From the IMG/VR virus record IMGVR_UViG_3300042455_000638: 64,000 nucleotides of DNA. One strand, written 5' to 3'. Below, in pieces: positions 1 through 64,000 of this stretch. How positions within the stretch are numbered: position 1 is the stretch's first letter; each line of letters begins with the position of its first letter. The notes beneath the pieces were generated by a model. It did not search any database. It was not told the origin of the DNA and saw nothing but the letters and a program-made list of their open reading frames with translations. This DNA comes from a virus. The position numbers and the translations under genes were made by a program.

Positions 1-219
1 GTCTTCAACAGACACGCTTTCACACTCAACCCAGGCACAGACAGTCTTGTCTTCCCCAGCGAATATCTTGTTGGCAGTTCCTCGCTGGTTCCGCAGTCGG
101 CAGTTGGTCATCCGAAGACTGACCCTGACAGGGTCAGCGTAGAAGACCTGCTCTGGCCCCCGGATCTGCCACATCCGGTAGTTCTCACCAAGGGCCAGGT
201 GAAACCTCACTCTGTACAT
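1..219 (-). CDS. Hypothetical protein, N-terminal part only (gene runs off the left edge)
   Basis: ATG at 217-219 with AGGAG RBS 7 nt upstream (minus sense). Open frame to position 1, translation MYRVRFHLALGENYRMWQIRGPEQ.... Absent from the ORF track only because it has no stop in the window. Confidence 0.4.
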   Translation of the reverse strand, partial: MYRVRFHLALGENYRMWQIRGPEQVFYADPVRVSLRMTNCRLRNQRGTANKIFAGEDKTVCAWVECESVSVED

Positions 220-231
220 GGCAGACTCCTG

Positions 232-648
232 TTATTCGAACTCAGGACCGACACAGTAAAGCTGAGCCAACTCCTCGGCTTGGTCCATCGGCACTGGGCG
301 TTTGGCCCCGTCGAACCAGTCCCGATAGAAGTACTCACACTCGATCAACTCACCTTCATTGTTGAACACGAAGTCAAACCCGTCTGATGGGCCCCCCCAT
401 GACAGCAGGACACGGTACGACTTGCGTACGTCGACAGACAGCACACCTTCCAATGCTCGGTCACGGTGCTTCTCTTGGATCTCCTGTTTAAGGTCATCCA
501 ATGACGAATGGTCCTCCGGGTCGATACCCAGGTCAGAGGCCCACTCAAGGGCTGTGAGCACCTCCATACCGTCCCACTCAGGCAGCAGGTCTTCAAGCCG
601 ACCAGCCAGACGGTCACCAACCAACTCTTCACATTTCTTGTCGGACAT
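232..648 (-). CDS. Hypothetical acidic protein (138 aa)
   Basis: Track ORF. GGAGGTG RBS before ATG at 646-648. Followed by the composite intergenic element at 649-745. Confidence 0.55.
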   Translation of the reverse strand: MSDKKCEELVGDRLAGRLEDLLPEWDGMEVLTALEWASDLGIDPEDHSSLDDLKQEIQEKHRDRALEGVLSVDVRKSYRVLLSWGGPSDGFDFVFNNEGELIECEYFYRDWFDGAKRPVPMDQAEELAQLYCVGPEFE

Positions 649-745
649 GTATCACCTCCAAAATGGTTTGAGAGAACACGATCGGGGGCCACCGCAGTGG
701 CCCCCTGTCACAGTCTCACACCGTCACCAACTGTACTTAGAAGCT
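649..745 (-). repeat. Composite intergenic element, copy 1 (box GAGAACACGATCG + hairpin GGGGCCACCGCAGTGGCCCC + 35-bp box ...CAACTGTACTTA)
   Basis: Same tripartite arrangement as at 3601-3690, 5802-5890 and 6419-6510. Located between the stop of one leftward gene and the RBS of the next. Confidence 0.6.
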
Positions 746-1168
746 ATACTTCCTCAGCGTGGTAATCAGCTCCTCAAGCTCAGCGATCTCAGAGCCAAGG
801 CTGTCGCACTCTTCGATGTTCTCCGCCTCGGACGGGTCCAAGTCTTCGAGCTGCCCTTCCAGGTCGTCGATCTCATCCTGAAGCTCGTCGATCAGAGCGT
901 CTTTGACCCGCTCAAGGTCCCGAAGGTAGAAGTTCCCGCTGCCGAACTCATACAGGTTCTCACTGTCGAGCCAGTCGGAAAACCCGCAGCGGTATGCGAC
1001 CGGATCGCATTCTTCGAGAACCTTGCTCGGCATCATGTGGCTGAAAGGCCCTCCGACTGATGACATGCTGTAACACTCATTGAGCATCTCGTCGTAGAGG
1101 GTATCAACGTCAACCTCAGTCAAGTCGTCCTGAACCTTGTCGTGCAATTCTTTGATGATGTCTCTCAT
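737..1168 (-). CDS. Hypothetical very acidic protein (D/E-rich C-terminal half)
   Basis: Track ORF 737..1249 trimmed to an internal ATG at 1166-1168, which has an AGGAG RBS. ATGA overlap with the upstream gene. Stop lies inside the conserved box ...CAACTGTACTTA. Confidence 0.55.
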   Translation of the reverse strand: MRDIIKELHDKVQDDLTEVDVDTLYDEMLNECYSMSSVGGPFSHMMPSKVLEECDPVAYRCGFSDWLDSENLYEFGSGNFYLRDLERVKDALIDELQDEIDDLEGQLEDLDPSEAENIEECDSLGSEIAELEELITTLRKYSF

Positions 1169-1416
1169 ATAGCGTCCATCTCCTTCTCGATGGTAACTTT
1201 TCGAACCCAAACCACCTCGTGCCACTCTGCGATTCTGTCCGTCATACACTCGCCATTGGAACCTTCCCAGCTAGCGTTGATAACGCCTGTCTCCAAGTTC
1301 AAAGCCGCAACAGCGGGGCATAGCTCTCGCCGCACAACCATGTGGGCTACGCCGTCCACAGTGAAGCAGTCCCCCGGAATCCAATCACTACAATCTTCAC
1401 ACGTAACTTTGTTCAA
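1165..1416 (-). CDS. Hypothetical small Cys-containing protein (83 aa)
   Basis: Track ORF. TGA/ATG overlap (ATGA) with the downstream gene. Confidence 0.5.
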   Translation of the reverse strand: MNKVTCEDCSDWIPGDCFTVDGVAHMVVRRELCPAVAALNLETGVINASWEGSNGECMTDRIAEWHEVVWVRKVTIEKEMDAI

Positions 1417-1787
1417 TTTATTCTCCCCATAAGTCTACGGACAATCTCGTCGTGAGACAGGTTAGACATCAACGCTTCGACTTCTTGCTGTTGTTCCAGC
1501 TCCAACTTCTCAGCGGCTTCCTGCCTGGCCCGCCAAGCGGTTCGCCATTCAGAGAGAGCCAGCTTGCCGATTGAGGTGTCTGACGGGTCCACATAGACGT
1601 AGACCGAGACCTCCCGACCCTGCTTGTCAACGAACACTGGCGAGCCACTGGCTTTCACGACAACAGTGAAGTTGTGCTTGGCCAACCGCTCGACGGTCTC
1701 TTGGTCGTACGTCCCACCGAAGGTCCCTCCGGTGGCCTTCCGGTCGTTCCCGGATAGCCGGGTGTGATAGCAAATGCTCTTGTGCAT
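1413..1787 (-). CDS. Hypothetical protein (about 124 aa)
   Basis: Track ORF 1413..1904 trimmed to ATG 1785-1787 (MHKSICY...). This start packs against the upstream gene's stop at 1789. Confidence 0.45.
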   Translation of the reverse strand: MHKSICYHTRLSGNDRKATGGTFGGTYDQETVERLAKHNFTVVVKASGSPVFVDKQGREVSVYVYVDPSDTSIGKLALSEWRTAWRARQEAAEKLELEQQQEVEALMSNLSHDEIVRRLMGRIN

Positions 1788-1788
1788 G

Positions 1789-2175
1789 TCAGGACGATCT
1801 CCCGTCTTGAGGTAAGTGTGAAAAGTCGCTGTACGTGTCCGGGGCATCGCACTCCGCGTCTGTGTCGTTGGCCCAAGTCCAAAGGTCGTCAGCCTCCACC
1901 TCAACAGCCTCGATACACTGACTCAGTAGATCCGCTGTCAGTTCTGGCCACCCGATGCGGTACGTTGCAGTACCGAAGTTGCAGCCCTCTACGATTGATC
2001 CGATGGATATACCTCCGTCATCAATCGAGATCCAAGCACCGCATGATGTGTGCTTATACATCCGTCTTGCGATTAAGTCGTAGTCTCGGTTGTCATGCTC
2101 AAGGCAGAAGAACTCGTTGAGCAGGACCATACCGTCCTCGTACTCTTGCGAGTATGGAGCGTCTTGTGGGTTCAA
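1789..2175 (-). CDS. Hypothetical acidic protein (128 aa)
   Basis: Track ORF. Tight packing with neighbours. Confidence 0.5.
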   Translation of the reverse strand: MNPQDAPYSQEYEDGMVLLNEFFCLEHDNRDYDLIARRMYKHTSCGAWISIDDGGISIGSIVEGCNFGTATYRIGWPELTADLLSQCIEAVEVEADDLWTWANDTDAECDAPDTYSDFSHLPQDGRSS

Positions 2176-2396
2176 GTGTTCTCCCTCTCGTCAAGTTGGT
2201 CTTTCAAGTCATACATCTCGGACCGTAAGTCCCTCATTTCATCACACTTGTTGTGGTACCACTGCAGATAGGTATCTGCCTCCACCCGAATCATCTTGCA
2301 TTCGGTCTCCAAACCCCGGGCGAAGTCGGCATCGACTACTTCCGAGGTCAAAAGGCCCTTCAGCACCTCCGCGTCTGTTCTGGGTGTACCAGACAT
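2172..2396 (-). CDS. Hypothetical small protein (74 aa)
   Basis: Track ORF. GGAGGG RBS. Located immediately downstream (minus sense) of an intrinsic terminator-like hairpin. Confidence 0.5.
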   Translation of the reverse strand: MSGTPRTDAEVLKGLLTSEVVDADFARGLETECKMIRVEADTYLQWYHNKCDEMRDLRSEMYDLKDQLDERENT

Positions 2397-2400
2397 TCTC

Positions 2401-2459
2401 AGCCCTCCAAAGAAAGACCGCTTGGCGACGGGGGCTAGTCTCCCCCATAAGTCGCCAAG
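2401..2459 (-). terminator. Intrinsic terminator-like nested hairpin for leftward transcription
   Basis: 11-bp stem CGCTTGGCGAC/GTCGCCAAGCG enclosing GGGGG...CCCCC. Followed on the minus strand by GTCTTTCTTTGG. Confidence 0.45.
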
Positions 2460-2562
2460 CGGTGCGTGTTGTAAAGTACTGCAGTAGAACCTCTGGACGC
2501 TGCAGCCCGTCCTCTCGTCTCGTTATGTGCGGCTCCCCCTGTCTGGCAAGACAGGGGCATAC

Positions 2563-2715
2563 CTAACGAAAACCTGCGGGGTAACGCCCACAGACGGTTG
2601 TCCGTTCAGCGACTTCAACAACCGGCTTTCCGCAGACAATCAGCCACAGGGTATTGCCGACCCATGTGACGTCGAGAGCTGCCGGTTGAAGAGTCACCGG
2701 ATCTATGAGTATCAT
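2563..2715 (-). CDS. Unannotated small ORF (50 aa, MILIDPVTLQPAALDVTWVGNTLWLIVCGKPVVEVAERTTVCGRYPAGFR)
   Basis: Below the 60-aa track cutoff. GAGGAGGGAG RBS directly upstream of ATG 2713-2715. Sits between the hairpin at 2748-2761 and the terminator at 2401-2459. Confidence 0.35.
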   Translation of the reverse strand: MILIDPVTLQPAALDVTWVGNTLWLIVCGKPVVEVAERTTVCGRYPAGFR

Positions 2716-2721
2716 ACTCCC

Positions 2722-2775
2722 TCCTCAGTAAAACCTACGAACGAGGACCACCGCAGTGGCCCTCTATCTTAGGAT
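2722..2775 (-). repeat. Partial copy of the intergenic element (hairpin GGACCACCGCAGTGGCCC only)
   Basis: Hairpin family member at 2748-2761, directly after a gene stop. Lacks the 35-bp box. Confidence 0.45.
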
Positions 2776-3180
2776 CTACGAGCAAAAGATCAAGTACAGT
2801 TTACCATCGGACATGAACAGGTTCCCAGAGACGCGACCACGATGAGACTCCTTCTCGTACTCATCCCAGTCGATGCACCAGTTGGTGTCGTCCCAAGCCA
2901 CGCTTTCCGCCTCACGGTAATCCCCGGCAGCGGACTGGATGATCAACGCCTTGGTCTCGTTGTCCGGCCTGCCGTCGATCTCTTCATCCTCCCAGGCTCC
3001 CCATGTCCTGATGTAATCCTTAGCCTCAAGTATCTCTTCAGGCGTCAGAGAAATCAAGTCACAAGCCCCAAGGGCGTTTGCCCATGTGATCTTACCAGCG
3101 TTTGGTCCCAACTCCATCTGTGACGCTGAGAACAGGCTGGCGTCCAACTCTAACAGGAAACTCACGTCAATGTCAACCAT
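2776..3180 (-). CDS. Hypothetical acidic W/D/E-rich protein
   Basis: Track ORF 2776..3216 trimmed to ATG 3178-3180, which has a GAGGAG RBS. Confidence 0.5.
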   Translation of the reverse strand: MVDIDVSFLLELDASLFSASQMELGPNAGKITWANALGACDLISLTPEEILEAKDYIRTWGAWEDEEIDGRPDNETKALIIQSAAGDYREAESVAWDDTNWCIDWDEYEKESHRGRVSGNLFMSDGKLYLIFCS

Positions 3181-3391
3181 CGGTTTTCTCCTCAAAGAAA
3201 TCCAGGACAACACCACGCTTCAAACACTCACGGCATTCACAATAGCTGAAGTCGTCCCAAGTCATATCCCCGATTGGGGTATCAGTACCTTCATCGGTGA
3301 CCAGCATGACAACGTCAACCGCAATGCCGAACGGACCGTAGCTGTCACAACATGGACAACGCATACCCTTCAGGCAATTCTCGTTGGTCAT
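3173..3391 (-). CDS. Small Cys-rich putative zinc-binding protein (CPCC...CECREC)
   Basis: Track ORF trimmed to ATG 3389-3391 with GGAGGAG RBS. ATGA overlap with the next gene. Confidence 0.5.
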   Translation of the reverse strand: MTNENCLKGMRCPCCDSYGPFGIAVDVVMLVTDEGTDTPIGDMTWDDFSYCECRECLKRGVVLDFFEEKTDG

Positions 3392-3600
3392 GGCTCCTCC
3401 CCCGTAACACAGATTGTGCATTCAGCAACTGCCAGGATCTTGTCGTACTGACTGTCCAACAGCAAAACACCTCTCGTCTGGGGCAGGTCAGCAGCGAACA
3501 TCAACCGCTTCAACAGGAAGTAGTCGTAGTTCCTATCCGGCCTCAGGTACCCACTACGTTGAACCAGACGCAGCTCTGTCTCATCTTCGCTACCGAACAT
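3388..3600 (-). CDS. Hypothetical small protein (70 aa)
   Basis: Track ORF. AAAGGAGAAACC RBS. Preceded (minus sense) by the composite intergenic element. Confidence 0.5.
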   Translation of the reverse strand: MFGSEDETELRLVQRSGYLRPDRNYDYFLLKRLMFAADLPQTRGVLLLDSQYDKILAVAECTICVTGEEP

Positions 3601-3690
3601 GGTTTCTCCTTTCTGCCAGAGAACACGAGTGACAAGCCCCGCAGGACTCGTCGGTCACACTCTCTGTCACCGGGGTCAACTGTACTTAGC
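3601..3690 (-). repeat. Composite intergenic element, copy 2
   Basis: GAGAACACGAGTG + stem-loop (ACGAGT...ACTCGT) + GGTCACACTCTCTGTCACCGGGGTCAACTGTACTTA. Its TTA is the stop of the upstream gene. Confidence 0.6.
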
Positions 3691-4273
3691 CTTCCATATC
3701 CTCTACACGGTCACGAATGTCCTCAATACTGTCTTCGAACCATGCGTACGGTACGACTGCAAACCAGCAGGCATCGGTACACTGGTACGTCTCGAACGTG
3801 TTGAACGTCTCAGGCCGGTAGATGCTGCCGATGCAGAAGTCACTACGTGGGTTTTCCCGCTCGGCCAGGACCAGCTCACGGATGTCCTCAACCTCGCAGT
3901 CAAGTTCCTCGGCCAGCATCTTGACCTCAACTTGGTTTTCGACTTCTTCGATGCTGGAGGACCACACTTGGCAACCGGCTTTTGCCTCGTCAACATCGGA
4001 GTTCCGGCGACCACTGAAGCGGTGGCCAGGCTCCATGTCAAACGACCATGCGTCAAACTCATCTACGACCATTCTGGTCTCGTCTGGCGTCCAGTCCGGG
4101 AAGTTGGTCTGGATGTACTCTTCCAAGACGGCCTTGACCCGGTGTGAGTCCTCCACGACGCAGTGCGTGTAGGCATCGCCAGCGTCACCGTGCTTCTCCT
4201 CGTACTCAAGGTGTGACTCGTCACACCGTTTCAGCAACTCACGAAAGCGTTGCTGCAGTTCTGGGTCGGTCAT
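3686..4273 (-). CDS. Hypothetical acidic protein (about 195 aa)
   Basis: Track ORF 3686..4372 trimmed to ATG 4271-4273 with GGAG RBS. ATGA overlap with the upstream gene. Stop is embedded in the conserved box. Confidence 0.5.
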   Translation of the reverse strand: MTDPELQQRFRELLKRCDESHLEYEEKHGDAGDAYTHCVVEDSHRVKAVLEEYIQTNFPDWTPDETRMVVDEFDAWSFDMEPGHRFSGRRNSDVDEAKAGCQVWSSSIEEVENQVEVKMLAEELDCEVEDIRELVLAERENPRSDFCIGSIYRPETFNTFETYQCTDACWFAVVPYAWFEDSIEDIRDRVEDMEG

Positions 4274-4581
4274 GGGTTCTCCAATGGTTTCCAGGAAAAA
4301 CTGCCGAAAGTGCTCAGGCACATGATGCAGTACCGGTACACGTCGTACGGACTGCCGTCTGTTAAGGCACACCGCAGCAGAACGGACATCGGTCCGCTGC
4401 TCCAGTCAGTATCGCTTTCTACAAGTACCCAACTTGGCTCACTCATACCCTGGTCAACAACGTGTAGGTCGTAACCGTACCCGCTTTGACTTCGGAACGA
4501 GCAAACGTACCCCGAGTCGATCCGGGGGTTGCTGTGGATCTTGTTGTCAACGATAGGGAACTTGCGTTCCAACGTACTCAC
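4270..4581 (-). CDS. Hypothetical protein (103 aa)
   Basis: Track ORF. GTG start with GAGGTG RBS. Confidence 0.45.
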   Translation of the reverse strand: MSTLERKFPIVDNKIHSNPRIDSGYVCSFRSQSGYGYDLHVVDQGMSEPSWVLVESDTDWSSGPMSVLLRCALTDGSPYDVYRYCIMCLSTFGSFSWKPLENP

Positions 4582-4649
4582 GTTTCACCTCACTTTCACA
4601 GGTCTGAATGAACACAATACCGGGCCACCGCAATGGCCCGGCGTTACGA
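4582..4649 (-). repeat. Partial copy (box GAACACAATACC + hairpin GGGCCACCGCAATGGCCC)
   Basis: Hairpin at 4621-4638 with the upstream box. The 35-bp box is absent. Confidence 0.45.
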
Positions 4650-5312
4650 TCACTCAGGACTGCCGTTCTCGTCAAACTCGTACTCGTTGGCGATGATATT
4701 CTCGGCAACAACTTCATCGCTGGTCAACCAGTCATGGTCTTTCTCAAGTCTGTTGTACAACCAGTCGGCCAACCATCGCAGGTTGTTCTCCACGACCGTT
4801 TCACGATCACGGTCCTCCATCTGTTCCCATTCGCCCTCCGAATTCTCGAAGTCGTTGAACTCGAACCGCATGGTGTGAGAGTGTGAGTACCGGCCAGTGG
4901 TTGTGATGTCCACTCGACACGTTGCGTTGTACGGTTCGACAAAGTCCACGAACAGACACGCAGCGATGTTGTGCAGGTCCGTATCCAGAGGAGCATACTC
5001 TTTGATCTTCTCGACCATGTCGAGCTTGCCCCGGAAGCAACCCTCGAAGCTGGCTCCATCACCCTGTGACCAGAAACCACTGAACTGGATGTTGGGCTTT
5101 TGACGAGTACCGCCACCCATAAGTTTCACAGGGCTGGTACTCAGCTCAACCCCGAGGATCTTGCAGACCTCTACGAAGTCATCGTAGACACTGTCCCACC
5201 ACTCGTAGTCAAGCCCACCATCCATGCCGAGATACCACTCACGGGCTTTCTGTTTTGCACTGTCCGACAGTTCTTCGTACTTGAAGACCTCTGTCACTTT
5301 GTTACGCGGCAT
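4650..5312 (-). CDS. Hypothetical highly acidic protein (220 aa)
   Basis: Track ORF. GAGGAGG RBS. Acidic, W/F-rich composition. No family recognised with certainty. Confidence 0.5.
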   Translation of the reverse strand: MPRNKVTEVFKYEELSDSAKQKAREWYLGMDGGLDYEWWDSVYDDFVEVCKILGVELSTSPVKLMGGGTRQKPNIQFSGFWSQGDGASFEGCFRGKLDMVEKIKEYAPLDTDLHNIAACLFVDFVEPYNATCRVDITTTGRYSHSHTMRFEFNDFENSEGEWEQMEDRDRETVVENNLRWLADWLYNRLEKDHDWLTSDEVVAENIIANEYEFDENGSPE

Positions 5313-5491
5313 TTTGTCCTCCTCGTAATAAACATCTTGGCGGCTCGTAGGGTCACCGCCGGTTTAACCAAGTACGTCTCAGGATCTTGGACCGTGACCA
5401 CCTCTCGGCTGGAGACTCCAGGTACTCGCTCATGATGAACGTGAATCCAGTAGCCCTTGTACCGAATGGTGTAGAAACATTCTTTGACCAT
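5294..5491 (-). CDS. Hypothetical small basic protein (about 66 aa)
   Basis: Trimmed to ATG 5489-5491, preceded by AGGAGGTTCACA. The identical 16-nt RBS/start context recurs at 5801. Confidence 0.4.
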   Translation of the reverse strand: MVKECFYTIRYKGYWIHVHHERVPGVSSREVVTVQDPETYLVKPAVTLRAAKMFITRRTKCRVTK

Positions 5492-5501
5492 TGTGAACCT
5501 C

Positions 5502-5801
5502 CTACGCTGAGTACCGGTGGCCTGAAGTTCGAACAGCACCTCCACGCATGATGTGCATCAAAGCTGGACCGTTCAAGCTGTGCTGGGAACAGGCCACGCC
5601 TGGACACTCAGGTCTGTCAATGAAGAACGGAATGTGCCCGGAGCCTGCCTCGAAGTACAGGGCAGGTGGCATAACCTTGTTGCCAATCATAACCCGGATC
5701 GCACGGTTCGGCTCTATGACGTTACACCGCACACCATCAACACAGATTGACGTTGTGGAGTACACTTCCACTTCAGGCTTGTTTGCCAAGCTCCAGACCA
5801 T
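5502..5801 (-). CDS. Hypothetical protein (99 aa)
   Basis: Track ORF. AGGAGG RBS. Preceded (minus sense) by the composite intergenic element. Confidence 0.5.
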   Translation of the reverse strand: MVWSLANKPEVEVYSTTSICVDGVRCNVIEPNRAIRVMIGNKVMPPALYFEAGSGHIPFFIDRPECPGVACSQHSLNGPALMHIMRGGAVRTSGHRYSA

Positions 5802-5890
5802 TGTGAACCTCCTTTCTGAGAGAACACGATCGACGAGCCTCGCAAGGCTCGTCTGTCACACACTCTCACCGGGGTCAACTGTACTTACTC
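5802..5890 (-). repeat. Composite intergenic element, copy 3
   Basis: GAGAACACGATCG + hairpin GACGAGCCTCGCAAGGCTCGTC + TGTCACACACTCTCACCGGGGTCAACTGTACTTA. Confidence 0.6.
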
Positions 5891-6418
5891 TTCTACGTCT
5901 TCAACCTTGTAGATTGGGTATGGTGCCTCACCGTCTTCAAACCAGTCTGGACCCAGACAATACGTCTTAGGCCCGGTTGGACAAGGATTGCCAAGATGAC
6001 CGGCTCCGGGAGCACACGGACTGCAGAACTGAGCGTGAGTGTAGAAGGGACTCTTCAACACCCACACATCACCATCCTGAGCCAGCTTGAGGAAGTACCC
6101 GTCGCCTTCAAACTCCCACGGGCCACCCTCCTGACAGTCGTGCCACTCCACGTTGCCGATGATCTCAGCAGCCAGCTCGTCAGGATCACCAACCTGACCG
6201 TACGGGTCAATGGCCGCTGCAATGGCTCGTGCCAGCTCGTCTTTGGCCTGGTCACGCATGTTCTCAAAGCCGACATCAGTACCTTGTGTAATGAGGTCAT
6301 CAAGTGCTTCGGGCATCACGTCGTGCTGACTGATGACCCCATAGCGTATTCCGGTCACATGATCTCGGTTCGTCTGGCCAAGACCGTAGTCAATGCCAGT
6401 GTAGCTGGTCTCTTCCAA
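5885..6418 (-). CDS. Hypothetical acidic Cys-rich protein
   Basis: Track ORF 5885..6481 begins at a GTG inside the upstream hairpin. The likely start is TTG 6416-6418, 6 nt after GGAGGAG. That gives the same hairpin-box-RBS-start order seen in the other intergenic units. Confidence 0.4.
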   Translation of the reverse strand: MEETSYTGIDYGLGQTNRDHVTGIRYGVISQHDVMPEALDDLITQGTDVGFENMRDQAKDELARAIAAAIDPYGQVGDPDELAAEIIGNVEWHDCQEGGPWEFEGDGYFLKLAQDGDVWVLKSPFYTHAQFCSPCAPGAGHLGNPCPTGPKTYCLGPDWFEDGEAPYPIYKVEDVEE

Positions 6419-6510
6419 TGTAATCTCCTCCAAAGGTTCGAAAGTACACGATTGGGAACCACCGCAATGGCTCCCTGTCACACACTCTCAACCGGGGTCA
6501 ACTGTGTTTT
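6419..6510 (-). repeat. Composite intergenic element, copy 4
   Basis: AAGTACACGATTG + hairpin GGAACCACCGCAATGGCTCC + TGTCACACACTCTCAACCGGGGTCAACTGTG. Confidence 0.6.
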
Positions 6511-6941
6511 CAATTACTCCCGTCAAGGTTATGTCCACAATGCTCACACTTAGTGGTGTTCCACTGCTGGCCTTCTTCCATAACGTGGAAGTGACCACAG
6601 TACCCACAGCGAACAGCGTTGAACTGCTCAAACACCCAACGCTCCTGCTCCTCGTACCAGTCACCCCACGTTGTGACGACCAGCTTGACCCCGTTGACGT
6701 AGTCATCGGTCAGCATCAGTGTCGTTGAGTACGTGTCACCGGTGTTCAGGTATGCGGCTGTCGGACCTTCACTGAACGAGCTACACAGGTCCGCGTAGTT
6801 GTCCAGTTCAATGTACTCGATACCGAAGTGGTCCGCCTTCATCAGCTTGGCGATACGGCGAAACGCATCGTCCTTACTGGTGTTGAGCGAGTTGGCCCAC
6901 TCGACCATTCGTTCGAGTTGGGCGTCAAAATGGTCACACAC
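6510..6941 (-). CDS. Hypothetical protein with C-terminal zinc ribbon (CGYCGH...CEHCGH)
   Basis: Track ORF. GTG start with GAGGTGA RBS. Confidence 0.5.
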   Translation of the reverse strand: MCDHFDAQLERMVEWANSLNTSKDDAFRRIAKLMKADHFGIEYIELDNYADLCSSFSEGPTAAYLNTGDTYSTTLMLTDDYVNGVKLVVTTWGDWYEEQERWVFEQFNAVRCGYCGHFHVMEEGQQWNTTKCEHCGHNLDGSN

Positions 6942-6949
6942 ATTTCACC

Positions 6950-7165
6950 TCACTTTGCAAGGCATTCAGGTAGTTCGTTCTTAATGGCATCAACGCAGAC
7001 TTGGGCCAACCTCCCAGCGTCCTCGCCAGACAGGACAAAACGATGATTGGTATCGTCCAGTTCACGGAACACTGCTGTCCATACGTTGGACAGCATGATC
7101 TCAGCTACTGTGTCGATCCCGGCCTTCAGCCTGTCATCACAGGCGTCGTAGTTGGGCCGCTTCAT
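6950..7165 (-). CDS. Hypothetical small protein
   Basis: Trimmed to ATG 7163-7165 with GGAGGT RBS. Confidence 0.45.
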   Translation of the reverse strand: MKRPNYDACDDRLKAGIDTVAEIMLSNVWTAVFRELDDTNHRFVLSGEDAGRLAQVCVDAIKNELPECLAK

Positions 7166-7167
7166 TG

Positions 7168-7470
7168 TTACAACCTCCAAACTTGAGCCATGAGACATTG
7201 CGAGGCATAAGCCACACTTTCCCGGTCCGTCATGAAGACGAATAGCCCCCGGTGAGTCCGGTACCCGTCGATCCACGAAAAGCAGGCCGCTTTCCGTGTC
7301 TCGCCTTCTTTGTTCGTCAGCAGGACGAATGACCTGCCAACCGGGGGAACCCAGTCGTCAGGGCACACTGGTATGTCATGCTGAAGAAAGGTGTCGGCAT
7401 CCCCATGTGCGTAGTGCCACGACGGGTTGTACGGACAGCCTTCCTTGTAATAGTGAAACAGCTCCTTCAT
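7168..7470 (-). CDS. Hypothetical protein (100 aa)
   Basis: Track ORF, packed against neighbours. Confidence 0.45.
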   Translation of the reverse strand: MKELFHYYKEGCPYNPSWHYAHGDADTFLQHDIPVCPDDWVPPVGRSFVLLTNKEGETRKAACFSWIDGYRTHRGLFVFMTDRESVAYASQCLMAQVWRL

Positions 7471-7534
7471 GGTTTAACTCCACAAGCGGAATTGCTTGAA
7501 CGAATGCCGGTGACCCCGGCACTCTATCGAACAA

Positions 7535-7822
7535 TCACTCCTCGCGTCTCCACTCAAGGTAACACGTACCCCTGTAGTTGTTATTCTTCATGGACCACAC
7601 CTCTTCCACGTATGACTCGTCACCGACAATCAGCAGCACTCTGCGTCCGCTGGCCATCGTAATAGCCGTACAAGGATAGAACTGGTCGAGCCACTGACGA
7701 GCTTCGAAGTACTCTTTGTTCTTCAAGGCGTAGTCGTCCTCACCTGCTTCAGGCTCAACGAACACCTGACTGTACGGCACCTTGTCAGCCGTAGTCTTCT
7801 TGGTTGACTTTCTCAGAGCCAC
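7535..7822 (-). CDS. Hypothetical protein (95 aa)
   Basis: Track ORF. GTG start after GGAGGTGAGCT. Confidence 0.45.
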   Translation of the reverse strand: MALRKSTKKTTADKVPYSQVFVEPEAGEDDYALKNKEYFEARQWLDQFYPCTAITMASGRRVLLIVGDESYVEEVWSMKNNNYRGTCYLEWRREE

Positions 7823-7839
7823 AGCTCACCTCCGCTTTC

Positions 7840-8070
7840 TTATTCCATGTAGAACGGGTCAGGCACCACAGGACGAACTCGTGTTGAAACGTCCAAGATG
7901 GTATCGGCCACCAGCTCAGGTGAGCTGTATGTCTTGATCTCACTGGTAGGACCATCGTCAAGCCAGCACGCAGTCTCTGCGTGAGGCATATCAGAAGTAC
8001 CCCATCGCACTGACACGGTCCACCCATTACTAAATGTAATGTGGAAGCCGTTGCTATTCAGTCTGAACAT
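7840..8070 (-). CDS. Hypothetical small protein
   Basis: Trimmed to ATG 8068-8070 after AGAAAGCGGAGGG. The AGAAAGCGGAGG context also recurs near 7835 and 8145. Confidence 0.4.
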   Translation of the reverse strand: MFRLNSNGFHITFSNGWTVSVRWGTSDMPHAETACWLDDGPTSEIKTYSSPELVADTILDVSTRVRPVVPDPFYME

Positions 8071-8099
8071 ACACCCTCCGCTTTCTGTCGGCATCGTCG

Positions 8100-8140
8100 C
8101 CGGACACAATCAATCACCGCTCCCAACTGTACTTACCCTT
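8100..8140 (-). repeat. Degenerate copy of the 35-bp box (..CACCGCTCCCAACTGTACTTACC)
   Basis: Box fragment at the head of the leftward gene array, not attached to a coding stop. Confidence 0.35.
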
Positions 8141-8222
8141 TCCGCTTTCTTAGTACTACGGTCAGGGGGAGAATTCATATCCTTACAATGTGTAATTTTC
8201 AATGGAAAGAACAGTTCAGAAT

Positions 8223-8238
8223 GGTGAGTGATTGTAGA
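8223..8238 (+). promoter_or_regulatory. 16-mer GGTGAGTGATTGTAGA, copy 1
   Basis: 15 of 16 identical with 9069-9084. Both lie about 75-100 bp upstream of rightward gene starts. Shared -35-like cAGTT(C/G) 18 nt upstream of gattgTAGA. Confidence 0.4.
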
Positions 8239-8325
8239 CACCGACAACCAAACGTCGATACACTGGACAGCCCCGACAGGCGTCTGTCGGGACTGACGAA
8301 CAACACTGGAACGAAAGACAGAACA

Positions 8326-9054
8326 ATGATTGGAACCGCAGTAGATGATAGAACATTCACGGAACGCCCCGCCCCGATCCATCTGGGACACTACCGAACC
8401 AGGCCGACAAATGCTGCAATACTGGTAGCAATCGCTGCTGCTCGAAAAATGCCAGGTGGGATCGGCAAGGCGATTGCGAACGTCTCAGGGACTCGCCAGT
8501 TGACTTGCCGAGTGTTTCCGGACGTTGAACCGGATCGAGACGAACAGCCCCGCCTGGAGGACGTGGAAACCCCTGGACAGCATGACGGACCGGCCCCGAC
8601 TGTAGACTACAGCGGACGCCCAACAACAAGGCAGGCCGATAGACCGTATCTCATCTGGTGGGCAATGTTGCAACAACCAGCAAAAGATATGATTGCAGAA
8701 CTACAACCGCACGACAGAGACGACATCAGACAAGACCTTGCGATAAAATACTGGAGGCAGGCAGTAAAACAGGAAGCTGCGGGGAACCGCATCACAAACC
8801 CAGTCCCATTCGTCGCAAAGGCAGTTTCGGCCTGGATAGGCCGGAATACTGGGATTGCCGAAGTAAACCCGCTAACGCAGCAGCAGAGAGAAGACGCCGT
8901 CGACGCACTTGACGCACAGAGGAAAGCGGCGGAAGAATCCCGACTGCAAGCACTTGACGCAGAATTGGCAATCGTACAAGCACGATTCCACGCAGCAACA
9001 ATTGCTAAACTGGACGCAAAGAAACCGGAATCAGTATTCTGCTTCAAATGGTAA
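8326..9054 (+). CDS. Hypothetical protein; C-terminal about 130 aa coiled-coil and HTH-like (start uncertain, alternative ATG at 8662)
   Basis: Long track ORF 8041..9054. The N-terminal third lies in an AT-rich promoter-like region. The C-terminal half (AIKYWRQAVKQEAAGNRITNPVPFVAKAVSAWIGRNTG...) is convincingly protein-like. Confidence 0.35.
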   Translation: MIGTAVDDRTFTERPAPIHLGHYRTRPTNAAILVAIAAARKMPGGIGKAIANVSGTRQLTCRVFPDVEPDRDEQPRLEDVETPGQHDGPAPTVDYSGRPTTRQADRPYLIWWAMLQQPAKDMIAELQPHDRDDIRQDLAIKYWRQAVKQEAAGNRITNPVPFVAKAVSAWIGRNTGIAEVNPLTQQQREDAVDALDAQRKAAEESRLQALDAELAIVQARFHAATIAKLDAKKPESVFCFKW

Positions 9055-9068
9055 GAACAGTTGCCGAC

Positions 9069-9084
9069 GGTGAATGATTGTAGA
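9069..9084 (+). promoter_or_regulatory. 16-mer GGTGAATGATTGTAGA, copy 2 (promoter-like, -10 TAGAGT)
   Basis: See copy 1. Immediately followed by a perfect inverted repeat. Confidence 0.4.
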
Positions 9085-9111
9085 GTCCCGGTCTCAATGT
9101 GAGACCGGGAC
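9085..9111 (+). promoter_or_regulatory. Perfect 12-bp inverted repeat GTCCCGGTCTCA-ATG-TGAGACCGGGAC (operator or transcript 5' hairpin)
   Basis: Perfect palindrome overlapping the TAGAGT -10-like hexamer. No U-tract follows, so it is unlikely to be a simple terminator. Confidence 0.45.
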
Positions 9112-9144
9112 CAACACGACAAACAAACAGTAAAGGTTAATACG

Positions 9145-9678
9145 ATGACATTCGAACAACTACGGGATTCTCTGATCGCAGACGGACTTTCCCCCGATAT
9201 GGCTTCCCAAATTGCTGCAAAGCAATTGGGACGACTCCAGGCCGAACTGGCGGCCGTCCAGGAACAAGCCCGTAAACAGGCAGAAGAAGCAGCAGGGATT
9301 GCGGACTGGTGCGGACTCCGGGTGACAAAACTTGGCTCAAATGGTAGGCCGACATCCTACACGATTGCGGCGGAAAACGGTGTCGCAGCAGAACCGCCTA
9401 AACTTGGAACCGATGAAAACGGAGCGGGTACGTTCTTTCCGGGATACCTTTGGATCGCTCGAAACAAGGAGAAACTACAGAACATCCCGCAATCGGTATG
9501 CAATACCATCCACAACCTGCTCCAAAGCGAGCAGGGAATTGAAGTGTTGAAACATGCTACCTCGTTTGCGTCCAATGCAGGACTGGCGGCCTACGCCACC
9601 AAACGGAAAGAACTAATTGCAGCCGGAACCGTAGCGGACTGGAACCGCAGCGGAAAGAAAGCCAAAGCAAAAGCCTAG
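9145..9678 (+). CDS. Hypothetical protein (177 aa)
   Basis: Track ORF. AAAGG RBS. Preceded by a perfect 12-bp inverted repeat and followed by another. Confidence 0.5.
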   Translation: MTFEQLRDSLIADGLSPDMASQIAAKQLGRLQAELAAVQEQARKQAEEAAGIADWCGLRVTKLGSNGRPTSYTIAAENGVAAEPPKLGTDENGAGTFFPGYLWIARNKEKLQNIPQSVCNTIHNLLQSEQGIEVLKHATSFASNAGLAAYATKRKELIAAGTVADWNRSGKKAKAKA

Positions 9679-9700
9679 ACAGACCCCACGCCACGCCTCG

Positions 9701-9734
9701 CAGGGTATCACCGGTGAAAACTGGTGATACCCTG
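9701..9734 (+). terminator. Inverted repeat CAGGGTATCACC...GGTGATACCCTG after gene stop (terminator or operator)
   Basis: 12-bp perfect arms, 12 nt after the TAG of the 9145-9678 gene. Weak T-tract. Confidence 0.35.
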
Positions 9735-9812
9735 TTCGCATTGGTAGACAGGGATTGCAAGCATTACCAGGCGGACCAGGTAAGCAAACAAATGGACCTG
9801 GACAAACATCGG

Positions 9813-9855
9813 GTAGGCCGCATACGTCGGCTGTGCTGTGCTGTGCTTTTTCTCT
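9813..9855 (+). terminator. Weak hairpin + (GCTGT)3 + T5
   Basis: GGCCGCATACGTCGGC followed by GCTGTGCTGTGCTGTGCTTTTTCTC. Confidence 0.25.
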
Positions 9856-10058
9856 TATATTACACGCCATTTCCAGTATATTGGAGGTGGCTGGACGGTA
9901 ACCCGCTACGTCAGTCCCGTTAAAACCTAGGATTGCCAGTGTTTTCCGCTCTTTCCTGCCATCCGGGGCAATGCCAGGGAAGTTAAGCCCAAATTCAGAC
10001 CGGGGCATCCTGGTCCTTACAGGGTCCTCTAGGCTATTTGGTAACCCAGCCACCTTTT

Positions 10059-10316
10059 TCACGTTTTTCCAAATCCTTACAAGTGACCCTTGGTAAAAGT
10101 TTTGCGTACCGGTACCCCCAGCACAGCCGTATATCCGCTTCACGTTTTTCCAAATCCTTACAAGTGACCCTTGGTAGAAGTTTTGTCCAACCTACGTCTC
10201 ACCCGGTAAAAGTTTTGCGTACCGGTACCTCCAGACTGGCTGCCTGCCGCCACGTCCTGTGACTGCCTGTTGAAGGTGAGACCTTGTTGGGGTTTTGCAT
10301 ACCGGCTCCACACGTC
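10059..10316 (+). repeat. Iteron-like direct repeats, candidate origin or regulatory locus
   Basis: 46-bp unit TTCACGTTTTTCCAAATCCTTACAAGTGACCCTTGGTA(A/G)AAGTTTTG at 10067 and 10139 (period 72 bp). Sub-repeat AAGTTTTGCGTACCGGTACC at 10098, 10208 and a degenerate copy at 10296. Contains palindrome GTACCGGTAC. Confidence 0.55.
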
Positions 10317-10388
10317 TGGCCGGGCCTTGACAGGCCCGACCGAGCTGGCGATGATGGCAGCGGCTTATCCCCTCAACGGAGACCAGAT

Positions 10389-10712
10389 ATGACCCCGAGA
10401 GCAAAGACCCTCTACTACCTTGGCTTTACCTCCTACAAAGCCTACCTACGGTCTGCATTGTGGAAATGGATCAGGGAGAAGGTTTTCAAGCAGAAGGGCC
10501 GTACGTGTGCCCTGTGCAGCCGTAGAGCCACTCAGATCCACCATCGGTCTTATGACCGTCTAACGCTCAGAGGGATCATCCTGGACTATCTGGAGCCCAT
10601 GTGCAGCGGTTGCCACCGTATGATCGAGGTGACACCATCAGGCCGCAAGAGGAAGCGGGCGGCTGTGGAGCGGATGTTCGTCAGGCTTAAACGAAAAAAG
10701 CTGGCCCGTTGA
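10389..10712 (+). CDS. HNH endonuclease
   Basis: CALCSRRATQIHHRSY...CSGCHRM matches the HNH C-x2-C...HH...C-x2-C-H pattern. GGAG RBS. Stop lies inside a bidirectional terminator. Confidence 0.6.
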   Translation: MTPRAKTLYYLGFTSYKAYLRSALWKWIREKVFKQKGRTCALCSRRATQIHHRSYDRLTLRGIILDYLEPMCSGCHRMIEVTPSGRKRKRAAVERMFVRLKRKKLAR

Positions 10713-10726
10713 GGCCAGCTTTACTT
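10692..10726. terminator. Bidirectional intrinsic terminator
   Basis: A6 - AGCTGGCC - loop - GGCCAGCT - TTTACTT. Sits where a rightward gene and the leftward operon converge. Confidence 0.6.
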
Positions 10727-11000
10727 AATGCAGATACTTGTAGAGAAGTGTTTACTTATCGTCACTCAACGCACACCTCCGCTTCGACAAACTCGCCCGG
10801 GCCACCGATGTCGCCCGAGCTGCGTACCACGTTAAACCACTGCATCGTCAACCTTTCGTATGTAAGCGTCATTGACCACGACACACTCAACAGTCTGTCT
10901 CACCGCGATCCAGACGTAGCAGCCGAGGTAGAATGGGACGAACCCGACGTTGAAAAGTCTCAACATCCAAATCGGTATCCATTGCATGTTGGGGTGGAGA

Positions 11001-11804
11001 CTACTTCTGCACAACTGGCACCTCGAATTCTTCGGTCTTGAGAACGATGCAGTACTTCCAGTTCTTTCGTATCTGCTCGACGTCGTTGGGGTTGATAGTG
11101 GTAGATGAGAAAGTGGGGGGTAATGAATCGCCGTACGCAAACGTCGTAAGAGACAACTTCATTGTCTTCTTCTGCTTCGGTCGGCGGAAGACGATAGTGT
11201 AGTACTTGTTCGCCCGGTACCAACCAACAGTGCGTCCGGGTTCGAACCACACACAACCAGAGGACTTCCGCCAGCCGGTGTTACAGTCCGTGTAGTTATG
11301 CTCGGAGTTAATGTCCGGTACATCGGATGCGTCCATCAACTCGTGGTCAGGACCAGTTGGGAGGGTTGGTATTGGTTCGGCAACAGTCTTGTGTCTAAGA
11401 ACCCTCGCAAGAGCCTGCTCCTCGGTGAGCTTCACCCGCTTACGGACAGCAGCAATACTGGGCATTGCCGCACTGCTGGATTCTACGCTCCCATCATGTT
11501 TGATGAAGCTCAAGAGCTTTGGACTGTCCACACGCACGTAAGCGTACACGTCTGGTACCGTCGTCTCGAAGTACTGTGGGTACACCACCGGTACCCAGTC
11601 CCAACCGTCGCAGTCCACAAGACGCTCTTTGTTCCGCAGCATGTAGTCAACCGGCAACCCATACACGCAGCCATCCATGCTCTCGCAGATAATCCGGCCA
11701 CCAACTGCCATGCCGTGAACCAGGATGCGGTGCCGCTTGTCCGTGTGGTTCTTCTCTGTCCACCACTGACCCTTTTCAATCTTAACTGACTCGACGTTTG
11801 ACAT
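11001..11804 (-). CDS. Hypothetical protein (267 aa)
   Basis: Track ORF. GGGAGAGGG RBS. First gene after the bidirectional terminator (minus-sense end of operon). Confidence 0.5.
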   Translation of the reverse strand: MSNVESVKIEKGQWWTEKNHTDKRHRILVHGMAVGGRIICESMDGCVYGLPVDYMLRNKERLVDCDGWDWVPVVYPQYFETTVPDVYAYVRVDSPKLLSFIKHDGSVESSSAAMPSIAAVRKRVKLTEEQALARVLRHKTVAEPIPTLPTGPDHELMDASDVPDINSEHNYTDCNTGWRKSSGCVWFEPGRTVGWYRANKYYTIVFRRPKQKKTMKLSLTTFAYGDSLPPTFSSTTINPNDVEQIRKNWKYCIVLKTEEFEVPVVQK

Positions 11805-12303
11805 AACCCTCTCCCGTAAGAAAAAAGTGAATAGCTCGTGAAGGCCCGATGAGATGCTTCAGCATCCTGAGCCAAGTTTGAATTCTGGTGTGGATCACCG
11901 ACTGATGAACTCCACACCGTTTAGCGATGGAACCTTGTGTCTCTCCGTGGAAGTACCTGAAGAGAACCTCGTACGCAGACGGTAGCTCTTTCCGGATAAC
12001 GTCCCATAGCTCCTCCAGGTTCTCCTCACAAACCTCGGGCCTGTTACGAAACAGCCCGGCCGGTCTAACCGGCCTGTGCTTAGCCAACATCCTCTTTAGA
12101 GTGTAGCTGGCCGTCCAGTAGCATCCGTTGCTCAGCAGGACGTCCTTCTTCGGTGGGTACCGCAGGAGGTTAACCATCGTCTCCTGGACTACATCATCCA
12201 GACCAAGGGACCGGGCCTGTCTGGCCCGGCCGAGGTTGCAAGTGAAGTAGTACCGAACAGACTTCTCGATCTCTTCAGCACTGTACCGTTTGAAGAAACT
12301 CAT
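11782..12303 (-). CDS. Sigma-70 family (ECF-like) sigma factor
   Basis: Region-2-like LDDVVQETMVNLLRY. Region-4 HTH LPSAYEVLFRYFHGETQGSIAKRCGVHQSVIHTRIQTWLRMLKH. ATGA overlap with the upstream gene. Confidence 0.55.
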   Translation of the reverse strand: MSFFKRYSAEEIEKSVRYYFTCNLGRARQARSLGLDDVVQETMVNLLRYPPKKDVLLSNGCYWTASYTLKRMLAKHRPVRPAGLFRNRPEVCEENLEELWDVIRKELPSAYEVLFRYFHGETQGSIAKRCGVHQSVIHTRIQTWLRMLKHLIGPSRAIHFFLTGEGYVKRRVS

Positions 12304-12701
12304 GGCTGGTTAGCGACCTTGATAAACTCATCAGCAACGGCAAAGGCTTCTCTGGCCACGATAGCCCACTGCTCTGCGGACTCACCGACATCGGCCTTGA
12401 CACTACCAATACGTACGTCCTTCAGGAAGTCCGAGATCAGGGCTGGAAACACCGACAGAGCGATTCCTTCGCGGTACTGCTTAGCTGCAATCACTTCCTG
12501 CAGGTTGACGGCTCCACCCTGAGCAGGACACTCCTCAACAAGGTCACAAGGGTCCTCCACATAGGTGTGGTACCGACCACCGTGGGTGTATGTATAGTCG
12601 CCACACACGAATGGATACTCACGGTCACTACCGTTGGCCGTAGTTGGTCCCACGATTTCTCCGTCTCTTCTCTTGTAATACTTACCGATTTCAATCTCCA
12701 C
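12300..12701 (-). CDS. Hypothetical protein (133 aa)
   Basis: Track ORF. GTG start with GGAGGTG RBS. Confidence 0.45.
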   Translation of the reverse strand: MEIEIGKYYKRRDGEIVGPTTANGSDREYPFVCGDYTYTHGGRYHTYVEDPCDLVEECPAQGGAVNLQEVIAAKQYREGIALSVFPALISDFLKDVRIGSVKADVGESAEQWAIVAREAFAVADEFIKVANQP

Positions 12702-12732
12702 AACGCACCTCCAGTTAAACAGTGAGCTGTAA

Positions 12733-13080
12733 TTAGTCTACTTTCATTTTCTCGTCGATGAGATCCAGCGTGTCTTTGAACACCCGGTCGATCATGTCTG
12801 CGGCTTGCATCTTGGAGAAGTAGGGATCGGCTTGGTCCCTGATCCAGAACTTCACGTCATACCTGCCGTCCCGAAGCTTCGCCCGGATGTCGCTGTACAA
12901 CTTGTGCAGAATCTCCTCCTTGAGACGCATCTCCATCCACTCAACGGACATGGCCCCTTCGTAGATGTCAGGGTCCCGCACAGTTCCCACCGCTCGGAGT
13001 AAGACATCGGCCTGCACCTCAGTGGCACGAGTCTCCTTTCGGTAATAGGACTTTATCTCAATGTCTTTTGCTGTGATCAT
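12733..13080 (-). CDS. Hypothetical protein (about 115 aa)
   Basis: Track ORF. GGAGGTGT RBS, with GTG/ATG start at 13078-13083. Confidence 0.45.
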   Translation of the reverse strand: MITAKDIEIKSYYRKETRATEVQADVLLRAVGTVRDPDIYEGAMSVEWMEMRLKEEILHKLYSDIRAKLRDGRYDVKFWIRDQADPYFSKMQAADMIDRVFKDTLDLIDEKMKVD

Positions 13081-13658
13081 CACACACCTCCAACTTTACA
13101 ATGTGGTTTCCAACAGTTATACCCAATATCGTCCACCTGATCAGCAACACTCACAGAACGATGGCTAATCGCATATCCCATTTCGTTCCACTTCTGAGGG
13201 AAGATCACTGAAGCCCCGCCGCTCAGGTCAAACGACCGGCACTGCTGGTCACTGTCATCCACCAGAATCCTGTCCCGCCCGGCAAGCAACCACTTGTAGT
13301 GCGTGAGCACGTAGTTCTTGCTGTGCTTGCTCAGGAAGCCGTGCCTGCGGAGCCAGTTCAACTTGCCCGTCGCGGCCTCATCGTGGTTCCCCGGCGATGA
13401 GCAGTACACGATGTCGCCCTTGGTCTTCAGGTAGTCAACAAGCTCGTGTGCCCAGGGATAGACTGGCAGGTCGTCCCAGAAGTACATCGTGTCGTTGATC
13501 CGCTTCGTGAACTCGTCATCGTCCATGTAATCCTCGAAGAAGTTCCAGTGCTCTACCTGATCGGCTGTGATCGGCAGTTCAGCCGCTGCGATGGCACCCG
13601 ACACGAAGTCGGCCAGTACGCCATCAAGGTCTAAGAAAATGGTTGTCACAGTGAGCAC
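13080..13658 (-). CDS. HAD-superfamily 5'(3')-deoxyribonucleotidase-like hydrolase
   Basis: N-terminal FLDLDGVLADF (DxDGV...ADF) is the HAD motif I signature of the NT5C deoxyribonucleotidase family. Length 192 aa is typical of the family. Confidence 0.5.
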   Translation of the reverse strand: MLTVTTIFLDLDGVLADFVSGAIAAAELPITADQVEHWNFFEDYMDDDEFTKRINDTMYFWDDLPVYPWAHELVDYLKTKGDIVYCSSPGNHDEAATGKLNWLRRHGFLSKHSKNYVLTHYKWLLAGRDRILVDDSDQQCRSFDLSGGASVIFPQKWNEMGYAISHRSVSVADQVDDIGYNCWKPHCKVGGV

Positions 13659-13819
13659 TCCTCCCCGATAGTGATTTCATCATAGCCGTACCGGTCAAAC
13701 TGGTACTGACCCTCTCTCAGACTACGGACCCTGCGATCTGCCTCAATCTCTGTCAGATACACGCCCAGAATGCGTGACCCCTCGCAGTCCCAATACCCCC
13801 GCACAATGTAGACTATCAT
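13646..13819 (-). CDS. Hypothetical small protein
   Basis: Trimmed to ATG 13817-13819 with AGGAGGTG RBS. Confidence 0.4.
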   Translation of the reverse strand: MIVYIVRGYWDCEGSRILGVYLTEIEADRRVRSLREGQYQFDRYGYDEITIGEECSL

Positions 13820-13897
13820 AAAGCACCTCCTGCCCAACAGTATTGCCGAAACGAAAATGCCCGGCAAGAGGTGCCGGGCAGATTCTCATGGGCGAGA

Positions 13898-14110
13898 TTA
13901 CTTGGGGTAGAAGATCATCCCTCCGTGCCCATCCCTTCCCTCTCCGGCACTACACACCGGGCAGACCTCCCAAGCCCATCTACCCTCCCTTTGACAGGTC
14001 TCGATCTTCTTCAGTTCTGCTTGGGTAGCCTCCGCTTCAGAACCACAGTTGCCGCAGCTACCGACCCACAGGTTATCGCTCGGCTTGGTTCCGACTTTAG
14101 TAATCTTCAC
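13898..14110 (-). CDS. Zinc-ribbon protein (CGNC...CPVC)
   Basis: Track ORF. GTG start after AGGAGGTGA. Confidence 0.45.
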   Translation of the reverse strand: MKITKVGTKPSDNLWVGSCGNCGSEAEATQAELKKIETCQREGRWAWEVCPVCSAGEGRDGHGGMIFYPK

Positions 14111-14274
14111 CAGTCACCTCCTTGGTAAAGTAGTGGGTCAGGAGACCTCATAACGATAGCTGGTTTAGCCGGGTCAAACTGCCAAGCCGGTGTAGGACCA
14201 AACGATCGTTGTACGTAACACTGCCAGTTCATGTTCAGCAACCAAGTATCTGCCCACATCCGAGTAAACACCAT
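14107..14274 (-). CDS. Hypothetical small protein
   Basis: Trimmed to ATG 14272-14274 with GGAGGAG RBS. Confidence 0.35.
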   Translation of the reverse strand: MVFTRMWADTWLLNMNWQCYVQRSFGPTPAWQFDPAKPAIVMRSPDPLLYQGGDW

Positions 14275-14310
14275 CTCACTTCTCCTCCAGGAACACGTTA
14301 ACGTCATTCA

Positions 14311-14844
14311 TCAGTCCACCAACCTTTCTGCCCTCGACAGAAACACTGGAACACATTGGCTGGCCATGATAGGCCGTACCGCCAGAACTTTAATACCCCG
14401 TTGATCAGCGGAGTCTGAGATACGAACCTTTATCGTATTGCAGATGCTCCACACACCTCGGGTTTTGATCTCGTCAGCCGTAAGCTGGCTGATGATCTTT
14501 ACTAACCCGGAGCCGCCGATGAGTTCAAGATGGTTCTGCCCACTGAACTGCATTGTCTCGTACTTGAGAATGTCACTGATCTCATACTCGATACCGATCC
14601 TCCACTGCCACGTCTTATCGTCTGAAGACGTGACAGCGATGATTGCCGTCTCGCATATCTGGCTGACAACAGTGTGGACCCTCCAGTACTGAATGAGCGG
14701 CCAGATGATGTACAGCCCCGGACCCTTGGCCCGGCCGTATCTACCGAACCAGTAACAGGCCGCTTCTTCGGTTGGTGCCACGATCGTCGGTCGGGGCATC
14801 AACTCCCAGAGGAACTGCACTATTTGGGTCAGTAGATCAAGCAC
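14311..14844 (-). CDS. SPFH/band-7 (stomatin/HflKC-like) domain protein
   Basis: IVAPTEEAACYWFGRYGRAKGPGLYIIWPLIQYWRVHTVVSQ...AIIAVTSSD resembles the SPFH core (V.e.eaAVv.RfGr....GPGLhf.iP.I..v..V..R). GTG start. Confidence 0.4.
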   Translation of the reverse strand: MLDLLTQIVQFLWELMPRPTIVAPTEEAACYWFGRYGRAKGPGLYIIWPLIQYWRVHTVVSQICETAIIAVTSSDDKTWQWRIGIEYEISDILKYETMQFSGQNHLELIGGSGLVKIISQLTADEIKTRGVWSICNTIKVRISDSADQRGIKVLAVRPIMASQCVPVFLSRAERLVD

Positions 14845-14894
14845 TTTTTCTCTCCATCCGCCTATGTGGGTATTGCTTCAGTTCAGCGGTCATG

Positions 14895-15779
14895 TCAAGC
14901 TCCTGACGTTGGTGTTAGCTCGATGTGGGTTACGACACGTCGCTGTTTCTTGACGGTGAACATGTCATACGTAAGTTTCAGCCACCAGGCTCCGAGTGGT
15001 TTCGGCGGCTTGCCGGTTCCAACGTGCCACCCACCTACCCCGGAACCGTATTCTTCTTTGTACGTCGACGTCTTGACGTACCATGAGCTACGCTGCTTGA
15101 CCTCACCGTAACTATCGAGGTACACCTTCATGTTCTCCTGTACCCACCGCTGGTGGACGTGACCACTCAGCATGATATCGGCCCCATCGACGTAGGCGTT
15201 CTGTCGTTGTGCCTGGATGGTGTCCTGTGTGACGGGACCGCCACCTCCGTACCCGTGCATGTGCCAGAGAACTCGTGAGGTCCTGTGGCCCGACCCATCA
15301 TCCAGCAGGAACTTGATCCAACCTGTGTAGCCCGTCACAGGAACTACAGCTCCAGTCTTCGTCCTGAGGGCCTGAGCGAGACGTTCGGTCAGGTTGGTCT
15401 CGTGTCGACCGAGGATGCTCGTCTCGTGGTTGCCGTACCCGAGAGCAACGATGTTCTTGGCGTACGGCTCATAGAAGTCGGCAGCGGTGTTTACCAGTGA
15501 GTCGAGGTACTCACCGTTCTGGTGTTCGGGTCGAATGTCAGACTTGTTTGACCGTTTGTCGTACTTGCCTTGCATTGCACAGAACAAGTCTCCTATGTCA
15601 ATGATCCCGGCCTCACGTTCGAGGGCCTCGTCCAGGTGTCTCTTCTCAAGTTCATGGTTACAGTGTGGGTTGTCGTGGTGCCGGTCTCCAGATAGCAGGA
15701 ACCAGTGCTCTTTCTTTTTGCTACAGTCGAGAGCTACTTTTACGACGTTAGGACTTACACCTTTTTCCAACGTGAACAT
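14895..15779 (-). CDS. Calcineurin-like metallophosphoesterase
   Basis: Motifs LSGDRHHD, GNHE and GHVH in the canonical order. Trimmed to ATG 15777-15779. Confidence 0.6.
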   Translation of the reverse strand: MFTLEKGVSPNVVKVALDCSKKKEHWFLLSGDRHHDNPHCNHELEKRHLDEALEREAGIIDIGDLFCAMQGKYDKRSNKSDIRPEHQNGEYLDSLVNTAADFYEPYAKNIVALGYGNHETSILGRHETNLTERLAQALRTKTGAVVPVTGYTGWIKFLLDDGSGHRTSRVLWHMHGYGGGGPVTQDTIQAQRQNAYVDGADIMLSGHVHQRWVQENMKVYLDSYGEVKQRSSWYVKTSTYKEEYGSGVGGWHVGTGKPPKPLGAWWLKLTYDMFTVKKQRRVVTHIELTPTSGA

Positions 15780-15853
15780 GCTGGGCTCCAGAAAACAAAG
15801 TTGGTGAACCGGAGTAATCCTACCGAAAGGAATACCCCGGCACAACCCGTTTC

Positions 15854-16165
15854 CTACTCCTGAGAAGATGTATCCGACGATTCATGGACACGAAGCACGA
15901 ACGTGCGGGCCTCACACGCCGTAACCTTACACCGCCTGAAACCTATTTCCATCAGGGGGCCGTTATCGACAGCCGCAAGAGCCATAACCCGCTTCCTGGC
16001 TGTCTCCATGTTCCCCCCGTATATCTCGACAACAGTCCTGGCGATCTCGTTAGCCGTACGGGGGTTCTCGTCTGTGCAGGCCACAACACGCTCGTTGACC
16101 TTCAGTACCTGCAGCTTTGACGCAGTCGACCCCCAATACTTCTCACGGGCAACCTCATTCTTCAC
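15854..16165 (-). CDS. Hypothetical protein, possible winged-helix
   Basis: Track ORF. GTG start after AGGAGG. Confidence 0.4.
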   Translation of the reverse strand: MKNEVAREKYWGSTASKLQVLKVNERVVACTDENPRTANEIARTVVEIYGGNMETARKRVMALAAVDNGPLMEIGFRRCKVTACEARTFVLRVHESSDTSSQE

Positions 16166-16961
16166 GGTTCGCCTCCTTCTTCAGCGTTTCGTGCATCATC
16201 CCCTGGACGTTGAACAGCATTGCGTTGAGAGCCTCAACGATGTCAACCTGCTCGCCGCTGTCCGGAGAAATCGCCGTGCCGCCACGATGGATAGTCCATA
16301 CGTCCATGAAGTGGCGGAACATCGACTTCATGTAGACGTCAATCGGGATTCCCTTCTGCCAGTTGTCGCTATCCCGCGTCGTACCGTCCTTCTGCTTGCG
16401 GTGAGACGTCATGTAGTCCCCAAAGGCTTTGATCACGGTTGGTGACAAGAACCCCTCGTAATCGTTCTTTGAGCTGTCGAGGTTACGTGTCGCCCCAGTC
16501 TCGAAGGTTCGGATCTCTCCGATAGTCGGTTCGGGTGCGGCGGATTCCTCGACCAGATCAAACCAGAGGTTAGACATCTCCGGGGCAACACCTTGGACAC
16601 GTAGTATTTGTGTCGTGGTCGAATTACCGTATTCAAGGGCCACGTCGCGGACCTTGAATACGTCCCGGACAGTCTCTGTAGACCCCCAGTCCCGTCCTAA
16701 AGTTATTTCCGTGCCGTACGCAAGTTTACGAAGTCGGACCTTGTCTCCCGCCTTGAACTTCCTCCGGGGTTGTACTACGTTTGTAGTAGCAGCCGGTTCC
16801 TCTGGCGGCTTTTCGGGTATGACTTCGAACCAAATACCCGGCATAATGTCTCGACATTTCCGGTCGTCATACACCCCGAAGTATCCGGACGGGGTTACAT
16901 CAACCTCGTACACTTTGCCGGTCGTCATGTCCCGATGGGTATAGATGAATCTCGCTTTCAC
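16155..16961 (-). CDS. Protein with C-terminal phage dATP/dGTP pyrophosphohydrolase-like (DUF5664-type) domain
   Basis: C-terminal half carries YEGF...AFGDYMTSHRKQKDGTTRDSDNWQKG...YMKSMFRHFMDVWTIHRG...SGEQVDIVEALNAMLF. This matches the KYG.RNWEKG...ALMRHL..W..GE..D.ESGLPHLAH signature. Confidence 0.45.
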   Translation of the reverse strand: MKARFIYTHRDMTTGKVYEVDVTPSGYFGVYDDRKCRDIMPGIWFEVIPEKPPEEPAATTNVVQPRRKFKAGDKVRLRKLAYGTEITLGRDWGSTETVRDVFKVRDVALEYGNSTTTQILRVQGVAPEMSNLWFDLVEESAAPEPTIGEIRTFETGATRNLDSSKNDYEGFLSPTVIKAFGDYMTSHRKQKDGTTRDSDNWQKGIPIDVYMKSMFRHFMDVWTIHRGGTAISPDSGEQVDIVEALNAMLFNVQGMMHETLKKEANREE

Positions 16962-17512
16962 TACACTTCCTCCTTCACAAAGATGCCTTCTGCCGTCAGG
17001 TGCCCCTTCCGGTCCTTGATCTGATCATAAGCCTGCTTGACGCAGTCCACAAGAGTTGTACCAGCTTCTTCCGCAATCTGAGAAATGTAGGCCACCATAA
17101 GCAGCCAGGTCATCCAGTACGAGCCTTGACCTTTACAAGCGGCCCCAAGTGGGATCAGAGCCTTCTGCAGTCTGTCGACGGGGTTGGGCACCGATGAAGG
17201 TACTACTGATGACCTCTGAGACGTAGGTGTCACCAGATCGCAGTACTCCTCGTCGTAGAGTGTGCTACCGACGATCAACGTGACGTAGATGTCTCCGATA
17301 GCGTCCATGATCTGCTCGTGAGTCCGTTCGTGTTGGTAGTCCCAGTCCGAGACCTTGTAAGCCATTAGATATCGCATTAGATACAAGGCTTCCACCAGCT
17401 CCTTCACCTCCTCTGCTGTCTTAAACGCCTGAGCGTAAGCCGAGCTGTGTGCCAGAATCTTCCGATCGTCTGCCCACTTAACGATCGCCAAGTTCAGTTC
17501 GTGCAACGTCAT
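16961..17512 (-). CDS. mazG: MazG-like nucleoside triphosphate pyrophosphohydrolase
   Basis: Acidic helix motifs typical of MazG (EEVKELVEAL, DAIGDIYVTLI). Trimmed to ATG 17510-17512 with GGAGGT RBS. Confidence 0.45.
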   Translation of the reverse strand: MTLHELNLAIVKWADDRKILAHSSAYAQAFKTAEEVKELVEALYLMRYLMAYKVSDWDYQHERTHEQIMDAIGDIYVTLIVGSTLYDEEYCDLVTPTSQRSSVVPSSVPNPVDRLQKALIPLGAACKGQGSYWMTWLLMVAYISQIAEEAGTTLVDCVKQAYDQIKDRKGHLTAEGIFVKEEV

Positions 17513-17548
17513 ATCAACCTCCGAATAAAATGTGAATGTCACCGGGCG

Positions 17549-17577
17549 TATCATCGCCCCGGTAAGACTTTTGTCAA
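17549..17577 (-). promoter_or_regulatory. Candidate leftward sigma70-like promoter (TTGACA-17-ATGATA) for the MazG operon
   Basis: Minus-sense TTGACAaaagtcttaccggggcgATGATA, about 35 nt upstream of the MazG-like start. The -10 is embedded in hairpin CACCGGGCG...CGCCCCGGTG. Confidence 0.35.
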
Positions 17578-17644
17578 ACCATCGTTGGTAAGATTCTTTA
17601 CCATAGGAACTGGTGTACAAACGTCTGGTGCAGCTACTGCATCT

Positions 17645-17660
17645 TGGTGCCCGGGCACCA
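17645..17660. promoter_or_regulatory. Perfect 16-bp palindrome TGGTGCCCGGGCACCA
   Basis: Seen directly in the divergent control region. Confidence 0.4.
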
Positions 17661-17827
17661 GCTTTCCGGATGCAGTTGACGATTGTACACTGTAGACTGG
17701 TAAAGATTTTTACTGTCCGGTACTGGTCTAACCTGGTATTACCGTCTACGGTTTAACCGGGCTTTGGCCCGGTAAACGTGGATGGGAGTTATTTAGAACC
17801 TTTCTCTGACAAATTTTTAGTATGGAT

Positions 17828-17856
17828 TTGACAGGCCAGCCTGGTAGACCTACTAT
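17828..17856 (+). promoter_or_regulatory. Consensus sigma70-type promoter TTGACA-17 nt-TACTAT, driving primase and the rightward operon
   Basis: -35 at 17828-17833 and -10 at 17851-17856 with a 17-nt spacer. Confidence 0.55.
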
Positions 17857-17886
17857 GCCCGCATCGCGGGCTAGTGGTCTACCAGG
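17840..17886. promoter_or_regulatory. Nested inverted repeats over the promoter -10 (CCTGGTAGACC ... GCCCGCATCGCGGGC ... GGTCTACCAGG)
   Basis: 11-bp outer arms at 17840-17850 and 17876-17886. 6-bp inner palindrome at 17857-17871. Operator-like. Confidence 0.45.
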
Positions 17887-18037
17887 TCTCGCTGGTTAAA
17901 CCGGCTTAAAGTTTTACCAGTGATTAGGTTTCTAACGAAACCCTTCAGGCTAGCCTGGCCTAACCTCGGGTATAACGTATAAGGTCTAACTGGTTTAACC
18001 TGTCTACCCGGTATGCAAAAAACCAAGGGTCCCCGCG

Positions 18038-18102
18038 ATACCGATCGGTATTGAAACCAAGGTTCCGGCGACTGAGGAACCCTCTGTGTCCCGATCGGTA
18101 AC
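18038..18102. promoter_or_regulatory. Two CCGATCGGTA sites (12-bp palindrome TACCGATCGGTA at 18039-18050; second site at 18091-18100) flanking IR GGTTCC...GGAACC
   Basis: Identical 10-mers 50 bp apart, about 35-85 bp upstream of TTGACA at 18136. Confidence 0.4.
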
Positions 18103-18198
18103 ATTCTCAAGTCTTGGCATCGCTGAAACCGAGACTTGACAACCCCGCCATCTGAATAGACACTATCTCCGTCCGACTTCCCCCGGAGATAGATAAAG

Positions 18199-20466
18199 AT
18201 GAATGAATTGCAAGAGCACCGCCAGGCGGCGTTGCGAACGGCTGGGCACCTCTGTCGCCACGGCATCCGTGTATTCCCACTCAGGTATGGCTACAAAGAT
18301 AAGTACCTTCACGAAGGCGACTGGGACGCCTACGCGACGAACAACATCAACACGTTCGTAACGCTCGTACCATCTGGACAGTTCAACCTCGCCATCTCAT
18401 TCGGACCGGAGTCTAATCTCTGTGACGTTGAGCCGGACGATGCAAACGCTGTTAAGATCCTTGACGAGATGATCAAGGAGTCCGGCGTCAAGACGATCAT
18501 GTACGCCACGTCTCGACGTGGTACGCATCATCTCTTCAAGTACGAACCTCGGCTGGCCGTATTCAACAAGGCCAACCTGAAGGTCAGCAACATCGAGTGC
18601 CGTCTCGGTCTCTACAACGAGAAGAACAAGCGACGACAGTATTCGGTAACGCCACCGTCGTTGCACCCGGATACTGGAGAGTTTTACAACTGGATAGAGG
18701 GGCACGCACCCTGGGACGTTGACCCAGCACCGATGCCAGAGAACATCATCCAGTTCTTCCTTACCAACTACACGGACAAGGACTACTCAAAGGCCGATGT
18801 CGTGTCAACCGGTGAAGGGTTTATTCCCGGCGAAGGCTACCGTCACGACTGGTTGCTGAAGTTCTCCAAGGAGCTTTACACCAAGTGGATGCTACCCCGC
18901 AACCATGTCGAAGACTTGTGCCGGTACATGTCACAAGCCATCGGTTCATACGAGATGGAGGGCCGAGGCGAGCATGAGATTAAGAACCTCTTCAACAACC
19001 TCCAGCGGCCGGTAGATCCGCTGAAAGAGTTAACCGCCGAGATCAGCATGGAGGACGTCAACGACGTTCTGGAAACCATGAGGTCCATGCAGGCAGCAAC
19101 CAATGCTGGCCAGTCACCAGAGATCCCGTCACACATCTTCCCAGCCGTCATTGAGGAAGCCAGTCAGAACGCAAAGCTAGCGGGCTACCCGAGGAATCTA
19201 TTTCTACATGCGGTCCTGTGCGTCACGTCGCACGCACTGGGGCAGGCCGTACGAGTCAGAGTTAGTCCAGACCACAGTACAATGGGTCTGCAGATGTTTT
19301 CATTCGGAGTGGGAGGTTCCGGGACGGGGAAGAGTAAGACCTTATCGGCCTTGCTAGGACCGGTCTCCCACTCCGAAAGTGTTACAACAGAGGGGAGCCC
19401 CGAAGGGCTTGTCTCCCTCATGAGTCGGTTCCAGCGGGGGATCATGCTGGAGTTCACCGAGGGTAAAGAGTTCTTCAAGATGCTCGGCAAGTATGGACCC
19501 AACGCTGGGCAGGGATCAGACAACAGTCTGTTCCACAAATGTTGGTCCGGTGACAAGATCAAGAGGACTCTGCAGAAGGGCACCTTCGGGGTACAGAGCC
19601 CGTTCCTCACAGTCTGTGCAGCCATCCAGAAGATTAACCTGAACCAGATGCCGATCAACGATTGTATGGACGGGCTCCTACCGAGAATGTTCGTCTATCC
19701 AATCGGTGACGTGCCAGCCAAAGAAGATCCCGCAGCCATAGCCAAGGTTCAGGAGTTCTTACAGCAGTGGTACGAGATCGTAGGGAGACTGGAGTCGGTG
19801 AAGCCGTCCATCGGCCTGCCATCAATCTCAGGTCTCCTCGCCGGTGCGGGCGTGGCTGTCAAGCCACTCACGATGACACTGGACCCTCAAGCCCGAGAAT
19901 TGTGGCGAGAGTATGCTGCCCATAAGAAGTCTCCGCAGACGCTCAGCCAGTGGCCAGAGGATCATCCGTACCGAGCAGACGTGGTTAGACATGCTGAGAT
20001 CGCGTTACGTACGTCAGCGGACCTTGTGATACTGGACTGCGGGTGTGATAAGCGGTTCTGGGAGTTGAACCAGGTTGGCAACCAGGATCACGGTAACATC
20101 AACAAGGATTGGATGCAGAAGTCCATCGACTTCATGGAGCACAACTGGTACCAGAAGCAGAAGCTGGTCGACGGCATCGTTGAGTCAGCTTTCGCGGTAG
20201 CCAGCGGTAACTACATGCTGGGTCGAGAAGAATCGGTACCAGCTCGGTTCGCCGTACAAGCGGCCGACCGGCGTCGACGTGTCGAGAAGTCATTCGGGGA
20301 GGTGTGGACCCTGAGAGAGTACTACAGTGTTCTCAAGTTGAAGAAAGATGAAGCCAGGAAGGAACTGGACATGTTTCTTCGAGAGGGCACTGTCGTAGAA
20401 TTGCCAATGCAGGACGGACAGAAAGCCGCCCGATTCAAATTTTTAGGAGAGATAGATGACAAGTGA
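18199..20466 (+). CDS. Bifunctional primase-polymerase (PrimPol N-terminal domain) fused to a P-loop NTPase (helicase-like) domain
   Basis: N-terminus (IRVFPL...CDVEPDD...TSRRGTHHLF) resembles the PrimPol D-x-D and T-x-G-G-x-H motifs. Walker A GGSGTGKSKT in the C-terminal half. First gene downstream of the TTGACA-17-TACTAT promoter. Confidence 0.55.
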   Translation: MNELQEHRQAALRTAGHLCRHGIRVFPLRYGYKDKYLHEGDWDAYATNNINTFVTLVPSGQFNLAISFGPESNLCDVEPDDANAVKILDEMIKESGVKTIMYATSRRGTHHLFKYEPRLAVFNKANLKVSNIECRLGLYNEKNKRRQYSVTPPSLHPDTGEFYNWIEGHAPWDVDPAPMPENIIQFFLTNYTDKDYSKADVVSTGEGFIPGEGYRHDWLLKFSKELYTKWMLPRNHVEDLCRYMSQAIGSYEMEGRGEHEIKNLFNNLQRPVDPLKELTAEISMEDVNDVLETMRSMQAATNAGQSPEIPSHIFPAVIEEASQNAKLAGYPRNLFLHAVLCVTSHALGQAVRVRVSPDHSTMGLQMFSFGVGGSGTGKSKTLSALLGPVSHSESVTTEGSPEGLVSLMSRFQRGIMLEFTEGKEFFKMLGKYGPNAGQGSDNSLFHKCWSGDKIKRTLQKGTFGVQSPFLTVCAAIQKINLNQMPINDCMDGLLPRMFVYPIGDVPAKEDPAAIAKVQEFLQQWYEIVGRLESVKPSIGLPSISGLLAGAGVAVKPLTMTLDPQARELWREYAAHKKSPQTLSQWPEDHPYRADVVRHAEIALRTSADLVILDCGCDKRFWELNQVGNQDHGNINKDWMQKSIDFMEHNWYQKQKLVDGIVESAFAVASGNYMLGREESVPARFAVQAADRRRRVEKSFGEVWTLREYYSVLKLKKDEARKELDMFLREGTVVELPMQDGQKAARFKFLGEIDDK

Positions 20467-20719
20467 CGGTACGCATACGTTGCACCGGATTGACGTGAAG
20501 GACCATTTGCCGAGAGAAGGATCTTACGTGCTGTGTTGGGGGCACAACAAGAACCTTGGCTGGCGATGGGTTGACGTGCTCTACTTCGACGGTGAGATTT
20601 TTGTCGATGAGGGTGCTGAGGAACCTGGAGAGTTCCACTACATGGTCACCCACTGGGCACAACTTGAGCCGTTGAACTGGAACGACGGGGTACCACTGTT
20701 TCGGGGGTATATCCAATGA
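20456..20719 (+). CDS. Hypothetical protein (87 aa)
   Basis: Track ORF. AGGAGAG RBS. Confidence 0.5.
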   Translation: MTSDGTHTLHRIDVKDHLPREGSYVLCWGHNKNLGWRWVDVLYFDGEIFVDEGAEEPGEFHYMVTHWAQLEPLNWNDGVPLFRGYIQ

Positions 20720-20910
20720 CACTGATCGACGATATCGCACGGATGGAGGCTGCGGCCAAGTCTCACTTCGTCAAACCCGAGGTGGCTGAAGAACCGACGA
20801 GGGAGTTGTCAACGGACAAGATCGTGCTTAACCCCAAGCTGGACCCTGACCCGTACAACCTCCACGGTATGTCTTTGTCGTACCGTCTCAAGTGTATGGG
20901 TTGGCCATGA
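20716..20910 (+). CDS. Hypothetical small protein
   Basis: Track ORF. ATGA coupling. Confidence 0.4.
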   Translation: MTLIDDIARMEAAAKSHFVKPEVAEEPTRELSTDKIVLNPKLDPDPYNLHGMSLSYRLKCMGWP

Positions 20911-21095
20911 CCAAGGTCACGTTCTGTTTGATCGGTAGAGCCGGGTGCAACATCCACTTCGTGTGGGACGATGTTGGACCCGGCCTTTACGTTCAATGGT
21001 CTGACAGTGAAGAACTGACCGGCCGGATCGTGCGGGAAGGCGATGGTACTTTCCCGGACAAGTACTTTGCACATTTGACGGAGGTGTTAGCGTGA
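20907..21095 (+). CDS. Hypothetical small protein
   Basis: ATG at 20907 overlaps the upstream stop (ATGA). Confidence 0.35.
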   Translation: MTKVTFCLIGRAGCNIHFVWDDVGPGLYVQWSDSEELTGRIVREGDGTFPDKYFAHLTEVLA

Positions 21096-21664
21096 ACGTG
21101 CTTGTTGCGTGTGAGTACAGCGGACGGGTGCGAGATGCCTTCCGCAAACTTGGCCATGATGCTTGGTCCTGCGATATCATCGACTCGGAGACACCGAGCG
21201 AGTACCACATCAAGGCCGATGTTCTCAGCGTTCTCAACTGCGGCTGGGATCTGATCATCGCTCACCCACCTTGTACGTACCTCTGCAACAGCGGAGTCCG
21301 TTGGTTGTACACAGAAGAGGGGCGTCTCAAGAAGATGACCGCTGCTGCCGGTTTCTTCAAAAGATTTCTCGAAGTTGACTGCCCGAGAGTCTGTATTGAG
21401 AATCCGATCATGCACAAGCACGCCAAGGTTATCATCGGTGTAGACTACACCCAGATCGTTCAACCGTGGCAGTATGGCCACGGGGAGACAAAGGCTACTT
21501 GCCTCTGGTTAAAGGGTTTGCCAAAGCTGGAACCGACAAACATCGTTGAAGGGCGTGAGGCCCGGATACATATGATGTCACCGGGGAAGGACCGGGGTAA
21601 GAAGCGGTCTGAGACGTATCAAGGTATTGCCGACGCGATGGCGGCACAGTGGGGCAGTTTATGA
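21092..21664 (+). CDS. Minimal DNA C5-cytosine methyltransferase-like protein
   Basis: IAHPPCTYLCNSG resembles C5-MTase motif IV (PC). VCIENP resembles motif VI (ENV). No convincing FxGxG motif I, so function is uncertain. Confidence 0.35.
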   Translation: MNVLVACEYSGRVRDAFRKLGHDAWSCDIIDSETPSEYHIKADVLSVLNCGWDLIIAHPPCTYLCNSGVRWLYTEEGRLKKMTAAAGFFKRFLEVDCPRVCIENPIMHKHAKVIIGVDYTQIVQPWQYGHGETKATCLWLKGLPKLEPTNIVEGREARIHMMSPGKDRGKKRSETYQGIADAMAAQWGSL

Positions 21665-23199
21665 GCACATGGGTCTACGCACGAGTATCAACCCTCGACC
21701 AGTACGTCAACGGGTACTCCATCGACCAACAGGTTCGGGTGTGCCTTGAGTACGCCAAGAACAACGACTACCTGCTTGGTCTTGAGACCAACTGCGACCT
21801 GCCCGGTGTCTTCATTGACGGCGGTAAGTCAGCCTTCAAGAAGAAGCTATGCCAACGGCCGGGTGGGCTCATGCTGCTCGGCAACGCTAAGCCCGGCGAC
21901 GTCATCATCGCGTTGGCCACCCACCGTCTGTTCCGCCAGTTCAACGACATGGTTGCTGTGATGGACCAGTGGGTACAGAACGGCGTGACGGTGAAGTTCG
22001 TCGACTACCCGACGCTCAACACCGACACAGCCAATGGCAAGGCGATGCTTTACATGATGGCGGTCATGGCTCAGCTAAGATCCGAGTTGATCTCAGCCCG
22101 AGTCAAAGAGTCACGAGTCATCGCAAGGACGAAGGCCCCCGAGAGGCCAAAGCCCAAACCCGTCGAGACCATCTGCTCATCAAAAGATGTCGGTGCTATC
22201 CTACAGCAGATGCAGCGTGACCGTGAAGCGGACAAGTACAAGTTCACGGGAAGGGTCCACGCATACGTCCGTGTATCCACGAACGACCAGACTGTTGAGC
22301 ATCAAGTCAACCTGCTCACAAAGATGTTGCCCGACGATCTGCGTGGAGCTGAGATTGTCTGGTACAAGGACGAAGGGGTGTCAGCCTTCAAGACCAAGTT
22401 CGAGAAGAGAAAGGCTGGGGGCGAGATGCTCAAGGCACTGAAGCCCGGCGACATGGTTGTGGCGTGGCGACCAGACCGTCTCTTCAGGTCAATGGTCGAC
22501 GCTAACCGAGTGGTCGATTCGATCCACAAGACCGGGGCGTCCCTGATGACCGTTGAGGGCGATCTGCGGACAGACAAACCACAGGGCAAGATGCTCATGC
22601 AGATGCTGGCCATGTTTGCCGAGATCGAGTCACAGGACATCTCACGCCTGACAAGACTCGGTAACTTCGGGGCCATTGGTATCAACCCGAAGATGCAGGC
22701 GATGCGTGTACCGAAGCTCCTGCGTGAGATGAAGAAACACTTCAACCAGAAGCACTACCACTTCGAGAACATTTTCACAGCCGACGAACGGTTCTACATG
22801 CACATCGAGCTTCACCTGACCGCGAAGAACTATCGTAGTCGGAAGGAGGCTTGCCGGGTCATCAGTAACAAGTGGCTGGCGAAGAAAGGTCTACCACCGG
22901 TACAGGGTGAGTACGGCGAACCTTGTAAGAACTACGCAAGAAGAATCCACAACATGCAGAAGGTGGAGTTCACCGAACGACGTCATCGGTTGTGTGAGCG
23001 GTTGAAGAAGCACCCGGACGAAGTGAGGTATCCGTTGAGTACAGAGACGGCTTGTCAGCTCGTGAGGAACCAGACAGAGTTCCTTCGTGTTGCGAAGATG
23101 TTTCCGGGGCGGCTGAAGGATAAGCAGTCACTGACGATGCTGGCGTCATCGTGTACGTCACCAGAGGCTGCAGTAGATTTCATGGGGAGACTGGGATGA
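21661..23199 (+). CDS. Serine recombinase with two tandem resolvase-type catalytic domains
   Basis: Two complete catalytic cores, at about aa 5-150 and 205-340. Each has YARVST.DQ / YVRVSTNDQ (Ser nucleophile), D.G.SAFK, R.DRLFR (R-x2-R) and a ...AE.ES..IS.R helix E. A unique C-terminal domain of about 170 aa follows. Confidence 0.65.
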   Translation: MSTWVYARVSTLDQYVNGYSIDQQVRVCLEYAKNNDYLLGLETNCDLPGVFIDGGKSAFKKKLCQRPGGLMLLGNAKPGDVIIALATHRLFRQFNDMVAVMDQWVQNGVTVKFVDYPTLNTDTANGKAMLYMMAVMAQLRSELISARVKESRVIARTKAPERPKPKPVETICSSKDVGAILQQMQRDREADKYKFTGRVHAYVRVSTNDQTVEHQVNLLTKMLPDDLRGAEIVWYKDEGVSAFKTKFEKRKAGGEMLKALKPGDMVVAWRPDRLFRSMVDANRVVDSIHKTGASLMTVEGDLRTDKPQGKMLMQMLAMFAEIESQDISRLTRLGNFGAIGINPKMQAMRVPKLLREMKKHFNQKHYHFENIFTADERFYMHIELHLTAKNYRSRKEACRVISNKWLAKKGLPPVQGEYGEPCKNYARRIHNMQKVEFTERRHRLCERLKKHPDEVRYPLSTETACQLVRNQTEFLRVAKMFPGRLKDKQSLTMLASSCTSPEAAVDFMGRLG

Positions 23200-23477
23200 C
23201 GCTGAAAGAAAAGATTCTTGAACTAAGCGGCGAGTATCTGTTGGTCCACAAGTCACACATCAGAACCATGCAGGTGTATGACATCGCTAAGAGCGGGTAT
23301 CTGACCCGGGCTGACATCATGGCGATGGGCAGCGATATATGTCCTGACGTCGAGATCGTGTACTCCAAGCTCAGCATGGAGGACCTTCTGAAGCAGCACG
23401 AGGATTGGACTGTAGACGAACTGATCAGGTATCTTGAGGCACCAAAGCCTGAGCCCACACAATCAGATCCGTCCTGA
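23196..23477 (+). CDS. Hypothetical protein (93 aa)
   Basis: ATG overlaps the recombinase stop (ATGA). Followed by a strong intrinsic terminator. Confidence 0.5.
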   Translation: MTLKEKILELSGEYLLVHKSHIRTMQVYDIAKSGYLTRADIMAMGSDICPDVEIVYSKLSMEDLLKQHEDWTVDELIRYLEAPKPEPTQSDPS

Positions 23478-23667
23478 ATATCTGAAGACGACCACCCAAC
23501 CAGAATGACCCGAGGTAGCAACGCACCTCGGGTCTTTTTTTGTTCTGTACCCCTTTGAGGCACCAGTTGCGAACGGTATCCGTTGTCACCTCAATGCCAC
23601 GTTGGCTGAGCCAAGCGACAACCTCTTTCGGGGATAGGTGCGGCGGTTCATTCTCTACATTCAACAC
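23425..23667 (-). CDS. Small HTH DNA-binding protein (MerR/AlpA/excisionase-like)
   Basis: LSPKEVVAWLSQRGIEVTTDTVRNWCLKG is a typical HTH. GTG start after GGAG. Divergent from the capsid cassette. C-terminal 30 aa read through the plus-strand terminator hairpin, so the true length is uncertain. Confidence 0.4.
   Translation of the reverse strand: MLNVENEPPHLSPKEVVAWLSQRGIEVTTDTVRNWCLKGVQNKKRPEVRCYLGSFWLGGRLQIFRTDLIVWAQALVPQDT
23507..23541 (+). terminator. Intrinsic terminator
   Basis: GACCCGAGGT - 8-nt loop - ACCTCGGGTC followed by T7. Confidence 0.7.
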
Positions 23668-23807
23668 CTGTAACTCCGTCTGGGGGTAAAACCGAAGAAA
23701 CCGAAAAAGCCGAATCTAGGTAGTTTGTAAACATCTTGCTATTGCAATGCAAGTCTAAAAAGATTCTCATGCTTGGGAATGTTTCACCCCAGACATAAGG
23801 ATCAGGC

Positions 23808-24854
23808 ATGACTACCCCAGCGTTACCGTCGTTTCAGATGCTGCAGCAACAGGCTGCCACACCACAACCGAACATACCGAGTGCTCCGTCTGGGGGAGCG
23901 AACAACCCTCCCGTCCCGGTTCCACAACCGGGCGGGATGGGTTTACCAACTCCCCAGCCACAAGCTCCTCAGTTCATACCACCTGTGGCTCCCGCACGGG
24001 ACCCGTTTCTGATCCAACTTGAACAGTCGAACCGATTGCCACCTGGCCGGTTCAACACGGTGCAGGAAGCGTTCGACGCGATCTACACTCTGGCTGAACA
24101 ACAGGAGTCAGAACTTGACCGATTCAAAGCCCAGCCCGTTGTAGCCCCGGCACCACCGGTAACACCTGCAGCTCCGGCTGAAGACCTCAACAAGATGGCA
24201 ATGGCTTTCCAGCAGAACGGCTGGATGGCTCTTGAGAACGGGCAGTGGGTCGCCAAGCAACCTGCTGCTGGACAACTGGCCCAGCAACTCAACCACCAAA
24301 TCCTCGAAGCACAGGCTCGTCAGGCTGAACTGTCTGACCCTTCTGCGTTCATCGCTAAGTACGGCAAGACGGCAATCGAGCAATACCTGACTCCACTCCA
24401 GAAAGAGATGGAAGCCCTGAGGCAGCAGAACCTGCAGCTCCAGATGGATATTGCGAAGAGTACTCCGAAACCACACGAAGCGTGGGTCAAGCAGAACGAG
24501 GCTGTGTTATGGACGACCGATCAGAGTGGGACACGTACACCATCCGCAGTGGGAAAAGTGTACGCCGATGCTTGGGACATGGCTGCGAGCTACAACCTGA
24601 GTGCCGAGGATGTTCACAAGTTCGCCATGACGGCGGCCACCCCATACATAACAACTGTGACGCAGCAGGCTCCTCAGCCACAGCCGCCACAACCTTGGAT
24701 GCAACAGGTTCTTCAGAACCCGCCAGCACAGAACCCGGCGTTTAATGCTCCGGGAACTTTCCTTAACAACAGCGTTTCACCCCAACAACGAGACGTAACC
24801 TTGGATAACGATGGGCTTCCATCGTTCGCCAGATTACAAGCCCTTCCGCAATAA
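23808..24854 (+). CDS. Scaffolding-like protein (Pro/Gln-rich ends, central coiled coil)
   Basis: Composition and its position directly upstream of the capsid-like gene. AAGGA RBS. Confidence 0.4.
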   Translation: MTTPALPSFQMLQQQAATPQPNIPSAPSGGANNPPVPVPQPGGMGLPTPQPQAPQFIPPVAPARDPFLIQLEQSNRLPPGRFNTVQEAFDAIYTLAEQQESELDRFKAQPVVAPAPPVTPAAPAEDLNKMAMAFQQNGWMALENGQWVAKQPAAGQLAQQLNHQILEAQARQAELSDPSAFIAKYGKTAIEQYLTPLQKEMEALRQQNLQLQMDIAKSTPKPHEAWVKQNEAVLWTTDQSGTRTPSAVGKVYADAWDMAASYNLSAEDVHKFAMTAATPYITTVTQQAPQPQPPQPWMQQVLQNPPAQNPAFNAPGTFLNNSVSPQQRDVTLDNDGLPSFARLQALPQ

Positions 24855-24867
24855 CACGGAGTAGCAC

Positions 24868-26010
24868 ATGCCTGGTCATACACTTAATGCAGCAACCGTC
24901 AACGGACATATCAATCAAGTCCGTGACTTGGCTCCGAAGTACTGGAAGGGCGTTTCTGACTTGACAGTCCGAAACTACCTGACGTTCTTCAATCTGATGA
25001 AGTGGGGGAGCATCACATACAATGCTCGATCACACACTCAGATGTGGAATGCCCGAGTCCGACAGCCACAGGTTGTTCCGGCGATCGACGGTCAACCAAT
25101 CGAGTTCGTCAACACCGACACCGATATTCAGTTCTACATCGGCATGAAGGGGTACCGAGGTACCGACTACTTGCCGGAACTGGAGTACCTGCAGGCTCAG
25201 GGAGCACCTGAGCAGATCAGTGACCGGTACACCCGCAAGTCCAAAGAACTTGCTCAGGCGATGATGGAACGACTCAGCCATTCTTATTACAAGGATGGTA
25301 ACCTGGCTGCCAACGTGTATGACTTCGTGGGCATGAAAACCCCACTGTCTTACGCGGCCGGTACGGTGACTTCGGCCGACAAGGTTGCCCGACCAAACGG
25401 CAGCTACGCTGGCCAGTCTTGTGCTCTTGGCAACCTTGGTGGAACTTGGTCTGGCGACTTGGCTGTAAGCCCGAACGCTAACTTGGACAAGGACTGGCCT
25501 TTCGGTCAGGGTTCAAGCGAGTATGACGGCACGAGCCCACTGATCGTCAACTACGCTTCAACCGCCTGGGGAACTGCTCAGACCGACTGGGCCTCAAACG
25601 CAATCGCTGCGACGAGCTACGCTCAGACGGCGATGCTGCACAGAGGTGGTCAGTCAATGGTCGGAGCCATGCCGAACGTGGTCATGGCATCTGAAATGTT
25701 CACGGACTTCAAAAACAGTTTCCGTGAGAACAACCGACAGATGATGCCGTTCCGCGACGGTGACCTCGGCTACCCGGGCGAGACCCTGATGGTCGACGGA
25801 ATGGTCTACAGCATGGACTACGCTGTCCCAACCGGCGAGGCTTACATGTACTTGCCGCAGTACGTGGAAGCGTTCTTCGTCCACAACCAGATTTACGGTG
25901 CTCAGGGTCCTGACTACTCAGTCAAGGACGTTGGATACCTGTACTACGTAAGTTGCTACGGCAACTACAAGTTCCTGCCGAAGTACATGGCTCGCTTCAT
26001 CGCAGTGTGA
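24868..26010 (+). CDS. Putative major capsid protein
   Basis: 380 aa. Sits in a two-gene cassette with a scaffold-like gene, bracketed by strong terminators, consistent with high late expression. Assignment is by context only. Confidence 0.4.
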   Translation: MPGHTLNAATVNGHINQVRDLAPKYWKGVSDLTVRNYLTFFNLMKWGSITYNARSHTQMWNARVRQPQVVPAIDGQPIEFVNTDTDIQFYIGMKGYRGTDYLPELEYLQAQGAPEQISDRYTRKSKELAQAMMERLSHSYYKDGNLAANVYDFVGMKTPLSYAAGTVTSADKVARPNGSYAGQSCALGNLGGTWSGDLAVSPNANLDKDWPFGQGSSEYDGTSPLIVNYASTAWGTAQTDWASNAIAATSYAQTAMLHRGGQSMVGAMPNVVMASEMFTDFKNSFRENNRQMMPFRDGDLGYPGETLMVDGMVYSMDYAVPTGEAYMYLPQYVEAFFVHNQIYGAQGPDYSVKDVGYLYYVSCYGNYKFLPKYMARFIAV

Positions 26011-26027
26011 TAGCTGGCTGAATTGAT

Positions 26028-26058
26028 AGCCCGGCCTTAACCGGCCGGGCTCTTTCTC
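26028..26058 (+). terminator. Intrinsic terminator after capsid-like gene
   Basis: AGCCCGGCC-TTAACC-GGCCGGGCT then CTTTCTCCC. Stem sequence identical to the terminator at 53507. Confidence 0.6.
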
Positions 26059-26093
26059 CCTGATACCCTTCTCCACATTTCGGAGTGATTGAT

Positions 26094-26624
26094 ATGACCT
26101 GTAACATCCAGCAACAACTCGGTGAACTTGATATCGTCAAGGACGACAACGCCCTCGGTACGGTCAAGCATTTCCGCGACCTGAACATGACGTTCCCAAA
26201 TTTCTGGACGCTCAACTCGCAGACGTCCGTGAAAGCCATCTTCGTTCGAAACGATTCGGGCGGAACCTTGGGGAGTGGCCTTGGTGTCACTTACAAAAGT
26301 GGCGGGATTGGGAAGACCATTGGTTCTCTTAGCGGTGCCAACCTTCGCTGTGACGGCGTGGTTGACCCCTTCCTCGGTGTCGGTGTAACCGTCCCGGACC
26401 AGTCATACTTCTGGCTGATCATTGAAGGACCAATCGACGTTGAGATCGGCGTGGGAGATATCACTGCTAACGCTGTCGTGCAGACCATCGCGTCCGGCAA
26501 GTTCGCTACAGGTACTGCCGGTACCAACCCACTCGGTCACAGCGGGATCTGTCAGACGGCTGCGGTGTCCGGTGCTCGTGCCCGAGTTTACTTTCAGAAT
26601 CCATTCTCCGTCGTCAAAGGTTGA
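26094..26624 (+). CDS. Hypothetical virion protein (possible head decoration or minor capsid protein)
   Basis: GGAG RBS. Flanked by terminators at 26028-26058 and 26646-26710. Confidence 0.4.
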   Translation: MTCNIQQQLGELDIVKDDNALGTVKHFRDLNMTFPNFWTLNSQTSVKAIFVRNDSGGTLGSGLGVTYKSGGIGKTIGSLSGANLRCDGVVDPFLGVGVTVPDQSYFWLIIEGPIDVEIGVGDITANAVVQTIASGKFATGTAGTNPLGHSGICQTAAVSGARARVYFQNPFSVVKG

Positions 26625-26645
26625 TAACACACCCGCCGCACCTCT

Positions 26646-26710
26646 CGCACGTCAACGTCAACGTACGTCCGTGCTGACGTGCATCTGGGCGGGTTCTCTC
26701 TTTCTCTTCG
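26646..26710 (+). terminator. Weak terminator-like hairpin + pyrimidine tract
   Basis: GCACGTCA...TGACGTGC 8-bp stem with long loop, then TCTCTCTTTCTCTTC. Confidence 0.3.
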
Positions 26711-26878
26711 CCCTCACCGGCTATGCAAGGTGGTGATCCTACTATGCTACCGCTCAGTCCTCCACCCGCAATTCATGGTACGTCTACAGCTCAGCCTGTG
26801 AGTGCAGGGAACCCTATCCAGGTTCCCCTGACACCTGCGACTCAGAAGTGACATGACCACTAACCAAGACCAAGCAGA

Positions 26879-26917
26879 GGGGCAGGCAGGTTCGACCTGT
26901 CTGCCCCTTTCTGTTTT
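26879..26917 (+). terminator. Intrinsic terminator between capsid cassette and terminase genes
   Basis: GGGGCAGGCAGG-TTCGA-CCTGTCTGCCCC followed by TTTCTGTTTT. Confidence 0.55.
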
Positions 26918-26927
26918 CCCAGGCCGC

Positions 26928-27530
26928 ATGATATGCAAAGGCATGTGCGGTATGCCGGTCAAGCAACTCTCCCCCAGAGGTTTCTGTATGTCCTGCGAAG
27001 ATGAGGTAAAGACGGCAAGCACCATTGCTGTGCTGGCCACGAGTACCCCGGCCAAACCCGGGCGAGGATTCAGGGAGGCATTAGCTGAGGTACGCCGCTC
27101 AGGCAGGCCACTCACGCTCGACATGGCTGAGGCCGCAGAAGAAGCTCTCGGCGGTGCGGGCAACCTCGCCAAAATGATCGTAGATGACCTCAAGCGGGTG
27201 AAGGGCGAACACCTTGACCCGGAGCTGCAGGTCTTCCACGAGACCGACTGGAAGGTAGCCAAAGGTTTGACCGAGATGCTGGTCAACATCTTTCAGGCAC
27301 GAGATAAGCTGGCCGGTGATACAGGGGACCCGCTGGCCGACGTCAGCGAAGCAGACCTCATGGCTATCGCAAGCCAAGCTGCGTTGCTTCAGATCGAGAC
27401 CGACGCTGAGTTCAGGATAAAGATCCTCGACGCGATTATCGAAGCAGACCCAGACGCTGTTGTGGCTGCGGCTGGTCGAGCCCTCGATAAGATTGAAGCC
27501 GGTCCGAGAGTGGAGGTCATCGACGTATGA
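26928..27530 (+). CDS. Putative terminase small subunit with N-terminal zinc ribbon
   Basis: Immediately upstream of and ATGA-coupled to the large terminase. About 200 aa with C-x3-C...C-x2-C at the N-terminus. Start at ATG 26928 is chosen because a terminator hairpin (26879-26917) occupies the longer N-terminal extension. No SD. Confidence 0.4.
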   Translation: MICKGMCGMPVKQLSPRGFCMSCEDEVKTASTIAVLATSTPAKPGRGFREALAEVRRSGRPLTLDMAEAAEEALGGAGNLAKMIVDDLKRVKGEHLDPELQVFHETDWKVAKGLTEMLVNIFQARDKLAGDTGDPLADVSEADLMAIASQAALLQIETDAEFRIKILDAIIEADPDAVVAAAGRALDKIEAGPRVEVIDV

Positions 27531-29296
27531 GCGACCTCATCTCACGAATCAAAGCATCATTGAAAGACAGGCAGGACCTTCAACAAGGCGTTGCTGCAGC
27601 CGCCAAGCTGGTACGTCAGAAGGTCAACGCCCTTGAGATGTTCCGGCCAACGAAGTACCAGGAGGAAGTTGTTCTTAGCGGGGCATCTGAGATCCTGGTC
27701 CAGGGGGCACCACGATCTGGTAAGTCTACTATCGTGGCGGCAATGGCAGCATCGTACCTCACCGGTATGCCTATCACGTTCTCAGACGGGTCTAAGCACT
27801 ACGTGCGGGAGCCCGGCTGGATGGACCGACCGGTCAACATGTGGCTCATCGGTCTGCAGTTGAACCACATCGGACAGACGATCTACCGACTGCTTTGCAA
27901 ACCGGGAGCGTTTGACATCGTCCGAGATAAGACAACAGGTATGTGGAGGTGTTGGCAGCCGGGCGTTGTACCGGGGGACGATGTCATTCCTGTCAACGAA
28001 AGGAAACCATCGCCACCTTTCATCCCGCCGTCCATGATCGAGAAAGAGTCATGGGCCAACAAGGCCGCATTCCAGTTCGAGTCTTTGACGATGAAGGACG
28101 GATCGACCGTCTATGCGTTTGCGTCCTCCGGTGCCGTGAAGCGTGGCGACCCGGTCAACATGATATGGATCGACGAAGAAATCGAGAACAGCGGTCACTA
28201 CGCGGAGTGGCAGTCACGACTGTCTGACCGTAAGGGTCGTATCTTCTGGACGTCATGGCCGGACGCTTCAACAGCGGCACTGCTTGACCTGTATCGACGA
28301 TGCGAGAATCAACGTGAAGAGTTCAACGCCGGTATCCGAAAGAAGCTCGACGTAACTAACTTCAAGTTCACGTCGTTCAAGAACCCGTTCATCGACGAGG
28401 ACGAAAAGCGTAAGCGTATCGAGGGTTGGTCTGAAGATCAGATCACCGCCCGAGCGATGGGTGACTTCGTAGTCGGTAATATCCTTGCGTACCCGGAGTT
28501 CAACAAGCGTATCCACACAGTCGACTATGGCGACGGGCACCCACTGAACGACAAGGTCACGGAGGCTATGCGGCGGCTTAACTGGAACGCTCCAGCCGAC
28601 TGGTGCGTCGACATAATCCTCGACCCGGGTACCGCTCGGCCAGCACTGTTGTGGGTGGCGATACCTCCTGAGTCTTTCTGGGACGACGGGGAGCCGTACC
28701 ACATAGTATTCAGGGAGATGGCGGTCCCACGCATACACGCTGGGGAAATGGCTAGAAGGGCCAAAGCAGCCGACCCTTTCCGATGGTACGCCAGATTTAT
28801 CGGGGACGCCAAGGCGGGCGACCAGACGCCGATGGGGCACGCCCACACGGTATTCCAGAATTACGAGATGGAGTTCCGGAAGGCGGGCTTGCGTTGTCAA
28901 CTGACGGGTGATATGTTTCTCAGGGGAGAGACTGTCTGGGTCAACCGTTCATTGAAGTTGCGTACACTCATGCAGGTACGAACGTCATGCGGCCGACCCC
29001 GGTTTCGGGTTGTAACCCACATGTGCCCCGTGCTTGTCAAACAGTTAGAGACAACGGTGAAAGCCGTTACGAAGGAGGATGTGCAGGACAAGTTAGCTCA
29101 GGGTCAGATTCACGACGTACTCGATACGGCTGAATACTACGCCGGGTTCAACCCGAAGTTCCTCGCACCGCCCCCGAACCAGATCCCAAAGGACCCCGGT
29201 CTCCTCATGTGGGAGGCAGACCAGAAGTTTGTTCAGGACCGTTTCCGCCGAGATAAAGACGACCGCAAGGACAAGATTGTTCTCGGTGCCCCATAG
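27527..29296 (+). CDS. terL: Terminase large subunit
   Basis: Walker A VQGAPRSGKST and Walker B MIWIDEEI. 589 aa, followed by the portal-sized gene. Confidence 0.85.
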   Translation: MSDLISRIKASLKDRQDLQQGVAAAAKLVRQKVNALEMFRPTKYQEEVVLSGASEILVQGAPRSGKSTIVAAMAASYLTGMPITFSDGSKHYVREPGWMDRPVNMWLIGLQLNHIGQTIYRLLCKPGAFDIVRDKTTGMWRCWQPGVVPGDDVIPVNERKPSPPFIPPSMIEKESWANKAAFQFESLTMKDGSTVYAFASSGAVKRGDPVNMIWIDEEIENSGHYAEWQSRLSDRKGRIFWTSWPDASTAALLDLYRRCENQREEFNAGIRKKLDVTNFKFTSFKNPFIDEDEKRKRIEGWSEDQITARAMGDFVVGNILAYPEFNKRIHTVDYGDGHPLNDKVTEAMRRLNWNAPADWCVDIILDPGTARPALLWVAIPPESFWDDGEPYHIVFREMAVPRIHAGEMARRAKAADPFRWYARFIGDAKAGDQTPMGHAHTVFQNYEMEFRKAGLRCQLTGDMFLRGETVWVNRSLKLRTLMQVRTSCGRPRFRVVTHMCPVLVKQLETTVKAVTKEDVQDKLAQGQIHDVLDTAEYYAGFNPKFLAPPPNQIPKDPGLLMWEADQKFVQDRFRRDKDDRKDKIVLGAP

Positions 29297-29313
29297 CCCC
29301 CCCAGGACGTAGT

Positions 29314-29628
29314 ATGAAATCATCAGAACTTGTACGGCAGTATGACATCGGTGAGAACTCACCGCCACACACGGTATGGCTCGGAGACACTGTCTGGTGG
29401 TTCGCCCAGAACGAAACCAGTGGTGTCCCCGCACCGGCCACGGTCTTAGCGTTCTGCGAAGACAACATGGTTAACCTGTCGTACCTGTCTGTCGTTGGTA
29501 CGGGCAAGCAGGTTGTGATCACAGGCGTATGTCTCGTCGGAGATGAACGTCTGGGGAACAACAACTACCGCAAGAACGGGTCGTGGCTTCCACGAACAGC
29601 ATTCGGCGTGTTACCGATTAAGGATTGA
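29314..29628 (+). CDS. Hypothetical protein (104 aa)
   Basis: Track ORF between terminase and portal. Confidence 0.45.
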   Translation: MKSSELVRQYDIGENSPPHTVWLGDTVWWFAQNETSGVPAPATVLAFCEDNMVNLSYLSVVGTGKQVVITGVCLVGDERLGNNNYRKNGSWLPRTAFGVLPIKD

Positions 29629-31811
29629 AGATGCAACCGCTCGACATGGAACAACTGCAGCGATGGGTTCTGGGTCCACTGGTCAACCAGTGGTTCGCCC
29701 GGTTCGGTGCTGCAGAGAAGACGAAGGAGCGGTTCAACGTAATGGCCAAGCTCTGCCGACAGTTCCTCGGCAGCTCGGCTAAGACCATGTGGGAGGACTC
29801 CTTTAGGAAGGAGTTCTACCCATCGGTGTCTCAACCGCAGTTCATGGTCAGCTTGAACAAAGCCTTCGAGCTGGTGGCCATCATTGGACCGAGCTTGTAC
29901 TGGCAGAACCCGACCCGTGAAGTAAAGACTGCAGACACACCGGACCAAGTACAGATCGCTCAGATCCTTGGCCTGACGGACGAGATGCTACTTGAGCAAG
30001 TTAAGCAGCAGCAGGACCAGACTGAAGCTCAACGCACGATGCGTAACAGTCTTGCCACGGTCGTGCTGGAGTACATCGGTCGCCAACACCCGGGCTCGGT
30101 GAAGTCTGACTATGAGATGATAGTTCAGGACGCTCTTGTGACTGGCCGAGGGTGCGGCTGGACCGAGACATACGAAGACAAGGCGACGGGTGCCGCCTGC
30201 GTTGGTACGTTCTACGACCCCGTTGATAACCTGTTGATCGACCCGGATGCAAAAGATCCAATCCTACGAGACGTAAAGTGGATTGCCCGGCGACATCAGG
30301 AACCAGCGTGGGTCGTTGAACGTCGCTTTGGATACCCACCGGGATACCTCTACGGACGGGGAACTCACACCAGCTTTGAGTTCGCCACAAAGGGTTCCGT
30401 ACAGGCCGACACCCAGACCCTGTATCAAGACCAAGTCGAGTGGTACGAGGTCTGGTCAACAGGGGGTATCGGAGCCCGAGTTGCTGGAGTACACGGGGAC
30501 TACGGTCAAGCCATCGACAGGTTGACCGGGGACAACTGCTACCTATGTCTATGTCGGACGGTGCCGCACCCGCTTAACATGCCTCCAGCCTTGATGGCAC
30601 AGGGTACACCTGAGCAAATCCTTGAAGCCTTGAAGTGGAGAACAGCTCGGTACGGTTCGGTCTGTGAGTTGTGGAAGGACCGCAAGTGGCCTGTCGAGGT
30701 CATGGACTTCTACCCAGTCATCAACACTACGTGGCCTATGGCTGTACTCGGCCCAGGCATCGGTTCGTTGCTGGCCATGAATATCCTGCTTGTCACCCAT
30801 CTCGAAATGAGCTGGGATCGACGGCGAGATATCATCGCCATCTACAACGGGTATGAGCAGGAGGTTGAGCAGGCAATCAAGGGCGAGAACAACCCCGCCA
30901 TTATCAAGATCAACCCCGTCTCGAACGTGCGAGTTCAGGACGTTGTGTCCTTCCTGCAGCGGCCTGACATCCAAGGCAACCTGTTGGATTGGCTGCAGTA
31001 CCTCGACAATCAGTTCCAGATGGCAACGGGGCTCGACGACATTCACTACGGGGTTAGCCAGAAGCAGGCCCGCGTTAGTGCCGACGTAAACGCCAAGCAG
31101 AACGCAGCCAACGTCCGGCCAGAGAAGATGGCAACCGATGTCCACAAGTTCGTAGTCAACGTCTCCACGAAGGAGCTGTGGCTTGCGGCTATGTACATGA
31201 AGGGCGAACAGCTCAGGGGCCTACTCGGCCCTTGGGGGTCTATGGCGTGGGACACGATGCTGGGGGCCATGCCCTTCGAAGAGTTGTGCCGTGAGGTAGA
31301 GGTGTGGGTCGAGGCGACCGACATGAGACGACCTAACCGTGACAAGGACATGTCAGACCTGCAGCAGATCAGTCAGTTCCTCATCCCGGCAGCACAGCAG
31401 TATGCAACGGACACGGGCGATAGCAAGCCGATGAATGCTATCATCGCTCGGTTCGGTGAGGCTGCCCAGATACGTGACATTCAGGACTTCTTCTTCGGAG
31501 ACTGGAGACCCCAGCAAGATCCGGCTATGCTTCAGGCTCAGCAACAGGCTGCTGCCCTTGAGTCTCAGAAAACTGCGGCTCAAACTGAAGAGATTAAAGC
31601 GAAGACAGTTGCAAGACTGGTTGATGCTCAGTACAAACAAGGAGGAGCGGCGGCTCCCGCACAGCAGAAGATGCAGTGGAATGACCTGTTCAACCGCCAG
31701 AAAGTTCGTATGCAGGAGGAGGCTCACCTGCAGAAAATGGTTCACCTGCAAGAGCAGCAGGATATCCAGGCAGCGGCTGCAGAGCAGGCTGCGAAGAATA
31801 GAGGTAAGTGA
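29625..31811 (+). CDS. Portal protein candidate
   Basis: 728 aa, immediately downstream of the terminase. C-terminal Q/A-rich coiled coil as in P22-type portals. Confidence 0.55.
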   Translation: MKMQPLDMEQLQRWVLGPLVNQWFARFGAAEKTKERFNVMAKLCRQFLGSSAKTMWEDSFRKEFYPSVSQPQFMVSLNKAFELVAIIGPSLYWQNPTREVKTADTPDQVQIAQILGLTDEMLLEQVKQQQDQTEAQRTMRNSLATVVLEYIGRQHPGSVKSDYEMIVQDALVTGRGCGWTETYEDKATGAACVGTFYDPVDNLLIDPDAKDPILRDVKWIARRHQEPAWVVERRFGYPPGYLYGRGTHTSFEFATKGSVQADTQTLYQDQVEWYEVWSTGGIGARVAGVHGDYGQAIDRLTGDNCYLCLCRTVPHPLNMPPALMAQGTPEQILEALKWRTARYGSVCELWKDRKWPVEVMDFYPVINTTWPMAVLGPGIGSLLAMNILLVTHLEMSWDRRRDIIAIYNGYEQEVEQAIKGENNPAIIKINPVSNVRVQDVVSFLQRPDIQGNLLDWLQYLDNQFQMATGLDDIHYGVSQKQARVSADVNAKQNAANVRPEKMATDVHKFVVNVSTKELWLAAMYMKGEQLRGLLGPWGSMAWDTMLGAMPFEELCREVEVWVEATDMRRPNRDKDMSDLQQISQFLIPAAQQYATDTGDSKPMNAIIARFGEAAQIRDIQDFFFGDWRPQQDPAMLQAQQQAAALESQKTAAQTEEIKAKTVARLVDAQYKQGGAAAPAQQKMQWNDLFNRQKVRMQEEAHLQKMVHLQEQQDIQAAAAEQAAKNRGK

Positions 31812-32077
31812 TGCTTACGTTAACTGTTGTTTCCGATGGTTCCCCGGCAGATACCCAGACTGCGATCTCGCTGGCGTACAACTCGGGCCTGGCTGTCAAG
31901 GTTCTTGGGCTTGACGGTAAGGAGCTGGGCACTGTCTCAGCATCCCTTGCTATCCCCGAACCGGTCGAGGTGGACGAACCGCACCCGGTGCTTGAGCGAG
32001 AGGTCGCCCCCGAAGTCGCCCCCGAACCAACCGGGGAAGTCACCGGGGAAGTTGTAGTATCGGAATCGAGCCCATGA
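31808..32077 (+). CDS. Hypothetical acidic protein (89 aa)
   Basis: Track ORF. ATGA coupling. Confidence 0.45.
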   Translation: MMLTLTVVSDGSPADTQTAISLAYNSGLAVKVLGLDGKELGTVSASLAIPEPVEVDEPHPVLEREVAPEVAPEPTGEVTGEVVVSESSP

Positions 32078-32709
32078 GTCGCTTCGCAACCCTGAGAGAT
32101 AACCTCGCGTATGACGCTGTCGTAGCTGCAGGACCTCATGCGGTCGAGGCGTTCGAACGTATGCTGGTTAATGGTGAGTCCGTATCTATGGCGACAACGC
32201 TTGCGACCCGGACTCCACCGAGAACTGGCGTGGATGACCGAGTCCTCCAGGCCAACACGAAGTCCGTCTCTGATCAGTTCAAAGGTTGCGAGCCCATGCT
32301 CGACCTGTACCGTAAGAACTACAAGATGAAGACGGGTGAGAACCTTCCGGAAGACGCCGTGGTTTACAGAGGCTTAGCCAAGTACCCCGGGGACCCGGAC
32401 TGTATCGTGACCCACAAGAATACTTTGTCGGACGTTAAGCGTGCGATGAAGAATCGTAACGAGTGGGTCGAAGGTGACTGGGAGAACCATCCAGAGCAGC
32501 AGTGCCCTGAAGGTCAGAAGGTCGCCATGAACGACGTGGCAATGGCCCGGTATAAGTCAGAGTACCGGGCACTGCCCGCGTACGAAGGTGTTGACGATCG
32601 GGACCTTGAAGCTGAGATTCTTCACAACCACTCTCGACCAATGTCGGGCGAGGATTTGATGAACGCAGCGACGAGCCTTGACCAAGTTCACAAGGAGACG
32701 TTCGGGTGA
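32074..32709 (+). CDS. Hypothetical head-morphogenesis protein (211 aa)
   Basis: Track ORF. ATGA coupling. Confidence 0.45.
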   Translation: MSRFATLRDNLAYDAVVAAGPHAVEAFERMLVNGESVSMATTLATRTPPRTGVDDRVLQANTKSVSDQFKGCEPMLDLYRKNYKMKTGENLPEDAVVYRGLAKYPGDPDCIVTHKNTLSDVKRAMKNRNEWVEGDWENHPEQQCPEGQKVAMNDVAMARYKSEYRALPAYEGVDDRDLEAEILHNHSRPMSGEDLMNAATSLDQVHKETFG

Positions 32710-33869
32710 TCACAGTTGACGACATGATGTCCCATATGTCAGTAGCGATTAACCAACCACTCTCTGGCTGGCTGGAGGGAAAGGTTCGTAATGCGGTACT
32801 GTCAGCGTGGGCACGCCTGATGACCCTGCACGAGTGGGCGTACTTCCATCGGATGGGTACTCTCCTGACTTACGCAGGACAAACCACGGGCACCGTCGAC
32901 TTCAGTGTTTCAACTCGGCAAGTAACCCTGACCGGTGGGACGTGGCCGACAAACGCCACGTCTCGCCACATCAGGTTGAACGATAACTGGTACCCGATCT
33001 ACAAGAGAACGAGCAGCACAGTCATCGAGCTATACGCTGGCAAACACCCAGTCGAGAATCTCGATGACGAGTCCTACCTGATCCAACAGGTGGTGTACCC
33101 ACTCCCGCAGGACGTGGGAGATGTGCTGCAAGTTATCGAGGGTATCCAGAACATACAGATGCTGCGGCTAAACCTCGTCGAAGCGTTCCAGCTTCAGGAA
33201 GGTTTAGCCTGGTCACCAATGCTGCCAACCAGCTACGCCTTGGTTGCAGACTCGAATAACCCCCAGTGTTGGAACATGTGGATTCCAACGGAGCAAACGC
33301 AGGACGTTGTTCTGCAGTACATGTACAAGGCACGGAGACCCAACGATGTCCTTACACGAGAGAGTCGTGGAACAGTTACGGTGGCTTCTGGAGTGGCGAC
33401 GTTTTCTGAAGAAGTGGTTACGGCCCTATGGGCCGGTGCCAACGTACTGCTGAGAATCGCCAACAACGATACGCAGACGCCGACAGGTAACTGGGGCGAT
33501 ACACAGGCCGGTGACATCCGGTACAACAGAGATTGTACTGAGGTCCGAGTTGTTGAGCGGTTAACGTCTACCACCTGCCGGGTGTCCAATGCGACGTTAG
33601 CGGTTACTGGAGTGTCATACACGGCGTCAAGTCTCATCGACACAGCCGATGCGACGATGGAGATTCTTGTTGCACGATTAGCGGAGGACGAGTACGGTGC
33701 GAAACCTGTTGGCAATCATTCTGAAATGCTTACGTCCAAAACGCGGCTTGCAGCAGCCTACCTCGAAGCTAAATCCGCTGACGCTAGACGTGTCAGACCA
33801 AAGTCGTCGATCTCTCAATGGTATGGACTTCGCCTACAAGACCTTGGACATGCCTCAGCAAGTTCCTGA
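32706..33869 (+). CDS. Hypothetical virion structural protein (387 aa)
   Basis: Track ORF. Its 3' end overlaps a second frame (33697-34065) that is open up to the next gene. Possible frameshift-extended product. Confidence 0.45.
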   Translation: MITVDDMMSHMSVAINQPLSGWLEGKVRNAVLSAWARLMTLHEWAYFHRMGTLLTYAGQTTGTVDFSVSTRQVTLTGGTWPTNATSRHIRLNDNWYPIYKRTSSTVIELYAGKHPVENLDDESYLIQQVVYPLPQDVGDVLQVIEGIQNIQMLRLNLVEAFQLQEGLAWSPMLPTSYALVADSNNPQCWNMWIPTEQTQDVVLQYMYKARRPNDVLTRESRGTVTVASGVATFSEEVVTALWAGANVLLRIANNDTQTPTGNWGDTQAGDIRYNRDCTEVRVVERLTSTTCRVSNATLAVTGVSYTASSLIDTADATMEILVARLAEDEYGAKPVGNHSEMLTSKTRLAAAYLEAKSADARRVRPKSSISQWYGLRLQDLGHASASS

Positions 33870-34064
33870 CCTTGAGTGGGTAACGACCGCTGATCTTGCC
33901 GTCGAGATTCTCAGACGGTGTGAGATCGGGGTGATTACGATCGGGAAGCAGAAGACAGATCATAAGCACTCGATAGAAGTGTTTACCAAGGGTGCTTTCG
34001 CAAAGAAGATGGTAGTGCTTGAGCAGACCAGAGACTTACTTACAGACGTAGGGGCCGACGAGTA

Positions 34065-34586
34065 ATGGCAGCTCCAGAGTGGAACATCCTGAACCGTACA
34101 AAGCTCGTCCTGAAAGGTATGGCTGCCAACCGGCAGTTCGTGGCCAGTCAGGGTGAGGTTGTACGGACTATCAATCCGGGAACCATCCAGGTCTGGAAAG
34201 CGGTTGAACAAGGTAGAGGGGAGAACGGTCTCCAGAACATTGCCCTCCCAGCCATACGCATAACATCGCTCCCGGTAGAGTCTACCATAGGTGCCGGACT
34301 GAACTGTGCGGACGATGAGGTCGTACGTATCGCCATTCAGATTCTTGACATGTCAAACTACGAAACGTCGGGTCCACTTCGAACGTACATGGACTGGATG
34401 GACGCCATCCGAACCCAGCTTCTCGCAATACCCAATCCGTTCTTGCAGGACGCTGACGTAGAAGTGTACGATCCCTACGTCGTACACATCATCAAACGGT
34501 TGTCTGCGGAAGCCCAGAGTCTTATCAGACACGACCAACAGGTTGCGTTGTTTACATTCCAAGTTATGGTGAGGCACCACAGATGA
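34065..34586 (+). CDS. Hypothetical structural protein (173 aa)
   Basis: Track ORF. TAATG overlap. Confidence 0.45.
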   Translation: MAAPEWNILNRTKLVLKGMAANRQFVASQGEVVRTINPGTIQVWKAVEQGRGENGLQNIALPAIRITSLPVESTIGAGLNCADDEVVRIAIQILDMSNYETSGPLRTYMDWMDAIRTQLLAIPNPFLQDADVEVYDPYVVHIIKRLSAEAQSLIRHDQQVALFTFQVMVRHHR

Positions 34587-35449
34587 CAATCTCAGTTCCT
34601 GTTAACGCCCGTATGATGGTCAACGGGAAGAAGTTCTGCTTCGCCAAGTTCCTGAATCAGTCTTCAGTTGAACGTGTGCAGAACCCTGACGCCAACTGCG
34701 GTAACCGAGACCCGCTCCTGCAGCGGACAGCTTCCGGTCGACGCAAGTTCGCGTTCACGACGTACCACGATATCACGTACCCGATCTTGGTGGAGTTACT
34801 GCCGTTGGCGGGACTGACCAACGTATCGGGTACGTACACTGCGAACCAAGCCGACCCAACGACGATTAACATCGACGTCGACGCGGTCGGGGCGATCCAC
34901 AGCTTCACCGGATGCCGGGTCAATCGGTTCATCCTGCGGGGTCAGACGGGTACCCTTCCGATCTCTCTGGAGATCCAATGGGTCGCCACAAACGAAACCC
35001 AAGGCACCCCAACGTGGGTAGACGGTACCGTCGACAACATCTTTGCGTTCCCGGGTGCAACGTACACCATCAACGCAACGGCAGTTGACTTCGACAGGTT
35101 TGCTTTTGTCATTGACAACAAGCTCATCCCATCGTGGAACTCGTCTGTCACAGTGACAGACGTTGGCAACGGTCCTCGCCAGACTTTGCTCGCCACAAGC
35201 ATCCCATACACGTCAGCTACCAAAGCCCTGTACTGGACTAACCGAGACGCAGTCAACTCTGGAGACGACCACGTACTGGTTCTCAACAACGGTACCGATA
35301 CGGTGACGATCACGTTCCCTAATGCGGTGTTCATTCCGGAAGGTGTATCCATCGAAGGCTCGCTTGAAGAGATTCGACTGCCCATGACTTGGGAAGCCCA
35401 CCGCACATCCGCTGTCGCAGCCTTCAATGTTGTACTGACTAACGCATGA
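34583..35449 (+). CDS. Hypothetical T/N-rich beta-type structural protein (288 aa)
   Basis: Track ORF. ATGA coupling. Confidence 0.45.
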   Translation: MTISVPVNARMMVNGKKFCFAKFLNQSSVERVQNPDANCGNRDPLLQRTASGRRKFAFTTYHDITYPILVELLPLAGLTNVSGTYTANQADPTTINIDVDAVGAIHSFTGCRVNRFILRGQTGTLPISLEIQWVATNETQGTPTWVDGTVDNIFAFPGATYTINATAVDFDRFAFVIDNKLIPSWNSSVTVTDVGNGPRQTLLATSIPYTSATKALYWTNRDAVNSGDDHVLVLNNGTDTVTITFPNAVFIPEGVSIEGSLEEIRLPMTWEAHRTSAVAAFNVVLTNA

Positions 35450-36135
35450 TACCAGCATACCTTGATGACGGGTTCACACAGGAAGCAGCACCGGGCGTCT
35501 TCTGCCGCCCGATGTTGTGGCCCGAGAAACGTGACTGGAAACAGTACGCCACAGAGAATCCCGGTAAGGCGTGGGACAGGCTTGCCCAGAGCCATGTCTA
35601 TGGCGACCTGTCCGAAGCGGAGAACCACAAAAATGAAGTGGTCAATGTTATTCTTGGGTACACGTCGAAAGACGAGTCCCGGGACTTTCAGGACCTCAGC
35701 GATAGCATCCAGCTCCACACTACCAACCCCGGTCTCAGTGTGATGTCCTGTTCAACGTGCCGGAAGTACTGCGTGAACCATGACGACGGTTCCCTGTACA
35801 TCGGACCGAGCGGGGAGCCTACTCTACTCCCGTTCGGCATGAAGGTGCCGTGTGAGACTCAGAGCGGGTGCCTCAAGGGCCACTGGTCAGAACCTAACGG
35901 ACTGTCGAACGGACGTTGGTCGAAGACGTGGCGGCACTACTGGAGGTACAGGTACGACTGCCCAATGCAGGACGAGCTGTGGAACCGCAACAGAATGCTG
36001 ATTGAATGGGTGGTGCTGTATGGACGAGATAAGCGATTTGATCCGTTTGTTGGCCGAGGCTCCGATGGAGGAGCCGCCGATGTCCCGGCCGAAGGATCTG
36101 TTGGAAAGGATATCCCTGGAGCGAGTTGTATCTGA
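35446..36135 (+). CDS. Hypothetical structural protein (229 aa; 3' end overlaps the next gene)
   Basis: Track ORF. The last about 40 codons are G/D/A-rich and overlap a better-looking frame. Confidence 0.4.
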   Translation: MIPAYLDDGFTQEAAPGVFCRPMLWPEKRDWKQYATENPGKAWDRLAQSHVYGDLSEAENHKNEVVNVILGYTSKDESRDFQDLSDSIQLHTTNPGLSVMSCSTCRKYCVNHDDGSLYIGPSGEPTLLPFGMKVPCETQSGCLKGHWSEPNGLSNGRWSKTWRHYWRYRYDCPMQDELWNRNRMLIEWVVLYGRDKRFDPFVGRGSDGGAADVPAEGSVGKDIPGASCI

Positions 36136-36724
36136 GGGGGTACAGCACGTCGGCCAAGTAGCTCCGGACGCCGTACCCGCCCAACAGCAGACACAGGTCG
36201 GTGGGTTGGCAAACCCTAAGACGGGCGTGCCCGACATACCACTTCAGGTAGACGTAGCTCAACTGGAAGAGATACCGGGAAGACCGGCAACCCCGAACAA
36301 GTCCGAGGTCGTAGCCGGACGATCGGTAACACCAAAGCCCCAGCAACCGATGAAGGTCGGGGAGGCAAGGGTGTTTTCACCAGAGACTATGGCCGGTCGG
36401 GTTGCTACCCCGAAGATACTCGATACAATCGCTGGCCTACCTGCGGCACTGCGGGAGAAACAGACGTCGACCGGGCAGGCACAGGTAACGCCGAGAGCAC
36501 AGGTAACTGTAACTGTTCCACCGAACTTCCCACTGAACCCCAAAGACATCTTCACAGTCGTAGACGACCTGATACAATTACCCCCCAGACAGGACGTATC
36601 TGGTGCCCGAGACTTGCGGGTATCCAAAGCAAGTAGTGACCTTGAGTCGACAGAAGCATACGTCGCCAGGTCTTTCATGGACAATGAAGGCAACACGTCA
36701 GACTTCGAGCGGTGGCACTTATGA
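36020..36724 (+). CDS. Hypothetical Pro-rich structural protein
   Basis: Track ORF 36002..36724, with the second ATG at 36020 after GGGTGGTG. Confidence 0.4.
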   Translation: MDEISDLIRLLAEAPMEEPPMSRPKDLLERISLERVVSEGVQHVGQVAPDAVPAQQQTQVGGLANPKTGVPDIPLQVDVAQLEEIPGRPATPNKSEVVAGRSVTPKPQQPMKVGEARVFSPETMAGRVATPKILDTIAGLPAALREKQTSTGQAQVTPRAQVTVTVPPNFPLNPKDIFTVVDDLIQLPPRQDVSGARDLRVSKASSDLESTEAYVARSFMDNEGNTSDFERWHL

Positions 36725-37488
36725 TCTTCACGTACGGCAGCTACTCACATGACCCAGACGAGGTGATGGTACGCACCTCGATACAGTGGATTGTCGACAA
36801 GTTCAACAGACGCATGGGCGAGATCATTGAGTACACAATCGTCGGGGTCAAGAAGGTCGCTGATGACCCGGACCCGGAGATCACCAAGCAGAACCTGACC
36901 GATGCCCTGTTCGACCTGACCGAGGCGTACAACGTCGACTACCAGGACTTCGGCATGTACCACGACGATGGTGTTACACCAACGCGACACATCGTCTTCA
37001 ACGAAGAAACATTCGGCGGCACGAAGGTCGTCGTCCCACCGTCGTTCATCAACGGACCGTGGGGTGGTCGGGTAGAGTACACCAACACCCGAACTTTCTT
37101 TCTCGTGCTGCGAGCCGAGATACGGGTCGGTGACGGGCTATATGCACTGAAGCAGAAGCTGACGGTAAAGGGTACTGGCGGACCGAAGTGGAGATACTCT
37201 CCCAAGATGGTTGGCTCACCAGACGCTCAGATCCTGCAGACCGCCACATCGTTCTGGTACATTCAGGAGGGCGAGGCTATCGGCCGGTCAACATTCCCAG
37301 TACCTGCGGATGTCCTGTACCCGTCGATCGAGCACGGAGAGATGCGTACCGTCGAGTACACAGACGCCCAGGACATTGTTGTCGGCGGAGCTGAGATGTA
37401 CGGTACCGCCTGGTCGTACGCTATGGAGGCAACAGTAGCTCAAGGGTTCAGTGCGTTCGTTGTGCCTACCGTGGAGGCACTGGCATGA
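36721..37488 (+). CDS. Hypothetical structural protein (255 aa)
   Basis: ATGA coupling. Confidence 0.45.
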   Translation: MIFTYGSYSHDPDEVMVRTSIQWIVDKFNRRMGEIIEYTIVGVKKVADDPDPEITKQNLTDALFDLTEAYNVDYQDFGMYHDDGVTPTRHIVFNEETFGGTKVVVPPSFINGPWGGRVEYTNTRTFFLVLRAEIRVGDGLYALKQKLTVKGTGGPKWRYSPKMVGSPDAQILQTATSFWYIQEGEAIGRSTFPVPADVLYPSIEHGEMRTVEYTDAQDIVVGGAEMYGTAWSYAMEATVAQGFSAFVVPTVEALA

Positions 37489-39125
37489 CGTGGTCATTCA
37501 CTGGAGTGGTTGATCCGGTTCAAGCTGAGTACAACCAGGGCTTAGGCTTCAGCCCAGACGTGGCTGTACTCCGGTTCAACCCGCAAGTCACTGCGTTGCC
37601 AACATCAGGCACCTTGACACTTACATGGGACGTGACAACGATTACGTTACCGAACTGTGTTGTCGATCTCGGATCAATGCGGTACACTGACGATGGGTTC
37701 TACATGATGCTCAAGGTCCTCGACCGACGTGAGCGGTGGACCCGAGCAGCACCGATATCAGGCGAGTACAACACGATACGAGTGGGTACAAAGGCCCGGG
37801 CAAGGACATTACGCCAACTTGCCACGCTTCTGTTCACCGCTCTCGGGGAGGCTACGGCTAACGTATCAGCCCTACCAACAGATATCTATCCTCCCGTTTC
37901 GTGGCGATGCGACGACGTGGTTGAGGTATTGGAAGCACTCTTGACTGAGTATGGATACTCGGTCGCCCTTGGGTTTGGCTCTGAGTCTGTCACTGTGGTG
38001 AAGCTCGGCACCGGGGCGACCCTTTCTACGACGGACATGTTCGTAGGGTCGGCTACGATTGATCCGAAACTTGCTCCCCGCTACATGCGTAACTGCTTCG
38101 GGGACTCGGTAGCTCAGGTACGGTTGAAGATGGAAGCCGTTGGGCTGGACACCGATGGGTCCTGGAAACTGATTGACAGTCTGTCATTCAAACCAGCGGC
38201 TGGCTGGGAACGAGTAGCCCCCTACAGCCTGAATGAGGCCACGGTCGCCCTCACTGCAGACCAGAAGGTCGAGGCGGCAGCATACGTCCGGTCGGCTTAC
38301 CGAGTGAAAGGTTTTGCCGACGGTACTTGGGACGTACCCGACGGGTCTGAGACGCTGACATCCCTCGATCAGATCCTACCGATCGAAGGCAGGCTCCTCA
38401 GCACAGAAGACTTCCGACCAGACGAGACGTACGAGAATCTCCGGGTGTACGGTAAGTACTTCCAGATGCCGGACGAGAAGGCCCAGCCGTTCGTTGGGGG
38501 GAACACTGTCATCGGAGACAAAGTTACCGGTCGACGGTACAGGTTCGACGGTGAGAACGGGATGCTGTTCTTCGAGGAACCGATCTACTACATGGACGGA
38601 TCGGACATCAAGCCAGCAGACTTGTGGATCGAAGTAACCATCCGCATCCGGAACTCAACCAACGGATCGTGGCGGCACTACGAATACGACGTCGACGCGG
38701 AGCCTACAGGCACTGGGTACTACACGATTCGACACGAAGACCGAGCCGAGACAATCGTGTCGTACGATACAAGCCACGGCATAACGGCGTTCAGCACGAA
38801 CGCTGCGTCACTCATCGCGTTAGGCGTGGCCGCAGCTTCCGCAGCAGCGGGCATGTTCGCCACGTCGGCAAGTCAGTACATCGCGTACAACCAGCCAAAG
38901 CTGATGTTACGGTGTGACGGAGCGATCCAGCAGGTTAAACACATCATGACTTGCGGCGAGCACGAGCACGCTGTAAACCGTACGACAGCTTCGAGGAACT
39001 TCGAGTTCGACAAGAAGGTACCGTCGAGAGCACAGAGGGTGGCTCATCTTCGGGCCATGAAATCAGCGGTGCATATCCAGCGGAGTAAGGTGTACGAGAC
39101 GAAACTGAGGGACGGTAATGATTGA
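37485..39125 (+). CDS. Hypothetical large structural protein (546 aa)
   Basis: Track ORF. ATGA coupling. Confidence 0.5.
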   Translation: MTWSFTGVVDPVQAEYNQGLGFSPDVAVLRFNPQVTALPTSGTLTLTWDVTTITLPNCVVDLGSMRYTDDGFYMMLKVLDRRERWTRAAPISGEYNTIRVGTKARARTLRQLATLLFTALGEATANVSALPTDIYPPVSWRCDDVVEVLEALLTEYGYSVALGFGSESVTVVKLGTGATLSTTDMFVGSATIDPKLAPRYMRNCFGDSVAQVRLKMEAVGLDTDGSWKLIDSLSFKPAAGWERVAPYSLNEATVALTADQKVEAAAYVRSAYRVKGFADGTWDVPDGSETLTSLDQILPIEGRLLSTEDFRPDETYENLRVYGKYFQMPDEKAQPFVGGNTVIGDKVTGRRYRFDGENGMLFFEEPIYYMDGSDIKPADLWIEVTIRIRNSTNGSWRHYEYDVDAEPTGTGYYTIRHEDRAETIVSYDTSHGITAFSTNAASLIALGVAAASAAAGMFATSASQYIAYNQPKLMLRCDGAIQQVKHIMTCGEHEHAVNRTTASRNFEFDKKVPSRAQRVAHLRAMKSAVHIQRSKVYETKLRDGND

Positions 39126-39810
39126 CAGAAGCCAAGTTAACAACAGGTCCCAAGTTGACCTGTCGGCAGTCATTCCGTGGATAAACGACGCAGGAGCTGA
39201 GATACCCGCGTACGGAGTTATCCAACTTCGGACGAACTACGACACTACCAGTCACGCCCTAAAGCCAGACGGCACTACGGGGCTGTTCTTCGTCAACGGC
39301 CCGGTACCCGTTGCCAGCACAAAGCGTGGCGAGTCCCTCGTGTGGAATCGCCCGAGAACTGTTCTGCTCGATGGGTCTTCCGTCGGCCGGGAAGTGGGAC
39401 CTGTAGAAGCCTCTTGGCAGATGACGTCAGAAGGCACCGGGTTCCGCGTACTGAAACAGGCGGTTGCGGGAGTCGGCGTTGTCGTCCAAGTTGGGGGTGG
39501 AGGGACTGGCGGGGGCGGTCACCGGATCTGGTTTGACATCACCTCCGTAACATGCAATGAGGACCTCACGAAAACCCTTACTGTTAATGTTACCCACTTC
39601 ACTGGCGGCTGCGACGAACCGATTCCCGGAGAAGATGAGTACGGGAACATAATTGTTGAAGACATTTGTGGAATCCTGAACTACTATACCGAGATTTGGC
39701 TTGAATCCGGAGGGATCAAGGGGAGTGCCACGTACGTCTATCCGAGGAGCGGGTACTGTGAGCCTAAGTGGATTGTCGATAATGTCTGTGGTCAGCCGGA
39801 GTGTGCGTAA
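39118..39810 (+). CDS. Hypothetical Gly-rich structural protein (230 aa)
   Basis: Track ORF. Confidence 0.45.
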   Translation: MIDRSQVNNRSQVDLSAVIPWINDAGAEIPAYGVIQLRTNYDTTSHALKPDGTTGLFFVNGPVPVASTKRGESLVWNRPRTVLLDGSSVGREVGPVEASWQMTSEGTGFRVLKQAVAGVGVVVQVGGGGTGGGGHRIWFDITSVTCNEDLTKTLTVNVTHFTGGCDEPIPGEDEYGNIIVEDICGILNYYTEIWLESGGIKGSATYVYPRSGYCEPKWIVDNVCGQPECA

Positions 39811-41738
39811 TGGGACCTGAGTACTGGAAACCCGGCGTACCAACAGCGTTGAAGAAGTGCAGCGAGCGGGTATCAAACTCCTGCACCGATGAGACGGACG
39901 GGTGCTGTGCAGTCATCGCGTGTAGCTACTGTCTTGAGTGGAACCCCGATTACGGTCAGACCAAGAAAGGTTTTGCCACGTTCTTTGGCACGTACTGGTC
40001 CGGGTCCGTGGCAGGTGCAACGTGGATAGGTAGATGGGAGCGAGAGATCCTCCCGGATGTAACTCCCCCGCTCAGTGCTAACTCAGCAGGCATGTCGTTC
40101 GCCCCAATCGCTGGCGGTACGTACATGATGGGGAGTCCCGGGTCCGAGACAGGTAGACTGTCCAACGAGGATCAAGTCTCCAAGACGGTTGAGGCTTTTA
40201 ATATCGGAACGACAGAGGTCACGCAGGCCCAGTACTTGGCAGTACGCGGGCTAAGCCCGAGTCATTTCGCCGGGTCAGGTCGTCCGGTGGAGATGGTATC
40301 CTACTCCGACGCATTGGCGTTTTGCTCGACCCTGTCGGCCCGCCCATCGGAAATAGCGATGGGTAGAACGTACCGGCTACCAACCGAAGCTGAGTGGGAG
40401 TGGGCGTGCCGGGCAGGTACAACCACAGCGTACTCCTTCGGGGCAAACCCTGTGGACCTGCCGACGTACGGATGGTTCGAGGATAACAGTGGGGCAGAGA
40501 CCCATGACGTTTCGTTGAAGTCCCCCAACACCTCCAACCTATACGACATGCACGGTAACGTATGGGAGTGGGCACAGAACGACCAGTTGGACGCGGTCGA
40601 GGGGGAGCAGGTTATACGTGGAGGGGGTTGGGACTCTACCGCAGCCCAGTGCCGGTCAGCAAGTCGACAGACGGTGGCGGAGACAACGAAAGCAAACAAC
40701 ATAGGCTTTCGCGTTGTCATGATGCAGGCACCAATCCCCCAGTTAGGTGACTGCGAGTTCGTTGTCACGTTTGACGAAGACGAGGTCTACCGCAAGTCAT
40801 GCGAGTACGGCCAATCGTGCCGAGACTCCAGTGACTCTGCGGTAGCCACGATCGGGTACTACGATACCGGCGTGATCAGTTGGACGAAGTACGAGCCCAG
40901 ACCGCTGCACTACCGAGACGACGACTACAGCTACTGCAAGGTACACTACTGCGATGACTGTGAATGCACATGCGAGGAGCTATGCGTCGACGTACGGGAA
41001 GTGTTGACGTATGGGTACAGCGACTTCATCGACACGTATGAAGGTACGTTGGCAAACACCGCGTACCCTTGTGACCCTCCAGTGTGGGAAGGGACTGTTG
41101 GTAGCTTTGATTTGTCTCTTGCTCTGGGACATGACGAGTACGGGGCCTGTGTAATCACCCCAACAGTTAATGGGTATGATCAACCCGCCATTCCCGCTCC
41201 TGGGTGTGCGGACATGGAGGCTACCCTTGTCCTGGAAGACGGCAGTGAGATAACGGTCCGCTGCAAGAAGTGTGACTGCCCAGATGGAATTGGCGACTGT
41301 ATCTGTGGTCGACCGATGGGGCCTATCCTACGTGTCGTTTGGTCGTCGGGCAACGGAACTCATGGCAGTGCGTCAAGGACGTTTGACTTGACGTATGGCA
41401 TGGTCGACGAGCCAACGATATCATGTTCCCCTTGGTCACCTAACCCGTTCCCCGGCTACCGAGGCAGCGTGTCCGGGACGTTCCCAATCCCAATGGGTGG
41501 CACACGAGCAGACACGCTGGAGGTAATTTTGGTTTGCGAATGTACTGGTTGCCAGTATTGTATATATTACCGATGGGTAAACGATGATGCTTATCCTACC
41601 TGGCAAGTGGTTCCTTACACCATTCTCACTTGTGACTGCCCCGCCGTCTTAGACGTGATCGGCGGTTTCACTGAAGGTAACGTATGGGGGTATCAGGTCA
41701 GTGATGTCATGATCTATGAGTTGGAGGACAACTGCTGA
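39801..41738 (+). CDS. FGE-sulfatase (SUMF1/EgtB-like) domain protein with Cys-rich C-terminal half
   Basis: GNVWEW, VIRGGGWDS...CRSASR, MGSPGSE and TEAEWEWACRAG match conserved FGE-sulfatase blocks at about aa 100-310. The C-terminal 300 aa carry many Cys pairs. Confidence 0.5.
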   Translation: MCVMGPEYWKPGVPTALKKCSERVSNSCTDETDGCCAVIACSYCLEWNPDYGQTKKGFATFFGTYWSGSVAGATWIGRWEREILPDVTPPLSANSAGMSFAPIAGGTYMMGSPGSETGRLSNEDQVSKTVEAFNIGTTEVTQAQYLAVRGLSPSHFAGSGRPVEMVSYSDALAFCSTLSARPSEIAMGRTYRLPTEAEWEWACRAGTTTAYSFGANPVDLPTYGWFEDNSGAETHDVSLKSPNTSNLYDMHGNVWEWAQNDQLDAVEGEQVIRGGGWDSTAAQCRSASRQTVAETTKANNIGFRVVMMQAPIPQLGDCEFVVTFDEDEVYRKSCEYGQSCRDSSDSAVATIGYYDTGVISWTKYEPRPLHYRDDDYSYCKVHYCDDCECTCEELCVDVREVLTYGYSDFIDTYEGTLANTAYPCDPPVWEGTVGSFDLSLALGHDEYGACVITPTVNGYDQPAIPAPGCADMEATLVLEDGSEITVRCKKCDCPDGIGDCICGRPMGPILRVVWSSGNGTHGSASRTFDLTYGMVDEPTISCSPWSPNPFPGYRGSVSGTFPIPMGGTRADTLEVILVCECTGCQYCIYYRWVNDDAYPTWQVVPYTILTCDCPAVLDVIGGFTEGNVWGYQVSDVMIYELEDNC

Positions 41739-41893
41739 TGAGAAGGTTACTGATTGTTTTGCTGCTACCGGTCGTAGCACAGTTCGGTATTCATTACTTC
41801 CGGGTTTTCGCTGAGGCTGTGGGCGAAGCATCGGTGGACCACTGGGAGGAAGACCTCAACGCCCAGGTAGAGAAGGAATTCCCCCGTGGATAA
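41738..41893 (+). CDS. Unannotated 51-aa ORF with N-terminal signal-peptide/TM-like segment
   Basis: ATG overlaps the upstream stop (TGATG). Translation MRRLLIVLLLPVVAQFGIHYFRVFAEAVGEASVDHWEEDLNAQVEKEFPRG. Below the track cutoff. Confidence 0.3.
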   Translation: MRRLLIVLLLPVVAQFGIHYFRVFAEAVGEASVDHWEEDLNAQVEKEFPRG

Positions 41894-43076
41894 GTGTCAA
41901 TGCGAGGCATCCGGGTTTTGCACAGTACGAAACCTCGCGATGAAGCCAACGCTTCAGATGATCTGTAAGGTCAACAAGAACCGCGTCGACCGGTTGCTTG
42001 ACCCTACGGTCGAGAAGACTCCCCCCGACAAACCAACTCGCCAAGCAAGACCTGCAGTCCTCCCGAAGGAACCGGTGGGGGACTGCCTGGAAGCACGCAT
42101 CGAAGGTTTGATCAAAGTCAAGTCCTCAAAGGGGTGCGGCTGCAGTACTCTGAAGTCAAAAATGAATAGCTGGGGGGTCAGAGGTTGTGAACGGAACCGA
42201 CCCGAGATCGTATCGGCTCTTGTGGCCAACAGAGACGTTCTCATGTCTGCAGTGGCTGACGGGTCGTTTATCTTCAAGACGGTACTCAAGAATACCCCTG
42301 ACGACGTGCTGGCTGTGGGGGCCAACTGGTTGTTGGATGGTGCTATCGACGACGCCAAGGCTCAGAAGAACCCAGGATCTCGCAGTCCGCAGAAGCTCTC
42401 AGGGTATTGTTCGGCAGTTACGTCGATGAACCCGAACCCAGCACGAGCCGAACGTCAACTCCTGTGTCTACGATCCTGGCTACAGATCGGTCTCAACGTG
42501 GTCGTCGTGAACACTACGGAAGAACTCGACGGCATGGATCTCCCAGCAGGAGTTACTACGGCACCATGCGATGACATGACGACGATATACGACCGCAAGA
42601 CGCAGTTCGTGTCGTCACTGATACAAGCCGGGATAGACACCGGCCACCAGTTCATGCTGATCAACTCGGACATCGAGATTGATGGAAACGCCAGCCTGAT
42701 AGACAGGGCGATGGATCACTCGGACTCCCTGACGATCGGTATCCGGCACAACTATTACGCAGGCCGAAGAGTCCAGGCTGTTCGAGAACCATCCGGGTTG
42801 GACGTCTTCCTGATGACTCCTGAACTGGCAAGGACTGTCCCCGACGCACCATTCGGGATCGGAAAGCCAGCTTGGGATTACTGGCTCCCGCTACATTTCA
42901 AGTTGGCCAACACCCCGTTCCACTGGATAAAGTCCCCACTATTCTACCACGAGAAGCACCCGTTGGGGTGGAGCCGCAGCGAGTGGGAACTGGGCCGGGA
43001 CTTCCTGATCGAATACTACGGAGTTGAGTTGGGATACGGGTCCGGCGAATTCCGTGCCAGTCTTGATACACACTGA
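41886..43076 (+). CDS. Glycosyltransferase-like protein with Cys-rich N-terminus
   Basis: Central segment QLLCLRSWLQIGLNVVVVN...LINSDIEIDGN is reminiscent of the GT-A fold (cL.S. start, acidic DxD-like motif). Weak, by eye only. Confidence 0.3.
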   Translation: MDKCQCEASGFCTVRNLAMKPTLQMICKVNKNRVDRLLDPTVEKTPPDKPTRQARPAVLPKEPVGDCLEARIEGLIKVKSSKGCGCSTLKSKMNSWGVRGCERNRPEIVSALVANRDVLMSAVADGSFIFKTVLKNTPDDVLAVGANWLLDGAIDDAKAQKNPGSRSPQKLSGYCSAVTSMNPNPARAERQLLCLRSWLQIGLNVVVVNTTEELDGMDLPAGVTTAPCDDMTTIYDRKTQFVSSLIQAGIDTGHQFMLINSDIEIDGNASLIDRAMDHSDSLTIGIRHNYYAGRRVQAVREPSGLDVFLMTPELARTVPDAPFGIGKPAWDYWLPLHFKLANTPFHWIKSPLFYHEKHPLGWSRSEWELGRDFLIEYYGVELGYGSGEFRASLDTH

Positions 43077-43239
43077 AAGCATAGTTACGGTCGGGTGTCC
43101 GGTGGATAAATAGCTGGACCCCACAACGTGGCCTGGGAAGGCCCTGCCCCGATCGGGGCAGGGTCGCCATGTTTCCACTAGACAGCCCTTGTCAAGCCCG
43201 ATACAATCCCGGCTCAACATTTTCCTGACGGAGAGAATC

Positions 43240-45432
43240 ATGGCAGACATATTTCGGAAGCGACGTACCTTGACCCCCCGGTCAACAGCACCAACGGCAC
43301 CGGCCCGGCCAGCCATGCACAAGGCTATGAGGTACTACCCGGGGCACCCTGACTACGTGCCACCTCCACCACCCACCTTCCAGCAGCAGTGGCGGATAGA
43401 TCACGGCCAGGACCCCAACACCTTAGACTTCATCAAGGGCGTGGACGACCTTGATGAAAACGGTAACCCGTACCCCGAAGGGTACAACGGGATGCAGTAC
43501 GCCGCCAACCAGCCACAGGCACAGTCGTTTAACCCTCAGAACCAGGATGTACTAGACCGGGCAGCAGCCGCGTTGGACGCTATCAGGCAGGACCGTACCA
43601 ACCCGATGTACGGTGGTCAGCAGAGTTACGCGGCTCCCGGGGCTAACGGTCAACCTATCGGCGGAACGTCTCCAATACCTGGCCTCATCGGTCGAGGTTT
43701 GGGGGCGATGAGTGACGGGCTTAACTTCGCTCAGGACAACATCGAGCAGTACCACCGAGACCGTCCGGGTGTTCCGCAGGTGCCTCCTGCTCAACGGGCG
43801 GGGTTCGCAGCTCCCGGCCAGAATGCAGCAATCCAGGGGTCCCCCGGTCTACGCGGGTTCATCAACAGCGTCGGACAGGGGTTGAACGGGTTGGTTACCA
43901 GCATCGGCGGTAGCCTGTCTCAGATGCTGCAACCGAGCGGGGGTCCTAGACGTCAGCCGATGTACGGTGGAGCCCAGGGGTACGCGGCCCCGGGTGCCAA
44001 CAACCCACTGTACACGTACGACGGGCCGAACACGCCCAGCACTGGCAACCCGATGCGACCGATACCCGGCGGCGACCCCCATATCGCTGCTCTGCAAGCC
44101 GAGATTGATCGGGGCAACCGGCAGGAGGACATCATGCTTGAGCCGGGAGCTACTTCGTCTGGTGGGGCTACGAAGAACTTCCGGAAGATCCAGCCGGAGG
44201 ACCTTAACGGGGTAACTGCCCCAACAGTGGCTGGGTACAACGGCAACGTAGGGTATGTTGCTGATCCGAACCGAGCCTCTGCTGAGAGAAACATCGCCTC
44301 TTCTCAGGCGAACGCCCAGCGACTCGCTGAAGGGGGTGCTGCAGCCGATCCGACTAACGGTCGTGGCAGGTTCGGAGGGGCGTATGGAGCCGGGCTGGAC
44401 GCGGATGCTACCGCCCTCGCAGAAGGCCGGGCTGTACGTACAGCCGACGGTAAGGTCGTGTACTTCACTGGTACGCAGGAGTCTGCTCGCCAAGCACAGA
44501 CAGCAGGCAAGGCCGAACGTGAAGCGTTGCGAGACCGTAACAACCTGAACGTACCTGAGGCTGAGCTGAAACGCCGTGCTGCTGCCGACGCACAAGCCGC
44601 AGCACGGGCCGCCAAGCACCAAGCCTTTAAGGACGCCAACGGTGGTATGAGCTACAAGCAATACGACCGGATGACAGGTAGCAGCAATGGCAATAACGCT
44701 TTGACGATGAAGGCCGTCCGAGAGGGCAGGCTGAGCCCAATGGAAGCTAACTACCGGATGCAGCTACGGGCTGAAAAAGCTCTACGCCGATCGGGTAACC
44801 CGATAACGGGCGGCACCTCTATGGCCGGAAGTTTGTACCCGAACATGATGCCCCCGCAGAGTAGCAAAGCCCCGGCCCCAGAGAACCCGATGTCTGCAGC
44901 GACTGATAGGTTTCGGCCGGGTGGGGTCGTGACACCGCAAAGTAGTCAAGCCGCACGAGACACGTTGAAGGTGATGGCCGAAGGCGGAAAGACACCGGAC
45001 GGTGCCGCCATACCACCGGACCCAATGTTTGCTGCGGGTCTTGCCGAATCCCCGGACAACATCCAAGGCGTCCACTTTGGAATCCAGCAGATGGTTCAGG
45101 ACGGGAAGGACCTTGGCGATAACGAACTCCAGAGCCTTCACGCTGCTGCCGTAGCTATGCAGGCTGGCCACGGTACGTCAAGCTACGACCCGTTCGACAT
45201 GACGTACGGGTTTGAAGGGCTATCCGGGGCGGACGCGGCACACACTGAAACATTCGGTCCGATGTACAAAGAACTTGCAGGTATGGCAACACCGACCCCA
45301 CAGCAGTTGAGGAGTTGGTGGGCGAAGTTCAAAGGACACATTCGACCGGACACCAGCATGTGGTCGAGCGTTGGTGAGGACGCCCCATCAATCGGGGGAA
45401 CTGAGTTTCCTAGAAACCCAATGAAGCCATAA
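43240..45432 (+). CDS. Gly/Pro/Gln-rich low-complexity virion protein (internal or ejection protein candidate)
   Basis: Track ORF trimmed to ATG 43240 (GGAGAG RBS). Repeated YGG.QGYAAPGAN blocks. Confidence 0.45.
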   Translation: MADIFRKRRTLTPRSTAPTAPARPAMHKAMRYYPGHPDYVPPPPPTFQQQWRIDHGQDPNTLDFIKGVDDLDENGNPYPEGYNGMQYAANQPQAQSFNPQNQDVLDRAAAALDAIRQDRTNPMYGGQQSYAAPGANGQPIGGTSPIPGLIGRGLGAMSDGLNFAQDNIEQYHRDRPGVPQVPPAQRAGFAAPGQNAAIQGSPGLRGFINSVGQGLNGLVTSIGGSLSQMLQPSGGPRRQPMYGGAQGYAAPGANNPLYTYDGPNTPSTGNPMRPIPGGDPHIAALQAEIDRGNRQEDIMLEPGATSSGGATKNFRKIQPEDLNGVTAPTVAGYNGNVGYVADPNRASAERNIASSQANAQRLAEGGAAADPTNGRGRFGGAYGAGLDADATALAEGRAVRTADGKVVYFTGTQESARQAQTAGKAEREALRDRNNLNVPEAELKRRAAADAQAAARAAKHQAFKDANGGMSYKQYDRMTGSSNGNNALTMKAVREGRLSPMEANYRMQLRAEKALRRSGNPITGGTSMAGSLYPNMMPPQSSKAPAPENPMSAATDRFRPGGVVTPQSSQAARDTLKVMAEGGKTPDGAAIPPDPMFAAGLAESPDNIQGVHFGIQQMVQDGKDLGDNELQSLHAAAVAMQAGHGTSSYDPFDMTYGFEGLSGADAAHTETFGPMYKELAGMATPTPQQLRSWWAKFKGHIRPDTSMWSSVGEDAPSIGGTEFPRNPMKP

Positions 45433-45433
45433 T

Positions 45434-48400
45434 ATGCCTACCATCTCCCAGCTCCTCAACGCTGTACCGCAGAACCAGCTCCAGCCTCAGCAAACTCAGC
45501 AGCCACAGTCCGAAGACATAGGACTGATGGATACGTTGAGTGCGGTGGGTGGGGCTAGTCTCGGGGCCGTCGCGTCCGTAGGTAACTTCCTCGACCTACC
45601 GGGCTCGTCGATCCGAGACATCCTCGCCGGGCAGAACCCGTTCGACCAGTGGATGTCCCCTCTTACGGACAAGAACCGCACATCGGGCAGACAACTGCTT
45701 GAGAAGTACGGCATGAGAGCCAACCGTGAGACTGGCATGTCCGGTTGGTTGTCAGACCCCGGTGAAGGTCTACGCGACCTCGCTGGTTTCGCCACTGAGG
45801 TACTGCTTGACCCATTCGGCCCGTTGACCAAGGGCACGAAGATGGCTACCGGTGCGGCCAGCCTGGTTGACCGGGCTCACCCCCTTGTGAAAGGTTTGGC
45901 CAACGGAGCTGTCAACGTCTTCGACAAGCTGCCGGGTAAGATCGGGCAGGTCACGAAGGACCGGGTTACTGGTTGGGCTAAGAACGCCAACCGTGGTGTC
46001 AAGGCATTGTTCAACGCACCGAGCGGTGGCGTCACCGATGTGTACGCTCAAGGTATCAAAGAACGGGCTACCGTCACAGCAGACGCGGCCCGGGAATTGG
46101 CCAACACGATGAGCATTGACATCGTTGAGACCGCCAACCGGAGCGGGTTCAACCTGAACCGGAACAACGATCTTGACATGACCGATCCGGCTAACTGGTT
46201 GGCCGATGATTCACCCCTCGTGACACGGGCTCGGGAAGATCAACTCACCCGGTTCTGGGAAGGCACGTACGACCCGGCCAATGCTGGTATGAAGCAGGGA
46301 GACCTCGTCACCCCGGCGGGTTCAGACGGGTTTAAGGAGGTTGAGTGGATCGACCGGTCGTCCACTGGCACGAAGGTCAAGCTGGTCAACGACGATACCA
46401 TCTACAACGACTTCGACTTTGATCCAAAGAAGCAGTGGCTGAGTCAGGGTGTGGAGATCCCACAAGAAGTCCAGGACGTCATGCTGCAGATGAAGGGGTT
46501 CCGCGATACGCTGAAGGATGAGGTACATGAACTCGGTGGTAACATCGGGGACCTGATGGACCCGTACATCGACTTCACTCACCGTCGTAAAGGTGTTGAC
46601 CTCGCCCGAGCTGAACAGATCGGCGGACTGGCCCATCACTCCTGGGTGAGAAACAAGTACGCCAGTCTTGCGTCGACGTTGCAGGCAACTGGTGGTCGTG
46701 AGATGCTGTACAAGGCATTTAAGGATGGTACGACTGGAGTCACGGACTTGTACCGTGACAACAAGTGGCAGAACCTCGTACGTAGCATCAACGATCTGGC
46801 TACTGGAGTTGGTGCCGACGATGGCCCCAACTACATACCGAACTACGTTGGTATGCGGCACATCCAGGAGTTCGCTGAGGCCCTTGGTAAGACTCCGGAG
46901 GACGTCTTCAAAGAGATGCAGCAGATGCGTCCAGTCAACGCGACAGACACCCGAGCGTACAGCACACAGCCGGGGGTATACACGGTTGCTAGAGATGGAG
47001 CTGTTGTCGGAGAAATACGGGCTAACGTACTGGACGGCGTAGCCGACATCGACGCCAGTAGACTGTCGGACACGAGCCTACTTCCAGACGCCCTACACGA
47101 CGTGGCTCAGCATCTTGCCAAGACTGGTGCGGCCGGTAGGGTCCGGGTCAGTGCAGCTCAGGACATTGCCGACGCTCTCAAACCACACCGATATGTTCCG
47201 GACGGGTTGAACCCTGACGGCACCGAACGGTTGGTGCGAGACATCTTCAAGGCCGAGGATACGTACACGTCGTTCGACAAGTTCATGCCCAAGGACGAGT
47301 TCATTGCTCGGTTCAATGCGTACGTCGACCACCTTGCGTCTCAGGTCAAGCAGGGCGACATGCCGGGGGTACAACCCGGTCGCGGGTGGTGGAAGTCTTA
47401 CACGAGCTACACCCCGAACGCTGACGGTACGGAGCGGGTACTTAACCTCGACCCAGCGAACCTGACGTTCGTTGACAGCAACAACATCCTCGACCCAAAC
47501 ATCCGCAAGATGTTTACCTTCCGCAACGAGTACGATCAGGCTATCGCCCACGTTCAGGATGGCAAAGAACTCTACATCGGTATCAAGCAGGACAAGGGTA
47601 AGAAGGCCGAGCTGTTAATGCTCAAGCCGACTCAACGGCACCAGATCGAAATGCGGCACAAACAACTGCTTAGCAAACTCGATGATATGCTGGTCAAGAG
47701 CCCGCTACTCCAGGCTGAGGCTATCACTGACGCTGTGCATGGTGCCATCACTCGGAACTACTCGGACAAGGTAGACCGATGGATGCCAAAGATCGACAAG
47801 GTCGACGGTACAGATGTGGGTGAGATTACGGCGATGAATGCTGCCGGGGACTTCTCCCGCAAGGCAGGACTGAAGCAGTGGCACAAGACGTTCGAGGAAC
47901 TCAGCGAAGGGGTAGACTTTGTTAAACCCCAGTCCGCACAGGAAGCCCTGCTGCGGTTGGATGAGGACAGCCTGCAGGCGTTGATGTTTACACCAGCTCA
48001 GCGAACCCGACTCAACCAGATCCGGGGAGAGATCGCGGACAAGGCGGATGTGATCCAAGACGACGCGGCCCGTGAAGCTGCCAAGATTAACCAGGACATG
48101 TCAATCGAACTGGTAGACCGGCACCGAGGGCTGGCTGAGGATATCTCTCAGAACATCGAACGTCGGTTCAACAACATGTACGAGGGTTCGTCTGTATCCA
48201 GCAACTTGGAGTACTTACGGAAGAACACAGCGTTCAAGAGTTTGCTACAGTCACAGCGGGACTTCATCGGTAAGGCCGTAGTCGACGCACGTACGAACCC
48301 AGACGCTTTCGGCACACGTAGCCCCCGAGGTAATGTTGACGTCGAGTACGACCTCGCCAACAAACGTGGTATGACGTTTGAGCAGGCGATTGAGGACAAG

Positions 48401-50305
48401 TTCTTCGGGGACGGGATCAGCGACACACGGTTCATCGAGTCGGTACGACAGTACCTGATCAGAAACAAGTCGATGAAGTCCACCAACACGGCGGACGCCT
48501 TGATCGCTAAGCTGGAGGCTGGCGGACTCACTGATGCTGAGGTGGCTAACCTGAAGGCCGCTGCTAAGTCCGCCAAGATGGTTGACGCTGATGAGCTGGC
48601 CAAGCAGATCAACGAAATCAAATCGCTACGCCTTATGTCTGACACTTGGGGACAGATGAAGACCCTCAACGAAGGGGCGGGCATGTCGATGATGCCGGAG
48701 CTGGAAGGTCCTTTCCGGTGGGCACAGAACCTGATGGCTGCAACGAAGGCCGGTCAGCTTAGCACGTCGTTCGCTACCGGCGTACGAGACGGCATGTCAT
48801 CGTTCTTCAACGGTGTCATCATGGGTGACATGAACCCGATGGCTTTGACCCGACACTGGAAGGCCGCAACGTCATTCACCAAGGGCATGGCGATAGACCC
48901 CGGCGAAGGTATCGCAGACATCGAGCGGTACCTTGCGGCGAAAGGAATTGCGTCTACCGCTGAGACAAGAGGCCAGGTATTCCAGAACATGTGGAACGCA
49001 CACCACATGCACGGTTCACCGAACCCGGACATCATCACAGCCGATGCGTTCCGGCTGGCTGAAGCCGACTCGTCAATGGCACTACTGCGTAACCGAGCAG
49101 GCAGCCAGCCGGGCGAGGCTCTTGCCGGTCTTAAACGAACAGTGCAGAAGCCTTGGCAAGCCTTGGACCCACGAGTACAAGGTACGTGGACCACGGATGA
49201 ACTCGGTCGGCAAGTTCAGCGGTCTGAAGGTAAGAACCCCCTCGTCAACATGATGAATGGGTTCCGGGGGATGATCGACACAACGGTACGTACAACTTTT
49301 GTTCTCGACCGGTTGAAGAAGACCGGGTCGGTGGCTCAGGCATTGGCCGACGCGGACAGGATCTTGTTGAACGCGGACCCGAAGAACTTCACACGCTTCG
49401 AACACAAGTTCATGAAGTCGGCGGTACCGTACTACTCCTTCATCCGGCAGAGTCTTCCCCTCTTCATCACAGAGATGATGGCTAACCCCGGTGGTAAACT
49501 TGGGATGACCATCCGAGCAACAAGACTCGGTCAGGGTGGTGAGGATGACTACGTTCCGTACCAGTACCTCGACTCAGCGGCTATCCCTCTTGGCGAGACA
49601 GACGAAGGTCAGCTCAAATATCTGACGTCTCTCGGGCTCATGCACGAAGACGCGATCAAGTACGCAGGCAATGCTTTGCAGGGTGACCTGCGAGGTTTGA
49701 TGCAGCACGCCCTCAGCTCGTCCAACCCGGCAATGAAGTGGCTGATCGAGTACAGCACCAACACGTCTCTGTTCAGCCAAGGGCCGATGGGTGGTAGAAG
49801 ACTTGACGACCTCGACCCAACGATGGGACGTATCGCAGCTAACCTTGGACTACAGAGCGGTGATGCTTCAGGTCGGCCGATCCCGGTTGGTGGTCCGATT
49901 GCCGAGTCAGTAGCAGCGATGAGTCCTATCTCCCGCTTGCTATCAAGTACAAAGATTGCCACGGACAAACGGCTGAGTCCCGGTGAGAAGGTAGCCCGGC
50001 TTGTGTCGGGGTTCCGCATGGAGACCATCGAGAAAGAGCAGATCACCCGAGACCTGCGTGACCGGCTGAACGCCCTGCAGATCAAGCTGGGTGCCCGCCC
50101 ACTTACGATCGTTAGTGGAGCCGACAAGTTGAGAGAGTTCGCGTTGGCTCAGGGCGACGAGGAGACCGCAGTACAGCTCGCCCAGATCGAGAAGGCACTG
50201 GCTATCCAGAAAAAGTTGGACCGGGACTCCGAGAAAACCACCAAAGGAACACCGAAAAAAGATTCTCGTAAAGCCCTGATTGACAAGCTCATGGGGTTAC
50301 GTTAA
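45434..50305 (+). CDS. Giant virion protein (1623 aa): tape-measure or internal core/ejection protein candidate
   Basis: Longest ORF in the window, in the structural region between virion genes and the lysis cassette. No specific family recognised. Confidence 0.5.
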   Translation: MPTISQLLNAVPQNQLQPQQTQQPQSEDIGLMDTLSAVGGASLGAVASVGNFLDLPGSSIRDILAGQNPFDQWMSPLTDKNRTSGRQLLEKYGMRANRETGMSGWLSDPGEGLRDLAGFATEVLLDPFGPLTKGTKMATGAASLVDRAHPLVKGLANGAVNVFDKLPGKIGQVTKDRVTGWAKNANRGVKALFNAPSGGVTDVYAQGIKERATVTADAARELANTMSIDIVETANRSGFNLNRNNDLDMTDPANWLADDSPLVTRAREDQLTRFWEGTYDPANAGMKQGDLVTPAGSDGFKEVEWIDRSSTGTKVKLVNDDTIYNDFDFDPKKQWLSQGVEIPQEVQDVMLQMKGFRDTLKDEVHELGGNIGDLMDPYIDFTHRRKGVDLARAEQIGGLAHHSWVRNKYASLASTLQATGGREMLYKAFKDGTTGVTDLYRDNKWQNLVRSINDLATGVGADDGPNYIPNYVGMRHIQEFAEALGKTPEDVFKEMQQMRPVNATDTRAYSTQPGVYTVARDGAVVGEIRANVLDGVADIDASRLSDTSLLPDALHDVAQHLAKTGAAGRVRVSAAQDIADALKPHRYVPDGLNPDGTERLVRDIFKAEDTYTSFDKFMPKDEFIARFNAYVDHLASQVKQGDMPGVQPGRGWWKSYTSYTPNADGTERVLNLDPANLTFVDSNNILDPNIRKMFTFRNEYDQAIAHVQDGKELYIGIKQDKGKKAELLMLKPTQRHQIEMRHKQLLSKLDDMLVKSPLLQAEAITDAVHGAITRNYSDKVDRWMPKIDKVDGTDVGEITAMNAAGDFSRKAGLKQWHKTFEELSEGVDFVKPQSAQEALLRLDEDSLQALMFTPAQRTRLNQIRGEIADKADVIQDDAAREAAKINQDMSIELVDRHRGLAEDISQNIERRFNNMYEGSSVSSNLEYLRKNTAFKSLLQSQRDFIGKAVVDARTNPDAFGTRSPRGNVDVEYDLANKRGMTFEQAIEDKFFGDGISDTRFIESVRQYLIRNKSMKSTNTADALIAKLEAGGLTDAEVANLKAAAKSAKMVDADELAKQINEIKSLRLMSDTWGQMKTLNEGAGMSMMPELEGPFRWAQNLMAATKAGQLSTSFATGVRDGMSSFFNGVIMGDMNPMALTRHWKAATSFTKGMAIDPGEGIADIERYLAAKGIASTAETRGQVFQNMWNAHHMHGSPNPDIITADAFRLAEADSSMALLRNRAGSQPGEALAGLKRTVQKPWQALDPRVQGTWTTDELGRQVQRSEGKNPLVNMMNGFRGMIDTTVRTTFVLDRLKKTGSVAQALADADRILLNADPKNFTRFEHKFMKSAVPYYSFIRQSLPLFITEMMANPGGKLGMTIRATRLGQGGEDDYVPYQYLDSAAIPLGETDEGQLKYLTSLGLMHEDAIKYAGNALQGDLRGLMQHALSSSNPAMKWLIEYSTNTSLFSQGPMGGRRLDDLDPTMGRIAANLGLQSGDASGRPIPVGGPIAESVAAMSPISRLLSSTKIATDKRLSPGEKVARLVSGFRMETIEKEQITRDLRDRLNALQIKLGARPLTIVSGADKLREFALAQGDEETAVQLAQIEKALAIQKKLDRDSEKTTKGTPKKDSRKALIDKLMGLR

Positions 50306-50363
50306 TCTTTTCCTGAAGTTGAGAATTTTCCGGTATAGGAAAACACCGCGTAGGAGGAAAATC

Positions 50364-50705
50364 ATGTTGACAGGTGCTGTTGTACGAGACGTCACGAAGA
50401 AGCTGAACGACGCAACGGACATCCCGTTCGTTAGCGAGGCTATCGAGGGTTTGGTTATTGAGAAGTTGGTTGTCCTGATCGACAGCCACCTCCCGCCCTG
50501 GGTCGCTCAGTTCATGGCCAGTGCCGCTGACGGATTGACCGTTGAGGAGCTGAAGGTCCACGAAGACGTAATCGTGGTTGACCTCTGCAAGCGAATCAAC
50601 ATGAGCAAACTCCTGCCCGACTTCGTTGAGGCAAAGCTCATCCGCTACGTTGTCAACGCGGTGCTGGAATACGCCCGAGTTGGTTTCATGGCACCGGGGG
50701 TGTGA
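50364..50705 (+). CDS. Hypothetical protein (113 aa)
   Basis: ATG 50364 after AGGAGGAAAATC. Confidence 0.45.
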   Translation: MLTGAVVRDVTKKLNDATDIPFVSEAIEGLVIEKLVVLIDSHLPPWVAQFMASAADGLTVEELKVHEDVIVVDLCKRINMSKLLPDFVEAKLIRYVVNAVLEYARVGFMAPGV

Positions 50706-50706
50706 A

Positions 50707-50994
50707 TTGAGCACGATTCAAATTGCAGGGGCCTTCCTCCTTCTGTTCGGCGGTTTGACCGGAGCTGGTACGTTTCTGTACGGTAAGCTCCGCAAGCCCG
50801 CGACCCCACCCGGTCTCCAAGTAGACTCTGACGCACCGGCTCCACTTCGTATCTCTGAGTACCTGGCATTGATCGAGGCTGCCAGCCCGACTGCTTCTGC
50901 CGGTACTCGGTGGGAGTATGCAGCCTGCGGATGCACCGAGGCTGACGTGCTTCGACGTGAGGTGATCAGACTTGGTGGAGAGAAGAAGTCATGA
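50707..50994 (+). CDS. Small membrane protein (holin candidate), TTG start
   Basis: N-terminal TM segment IAGAFLLLFGGLTGAGTFLY. Follows GGGGGTG. Lies upstream of the peptidase. Start codon is uncertain. Confidence 0.3.
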   Translation: MSTIQIAGAFLLLFGGLTGAGTFLYGKLRKPATPPGLQVDSDAPAPLRISEYLALIEAASPTASAGTRWEYAACGCTEADVLRREVIRLGGEKKS

Positions 50995-51296
50995 AGTACC
51001 TACCAACAATCCTGATGATTATCGGTGGGTCACTTCTACTGGTTCCGGGGGGCGACACGGACGTTGCCTTTTCAGATACGCTTGCCACCGCGTACAAAGC
51101 GGACCGGCAGTTCAAGGTCGAGAACCTTCTGCGATTGTCCCAGATGACGGGGTCGACCGTTGAAGCCCGAGCTACGGCTTGGGAAGAACTCGACCGGGCG
51201 TCATTCGGCAAAGCCTTTGACGCAGTCGGCAACGATGTGTCAGTGGCCATCGAGAAGAACACAGAGGCTGACCTGGCCAAAGCGTGGAGTAAGTGA
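50991..51296 (+). CDS. Small membrane protein (holin/antiholin candidate)
   Basis: N-terminal TM segment LPTILMIIGGSLLLVP. ATGA coupling to the peptidase gene. Confidence 0.4.
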   Translation: MKYLPTILMIIGGSLLLVPGGDTDVAFSDTLATAYKADRQFKVENLLRLSQMTGSTVEARATAWEELDRASFGKAFDAVGNDVSVAIEKNTEADLAKAWSK

Positions 51297-52132
51297 TGCC
51301 TAAGCTAAACGGCTGGCGTATCGACCTTGAGAACTTCGACTCCTTGTTCGCGATGGGAGGGGAAGATGAGGTCATGGCCCTGTGCGGGACATACAAGGAA
51401 GTGTCTTTTGACCCAAGAGAACTCCTGGTTGTCGAGAACCAAGGGAGCATGGGGTCCTGCCAGGGCAACAGCATCTCGTCTGGGTGCGAGTGGTTGTACA
51501 TCCTTGCCACGGGCAAGACCGATGTCCAGCTCAGCCGGGCATACGGCTACTACCGGTCTCAGATGAAGGACGGACTGCTCGGCCGGGACGCCGGGTCAAC
51601 GATCGAATCAGGGATCTGGGTTGCCACACAGTGCGGCATTCCACTTGAGTCTGAGTGGAAGTACAGCGACCGGTACAACCCAAAACCACCAAAGCCTTGG
51701 GATGTAATGGATACCCTTGGGGGCAACTTCAAGATCGGTAAGTCGATTCGGCTCACGACATACGAAGCGATTCGTACGTTCCTCGGTGCCGGTATCGGCA
51801 TGGTTCACATCGGCATTCCCTGGAACTCAAGCACAGACCGAGCGGTAGTAGACAGCTTCAACCCGAATGGTGGGGGAGGTCACTCGGTCGGACTGTACTC
51901 TTTGTCGACACGCATGGATAGCCAAGGCCGACCGTATATCTGGATGATGAACTCCTGGGGTAAGACTTGGGGTACCGAAGGTTGGGCCGAGTGGTCGCCA
52001 CGAGCGGTCGAGCAGATGCTTCAAGCGAGGTTCTCGGTGTTCATTGCCATCTCGGAGATGGCAAATGTGAAGCCGAGGGAGTGGAAGTTGGACGACATCA
52101 AGAAGAAGGTTAAATGGTGGCTGCAAGCATGA
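51293..52132 (+). CDS. Papain-like (C1 family) cysteine peptidase, endolysin candidate
   Basis: Catalytic motifs in canonical order: NQGSMGSCQG (Gln/Cys), GGGGHSVGLYS (His) and NSWGKTWGTEGW (Asn-Ser-Trp). Confidence 0.55.
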   Translation: MMPKLNGWRIDLENFDSLFAMGGEDEVMALCGTYKEVSFDPRELLVVENQGSMGSCQGNSISSGCEWLYILATGKTDVQLSRAYGYYRSQMKDGLLGRDAGSTIESGIWVATQCGIPLESEWKYSDRYNPKPPKPWDVMDTLGGNFKIGKSIRLTTYEAIRTFLGAGIGMVHIGIPWNSSTDRAVVDSFNPNGGGGHSVGLYSLSTRMDSQGRPYIWMMNSWGKTWGTEGWAEWSPRAVEQMLQARFSVFIAISEMANVKPREWKLDDIKKKVKWWLQA

Positions 52133-52665
52133 AAAACATTATGCACCTGTTTCTATTGGTCATGGTTCTGACTGGGTGCGGTCAGGAAGCCAAACCAACA
52201 ATCGAAGTAACACCAGCCTACGTGAACTTAATCACCACGGCGGCTACGGACACCACCAAACAGGTTGGCGAGGTAAAAGCTGTATTGCAGGAGAACACCC
52301 GGCTCCTGATACAGATCAAAGACCTTGTCCAGAACCCTCCCACCGATGGGGTTGAAGCTCAGGAGACGCCCTCCTCTCCTACGTTGCTCACCCCATCGGT
52401 GAATAAACTCTACGTGTCCAGCATCCCGGGCTGCGGCCCCTGCGTACAGCTAAAGCTGGACGACGAGGCTGGGAAGTTTGCTGAGGCAGGGTTCGAGGTC
52501 GTGTACGCGGACGATCCTACCTGGGATGGTGGCTACCCGATCATCCGGTGGCTCGACAGCGAGGGTCAGTGGAAAGCCATGATGTACAAAGATCGAAGGG
52601 GTAAGTACCGGTCGTCCGGGTACGGACCCAACACAATCTCTGAACTGGTCGGGCTGGTGAAATGA
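52129..52665 (+). CDS. Lipoprotein (spanin-like outer-membrane component candidate)
   Basis: Signal peptide with lipobox MKNIMHLFLLVMVLTGC. CGPC motif. Immediately follows the peptidase. Confidence 0.4.
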   Translation: MKNIMHLFLLVMVLTGCGQEAKPTIEVTPAYVNLITTAATDTTKQVGEVKAVLQENTRLLIQIKDLVQNPPTDGVEAQETPSSPTLLTPSVNKLYVSSIPGCGPCVQLKLDDEAGKFAEAGFEVVYADDPTWDGGYPIIRWLDSEGQWKAMMYKDRRGKYRSSGYGPNTISELVGLVK

Positions 52666-52970
52666 ACGACTACCTACGCACCCAGCTATACAAGCACCTC
52701 CACTGCGACACCGCGTCGGCGGTGGCATCCGGAGTTTCCCGGGGTATCGGGTACGAACGAGCCTTTGGCCTGCAAGCCAAGGCCGACCGTGTCGTTGGCT
52801 ACTACGAGAAACACAGGGTCTTCTGTACCAGCCAGAAGGAACTGATCGGTCGGATAAAGAACGAATGGACGGCAGGGCTTGGCCCGATTGCGTCTTGGTT
52901 AATGTGGATGGCCATAAAAACTTTGGTAACACAGGTTGTACGGTGGTTGTGGAACCGGTACACTCCTTGA
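52662..52970 (+). CDS. Membrane protein with C-terminal TM helix (spanin or holin-like candidate)
   Basis: C-terminal LGPIASWLMWMAIKTLVTQVVRWLW. ATGA coupling. Confidence 0.35.
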   Translation: MNDYLRTQLYKHLHCDTASAVASGVSRGIGYERAFGLQAKADRVVGYYEKHRVFCTSQKELIGRIKNEWTAGLGPIASWLMWMAIKTLVTQVVRWLWNRYTP

Positions 52971-53029
52971 TCTAAACCCCCAGACGAGTAGCGTTTCGCC
53001 TTTTGTCCTCCTGTGAAGGAAACGTACTC

Positions 53030-53497
53030 ATGACTCGTGCAACACTGATCTCCGGTAATAACCAACTCGTATCGTCCCCTACTCGGCTGAGAAACCTGTT
53101 CCTGTCATGTGACGCGAACTTCTTGGAGCTGTACAACACGGTCCTCGTGAACATCAACATTCCGGCTCATGCCAGTAAGTTGATCTACAACGTCTTCACC
53201 GCCGACCAGACCTACGTGGTCCGGTCACTCCGAGTTGTACCTGACGTGGCCCAAGGTGCTGCCTTGACAGCCACGCTCAACAAGGCCACCGGCACCGCCA
53301 CTCCGGCGACAGGTACCACTCCTCTCCACACAGGTACGATGAACCTCAACGCCACTGCCCACACGGTGCAGACCCTGACGTTGACCAGTACCACAGCCGA
53401 CCTCTCGTTGGCTGCAGGTGACCGTATCGCACTGGTGCTGTCTGGTGCTCTCAGCACCGGCAGTGCAAACGTGTCGATCCGTCTCGGCAAGGCTTGA
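53030..53497 (+). CDS. Hypothetical T/A-rich beta-type virion protein
   Basis: ATG 53030 after AAGGAAAC. Followed by a terminator. Confidence 0.4.
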   Translation: MTRATLISGNNQLVSSPTRLRNLFLSCDANFLELYNTVLVNINIPAHASKLIYNVFTADQTYVVRSLRVVPDVAQGAALTATLNKATGTATPATGTTPLHTGTMNLNATAHTVQTLTLTSTTADLSLAAGDRIALVLSGALSTGSANVSIRLGKA

Positions 53498-53506
53498 TAT
53501 TCATGT

Positions 53507-53541
53507 GTAGCCCGGCCTGCTTCGGCCGGGCTACCTCTTTG
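53507..53541 (+). terminator. Intrinsic terminator
   Basis: GTAGCCCGGCC-TGCTTC-GGCCGGGCTAC then CTCTTTG. Confidence 0.6.
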
Positions 53542-53554
53542 AGGGAGAGTAATC

Positions 53555-53851
53555 GTGCCAGACACCGACAGGGAGCCTTGGTGGGGCCGGGTCATTGAGA
53601 GCTTGACCAAGTATATCACCGCTCAGACGTTCAACAACGCACTGCTGCTGACAATCATATTCGGCGGGGCGTACGTTTGTATCAAGCTCGTCCCGATCCA
53701 TCTCACCCAGATCCAGAGCGGGTATGAGAGAGAAGGTGCCGCCAACCGAGCATTGATTGAACGACTTGATGAGTACCACCGTGAAGAACGAATGCAAACC
53801 TTCGAGTATTTGCGGGAGATGTGGGGTAATAAGAAAGTAGCGAGTCACTAA
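53555..53851 (+). CDS. Small membrane protein
   Basis: GTG start after GAGGGAGAG. TM segment ALLLTIIFGGAYVCIKLV. Confidence 0.4.
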   Translation: MPDTDREPWWGRVIESLTKYITAQTFNNALLLTIIFGGAYVCIKLVPIHLTQIQSGYEREGAANRALIERLDEYHREERMQTFEYLREMWGNKKVASH

Positions 53852-53884
53852 CGCTCCTGTCGTAGGGGCGAGGGAGCACGTCGT

Positions 53885-56479
53885 GTGTCTATCGCAGCAA
53901 CTGTTGTAGATCTGATTCTCGATGCAACCGCAGCAGGCAAGGCGATGCTGCTTGCGGCAAATGCTTCCGCACAGAAGGCACTGCTGTCTTTGGTGAAGGC
54001 GGACGTTGGCCTTGACAACGTAGACAACACCAGCGATGCCGCCAAGCCCGTCAGCACCGCTCAGCAGACAGCCCTTGATGCGAAGGTCACAGCCAACACC
54101 ACTATCGTTGGTGCGACTAAGACCAAGATCACCTACGACTCCAAAGGTCTGGTGACTGTAGGGGCGGATGCTACAACTGCGGATATCGCTGACTCAGCAA
54201 ACCGTCGATACGTGACCGATGCACAACAGACTGTGATCGGTAACACCAGTGGGACAAACTCCGGCGACAACGCGGTCAACACTTTGTACTCTGGCCTTGT
54301 CACCAACGCTACCCACACTGGCGATGCCACGGGTGCAACCGCGTTGACCTTGGCGACAGTCAACTCCAACGTCGGTTCCTTCGGGTCAGCAACCCAGTCA
54401 GCGGCCGTTACCGTCAACGCCAAAGGTTTGGTTACCGCAGCCAGTGCCACGACGATCACTCCCGCTATCGGATCGGTGACTGGACTTGGAACCGGGGTAG
54501 GTGCTGCCCTCGTAACAGCGGTAGGGTCAGCAGGTGCTCCCGTCGTTAACGGTGGATCCCTCGGCACGCCTGCTTCAGGCACTCTCACCAACTGCACAGG
54601 ATACCCAACGACCGGGCTCGGGCTGACATCAGGCAACCTGTCACAGTTCGCAGCCACAACATCGTTGCAGTTGGCAGGGGTGATCAGCGATGAGACGGGC
54701 AGTGGCTCCCTCGTGTTTGCCAACACCCCGACGTTGGTCACTCCTGTGTTGGGTGTGGCCACTGCCACCAGCGTAAACAAAGTTGCCATCACGGCACCAA
54801 CCACGTCGGCTACGCTCACGATCGCCAACGGTGCGACACTCACTGCATCCGCGACAGCGACTGTCAGCGGGACCAACACCGGGGACAATGCGGTTAACGC
54901 CCTGTACTCAGGGCTGGTCACCAACGCGACACATACCGGAGACGCAACAGGTGCGACCGCCCTGACCTTGGCAACAGTAAACGCCAACGTCGGTTCCTTC
55001 GGGTCAGCAACACAATCGGTTGCTTTCACGGTGAACGCCAAAGGGCTGGTGACAGCAGCCAGTGCAACCACGATCACACCCGCTATCGGGTCTGTGACTG
55101 GCTTGGGCACAGGGGTTGGTGCTGCTCTCGTAACAGCGATAGGGTCCGCAGGATCGCCCGTGCTAAACGGTGGTGCCCTTGGCACGCCAGCAAGTGGGGT
55201 TGCGACTAACCTTACCGGCACCGCGTCGGGCTTGACGGCAGGTACGGTGACGACCAACGCGAACCTGACCGGCGATGTCACGTCTGTTGGTAACGCCACG
55301 ACCCTGGCTAACTCAGGTGTGACCGCTGGCGTATACTCGATGGCGAACATAGTGGTAGATGCCAAGGGTCGCATCACTATGGCGGGTAACAGTTCGTTGG
55401 GGAACTCCTTGGTCGCCATTCAGAACATCCCGTCGATGGCTGCGGACGAGAGTATATACTACACCAGCAGTACAGTAGCAGCAGCCTACTCCCTCACTGC
55501 AGCCGCTCGTACCGTGCTTGATGATGCGACCGTTGGTGACATGGTCAACACGTTGGGTGGGGCCACTAGCACGGGCACTGGCGGACTTGTTCGCCTGAAC
55601 GCACCAACGCTTCAGGGCGGGATGCTTGTCGAAGCTGGAGGGAACTTTACTACGAACTACGGAGCCCCGGCACAACTTCGTGTACGGCGAGCCCAAGGTA
55701 CGCAAGGTGCCCCAGCACAGGCAACGTCCGGCATTCAACTCGGGATCATCGGGGCACAGGGCATGAACGATGCTCTGGCCTTTGCCGGGTACACGAGCTA
55801 CATCAGCTTTAACGCAGCACAGAACATCACGACGACTGGATGCGGTGGCTACTTCAACTTCTACACCACCCCGATCGGTTCTTTGACTGAAGTCATGCGG
55901 ACATGGGTCGGAGCGGCAGGCAACTTCGGTATCGGAGTGTTCGCAGCGGAACCATCGGCCCGACTCCACGTCATCCACACTACAGAGCAGTTACGGCTTG
56001 CGTATGACGCTTCGAACTACCTCTCGGCCACGGTGGGCTCAACGGGTGCGGTCACGTTCGACGCGGTCGGTGCAGGGGCTGCGTTCAATTTCTCGGATTC
56101 AGTCACAGTGGCAGGTTCGTTAGTCTCTGCCTCTGGTGGGGTTGGGTATGCGACGGGAGCAGGTGGCACGGTCACGCAAGCCACATCGAAAACAACCGGA
56201 GTCACCTTGAACAAGACCACCGGCACGATTACGATGAACGCTGCGGCAATGACGTACAACACCAAAGTCGCGTTTACCTTGACCAATAGTACGATTGCGG
56301 CAACTGACTTTGTACTGGTACAACATGAGTCCGGAGGTACAGTGGGATACTACTTCTGCACGGCAACTCCGGCAGCAGGGTCAGCAACGATCAACGTCTA
56401 CCTTGAAGGATTCACAGCAGGTACACTATCAGAGGCGATAGTACTAAGGTTCGTGGTTATCAAAAGTGTCAATGCTTAA
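53885..56479 (+). CDS. Tail fibre protein
   Basis: N-terminal phage tail-fibre repeat (KADVGLDNVDNTSDAAKPVSTAQQTALDAKV). Recurring D.KGLVT / DAKGRIT motifs. Internal about 200-aa tandem duplication. 864 aa. Confidence 0.8.
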   Translation: MSIAATVVDLILDATAAGKAMLLAANASAQKALLSLVKADVGLDNVDNTSDAAKPVSTAQQTALDAKVTANTTIVGATKTKITYDSKGLVTVGADATTADIADSANRRYVTDAQQTVIGNTSGTNSGDNAVNTLYSGLVTNATHTGDATGATALTLATVNSNVGSFGSATQSAAVTVNAKGLVTAASATTITPAIGSVTGLGTGVGAALVTAVGSAGAPVVNGGSLGTPASGTLTNCTGYPTTGLGLTSGNLSQFAATTSLQLAGVISDETGSGSLVFANTPTLVTPVLGVATATSVNKVAITAPTTSATLTIANGATLTASATATVSGTNTGDNAVNALYSGLVTNATHTGDATGATALTLATVNANVGSFGSATQSVAFTVNAKGLVTAASATTITPAIGSVTGLGTGVGAALVTAIGSAGSPVLNGGALGTPASGVATNLTGTASGLTAGTVTTNANLTGDVTSVGNATTLANSGVTAGVYSMANIVVDAKGRITMAGNSSLGNSLVAIQNIPSMAADESIYYTSSTVAAAYSLTAAARTVLDDATVGDMVNTLGGATSTGTGGLVRLNAPTLQGGMLVEAGGNFTTNYGAPAQLRVRRAQGTQGAPAQATSGIQLGIIGAQGMNDALAFAGYTSYISFNAAQNITTTGCGGYFNFYTTPIGSLTEVMRTWVGAAGNFGIGVFAAEPSARLHVIHTTEQLRLAYDASNYLSATVGSTGAVTFDAVGAGAAFNFSDSVTVAGSLVSASGGVGYATGAGGTVTQATSKTTGVTLNKTTGTITMNAAAMTYNTKVAFTLTNSTIAATDFVLVQHESGGTVGYYFCTATPAAGSATINVYLEGFTAGTLSEAIVLRFVVIKSVNA

Positions 56480-56502
56480 CACCCCCTTTAGGAGATTGAT
56501 CA

Positions 56503-56721
56503 GTGATCTTTACCCCAGCCGAGTTGGCCGACTTCACCACCCTGTGCGAGATCGGAGCGAAGACTATCTCACAGGACAAACCTTTGGCAGAGTCAGCCAA
56601 CGTCCAGAATACAGCGTTGAGGCTGATCCGTAAGTTGAAGGAGGCTAACGCGAAGCCACCCGCAGAAGTTCCAGAGATTCCCGAGGTAGAAAAACATGGG
56701 TCTGCAGACGATTCAGTTTGA
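56503..56721 (+). CDS. Hypothetical small protein (tail-fibre-associated)
   Basis: GTG start after AGGAG. Confidence 0.35.
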   Translation: MIFTPAELADFTTLCEIGAKTISQDKPLAESANVQNTALRLIRKLKEANAKPPAEVPEIPEVEKHGSADDSV

Positions 56722-57457
56722 GACGATTTCCCTTGCTGAGGTAGGCAGCGGCACGGTCACTGCCTTCCTTTACTCGGGTACTACTCTCGTAGCTACACTC
56801 TCCAGCATCACCGAGAATGGGACGCTGCGGGGCAGGTATACCGGCACGACTTTGGATGTGCCCGCCGCCACGTACCGTGTGGTCATCAAGTTCAACGGCA
56901 TCACCATCAGCGAGCCCACTCAGCAGGTCGTGTTGCTGTTGGCAACAGGCACCTACGTCGTGTCGAGTGGAGTGGCGGGCGATGCTACCGCTGCCAACCA
57001 AGACACTATCATCGGCCTCATCAACAACTACGCATCTTCGGCCTTGGCCGGAATTGAATTCACGCCAGGAGTAATCATGAACTTTCCAACCACGTTGAAC
57101 ATCGGGGATAGTTACACCGACGCGACCAACTCATCCATCCACGTTTTCATCCGGGATGCAAACGATGTTCCTATCACATCGGTTGGAGACTTCGACTTTC
57201 TGGACGCCGAGTTCGAGCCCGAGGTGGTGATAACTCAGTCAGGAACAGTCGGCCGGGTGAAGGCAACCGTGTCTTACGTGGACCCCGGAGCGACCGAGTC
57301 GTACCTGAACGTGGAAATTCCGTCCAGCCAGTCTCGGCGGGCGTCACCTGGTGCCGCGACCGTTCAGTGTATCCTGCGATGGGTAGACACTGATGGTAAA
57401 GTTCTTGCTCAGAAGACGCTGTCCATGCAGGCTGTTACCTGGAATGAGATGGTCTGA
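56696..57457 (+). CDS. Hypothetical beta-type virion protein (253 aa)
   Basis: ATG 56696 after GAGGTAGA. Confidence 0.45.
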   Translation: MGLQTIQFETISLAEVGSGTVTAFLYSGTTLVATLSSITENGTLRGRYTGTTLDVPAATYRVVIKFNGITISEPTQQVVLLLATGTYVVSSGVAGDATAANQDTIIGLINNYASSALAGIEFTPGVIMNFPTTLNIGDSYTDATNSSIHVFIRDANDVPITSVGDFDFLDAEFEPEVVITQSGTVGRVKATVSYVDPGATESYLNVEIPSSQSRRASPGAATVQCILRWVDTDGKVLAQKTLSMQAVTWNEMV

Positions 57458-57475
57458 GAAAGTTTACAAAATCTG

Positions 57476-57504
57476 TTGACAGGTTTTGTGGACTCAGCTA
57501 GAGT
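57476..57504 (+). promoter_or_regulatory. Sigma70-type promoter TTGACA-17-TAGAGT for the replication/recombination operon
   Basis: -35 at 57476-57481 and -10 at 57499-57504. About 30 nt upstream of the GGAGGTG RBS of the gene at 57536. Confidence 0.5.
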
Positions 57505-57535
57505 ACCTCCGTCCCGATTTCACTGGAGGTGCTTT

Positions 57536-58210
57536 ATGCAAGTGACTATCACGTTGGGACTGGAGGAGTTGAAACTCCTGCCGGAAGAACTCCGGCAGAA
57601 GATCCAATCGTCATTGGGTCTACCAGTCGTTACCCCGCAGCAAGTTACGCAGGCGTACGTTCAACAAGCCGTACCGGAGATCCTGCAACCCGCTGTCACA
57701 GTTGTGCCGGGCCAGTACCCAGCTCCGGCTTTCACGCCACCGGCTCAGCAGGCGATGCCTACCTTCGCACCACCAGTGCAGCAGGTAGCCCCGCCTCAGT
57801 CCATGCCAGCCCCGCCTATCAAACAAGCGGTGGTACAGAATGGCATTCCGACATTCACTGCTAGCAGAGGTGGTCTCGACCAGCAATCTGTTGCCATTGA
57901 TGTCCTGAGCAACCAACCGGTTTCTCCGGCGACACCATCATCGGCCCCGGTCATGCCTCAGTTCAACCAGGCTCCACTCACTGTGGCTCCTGTGACAACT
58001 GGTGTAGCGGCTATGGCGTCAATGCCTAGTGTTACCATCGACCCCGGTACGGTACGAGCTGCCGCCATCCGTACGCATAACAACGTACCGAACGGTAAAC
58101 AGATCGTGGCCGCAGCTCAGACGGCGAGTGGTGTGTCAATCGCTGGGCTTGATGCCAGCAATGCTCACCTGTTGGCGAACGCTCTCCGTCAGCAGGGAGT
58201 TGAGGTATGA
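57536..58210 (+). CDS. Pro/Gln-rich hypothetical protein, first gene of replication/recombination operon
   Basis: ATG 57536 after GGAGGTG. Directly downstream of the TTGACA-17-TAGAGT promoter. Confidence 0.45.
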   Translation: MQVTITLGLEELKLLPEELRQKIQSSLGLPVVTPQQVTQAYVQQAVPEILQPAVTVVPGQYPAPAFTPPAQQAMPTFAPPVQQVAPPQSMPAPPIKQAVVQNGIPTFTASRGGLDQQSVAIDVLSNQPVSPATPSSAPVMPQFNQAPLTVAPVTTGVAAMASMPSVTIDPGTVRAAAIRTHNNVPNGKQIVAAAQTASGVSIAGLDASNAHLLANALRQQGVEV

Positions 58211-59427
58211 GTGGCAAGCACTACCTGCTGGGACCGTCAAGTCTCCCTCGCATTCTGAACTGCATGGGTTCGCTGTACGGTCCGTATGTTCCAGACAAGC
58301 CGTCTTCTGCGGCCGAGGAGGGAACAACCTGCCACTCGTTGCTGGAGTTCTGCCTGACGTGGGGAGCTAACCCTCGTGATATGTTGGGCAGCAAAGACTT
58401 CGATGAGCGGTACCCTATCACAATCGAAATGATTGAAGGGGTTGAGCTGTTCATTGACACCGCACGGGCGGTCTGTACCGAGTTCGGTATTGACCCCACA
58501 GCCATCGTGTCCGAGCAGAAGCTGGTCCACCAGTCTATCCCGAATGAAATGTTCGGTGGTACGTCTGACTGCATCATCCCCGGCGACGACACGTTGGTCA
58601 TCATGGACCTGAAGTACGGACACAAGCCAGTGTTCGCAGACTCAGTCCAGTTGACGGCGTACTCACTGCTTGCGTTGGCGTCACTCGGCCGTACGTTCGG
58701 GAGGGTGGTACAGATCATCGTTCAGCCACGGTGTAACCCACCAGTGAGCCGGTACGAACCGGGTGCTGACGAGTTGACGAAGGTCTGGGGTCAGATCACA
58801 ACGGCAGCCCAGTTCGTTCTTGACAACCCGGACATGACTGTACCTAAGCCCGACATGTTGAAGGCGGGTGACTGGTGTAAGTACTGCCGACGTAAGGACG
58901 GCTGCAAAGCCCGAGAAGAACTTGTCACTGACTTCGTGGAGATTTCAACCTTCACGAATCCGAATGACATGACGTTGCTGGCCACGCCGACCACCGATCT
59001 GGCTACTGACCAACTGGTCAAGTACATGCAGATGTTCGACGTGGTCAAGGACTTCATGAAAGGTGTCGTGGTCGACCTGGTTAACCGTGCGTCGAAAGGC
59101 GAAGCGATACCCGGCCACAAGCTGATCCTGAAGTACAGTAACCGAGAGTACGTTGAAGACGAAGAGGCTATCCGTAAGAAGGTACCACGAGTCTTCAAGG
59201 GAATCGCAGCCAAAGATATTACGGAGCAGTCCGTGGTATCGGTGGCGAAGTTGGAGAAACTCCTCAAAGAGAAAGGTCTCTGGGCGGAGTACAAGGACAA
59301 GTTCAACAAACTTGTCAGGTCAAAACCCGTGGGCGTCAAATTGGTTGATGCCCGTGCTCGTGGTGAAGAAGTTCGTCCCGAGACAGCTACAGAGTTGATT
59401 CAAGCAATGGAGTCGTCAGATGAGTAA
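58207..59427 (+). CDS. Cas4-like PD-(D/E)xK nuclease with 4-Cys cluster (DUF2800-like)
   Basis: GTTCHSLLE (first Cys), DCIIPGDD...IMDLKYG (D...D-x-K) and C-terminal CKYCRRKDGC. Adjacent to the DUF2815-like and PolA genes as in known phage modules. Confidence 0.55.
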   Translation: MSGKHYLLGPSSLPRILNCMGSLYGPYVPDKPSSAAEEGTTCHSLLEFCLTWGANPRDMLGSKDFDERYPITIEMIEGVELFIDTARAVCTEFGIDPTAIVSEQKLVHQSIPNEMFGGTSDCIIPGDDTLVIMDLKYGHKPVFADSVQLTAYSLLALASLGRTFGRVVQIIVQPRCNPPVSRYEPGADELTKVWGQITTAAQFVLDNPDMTVPKPDMLKAGDWCKYCRRKDGCKAREELVTDFVEISTFTNPNDMTLLATPTTDLATDQLVKYMQMFDVVKDFMKGVVVDLVNRASKGEAIPGHKLILKYSNREYVEDEEAIRKKVPRVFKGIAAKDITEQSVVSVAKLEKLLKEKGLWAEYKDKFNKLVRSKPVGVKLVDARARGEEVRPETATELIQAMESSDE

Positions 59428-60235
59428 CACGTTCGGTCCCCCACCTGGAGTTAACCCAGCTATGCCAGCAGCCAGCAGTGCCCCACAACAGCCTGCTACT
59501 ATGGCCGTAGATCCGACCCGGGTAACGGTTGGTCCCTTGGTTATCAGTTACCCCAACCTGTTCATCCCTCGCCGGAAGGACGCGAAGGACCCCAACAGTC
59601 CGTTGATGTACTCTGCTGAGTTCATCTGCTTCGCTGAGAACCCAGCGTACCCGGTGATCGCACAGAAACTGATGGCTGCTGCCGAGGCTGTCTGTCAGGA
59701 GAAGTTCAAGAAGTCCATCAACACGATGGAGAAGCAACCACTTCGGTCTATCAAGATCCGACCGGGTCACGAGAACCGGGATGGTTTCTTCTTCGGAGCC
59801 AACAGCAACGCCCAGTACGGAAAGCCGAACGTGTTCGTCGGCAACCCCGCTGTACCTGTTGTTGACCCGGACCTGATCTACCCGGGTGCCATCGTATACG
59901 TCAGCGTCAAAGCTGGTGCGTACGAGTCCAACGGCAACAAGGGTGTCAAGTTCTACTTGAACTCGGTTCTGAAGTGTGCCGATGGTACGCCTCTGGTCGC
60001 CCCACGAGACGCTACGAAGGACTTTGCTGACGTCATGGGCGAGATCCCAGCGTCCGCATTCGCCCCTCCAGCGGCACCGCAGGGGTACGCCATGCCACCG
60101 GCCGCACCGCCGATGCCGGGCTACCCACCGGCCGCTGCGGGTTTCCCGCAGGGGTACGCAGCTCCTCCGGTTCACCCGGGGTATCCGCCAGCGGCACCGC
60201 CGATGCCGGGCTACGCTTACCCACCTCAGCACTAA
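59420..60235 (+). CDS. DUF2815-like single-strand DNA-binding protein with Pro-rich C-terminal tail
   Basis: N-terminal RVTVGPLVISYPNLFIPRRKD matches the DUF2815 signature (..LS.P.LF.P). Followed by a terminator. Confidence 0.45.
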   Translation: MSNTFGPPPGVNPAMPAASSAPQQPATMAVDPTRVTVGPLVISYPNLFIPRRKDAKDPNSPLMYSAEFICFAENPAYPVIAQKLMAAAEAVCQEKFKKSINTMEKQPLRSIKIRPGHENRDGFFFGANSNAQYGKPNVFVGNPAVPVVDPDLIYPGAIVYVSVKAGAYESNGNKGVKFYLNSVLKCADGTPLVAPRDATKDFADVMGEIPASAFAPPAAPQGYAMPPAAPPMPGYPPAAAGFPQGYAAPPVHPGYPPAAPPMPGYAYPPQH

Positions 60236-60246
60236 TGACTCAGGGT

Positions 60247-60276
60247 GTGGCCGGGTTCGCCCGGCCACGCCTTCTT
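60247..60276 (+). terminator. Intrinsic terminator (UUCG tetraloop)
   Basis: GTGGCCGGG-TTCG-CCCGGCCAC followed by GCCTTCTT. Confidence 0.55.
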
Positions 60277-60287
60277 AGGAGGTCGAG

Positions 60288-60524
60288 ATGGAGCTGATAC
60301 GAACCGAGGTAACCATCACGGTTATTGACCACGAAGAGACCGGCAAACTTATCCGCACCTGCAGGCGGGCTTACGAGCTGAACGCAGACGTGGTATCGAA
60401 AGCAGCCGGTATCTCCAAGTCATACCTGATGATGCTGGAGTGCGGCGATAGACCTTGGACAGACCCTCTGTTCAAGAAAGTGTTCAAGGCTTTACAGAAG
60501 TTGACAGGAAAAAAGAATCCATGA
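60288..60524 (+). CDS. Small HTH (XRE-like) protein
   Basis: VSKAAGISKSYLMMLECGDR is HTH-like. Located upstream of polA. Confidence 0.4.
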   Translation: MELIRTEVTITVIDHEETGKLIRTCRRAYELNADVVSKAAGISKSYLMMLECGDRPWTDPLFKKVFKALQKLTGKKNP

Positions 60525-62596
60525 GTTGGTCCCCCAGATATCTGATCATGGACTTCGAGACCCGGTCTCCGATTGATCTCAAGGCATACTCCACTGTCAG
60601 GTATGCGAGTCACCCGGAGACCGGTATTCTTTGCGTGGGTCTGAAGTGGAACGACCGCCCAGCTACAGCACTGGCCCCGAACAAGGGCAAGTGGGTACTC
60701 GACGGGACCGAAAGACCAATCGAGTTGATGCACGCAATCGAACACAACATACCGATCGTAGTTCACAACCTGTCGTTTGAGAAGCGGATGTACCACCACG
60801 TCTGCGTCAAGCGATGGGGGTGGCCAGCGATACCTGATAGGCTGTGGCATGACACCGCAGCTATCTGCAGGTACTACGCCGTACCAGCGAGACTGGTCGA
60901 GGCTGCCAAGGCACTTGGCCTTGACGCACAGAAAGACATGGAGGGTAACCGGATCATGCTTCAACTGAGCAAGCCGCGTAAGCCCCGCAAGAAAGAAATA
61001 TCCGATTGGTTGAAGCACAACCCGTCGATCGACAACATGCCAACCCTGTGGTGGGAAGACCAGGCCAAGCTGGACCGGGTCGTTGAGTACTGCCAGCAGG
61101 ACTTGGTTACGCAGGAGGAACTGTACCTTCGGCTGGGACCACTACCTCCCCAACGTGAGGCTGAGTGGCGGTTCGACGACATGGTCAATGAGCGTGGTGT
61201 ACCCGTCGACTGGGGCGGCCTTGTCACTGCGATGGATCTCATCGACAGATCAATGGCTGAGTACAACAACGAGTTGCGAACCATCACAGCCACACCCGCG
61301 TACCCTGACGGCGTAGTCCAGGCCGTTACCCAGCGTAAGAAGATCCTTGACTTCTGCGACCTGATGGGGTGGGCGATGGTGTCAACAAACAAAGAATCGG
61401 TGGAGGACGCATTAGCCTCCCCGAGTCTGCCTGTCAAGGTGCGTCAGGTCTTGCAGATTGTACAAGCCGCAGGCAAGTCCTCGCTCGGTAAGGTCGAGAC
61501 GATGATTGACTTGACCGATGACGACTCACGTATCAGAGACAGCCTGGCGTGGCATGGTGCCGCGACCGGACGTAAGGCTGGCCGAGGTATGCAACCTCAG
61601 AACTTTCCGAGGGATGTGCTCGATGAAAAAGAAGCAGACATCTTCCATGAATCATTACGAGAGGTGGACCCTTACTCCCACGTTTCTGCGTTGGCTGCGT
61701 TCGCGGACACGTCCGTACCCGACATGGTGTCGTCAGCTCTACGCTCATTCATTTGTGCTGAACCCGGCAAGAAACTTTTCGTCTCCGACTTCAGTAACAT
61801 CGAAACCAGAAACCTTGCCTGGGTAGCCAACTGCAAACTGCTGAACGAGGCTTTCTCCACAGGCAAGTGTCCCTATAGGCAGTTCGCCAGTCGTGTGTAC
61901 AACATCCGGCCTGACGACATCGCCAAGGGGTCACAGGAAAGACAACTGGGCAAGGTGGCAGTGCTTGGTCTGGGGTATGGTATGGGCCACCAGAAGTTCA
62001 GAGACACAGCAGGGGCTCCACCATACAACATCGAGCTGCCAGAAGACCGAGCTAAAGAGATCGTCAAGCTGTACCGTGAGACGTACCCGGAGGTACCTAC
62101 TTTCTGGCGGCTCTGCGAAGACGCATTCACCAAGGCTATCAACGAGAAGTCTTCAGTACCTGTCGGCCGCGTAACCTTCGGGGCCACAGCCGAATGGGGT
62201 TGGATCGTTCTGCCTTCTAGCCGAGCTATCTGGATGAGGGAGCCACGAGTTGGTCGTGTACCTGATCGTTGGCGAGAGGGTAAGACCAGGCTTGAGATAT
62301 CCTACATGGGTATCGACAGCAAGACGAAGCAGTGGGTCCGCAGGTCTACGTACGGAGGATCACTGGTCGAGTCCATCTGTCAAGCCATCGCTGCTGACCT
62401 GTTGCAGGAGGCGATGCACCGGATGGAAGCCAATGGGTTCCCGATGATCTTGTCAGTGCATGACGAGTTGGTCGGTGAAGCACCAGAGCATGAGAGCGTG
62501 GACCGGTTCCACGAGTTGATGAGGGTACGACCGGGTTGGGCACATGACCTGCCGGTCGAGTGTGAGAGCCATGCGAGCAGGAGGTACGGAAAGTAA
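60521..62596 (+). CDS. polA: Family A DNA polymerase with 3'-5' exonuclease domain
   Basis: Exo I motif LIMDFETRS. Pol motif C LSVHDELVGEAP. YGGSLVESICQAIAADLL (motif B region). ATG 60521 after AGGAAA. Confidence 0.75.
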   Translation: MSWSPRYLIMDFETRSPIDLKAYSTVRYASHPETGILCVGLKWNDRPATALAPNKGKWVLDGTERPIELMHAIEHNIPIVVHNLSFEKRMYHHVCVKRWGWPAIPDRLWHDTAAICRYYAVPARLVEAAKALGLDAQKDMEGNRIMLQLSKPRKPRKKEISDWLKHNPSIDNMPTLWWEDQAKLDRVVEYCQQDLVTQEELYLRLGPLPPQREAEWRFDDMVNERGVPVDWGGLVTAMDLIDRSMAEYNNELRTITATPAYPDGVVQAVTQRKKILDFCDLMGWAMVSTNKESVEDALASPSLPVKVRQVLQIVQAAGKSSLGKVETMIDLTDDDSRIRDSLAWHGAATGRKAGRGMQPQNFPRDVLDEKEADIFHESLREVDPYSHVSALAAFADTSVPDMVSSALRSFICAEPGKKLFVSDFSNIETRNLAWVANCKLLNEAFSTGKCPYRQFASRVYNIRPDDIAKGSQERQLGKVAVLGLGYGMGHQKFRDTAGAPPYNIELPEDRAKEIVKLYRETYPEVPTFWRLCEDAFTKAINEKSSVPVGRVTFGATAEWGWIVLPSSRAIWMREPRVGRVPDRWREGKTRLEISYMGIDSKTKQWVRRSTYGGSLVESICQAIAADLLQEAMHRMEANGFPMILSVHDELVGEAPEHESVDRFHELMRVRPGWAHDLPVECESHASRRYGK

Positions 62597-62985
62597 TGGC
62601 CGGACCCGAGAAACGAATTGAAGCTGCCTTCGCCAAGTGGGGACGAGACCAAGGACTGTTCGTCCTGAAGCTGGCAGCCCAAGGTGTCACCGGCTTTCCA
62701 GACAGGACGGTCATTCTGCCGGGCGGCAGGCTGATCTGCATTGAGTTCAAGTCCCCGACAGGTAAGACCAGCAAAGTTCAAGACCAACGTATCGCAGCAC
62801 TGCGTGCGTTAGGCGTGCCAGTTCTGGTTACGAGTGAGTTGACCGTAGCTAAAGATTTTGTAAAAGGGTATGTCGATGAAGTTAGGAGCGGACAAGGAAG
62901 CCCCAAAGCTGTGGGTTCCACACAAGTACCAGCAAACCGCAGTGCAGTTCCTCCACGAAAGGACAAGCCTCAACCCAGACGGTGA
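62596..62985 (+). CDS. VRR-NUC domain nuclease
   Basis: GFPDRTVILPGGRLICIEFKSPTGK carries the D...E-x-K PD-(D/E)xK core of VRR-NUC. The 3' third overlaps the SNF2 start, so the true C-terminus is uncertain. Confidence 0.5.
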   Translation: MAGPEKRIEAAFAKWGRDQGLFVLKLAAQGVTGFPDRTVILPGGRLICIEFKSPTGKTSKVQDQRIAALRALGVPVLVTSELTVAKDFVKGYVDEVRSGQGSPKAVGSTQVPANRSAVPPRKDKPQPRR

Positions 62986-64000
62986 AGGTGGAGCCGCGTT
63001 GTTCCTCGACCCGGGTCTTGGTAAGACATCGTCCACGCTGGAGTGGATGATGCAGATGAAAGAGTTCGGCCTTGCCAATCGCTTTCTCATCGTGGCCCCG
63101 CTGCGTGTATGTTGGCAGGTGTGGCCGCAGGAGATCACAGGCTGGACTAACTTCAGGTCACTATCCTACTCGGTGGTACATGGCAGTGCCTCGGTACGCA
63201 GGAAGCGGCTGGCCACACAGGTCAACGTCCACATCATCAACCGAGACGGTATCGGCTGGCTGGCTAACCAGCTCAAGGGTAGAGACAGGTTACCTTGGCA
63301 GGCTATCATCGTCGACGAGTCCACGTCCTTCAAGAACTGGTCCGCGAAGAGATCACAGGCTGTACGTGACCTCGCCAAGCGTATCCCGTACCGTGTGATC
63401 CTGACAGGTACACCAGCACCGAGAAACCTGGCAGACCTGTACCCACAGTGCTGGGTTCTGGACCAAGGTAAAGCCCTCGGCAAGAACGTCACCGCTTTCC
63501 GGTCGGAGTACTGCTTTCAGGCCGGGTCTCGGGAGATGAACAACTTCCAGGTACGTGATGACAAGCACACCGCGATTCATGACGCAGTGAAGCACCTGGT
63601 CCTGCGGCTTGACGCGGCGGACCACCTATCCATGCCACCCATCACATACCATGACGTGCCGGTAGAACTACCACCAGACGCACGGGCTGCATACGACGAC
63701 ATGGAGCGGCAGATGTTTATCGAGCTGCAGGATGGCTCACAACGCGGTGCTGTGAACGCCGGGGCAAAGTACAATGCGTGCCGACAGATCGCGGCAGGCG
63801 GCATCTACGGGCACGACAGGACGGTTCACCACCTACACAGTGCGATGACCGATGCGTATGCTGACTTGGTTGACGAGCTTGGAGGCAAGCCAGTCTTCGC
63901 AGCTTACCAGTTTGACCACGACGTACAGCGGATGGAGAAGGCAGTCAAGGGCCTTCACATCATCCGGGGAGGGGTCAAGGAAGCTCATGTCTCCGACCTG
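62876..64000 (+). CDS. SNF2-family helicase (N-terminal part; gene truncated by window end)
   Basis: Motif I LFLDPGLGKTSST. Motif II IIVDESTSF. Motif III LTGTPAPRNLADLY. Open frame to 64000 without stop. AAGGG RBS. Confidence 0.65.
   Translation, partial: MKLGADKEAPKLWVPHKYQQTAVQFLHERTSLNPDGEGGAALFLDPGLGKTSSTLEWMMQMKEFGLANRFLIVAPLRVCWQVWPQEITGWTNFRSLSYSVVHGSASVRRKRLATQVNVHIINRDGIGWLANQLKGRDRLPWQAIIVDESTSFKNWSAKRSQAVRDLAKRIPYRVILTGTPAPRNLADLYPQCWVLDQGKALGKNVTAFRSEYCFQAGSREMNNFQVRDDKHTAIHDAVKHLVLRLDAADHLSMPPITYHDVPVELPPDARAAYDDMERQMFIELQDGSQRGAVNAGAKYNACRQIAAGGIYGHDRTVHHLHSAMTDAYADLVDELGGKPVFAAYQFDHDVQRMEKAVKGLHIIRGGVKEAHVSDL

What the first reader, a model, noticed from the sequence alone, without database searches (positions are those of the whole stretch)
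17520..18198. Palindrome-dense divergent control region with a consensus promoter buried in nested operator-like repeats
This region lies between the leftward MazG operon and the rightward primase operon. It contains:
- a perfect TTGACA-17-TACTAT promoter (17828-17856), whose -10 sits inside nested inverted repeats (11-bp arms CCTGGTAGACC/GGTCTACCAGG around GCCCGCATCGCGGGC);
- a 16-bp perfect palindrome TGGTGCCCGGGCACCA;
- three GGTTTAACC / GGTTAAACC sites;
- two identical CCGATCGGTA sites, one a 12-bp perfect palindrome, flanking a GGTTCC...GGAACC inverted repeat;
- a second TTGACA near 18136;
- a leftward TTGACA-17-ATGATA promoter whose -10 lies in a hairpin.

This density suggests a multi-input genetic switch and/or an origin adjacent to the primase gene.
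Basis: seen in the sequence. Interest (0 to 1): 0.6.

Follow-up and report, generated by a model that had tools for sequence, protein, structure and literature searches.

The report
Phage early-promoter and probable origin region
The 686-base gap between the two divergent gene blocks of an uncultured phage is a real, conserved control region, whose core is a host-type promoter built into a long DNA hairpin flanked by short repeats, and it most likely doubles as the start site of DNA replication.

Summary
Window 17513-18198 is the largest non-coding stretch of the 64-kb window. Its inverted-repeat coverage is 222 nt against 50+-23 nt in shuffles, the highest of 185 tiles.

Fifteen related metagenomic phage loci show which parts are under selection:
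- A 47-nt hairpin (H5, 17840-17886) starts 5-6 nt after a TTGACA -35 box. In 12 lineages the 18-23-bp stem and the 3-4-nt loop are kept while the stem sequence is replaced. The -10 box lies in the 5' arm, and the predicted transcription start falls at the loop.
- GGTNTAAC(C)/CCNGGT repeats lie on both sides of an AT-rich patch and H5.
- Two GTAA-N6-TTAC palindromes are the only copies in the window.
- A leftward promoter (P_L) is conserved.
- A primase-proximal promoter (P_R) is followed by an invariant 19-nt leader.

The CCGATCGGTA pair and the 16-bp palindrome are lineage-specific.

The adjacent gene encodes a Prim-Pol/DUF3987 protein with a predicted C-terminal winged helix, the architecture of self-loading initiators.

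Best reading: this is the phage's early divergent promoter hub, and its repeat/AT-rich/hairpin core is the replication origin. A purely transcriptional switch remains a serious rival. No function was tested experimentally.

The parts
17541..17577 (-). P_L, the leftward early promoter. -35 TTGACA is at 17577..17572 and -10 GATGAT at 17555..17550 (16-nt spacer). The -10 lies in the loop of hairpin H1 (17541-17548 / 17555-17563). The Shine-Dalgarno sequence GGAGG (17522..17518) and the ATG at 17512 of the MazG-like gene follow.
   Evidence: scan; 17533-17610 is nearly invariant in L002, L005 and L007. helix 1: 82% of cells paired, 2 pairs changed on both sides; the gene matches MazG-like PHROGs.
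17586..17603 (.). O1, palindrome TGGTAAGATTCTTTACCA (GTAA-N6-TTAC). It lies just upstream of the P_L -35 box.
   Evidence: GTAA-N6-TTAC occurs only twice in 64 kb, both times here. The same motif recurs in the equivalent region of L005, L007, L013, L025 (two copies each), L009, L026 and L022.
17613..17690 (.). Composite imperfect palindrome between O1 and O2. It includes ACTGCATC/GATGCAGT (17636-43 / 17669-76) and the 16-bp perfect palindrome TGGTGCCCGGGCACCA (17645-17660). The sequence is lineage-specific.
   Evidence: helices 3-4: 76% and 67% of cells paired. In L013 this interval holds different GCTTCC/GGAAGC repeats.
17698..17715 (.). O2, the second GTAA-N6-TTAC palindrome (TGGTAAAGATTTTTACTG), 112 bp from O1.
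   Evidence: (I3).
17719..17778 (.). Left repeat cluster: GGTACTGGTCTAACCTGGTATTACCGTCTACGGTTTAACC. It includes the GC hairpin H4, ACCGGGC-tttg-GCCCGGT (17756-17773).
   Evidence: motif counts; enrichment in relatives. helix 5: 98% paired, mostly invariant. GC-rich hairpins recur at this position in all relatives.
17790..17827 (.). AT-rich patch (25% GC over 17790-17829). Candidate UP element of P_C and/or DNA-unwinding element.
   Evidence: A/T-rich blocks of the type TTCTGACAAAATTTT sit at the same place in all relatives.
17828..17856 (+). P_C, the rightward early promoter: TTGACA, 17 nt, TACTAT. The predicted start is near 17863.
   Evidence: a -35-like TTGNCN and a -10-like hexamer at 17-19 nt occur in 11 lineages; the same in L012.
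17840..17886 (.). H5, a 47-nt near-perfect palindrome/hairpin: 21 pairs, loop ATC, and two bulged T's that are the first and last bases of the -10 hexamer.
   Evidence: The structure is kept and the sequence replaced in 12 lineages. 12 of 22 pairs changed on both sides. z = -7.6 (+ strand) and -8.4 (- strand). It is the most stable hairpin of the window.
17892..18022 (.). Right repeat cluster, which would also be the 5' leader of the P_C transcript. It contains GGTTAAACC 17894, a GTAA-like half palindrome 17904-17921, hairpin H6 GGTTTC-taac-GAAACC 17927-17942, GGTATAAC 17969, GGTCTAAC 17983 and GGTTTAACC 17992. It ends at GGTATGCAAAAAA.
   Evidence: helix 7: 97% paired.
18023..18125 (.). Variable module: two CCGATCGGTA sites (18041-50 and 18091-100) flank hairpin GGTTCC/GGAACC (18061-81). 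In many relatives a small Cys-rich ORF occupies this position instead.
   Evidence: The module is shared only with L006, L007 and L013.
18126..18198 (+). P_R and the primase leader. GAAACCGAGAC is followed by TTGACA (18136-41), 17 nt, and GACACT (18159-64). The invariant block GTCCGACTTCCCCCGGAGA (18171-89) holds the Shine-Dalgarno GGAG (18185-88). Hairpin H11 (18163-71 / 18184-92) covers that Shine-Dalgarno sequence.
   Evidence: the block is invariant down to 53% primase identity. helix 10: 84% paired; z = -4.1.
18199..20466 (+). Prim-Pol / DUF3987 primase-helicase with a predicted C-terminal winged helix (about nt 20236-20442). Candidate initiator that would bind the repeats.

Best explanation
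Proposed reading. This is the central early control region of a phage from an uncultured clade. Its core very probably doubles as the origin of replication. Nothing below rests on an experiment.

Shown by sequence and comparison:
- Three sigma-70-type promoters lie here: P_L (leftward nucleotide-metabolism operon), P_C (rightward early operon) and P_R (directly before the primase-helicase gene).
- P_C is built into a 47-nt DNA hairpin, H5. The -35 box lies 5-6 nt outside the stem, the -10 box lies in the 5' arm, and the predicted start is at the 3-nt loop.
- H5 has been kept as a structure through complete turnover of its sequence.
- Short repeats (GGTNTAAC(C)/CCNGGT) lie on both sides of an AT-rich patch and H5.

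Inferred:
- The winged-helix C-terminus of the primase-helicase binds the flanking repeats.
- The AT-rich patch and the extrudable palindrome supply the first single-stranded DNA. The helicase loads there, and the Prim-Pol domain primes on the hairpin-bearing strands.
- Transcription from P_C passes through the same DNA and helps to open it, or is switched off by hairpin extrusion. Early transcription and replication start would thus be coupled.
- The GTAA-N6-TTAC palindromes near P_L are operators for an unidentified dimeric regulator.
- The invariant P_R leader controls expression of the primase gene.
For: Non-coding status and palindrome density:
- This is the largest non-coding gap of the window. 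No ORF here is conserved.
- Inverted-repeat density lies far above shuffles and above all other tiles.

H5 as a structure:
- Eleven lineages plus L012 keep an 18-23-bp stem and a 3-4-nt loop at a fixed distance from TTGNCN, with different stem sequences.
- 12 of 22 pairs changed on both sides.
- Complementarity runs right up to a 3-nt centre, unlike protein operators.
- The apex is GCGAAGC in L006 and L013. This DNA mini-hairpin motif is reported at primase and initiation sites (PMC13037366).

Repeats and the AT-rich patch:
- GGTNTAAC occurs 6 times against 0.12 expected.
- GGTNNNAC or CCNGGT is enriched in the same region in 9 of 15 loci.
- The 40-nt patch at 25% GC lies between the two repeat clusters.

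Candidate initiator:
- Prim-Pol plus DUF3987, and a winged-helix fold at the C-terminus.

Literature:
- The AEP + helicase + winged-helix replicase of pRN1 needs an intact stem-loop as its origin. The same was proposed for phages BIP-1 and BPP-1 (PMC4234260).
- A C-terminal winged helix in AEP-DUF3987 proteins has been proposed to recognise origins (PMC5862659).
- SaPI Rep and Cch2 bind iterons next to their own genes (PMC7581432).

Distant relatives:
- In the 44% relative L017, CCNGGT repeats flank a GAA-looped hairpin that has no usable -35/-10. The hairpin-plus-repeat association is therefore older than the promoter overlap.

Other:
- The cumulative GC skew turns at 18-19 kb.
Against: - No experimental datum exists for this clade. 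The transcription start, protein binding and replication start are all inferred.
- The GC-skew turn coincides with the switch of coding strand, so it does not separate replication from transcription.
- In L012 and in L022/L023 the H5 module stays at the divergence point but is separated from the primase gene by 2-3 genes. That fits 'first rightward promoter' as well as it fits 'origin'.
- The repeat motif is not enriched in L009, L025 or L012.
- H5 arms resemble the flanking repeats in only 3-4 of 10 lineages.
- pRN1-type stem-loops are about 100 nt long and lie downstream of the rep gene.
- No DnaA or IHF consensus site is present.
- The winged-helix model has only moderate confidence (pLDDT 78, pTM 0.50). 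Winged helices are common folds.
Confidence: 0.5

Rival explanations
1. Transcription-only control region. H5 is a cruciform-forming palindrome that makes the early promoter P_C sensitive to DNA supercoiling: extrusion would sequester the -10 box and the start site. The GGTNTAAC(C) repeats and the GTAA-N6-TTAC palindromes would be operator arrays for phage or host regulators. The origin would lie elsewhere.
For: - The constant geometry of -35 box, -10 box and predicted start relative to the stem and loop in 12 lineages ties the hairpin to the promoter.
- The two bulged T's of H5 are the end bases of the -10 hexamer. The 5' arm never has fewer unpaired bases than the 3' arm. The promoter is therefore under selection inside the palindrome.
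- The AT-rich block sits where an UP element would.
- The module follows the divergence point, not the primase gene, in L012, L022 and L023.
Against: - No regulator gene was identified.
- L017 keeps the hairpin and repeats without a promoter.
- Natural sigma-70 promoters gated by a cruciform are, to my knowledge, essentially undescribed.
- This reading does not explain why the adjacent replicase carries a DNA-binding winged helix.
Confidence: 0.3
2. RNA-level elements. The rightward transcript starts upstream of 17840. H5 (about 21 bp, the size of an RNase III substrate) and the neighbouring small hairpins would then be leader structures: processing, stability or attenuation signals, or part of a non-coding RNA.
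For: - The only two internal non-Watson-Crick pairs in H5 (L013, L024) are G.T on the + strand.
- Neighbouring hairpins carry RNA-like tetraloops, for example TTCG in L013.
- The leftward operon carries a family of intergenic two-tier hairpins on the mRNA strand.
- 46% relatives have an intrinsic terminator in the primase leader.
Against: - No promoter-like sequence is conserved upstream of TTGACA. The -35 box sits a constant 5-6 nt from the stem, and the -10 box lies inside it.
- 3-nt loops, including GCGAAGC, are DNA-type apices.
- Repeats occur on both sides of H5 and in both orientations.
- Pairing between the GGTTAAACC and GGTTTAACC copies is not compensated in L005.
- No Rfam match, even at E <= 5.
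Confidence: 0.12
3. Site-specific recombination target for the serine recombinase encoded at 21649-23199 (attP-like, hix/gix-like or attC-like).
For: - A Resolvase-domain protein is encoded 3.5 kb downstream.
- AAACCAAGGTT at 18054 resembles, from my memory, the centre of hix/gix sites.
- The 18020-18125 segment is swapped between relatives.
- GTTTAAC and GTTAAAC fit the loose integron core consensus.
Against: - No second copy of the hix-like motif exists in the window.
- No prophage copy or junction was found in 185,579 genomes.
- H5 has an odd, 3-nt centre, and its sequence is not conserved, unlike recombinase half-sites.
- No tyrosine recombinase is present.
- The position of the GTT/AAC boxes in the stem is wrong for attC.
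Confidence: 0.03

Closest known systems
Stem-loop origin of plasmid pRN1, with the proposed equivalent in Bordetella phages BIP-1/BPP-1 (Berkner et al. 2014, PMC4234260)
   Same: - The replicase combines an archaeo-eukaryotic-type primase (Prim-Pol) domain, a P-loop helicase-type domain and a C-terminal winged helix.
- A large stem-loop is the element whose integrity, rather than sequence, matters.
- It lies near the replicase gene, roughly mid-genome.
   Different: - The stem-loop here is 47 nt, not about 100 nt.
- It lies upstream of the replicase gene, and is separated from it by genes in some relatives. In pRN1 it lies downstream.
- Here it is flanked by repeats and overlaps a promoter.
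- The ATPase domain is DUF3987, not the pRN1 SF3 domain.
- No functional test exists.
Iteron origins bound by self-loading helicase initiators: P4 alpha (ori/crr), SaPI Rep, SCCmec Cch2 (PMC7581432; P4 as summarised in PMC4234260)
   Same: - Short repeats are clustered next to the gene of a primase/helicase that carries its own double-strand-DNA-binding domain at the C-terminus.
- The repeats flank an AT-rich stretch, as I recall for SaPI origins.
   Different: - Repeat spacing here is irregular and the orientation mixed.
- A long hairpin lies at the centre.
- The P4 primase is of the Toprim type.
- Binding has not been tested.
RSF1010 oriV ssiA/ssiB and G4-type single-strand initiation signals (as summarised in PMC4234260 and PMC13037366)
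   Same: - Hairpins exposed after unwinding serve as primase entry sites.
- The apex is of the GNA mini-hairpin type. It is GCGAAGC in relatives L006 and L013, and CCGAAGG in ssiA.
- A palindrome offers a hairpin on each strand.
   Different: - The stem here is much longer.
- The window's own apex (GC-ATC-GC) is not a GNA loop.
- The initiator is a single fused protein, not the separate RepA/RepB'/RepC.
- A promoter overlaps the hairpin.
Bacteriophage N4 early promoters (hairpin promoters for the virion RNA polymerase; PMC4496689)
   Same: - The promoter function is tied to an extrudable DNA hairpin with a 3-nt loop.
- The structure is kept while non-contact stem bases vary.
- A dependence on supercoiling is expected.
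   Different: - N4 stems are 5-7 bp, with a conserved GC-rich heptamer centred at -11, and transcription starts downstream of the hairpin.
- Here the stem is 18-23 bp, sigma-70 -35 and -10 boxes are present, and the start is predicted at the loop.
- No virion RNA polymerase gene was found among the large ORFs scanned.
Lambda-type divergent PL/PR operator region (genetic switch)
   Same: - Divergent early promoters lie in one intergenic region.
- Repeated palindromic sites are present.
   Different: - No repressor or Cro-like gene flanks the region.
- The palindromes do not overlap the promoter hexamers, except H5, which behaves as a structure.
- There is no evidence of lysogeny.

Membership tests
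Sigma-70-type promoter (P_C) | -35 TTGACA-like and -10 TATAAT-like hexamers 16-18 nt apart | tested here: met
   TTGACA, 17 nt, TACTAT (10 of 12). TTGNCN plus a -10-like hexamer (4-5 of 6) at 17-19 nt in 12 lineages.
Sigma-70-type promoter (P_C) | Transcription actually starts about 7 nt downstream of the -10 box | not testable with these tools
   No transcript data. The predicted start near 17863 is an inference.
Iteron-type replication origin with a self-loading initiator (P4 / SaPI / Cch2-like) | Cluster of short repeats found specifically in one non-coding region | tested here: met
   GGTNTAAC 6 times against 0.12 expected; 3 of the window's 5 GGTWWAACC sites are here; enrichment in 9 of 15 related loci.
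Iteron-type replication origin with a self-loading initiator (P4 / SaPI / Cch2-like) | AT-rich unwinding stretch next to the repeats | tested here: met
   17790-17829 is 25% GC and lies between the two repeat clusters.
Iteron-type replication origin with a self-loading initiator (P4 / SaPI / Cch2-like) | Adjacent initiator gene encoding a helicase plus a double-strand-DNA-binding domain | tested here: met
Iteron-type replication origin with a self-loading initiator (P4 / SaPI / Cch2-like) | The initiator binds the repeats and replication starts there | not testable with these tools
   Needs EMSA or footprinting, an origin-plasmid assay, or a marker-frequency analysis.
pRN1/BIP-1-type stem-loop origin | Replicase with AEP primase, helicase and winged helix | tested here: met
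   (weak match to the ORF904 Prim-Pol domain, E 0.07).
pRN1/BIP-1-type stem-loop origin | Large stem-loop whose pairing, not sequence, is required | tested here: met
   Tested by proxy. Covariation in 12 lineages. No mutational test.
pRN1/BIP-1-type stem-loop origin | Stem-loop of about 100 nt lying directly downstream of the replicase gene | tested here: not met
   H5 is 47 nt and lies 313 nt upstream of the gene. No non-coding gap follows the gene.
N4-type hairpin promoter | 5-7-bp stem with a conserved GC-rich heptamer centred at -11, and a start downstream of the hairpin | tested here: not met
   Stems are 18-23 bp, the sequence is not conserved, and the predicted start is at the loop. Features as described in PMC4496689.
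N4-type hairpin promoter | Phage-encoded virion RNA polymerase | tested here: not met
   no RNA polymerase match among the ten largest rightward ORFs. Most of them have no match at all, so absence is not proven.
Lambda-type genetic switch | Repressor or Cro-type HTH genes flanking the operators | tested here: not met
The flanking genes are a MazG-like gene and the primase.
Lambda-type genetic switch | Temperate lifestyle (prophage copies) | tested here: not met
   no relative of the primase in 185,579 bacterial and archaeal genomes. A serine recombinase gene is present.
Known RNA families (Rfam 15) | Covariance-model match | tested here: not met
   Searches (gathering thresholds, whole window; E <= 5, region only): no match.

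The most novel reading that the evidence does not exclude
H5 could define an undescribed class of element: a host-type (sigma-70) early promoter whose -10 box and start site are obligatorily built into a roughly 21-bp DNA hairpin. Hairpin extrusion, not a repressor, would then decide whether the site works as a promoter or as the loading and priming site for an AEP primase-helicase. That would be a structural switch between early transcription and replication start, conserved through complete sequence turnover in a phage clade with no cultured member.
Probability: 0.25. Interest if true: 0.75.

Novelty: new variant of a known kind. Interest (0 to 1): 0.5.

Why it matters
**The clade.** It has no relative among 50,697 deposited phage records, 72,556 plasmids or 185,579 prokaryotic genomes. 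Its biology can only be read from sequence.

**What the comparison gives.** It yields a concrete, testable map of the early control region. It also gives one of the clearest comparative signals that a DNA hairpin is itself under selection at a promoter and probable origin.

**If the origin reading holds.** It would extend the link between AEP + helicase + winged-helix replicases and stem-loop origins from an archaeal plasmid to a bacterial virus group. It would also add a promoter overlap to that picture.

**If the promoter-gating reading holds.** This would be a natural example of a host-polymerase promoter controlled by cruciform extrusion.

**Practical use.** The 17700-18020 segment plus the primase gene is a candidate minimal replicon.

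Tried and rejected
1. A pattern scan of viral contigs with a wrong spacer length (26 instead of 25 N) found nothing and wasted one scan.
2. DNA and protein searches of the phage and plasmid collections found nothing. The genome-contig scan found nothing. The metagenome scan returned one near-identical locus.
3. Hidden protein genes in the window's region are rejected. Only short fragments are conserved, and only in close relatives. The one truly conserved small ORF of relatives is absent from the window.
4. Known RNA families and tRNAs: none.
5. The GGTTAAACC and GGTTTAACC copies as a long-range RNA helix are rejected, because changes in L005 are not compensated.
6. H5 arms as inverted copies of the flanking repeats is not general. 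The similarity is significant only in L009, L024 and L022, and weak in the window.
7. The MAFFT alignment of all H5 variants mis-registers L025 and L026. Pair tables were therefore made from single-sequence folds instead.
8. A hix/gix-like invertible segment is rejected. No partner site exists in the window.
9. DnaA boxes and IHF sites: none.
10. The best are HTH_3 and HTH_31 at E about 0.06-0.08 for 60288-60524.
11. A protelomerase target is rejected, because the palindrome has an odd 3-nt centre.
12. A terminator function for H5 is rejected. No T-run follows on either strand, and the scan found no terminator-like site.
13. The 18107-18139 inverted repeat over the P_R -35 box is not conserved as a structure (helix 9: 53% paired).
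Full report
**1. Setting**

The window looks like most of a phage genome. Leftward genes run from about position 1 to 17512. They include a MazG-like pyrophosphatase, an NT5C-type nucleotidase and a repair-type exonuclease. Rightward genes start at 18199. They include a Prim-Pol/DUF3987 primase-helicase, a DUF551 protein, a methyltransferase-like protein, a Resolvase-domain protein, a portal, a DNA polymerase and an exonuclease.

The finding lies exactly at the divergence point. The non-coding interval is 17513-18198 (686 bp). It is the largest non-coding gap in the window; all others are 277 nt or shorter by a crude gene call. The cumulative GC skew has its minimum at 18-19 kb. That point is also where the coding strand switches.

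No tRNA and no Rfam family is present. Nothing in 50,697 phage records, 72,556 plasmids or 185,579 genomes resembles the region or the primase. The clade is known only from metagenomes.

**2. The observation**

The minor corrections are given in the observation check.

Inverted-repeat density is far above chance:
- Perfect arms of at least 6 nt (loop <=30) cover 222 nt, against 50+-23 nt in 300 dinucleotide shuffles.
- Arms of at least 8 nt cover 108 nt, against 9+-12 nt.
- The region ranks first among 185 tiles of equal size.
- The nested repeat at 17840-17886 (H5) is the most stable simple hairpin in 64 kb. As DNA it folds at -22.2 kcal/mol (z = -7.6) on the + strand and -22.3 (z = -8.4) on the - strand.

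**3. Relatives**

The primase protein recovered a graded series of relatives at 91, 88, 81, 81, 64, 59, 57, 56, 53, 46 and 44% identity. Fifteen usable loci were fetched. Every one has a long non-coding region (about 500-870 bp) at the divergence point. The length itself is therefore conserved.

A six-frame ORF comparison shows no conserved protein gene inside the window's region. A small Cys-rich ORF of 59-82 aa is well conserved in L002, L005, L009, L022, L024 and L025. It lies between the repeat block and the primase promoter, and it is missing from the window.

**4. What is conserved**

*(a) H5 and P_C.*
- In the window and ten other lineages, and also in L012, a TTGNCN hexamer is followed after 5-6 nt (8 nt in L009) by a hairpin. 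The stem has 18-23 pairs. The loop has 3 nt in nine lineages and 4 nt in two.
- The stem sequences are unrelated between clades. Examples of 5' arms: CCTGGTAGACCTACTATGCCCGC (window), CCCCTAATGCTGTTAGACTGC (L024), CCTCTACTAAGTTAACATGGC (L025), CCCCCAGACAGCTATACCTTGT (L022).
- Almost every stem rank shows 2-5 different Watson-Crick pair types. On the MAFFT alignment of the closer relatives, 12 of 22 pairs have changes on both sides and 85% of cells are paired.
- The best -10-like hexamer at 17-19 nt from the -35 box always falls in the 5' arm. A start 7 nt further on falls in or next to the loop in all lineages.
- In the window clade, the two bulged T's of the 5' arm are the first and last bases of TACTAT. 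The 5' arm never has fewer unpaired bases than the 3' arm. The hexamer is therefore kept at the cost of perfect symmetry.
- Complementarity runs up to a 3-nt centre and the sequence turns over completely. A protein operator does not behave this way. Selection acts on intrastrand pairing.
- The apex is GCGAAGC in L006 and L013. This is the classic DNA mini-hairpin, reported at G4-type and ssiA priming sites and in N4 promoters (PMC13037366).
- Only two internal non-Watson-Crick pairs exist. Both are G.T on the + strand. That is too few to decide which strand folds.

*(b) Repeats.*
- GGTNTAAC occurs 6 times against 0.12 expected from the rest of the window.
- GGTNNNACC occurs 5 times against 0.37 expected. 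CCNGGT occurs 11 times against 2.4 expected.
- Three of the window's five GGTWWAACC sites are here.
- The repeats form a left cluster (17719-17778) and a right cluster (17892-18012), in both orientations.
- GGTNNNAC and/or CCNGGT is enriched in the same region in 9 of 15 loci. The enrichment is strong in the window clade, L024, L026, L016 and L017. It is absent in L009, L025 and L012.

*(c) AT-rich patch.* The AT-richest 40 nt (25% GC, 17790-17829) lie between the left cluster and the -35 box of P_C. A/T blocks occupy this place in all relatives.

*(d) GTAA-N6-TTAC palindromes.* The motif occurs only twice in the window, at 17588 and 17700. It recurs in the corresponding region of seven relatives. 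These sites behave like sequence-conserved operators.

*(e) P_L.* P_L and its surroundings (17533-17610) are almost invariant in the closer relatives.

*(f) P_R and its leader.*
- TTGACA, 17 nt, (G/A)A(C/G)ACT is followed by the block GTCCGA(C/T)TTCCCCCGGAGA, which contains the Shine-Dalgarno sequence. The block is invariant down to 53% primase identity.
- A hairpin that covers the Shine-Dalgarno sequence shows some compensation (helix 10).
- In the 46% relatives an intrinsic terminator sits in this leader.

*(g) Not conserved.* These elements are lineage-specific:
- the CCGATCGGTA pair;
- the GGTTCC/GGAACC hairpin (shared only with L006, L007 and L013);
- the 16-bp palindrome;
- the 18107-18139 repeat.

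**5. The neighbouring protein**

This is the architecture described for replicases of mobile elements, where the C-terminal winged helix is proposed to recognise the origin (PMC5862659).

For the prototype, pRN1 ORF904, an intact stem-loop is the element required for replication. The authors proposed that proteins with AEP, SF3 helicase and winged-helix domains assemble at a stem-loop, also in phages BIP-1 and BPP-1 (PMC4234260).

SaPI Rep and SCCmec Cch2 bind iterons beside their own genes (PMC7581432).

**6. Interpretation**

*Shown.* The region is non-coding and conserved. It carries two divergent sigma-70-like early promoters plus a primase-proximal one. It also carries a hairpin under structural selection that overlaps P_C, repeat clusters around an AT-rich patch, and operator-like palindromes near P_L.

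*Inferred.*
- The repeat / AT-rich / hairpin / repeat core is the origin used by the adjacent initiator.
- H5 acts as DNA, either as a cruciform or as hairpins on unwound strands. It could serve helicase loading or priming, or it could gate P_C. These roles are compatible with each other.

*Two observations favour the origin reading.*
- The 44% relative L017 keeps CCNGGT repeats around a GAA-looped hairpin with no usable promoter.
- The replicase carries its own DNA-binding domain.

*Two observations favour the transcription-only reading.*
- The strict geometry of promoter and hairpin.
- The module stays at the divergence point, not next to the primase gene, where genes have been inserted (L012, L022, L023).

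I give the combined promoter-plus-origin reading 0.5, the transcription-only reading 0.3, an RNA-level reading 0.12 and a recombination site 0.03.

**7. Comparison with known systems**

The region works like a blend of three kinds of element:
- an iteron origin (P4, SaPI, Cch2);
- a stem-loop origin (pRN1, BIP-1);
- a hairpin promoter (N4).

It fails defining features of several:
- pRN1 type: the position and size of the stem-loop do not fit.
- N4 type: stem length, a conserved heptamer, start position and a dedicated polymerase do not fit.
- Lambda-type switch: there is no repressor or Cro gene and no sign of lysogeny.

I file it as a new variant of a known kind: a phage early-promoter/origin region. 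The -10-in-stem, start-at-loop hairpin is the unusual feature.

**8. Limits**

Everything functional is inferred from sequence. The host is unknown. The promoter calls assume a sigma-70-type host polymerase. The winged-helix model has moderate confidence. The repeat consensus is loose.

Noticed in passing
window about 665-720, 2725-2780, 3613-3668, 4601-4656, 5813-5868, 6437-6492 and 7485-7540, minus strand: A family of at least 7 similar two-tier hairpins. The outer stem is GAGAG../..CTCTC, the internal loop carries TGTGACAG and GATCGTG, and the inner stem is GC-rich with a TGCG-like loop. Each lies between leftward genes and ends just before a GGAG ribosome-binding site. Three copies are preceded by TTGACC at 6-8 nt. 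They look like RNA-level intergenic elements (processing or stability sites), not sigma-70 promoters, because no -10 box is present.
   Followed up: partly
L002 5741-5959, L005 3739-3957, L009 3698-3946, L024 2246-2446, L022 2050-2247, L025 2244-2423; absent from the window, where 18023-18125 takes its place: A conserved small Cys-rich ORF of 59-82 aa with two Cys pairs, zinc-ribbon-like. The only family hint is a weak RecR_ZnF match (E 0.03). It lies between the repeat block and the primase promoter in many relatives. In the window, L006, L007 and L013 it is replaced by a non-coding module.
   Followed up: partly
L007 about 2395-2480: At the same variable position L007 carries a 28-codon hydrophobic mini-ORF (MGWLLLAIVVLLILSLGDDEYFDPPSHV).
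   Followed up: no
window 18171-18189: A 19-nt block, GTCCGACTTCCCCCGGAGA, would be the predicted first 19 nt of the P_R transcript and includes the Shine-Dalgarno sequence. It is invariant down to 53% primase identity and is far better conserved than the coding sequence. It may be a binding site for a translational or transcriptional regulator of the primase gene.
   Followed up: partly
L014 about 2715-2765 and L016 about 2905-2950: In the 46%-identity relatives a canonical intrinsic terminator (GC stem followed by a T-run) lies between the primase promoter and the primase start codon. This suggests attenuation or antitermination control there.
   Followed up: no
window 13080-17512 (minus strand) and the equivalent genes in L005, L006, L007 and L025: The leftward early operon is rich in nucleotide-pool enzymes: a MazG-like pyrophosphatase, an NT5C-type 5'-nucleotidase, and in relatives a dGTP_diPhyd_N domain protein. 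A methyltransferase-like gene lies at 21092-21664. Together they hint at modified DNA bases in this clade.
   Followed up: no
window 18020-18032, 18054-18066 and 18124-18133: There are three copies of (G)AAACC(A/G)AG. The middle one is the palindrome AACCAAGGTT, which from my memory resembles the centre of hix/gix invertase sites. The third copy abuts the P_R -35 box and is conserved in relatives. No partner site exists elsewhere in the window.
   Followed up: yes
whole window and all fetched loci: The clade has no detectable relative in the deposited phage, plasmid or genome collections searched. Most large structural ORFs have no PHROG match.
   Followed up: partly
window 23668-23807: This is a second, small divergent intergenic region next to a lone leftward 80-aa gene (23425-23667). 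That gene is conserved in L005, L007 and L009 and has only faint HTH-like hits. The region holds one of the two GGTWWAACC-type sites that lie outside the finding (GGTAAAACC at 23685).
   Followed up: no

What the first reader, a model, noticed from the sequence alone, without database searches (positions are those of the whole stretch)
21661..23199. Single polypeptide with two complete serine-recombinase catalytic domains in tandem
Residues about 5-150 and about 205-340 each carry the full resolvase/invertase catalytic signature. That is Y(A/V)RVST(L/N)DQ with the Ser nucleophile, a D-G-x-SAFK acidic block, R-x-D-R-L-F-R (the R..R pair) and a helix-E-like ...MFAEIESQDISRLTR / ...VMAQLRSELISARVK segment. 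A unique C-terminal domain of about 170 aa follows. Known small and large serine recombinases carry one catalytic domain per subunit. A covalently fused pseudo-dimer of catalytic domains is not an architecture I recognise. It could alter synapse stoichiometry, with one subunit supplying two active sites. It could be an integrase or invertase, or a degenerate regulatory copy.

Context fits lysogeny or inversion control. The gene is ATGA-coupled after a minimal C5-MTase-like gene. It is followed by a strong terminator and a divergent small HTH gene, and lies about 3.5 kb from a palindrome-dense control region.
Basis: seen in the sequence. Interest (0 to 1): 0.85.

Follow-up and report, generated by a model that had tools for sequence, protein, structure and literature searches.

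The report
Phage recombinase with two catalytic domains
An uncultured freshwater phage encodes a DNA-cutting-and-rejoining enzyme that carries two complete catalytic units in one protein chain instead of the usual one; about 200 related phage protein clusters keep this design, and we found no description of it in the literature.

Summary
ORF 21661-23199 (+) is an intact 512-aa protein. Both halves hit Pfam PF00239 (Resolvase) on their own: 88 and 102 bits, against a cut-off of 23.3. Both keep the nucleophile Ser and the equivalents of Y6, R8, Q14, Q19, D36, R45, R68 and R71, invariant in 57 relatives and nearly universal in 199 tandem proteins from about 200 clusters. The tandem form comes from one ancient internal duplication: every N-domain groups with N-domains and every C-domain with C-domains. 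The layout is constant: D1, a linker of about 42 aa, D2, and a basic tail of about 167 aa. That tail has no Pfam, PDB or viral-structure relative. It is neither an LSR recombinase/zinc-ribbon domain nor a recognisable HTH. The gene is a syntenic core gene of an uncultured clade of 63-72 kb tailed phages. It was absent from 50,697 deposited phage records and 72,556 plasmid records, and no paper describing it was found. There are no inversions in 12 collinear relatives, no lysogeny genes and no integrated copy. The gene is co-transcribed with replication genes. I read it as a natural single-chain pseudo-dimeric serine recombinase. Its DNA target and biological role remain unresolved.

The parts
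21661..23199 (+). Tandem serine recombinase gene, 512 aa plus stop
   Evidence: Intact ORF. PF00239 matched twice. 57 full-length relatives. 199 tandem proteins overall.
21661..22128 (+). Catalytic domain D1 with helix E (aa 1-156). Nucleophile Ser10 codon at 21688-21690. The D67 equivalent is His88 and the E118 equivalent is Lys/Arg140.
   Evidence: PF00239 88.3 bits when scanned alone. Y6 R8 S10 Q14 Q24 D53 S57 R66 D80 R89 R92 invariant in 57 sequences. Helix 124-156 in the model.
22129..22254 (+). Inter-domain linker (aa 157-198). It is basic and Pro-rich (RTKAPERPKPKP), then has a short helix.
   Evidence: pLDDT below 50 for residues 158-175. Lowest conservation of any region, 0.39. Length 28-73 aa, median 42, across 168 proteins. 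pI 9.65.
22255..22683 (+). Catalytic domain D2 with helix E (aa 199-341). Nucleophile Ser206 codon at 22276-22278. Canonical D272-R273...R276 and E323.
   Evidence: PF00239 102.4 bits when scanned alone. Best PDB match is gamma-delta resolvase, E 3.7e-18. Invariant catalytic set.
22684..23196 (+). Orphan basic all-helical C-terminal domain (aa 342-512). Presumed DNA-binding domain; this is inferred.
21092..21664 (+). DNA methyltransferase gene, ATGA-coupled upstream. It is optional in relatives.
   Evidence: phrog_757, E 2e-58. Overlap seen directly. Absent in L002, where PrimPol abuts the recombinase.
18199..20466 (+). PrimPol / DUF3987 helicase gene, first large gene of the rightward operon that contains the recombinase
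   Evidence: PF09250 and PF13148. Conserved upstream of the recombinase in L001, L002, L169, L170, L173 and L181.
23196..23477 (+). 93-aa ORF, ATGA-coupled to the recombinase stop. Function unknown.
   Evidence: Sequence. Called as a gene on identical contigs L181-L184. Longer counterparts in L168, L169 and L170. No Pfam or PADLOC hit.
23507..23534 (.). Stem-loop terminator closing the rightward operon
   Evidence: 10-11 bp stem with 7 GC pairs, then TTTTTTTGTT.
23425..23667 (-). Conserved small ORF (74-134 aa in relatives), convergent with the recombinase and divergent from the late operon. Possible HTH regulator.
   Evidence: Found at the same position in all relatives, including distant P0092, P0125 and P0080. 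Only weak HTH-like Pfam hits.
23668..23807 (.). Highly conserved regulatory region of the structural (late) operon
   Evidence: 82% mean identity across relatives whose recombinases are 64-93% identical, always in one orientation. Motif ATTCTCAT..GGGAAT..CCCCCAGA..AGGA is kept down to the 44% relative.
17840..17886 (.). Large palindrome in the iteron-rich divergent intergenic region. It is a candidate origin and a speculative recombinase target.
   Evidence: Sequence. The same position in L169 has compensatory changes on both arms. L170 has a perfect 44-bp palindrome and L002 has 30-nt arms. The cumulative GC-skew minimum is at 18-20 kb.

Best explanation
The gene encodes a site-specific serine recombinase of a previously undescribed architecture. 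One chain carries two complete and probably both active catalytic domains, each with its own helix E. They are joined by a flexible basic linker of about 42 aa and followed by a single orphan, strongly basic helical domain of about 170 aa.

Shown:
- Both domains are bona fide PF00239 domains.
- Both retain every residue known to be critical for catalysis.
- The tandem state arose once and has been kept throughout a large clade of uncultured 63-72 kb tailed phages, where it is a syntenic core gene.

Inferred mechanism:
- D1 and D2 pair through their E helices like the two subunits of a resolvase dimer, forming a covalent pseudo-dimer.
- One protomer therefore supplies both nucleophiles needed for the double-strand break at one crossover site.
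- The single C-terminal domain reads only one flank, so the site is intrinsically asymmetric.
- Two protomers, rather than four subunits, would build the four-active-site synapse.

Inferred role, held with less certainty: the gene lies in the PrimPol/helicase operon and the phage shows no lysogeny apparatus or integrated copies. I therefore think it acts on the phage's own replicating DNA, for example in monomer/multimer interconversion or circularisation at a single phage site, rather than as a lysogeny integrase.

For: The equivalents of Y6, R8, S10, Q14, Q19, D36, S39, R45, D59, R68 and R71 are invariant in both domains of 57 relatives, and nearly universal in 199 tandem proteins. Tn3 resolvase mutagenesis identifies Y6, R8, S10, D36, R68 and R71 as the key residues. 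It describes D67 as 'not essential' and places E118 on the 1-2 dimer interface, where the two Glu side chains touch (PMC2794168).

The only D1 deviations fall at exactly those two positions. At the E118 position, D1 has Lys/Arg in 56/57 close relatives and 107/199 overall, while D2 has Glu in 57/57 and 195/199. That would be a complementary pair across a D1:D2 interface.

One ancient duplication: 169/169 N-domains are nearest to N-domains and 169/169 C-domains to C-domains. N-to-C similarity (61.6 bits) exceeds similarity to gamma-delta resolvase (49.3 bits).

The geometry is constrained. The linker is 34-57 aa (5th-95th percentile) and the tail has a median of 167 aa. D1 is followed by no folded domain. 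The CTD has pI 9.9 and net charge +16.

For the role:
- Translational coupling within the PrimPol operon.
- Conserved synteny in near and distant members.
- Replication-gene neighbours in a different lineage.
- Many circularly permuted 63-72 kb contigs and never a host junction within +-10 kb.
- No lysogeny families.
Against: No experiment exists and no target site was identified.

The full-length model has pTM 0.50, and coordinates and PAE were not available, so D1:D2 docking was not seen.

The Lys/Glu complementarity holds in only 107 of 199 proteins; 32 have Glu in D1.

If D1 and D2 sit on one crossover site, the 180-degree subunit rotation of the canonical mechanism would pull the tethered domains apart, and whether the linker tolerates that is unknown. 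D1 and D2 of one chain might instead form the co-rotating pair across the synapse.

The prior for a ~500-aa phage serine recombinase is 'integrase'. The genome-collection scan that could have found prophages was truncated at 600 pattern matches. One 109,791-bp contig carrying a 90%-identical protein could not be inspected.

DNA binding by the CTD is inferred from charge alone.
Confidence: 0.5

Rival explanations
1. It is the phage's lysogeny integrase. It recombines an attP near the gene with a bacterial attB, and the small convergent ORF or the 93-aa ORF acts as directionality factor or regulator. The tandem domains are simply an unusual way of building an integrase dimer.
For: PHROG best family is 'integrase', phrog_95, E 1e-55. 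Its size is similar to large serine integrases. It lies at the boundary between the replication and structural modules and next to a conserved small ORF. Temperate phages can also carry PolA and a primase; this is my own knowledge of cluster A mycobacteriophages.
Against: No PF07508 Recombinase domain, zinc ribbon or coiled coil.

No integrated copy: every context seen, more than 45 contigs including collapsed ones, has phage genes on both sides within +-10 kb (and others). Complete contigs are circular permutations of 63-72 kb.

None in isolates within the 5.8-billion-protein search; the sources are metagenomic only.

No repressor or other lysogeny families and no tRNA-like attP. The gene is co-transcribed with replication genes.
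Confidence: 0.28
2. It is a DNA invertase that flips a promoter or a tail-fibre segment, as Gin, Hin and Cin do. One candidate is the ~91-bp segment between the inverted repeats at 23678-23690 and 23782-23794, upstream of the late operon.
For: Source annotations call relatives 'DNA invertase Pin-like'. phrog_125 DNA invertase matches at E 5e-55. An inverted repeat enclosing 83-102 bp recurs at this intergenic position in the window, L168, L166 and L172.
Against: The enclosed segment is in the same orientation in the window, L168, L169, L170 and L173. The left arm is not conserved in L170, and L002 has no repeat. The arms coincide with the leader/RBS regions of the two divergent genes. All 12 related loci are collinear with the window. 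No strong inverted repeats flank any segment of the window. 91 bp is very short for an inversion loop; that last point is my own knowledge.
Confidence: 0.04
3. Only one domain is catalytic. The other, most likely D1 with His at the D67 position and Lys at the E118 position, is a structural or regulatory pseudo-enzyme module that mimics a partner subunit.
For: D1 deviates at two conserved positions. D67 and E118 mutants of Tn3 resolvase lose in vivo resolution and have about 50-fold lower cleavage rates.
Against: D1 is the more conserved of the two domains, 0.70 against 0.66. It keeps Ser10, Y6, R8, Q14, Q19, D36, R45, R68 and R71 invariantly in 57 sequences, and nearly so in 199, which is not expected of a non-catalytic scaffold. 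The cited paper says D67 and E118 mutants retain substantial cleavage and recombination in vitro. 94 of 199 D1 domains have the canonical Asp at the D67 position.
Confidence: 0.1
4. It is an artefact: two adjacent ordinary recombinase genes joined by a sequencing or assembly error.
For: Adjacent pairs of separate serine recombinase genes do exist, for example in the Methanomassiliicoccales loci L006 and L033.
Against: The identical 512-aa protein lies on at least 15 contigs from different samples and assemblers. 199 proteins share the fused layout. There is no DNA-binding domain or stop between the domains. The linker length is constrained.
Confidence: 0.01

Closest known systems
Small serine recombinases (gamma-delta/Tn3 resolvase, Gin/Hin invertases)
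   Same: Same catalytic fold and active-site residues. The best sequence matches in the PDB are gamma-delta resolvase (E 3.7e-18) and Gin. Each domain has a helix E. Like tnpR next to res, the operon starts at a divergent intergenic region rich in repeats.
   Different: Those enzymes have one catalytic domain of about 140 aa plus a C-terminal HTH, about 185 aa in total, and act as dimers on symmetric sites. This protein has two catalytic domains in one 512-aa chain, no detectable HTH, and a single orphan 170-aa tail.
Large serine recombinases / phage serine integrases (phiC31, Bxb1, TP901-1, SPbeta SprA)
   Different: LSRs have one catalytic domain followed by a recombinase domain (PF07508) and a zinc-ribbon domain with a coiled coil. 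None of these is present. No attP/attB evidence was found.
Heteromeric paired serine recombinases (CcrA/CcrB of SCCmec; adjacent paired genes in Methanomassiliicoccales loci L006/L033)
   Same: Two diverged paralogous catalytic domains are used together. NCBIfam's best, sub-threshold, hits for D1 and D2 include CcrB and CcrC.
   Different: Those are separate polypeptides, each with its own DNA-binding region (for CcrAB this is my own knowledge). Here the two are covalently fused and share one C-terminal domain.
Engineered single-chain or obligate-heterodimer recombinases (zinc-finger recombinases; obligate Cre-type heterotetramers)
   Same: The concept of tying or forcing two different recombinase subunits onto one asymmetric site (PMC3241657 and PMC8789052, listed).
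   Different: Those are laboratory constructs. This would be a natural, anciently fixed equivalent.

Membership tests
Serine recombinase superfamily (PF00239 catalytic domain) | Match to the PF00239 profile above the gathering score | tested here: met
   D1 88.3 bits and D2 102.4 bits, each scanned alone, against a cut-off of 23.3. Eight distant members each give 2 stretches.
Serine recombinase superfamily (PF00239 catalytic domain) | Nucleophile Ser10 with Y6, R8, D36, R68 and R71 (Tn3 numbering) | tested here: met
   Invariant in both domains in 57 sequences and nearly universal in 199. The importance of these residues comes from PMC2794168.
Serine recombinase superfamily (PF00239 catalytic domain) | Alpha/beta catalytic fold followed by a long helix E | tested here: met
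Serine recombinase superfamily (PF00239 catalytic domain) | Site-specific cleavage with a 5'-phosphoserine intermediate, then strand exchange | not testable with these tools
   Needs biochemistry.
Small serine recombinases (resolvase/invertase) | Single catalytic domain plus C-terminal HTH, about 180-210 aa | tested here: not met
   Two catalytic domains and 512 aa. No HTH_7 or other HTH family reaches threshold. The NCBIfam Mpi invertase model scores 44 bits against a cut-off of 272.
Small serine recombinases (resolvase/invertase) | Invertible segment flanked by inverted repeats, or a res site with accessory subsites, near the gene | tested here: inconclusive
   No inversion in 12 relatives. 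The short inverted repeat at 23678/23782 is not convincingly a crossover site. The repeat-rich divergent region at 17620-18199 could be res-like or an origin.
Large serine recombinases / serine integrases | Recombinase domain PF07508 after the catalytic domain | tested here: not met
Large serine recombinases / serine integrases | Zinc-ribbon domain with an embedded coiled coil | tested here: not met
   No conserved Cys/His cluster in the CTD. No structural match.
Large serine recombinases / serine integrases | attP adjacent to the gene, and integrated prophage copies flanked by attL/attR | tested here: inconclusive
   No host junction within +-10 kb in any contig (and others). One 109.8-kb contig was not inspected.
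IS607-like serine transposases | N-terminal MerR-like HTH preceding the catalytic domain | tested here: not met
   The protein starts directly with the catalytic motif at residue 5. The IS607 model scores 20 bits against a cut-off of 110.
Heteromeric paired serine recombinases (CcrAB type) | Two separate polypeptides, each with its own DNA-binding domains | tested here: not met
   Single ORF and a single C-terminal domain. CcrA, CcrB and CcrC models score 22-42 bits against cut-offs of 700-900.

The most novel reading that the evidence does not exclude
Tandem serine recombinases form a fourth architectural class, alongside the small, large and IS607-type enzymes. In this class one chain makes the whole double-strand break and a dimer is the complete synapse. 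In these apparently lytic phages the enzyme would be a replication-cycle enzyme rather than an integrase. It would act on the clade-conserved large palindrome beside the presumed origin (window 17840-17886), for example resolving or interconverting replication multimers, or even processing a hairpin or cruciform. That last reaction is unknown for serine recombinases.
Probability: 0.12. Interest if true: 0.9.

Novelty: new variant of a known kind. Interest (0 to 1): 0.72.

Why it matters
All mechanistic models of serine recombinases rest on four identical or paralogous subunits, each with one active site and its own DNA-binding domain. A natural enzyme with two active sites per chain and one DNA-binding module would test several things:
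- how much of dimer assembly, synapsis control and subunit rotation depends on free subunits;
- how an intrinsically asymmetric site can be read;
- whether the 180-degree rotation tolerates a tether.

Serine recombinases are major genome-engineering tools. A compact single-chain enzyme that recognises an asymmetric site through a new DNA-binding fold could be a useful scaffold.

Biologically, it is a universally retained core gene of an abundant, uncultured freshwater phage clade with no sign of lysogeny. That points to an unrecognised use of site-specific recombination in the lytic cycle.

Tried and rejected
1. Invertible promoter at 23678-23794. Rejected: the segment has the same orientation in all relatives and the arms coincide with gene leaders.

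2. Invertible 7.7-kb leftward block flanked by the TTTTGCATACCGG repeats (10287 / 17998). Rejected: the orientation is constant in all relatives, and the motif behaves like a promoter placed ahead of outward-reading genes.

3. Whole-window search for long inverted or direct repeats as paired sites. Only chance-level pairs were found.

4. tRNA or Rfam features as attP markers. None found.

5. Cultured relatives. tblastn of the recombinase, portal and PrimPol against 50,697 phage records gave no tandem hit and no portal or PrimPol hit. Plasmids gave none either.

6. Prophage search in 185,579 genomes. Three archaeal 1.2-kb matches turned out to be pairs of separate genes.

7. Metagenome 35-mer scan, to test whether the 109.8-kb contig is a concatemer. 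It returned only 2 contigs, one of them 77 kb with a single copy, so it was uninformative.

9. Defence-system libraries. No PADLOC hit.

10. Literature. Five full-text searches found no description of tandem-catalytic-domain serine recombinases.

11. D1:D2 docking from the AF2 model. Not assessable, because pTM was 0.50 and no coordinates or PAE were returned.
Full report
**Observation**

Window 21661-23199 (+) is an uninterrupted ORF of 512 codons. Its ATG overlaps the stop of the upstream methyltransferase ORF as ATGA, and Met1 is invariant among relatives.

When the two halves are scanned separately against Pfam, each matches PF00239 (Resolvase, N-terminal domain) over almost the whole profile. 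Residues 1-180 score 88.3 bits and residues 181-360 score 102.4 bits, against a curated cut-off of 23.3. PHROGs 'integrase' and 'DNA invertase' families also match in two stretches.

**Not an artefact; a family**

The identical protein is encoded on at least 15 contigs from different samples and assemblers, and four fetched loci are 100% identical to the window. A word-indexed search of 5.8 billion proteins found 57 full-length relatives at 93-32% identity, all about 500-575 aa.

An exhaustive profile search of 1.84 billion cluster representatives found 215 clusters with E below 1e-30. Nearly all of the top 150 are 450-590 aa and span both domains.

Re-analysis of the 204 retrieved sequences shows that 199 carry two catalytic domains. 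Eight distant members each give two PF00239 stretches and nothing else.

The layout is tightly kept:
- linker 28-73 aa, median 42
- Ser-to-Ser spacing, median 198 aa
- C-terminal tail, median 167 aa
- total length, median 515 aa

**Both active sites are maintained**

In the 57-sequence alignment the equivalents of Tn3/gamma-delta Y6, R8, S10, Q14, Q19, D36, S39, R45, D59, R68 and R71 are invariant in both domains. Across 199 proteins they are nearly universal.

Olorunniji and Stark (PMC2794168) showed three things. Y6, R8, S10, D36, R68 and R71 are the key catalytic residues. D67 is 'not essential'. E118 lies on the 1-2 dimer interface, where the two Glu side chains touch.

D1 deviates only at these two positions. 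It has His88 for D67, and Lys/Arg140 for E118, while D2 has an invariant Glu323. A Lys(D1)-Glu(D2) pair is what one would expect if D1 and D2 pack against each other like the two subunits of a resolvase dimer. This is an inference, and the pattern holds in 107 of 199 proteins. D1 is in fact the more conserved domain.

**Origin**

D1 and D2 are 34% identical (E 3e-18). In an all-against-all comparison, every one of 169 N-domains is closest to another protein's N-domain, and every C-domain to a C-domain. N-to-C scores (median 61.6 bits) exceed scores to gamma-delta resolvase (49.3 bits). So one ancient internal duplication was followed by long retention of both copies.

**The C-terminal domain**

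Residues 342-512 fold confidently on their own (pLDDT 85.5, pTM 0.74) into an all-helical domain. That domain has no relatives:
- no BFVD hit with E <= 0.001; best E 1.6
- no PDB sequence-profile match
- no Pfam match in 24 members

It is strongly basic, with pI 9.9 and net charge +16, and lacks a conserved Cys/His cluster. It is therefore not the HTH of small serine recombinases, nor the recombinase or zinc-ribbon domains of large ones. DNA binding is inferred from charge only.

D1 is followed by no folded domain, only a disordered basic Pro-rich segment and a short helix. Two catalytic domains thus share one putative DNA-binding module.

**Genomic setting**

The window is a tailed-phage genome. 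It encodes:
- portal and DNA polymerase A
- MazG, an NT5C-like nucleotidase and a DNA repair exonuclease
- PrimPol/DUF3987 helicase and a weak TerL
- DUF2800, an Enc34-type SSB, VRR-NUC and a tail tube protein

It has no detectable relative among 50,697 deposited phage records.

The recombinase lies in the rightward operon that starts with PrimPol. Downstream come a 93-aa ORF, a terminator, a small convergent ORF, a highly conserved regulatory region and then the structural genes. This order recurs in close and distant relatives. One divergent lineage instead places the gene next to 5'-3' exonuclease, AAA and DUF5131 replication genes.

Near-complete contigs are 63-72 kb with the gene at different offsets, so they are circular permutations of one another.

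**Testing the lysogeny/inversion idea**

- No repressor, partition or tyrosine-integrase family is present.
- No tRNA or Rfam element is present.
- No inverted-repeat pair stands out in the window.
- All 12 related loci are collinear with the window.

A short inverted repeat encloses about 91 bp at 23678-23794 and recurs in some relatives. However, that segment is in one orientation everywhere, and the arms coincide with the leaders of the two divergent genes.

No contig shows host genes within +-10 kb of the gene. No tandem protein was found in 72,556 plasmid records or among the inspected hits from 185,579 species genomes.

Two caveats apply. The genome scan was cut at 600 pattern matches. 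One 109,791-bp contig carrying a 90%-identical protein could not be inspected. A metagenome scan intended to resolve this returned only a 77-kb single-copy contig.

**Candidate target**

The divergent intergenic region upstream of PrimPol (17620-18199) is full of iteron-like repeats and contains a 47-bp palindrome at 17840-17886. The relatives carry a large palindrome at the same place with different sequence:
- L169 has compensatory changes on both arms.
- L170 has a perfect 44-bp palindrome.
- L002 has 30-nt arms.

The GC-skew minimum also falls here. The simplest reading is a replication origin. A res-like or other recombinase site cannot be excluded, but nothing ties it to the recombinase.

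**Mechanism and role**

I conclude, with high confidence, that this is a genuine serine recombinase with two functional catalytic domains per chain.

With moderate confidence, it works as a covalent pseudo-dimer that supplies both nucleophiles at one asymmetric site, so that two protomers form the synapse.

With lower confidence, it serves the lytic replication cycle, for example in multimer/monomer interconversion or circularisation, rather than lysogeny.

The main rival is an integrase role (0.28). The others are a catalytically dead domain (0.10), an invertase (0.04) and an artefact (0.01).

**Novelty**

Five full-text literature searches found no description of a serine recombinase with tandem catalytic domains. 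Curated NCBIfam subfamily models all score far below threshold.

The closest known things are:
- small resolvases and invertases, which share the catalytic domain
- large serine integrases, which share the phage context and overall size
- heteromeric pairs such as CcrAB, or the adjacent separate genes seen in Methanomassiliicoccales
- engineered obligate heterodimers

I rate this a new variant of a known kind, with an orphan DNA-binding candidate domain.

Noticed in passing
window 665-739, 2737-2768, 3618-3706, 4601-4656, 5813-5905, 6435-6509, 8105-8153: A family of 50-70-nt intergenic cassettes. Each has a GC-rich stem-loop (e.g. GGGGGCCACCGCAGTGGCCCCC) followed by ...CACCGGGGTCAACTGTACTTA. 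They look like terminator-plus-promoter units punctuating the small-gene (early?) region.
   Followed up: no
window 10058-10314 and 17998-18026: 47-nt and 30-nt direct repeats containing TTTTGC(A/G)TACCGG occur three times at 10.1-10.3 kb, with one inverted copy at 18.0 kb. Each faces outward-reading genes, so they are probably promoters of one class.
   Followed up: partly
window 17840-17886; L169 ~6420-6470; L170 5854-5897; L002 7506-7568: Each phage of the clade has a large palindrome (44-63 bp) at the same place upstream of PrimPol. The sequences differ, and the window and L169 differ by compensatory changes on both arms. Iteron-like GGTTTAACC/GGTCTAAC repeats surround it. Probably an origin, but untested.
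   Followed up: partly
window 23668-23807: The late-operon regulatory region is more conserved than the flanking genes. It has phased AAACCGA repeats, a palindrome CTTGCtaTTGCAAtGCAAG, and a leader ATTCTCAT..GGGAAT..CCCCCAGA..AGGA that is kept down to relatives whose recombinase is 44% identical. No sigma-70 consensus promoter was found.
   Followed up: partly
window 54247-54546 and 54865-55164 (inside ORF 53885-56479): A 300-nt internal direct repeat, 80% identical, in an 864-aa protein whose C-terminus matches phrog_18251. Probably a repeated domain in a tail or fibre protein.
   Followed up: no
L173-L177 17409-20207 (and equivalents); L168 10116-10931; L170 1168-3021; L173 8911-9444: Close relatives carry mobile endonuclease insertions that the window lacks. 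The TerL homologue is 932 aa with a LAGLIDADG_3 hit, against 589 aa here, which looks intein-like. There are also GIY-YIG/NUMOD3, a further LAGLIDADG and HNH_3 genes.
   Followed up: no
L006 3676-5302; L033 10001-11681; L085 10001-11228: Methanomassiliicoccales MAGs carry two adjacent, slightly overlapping, paralogous serine recombinase genes (256+287 aa and 274+290 aa). This is a separate-polypeptide counterpart of the fused phage protein.
   Followed up: partly
window 39801-41738 and other structural-region ORFs: Unusual cargo for a phage. A 645-aa protein matches phrog_18508 'kinase' (E 3e-48). Pfam hits elsewhere in the window include FGE-sulfatase (E 1e-33), Band_7/SPFH and Peptidase_C1. 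There is also a 1623-aa ORF at 45434-50305.
   Followed up: no
contig carrying P0206 (not fetched); L185 = Ga0208855_1000020 47707-61862: Most complete contigs are 63-72 kb, but one contig carrying a 90%-identical recombinase is 109,791 bp and another is 77,023 bp. They could be concatemers, larger variants or an integrated form.
   Followed up: partly
window 23196-23477: A 93-aa ORF is ATGA-coupled to the recombinase stop and overlaps the 3' end of the convergent 80-aa ORF by about 50 nt. The terminator hairpin lies inside the annotated reading frame of the 80-aa ORF, so that ORF's true C-terminus is uncertain.
   Followed up: partly
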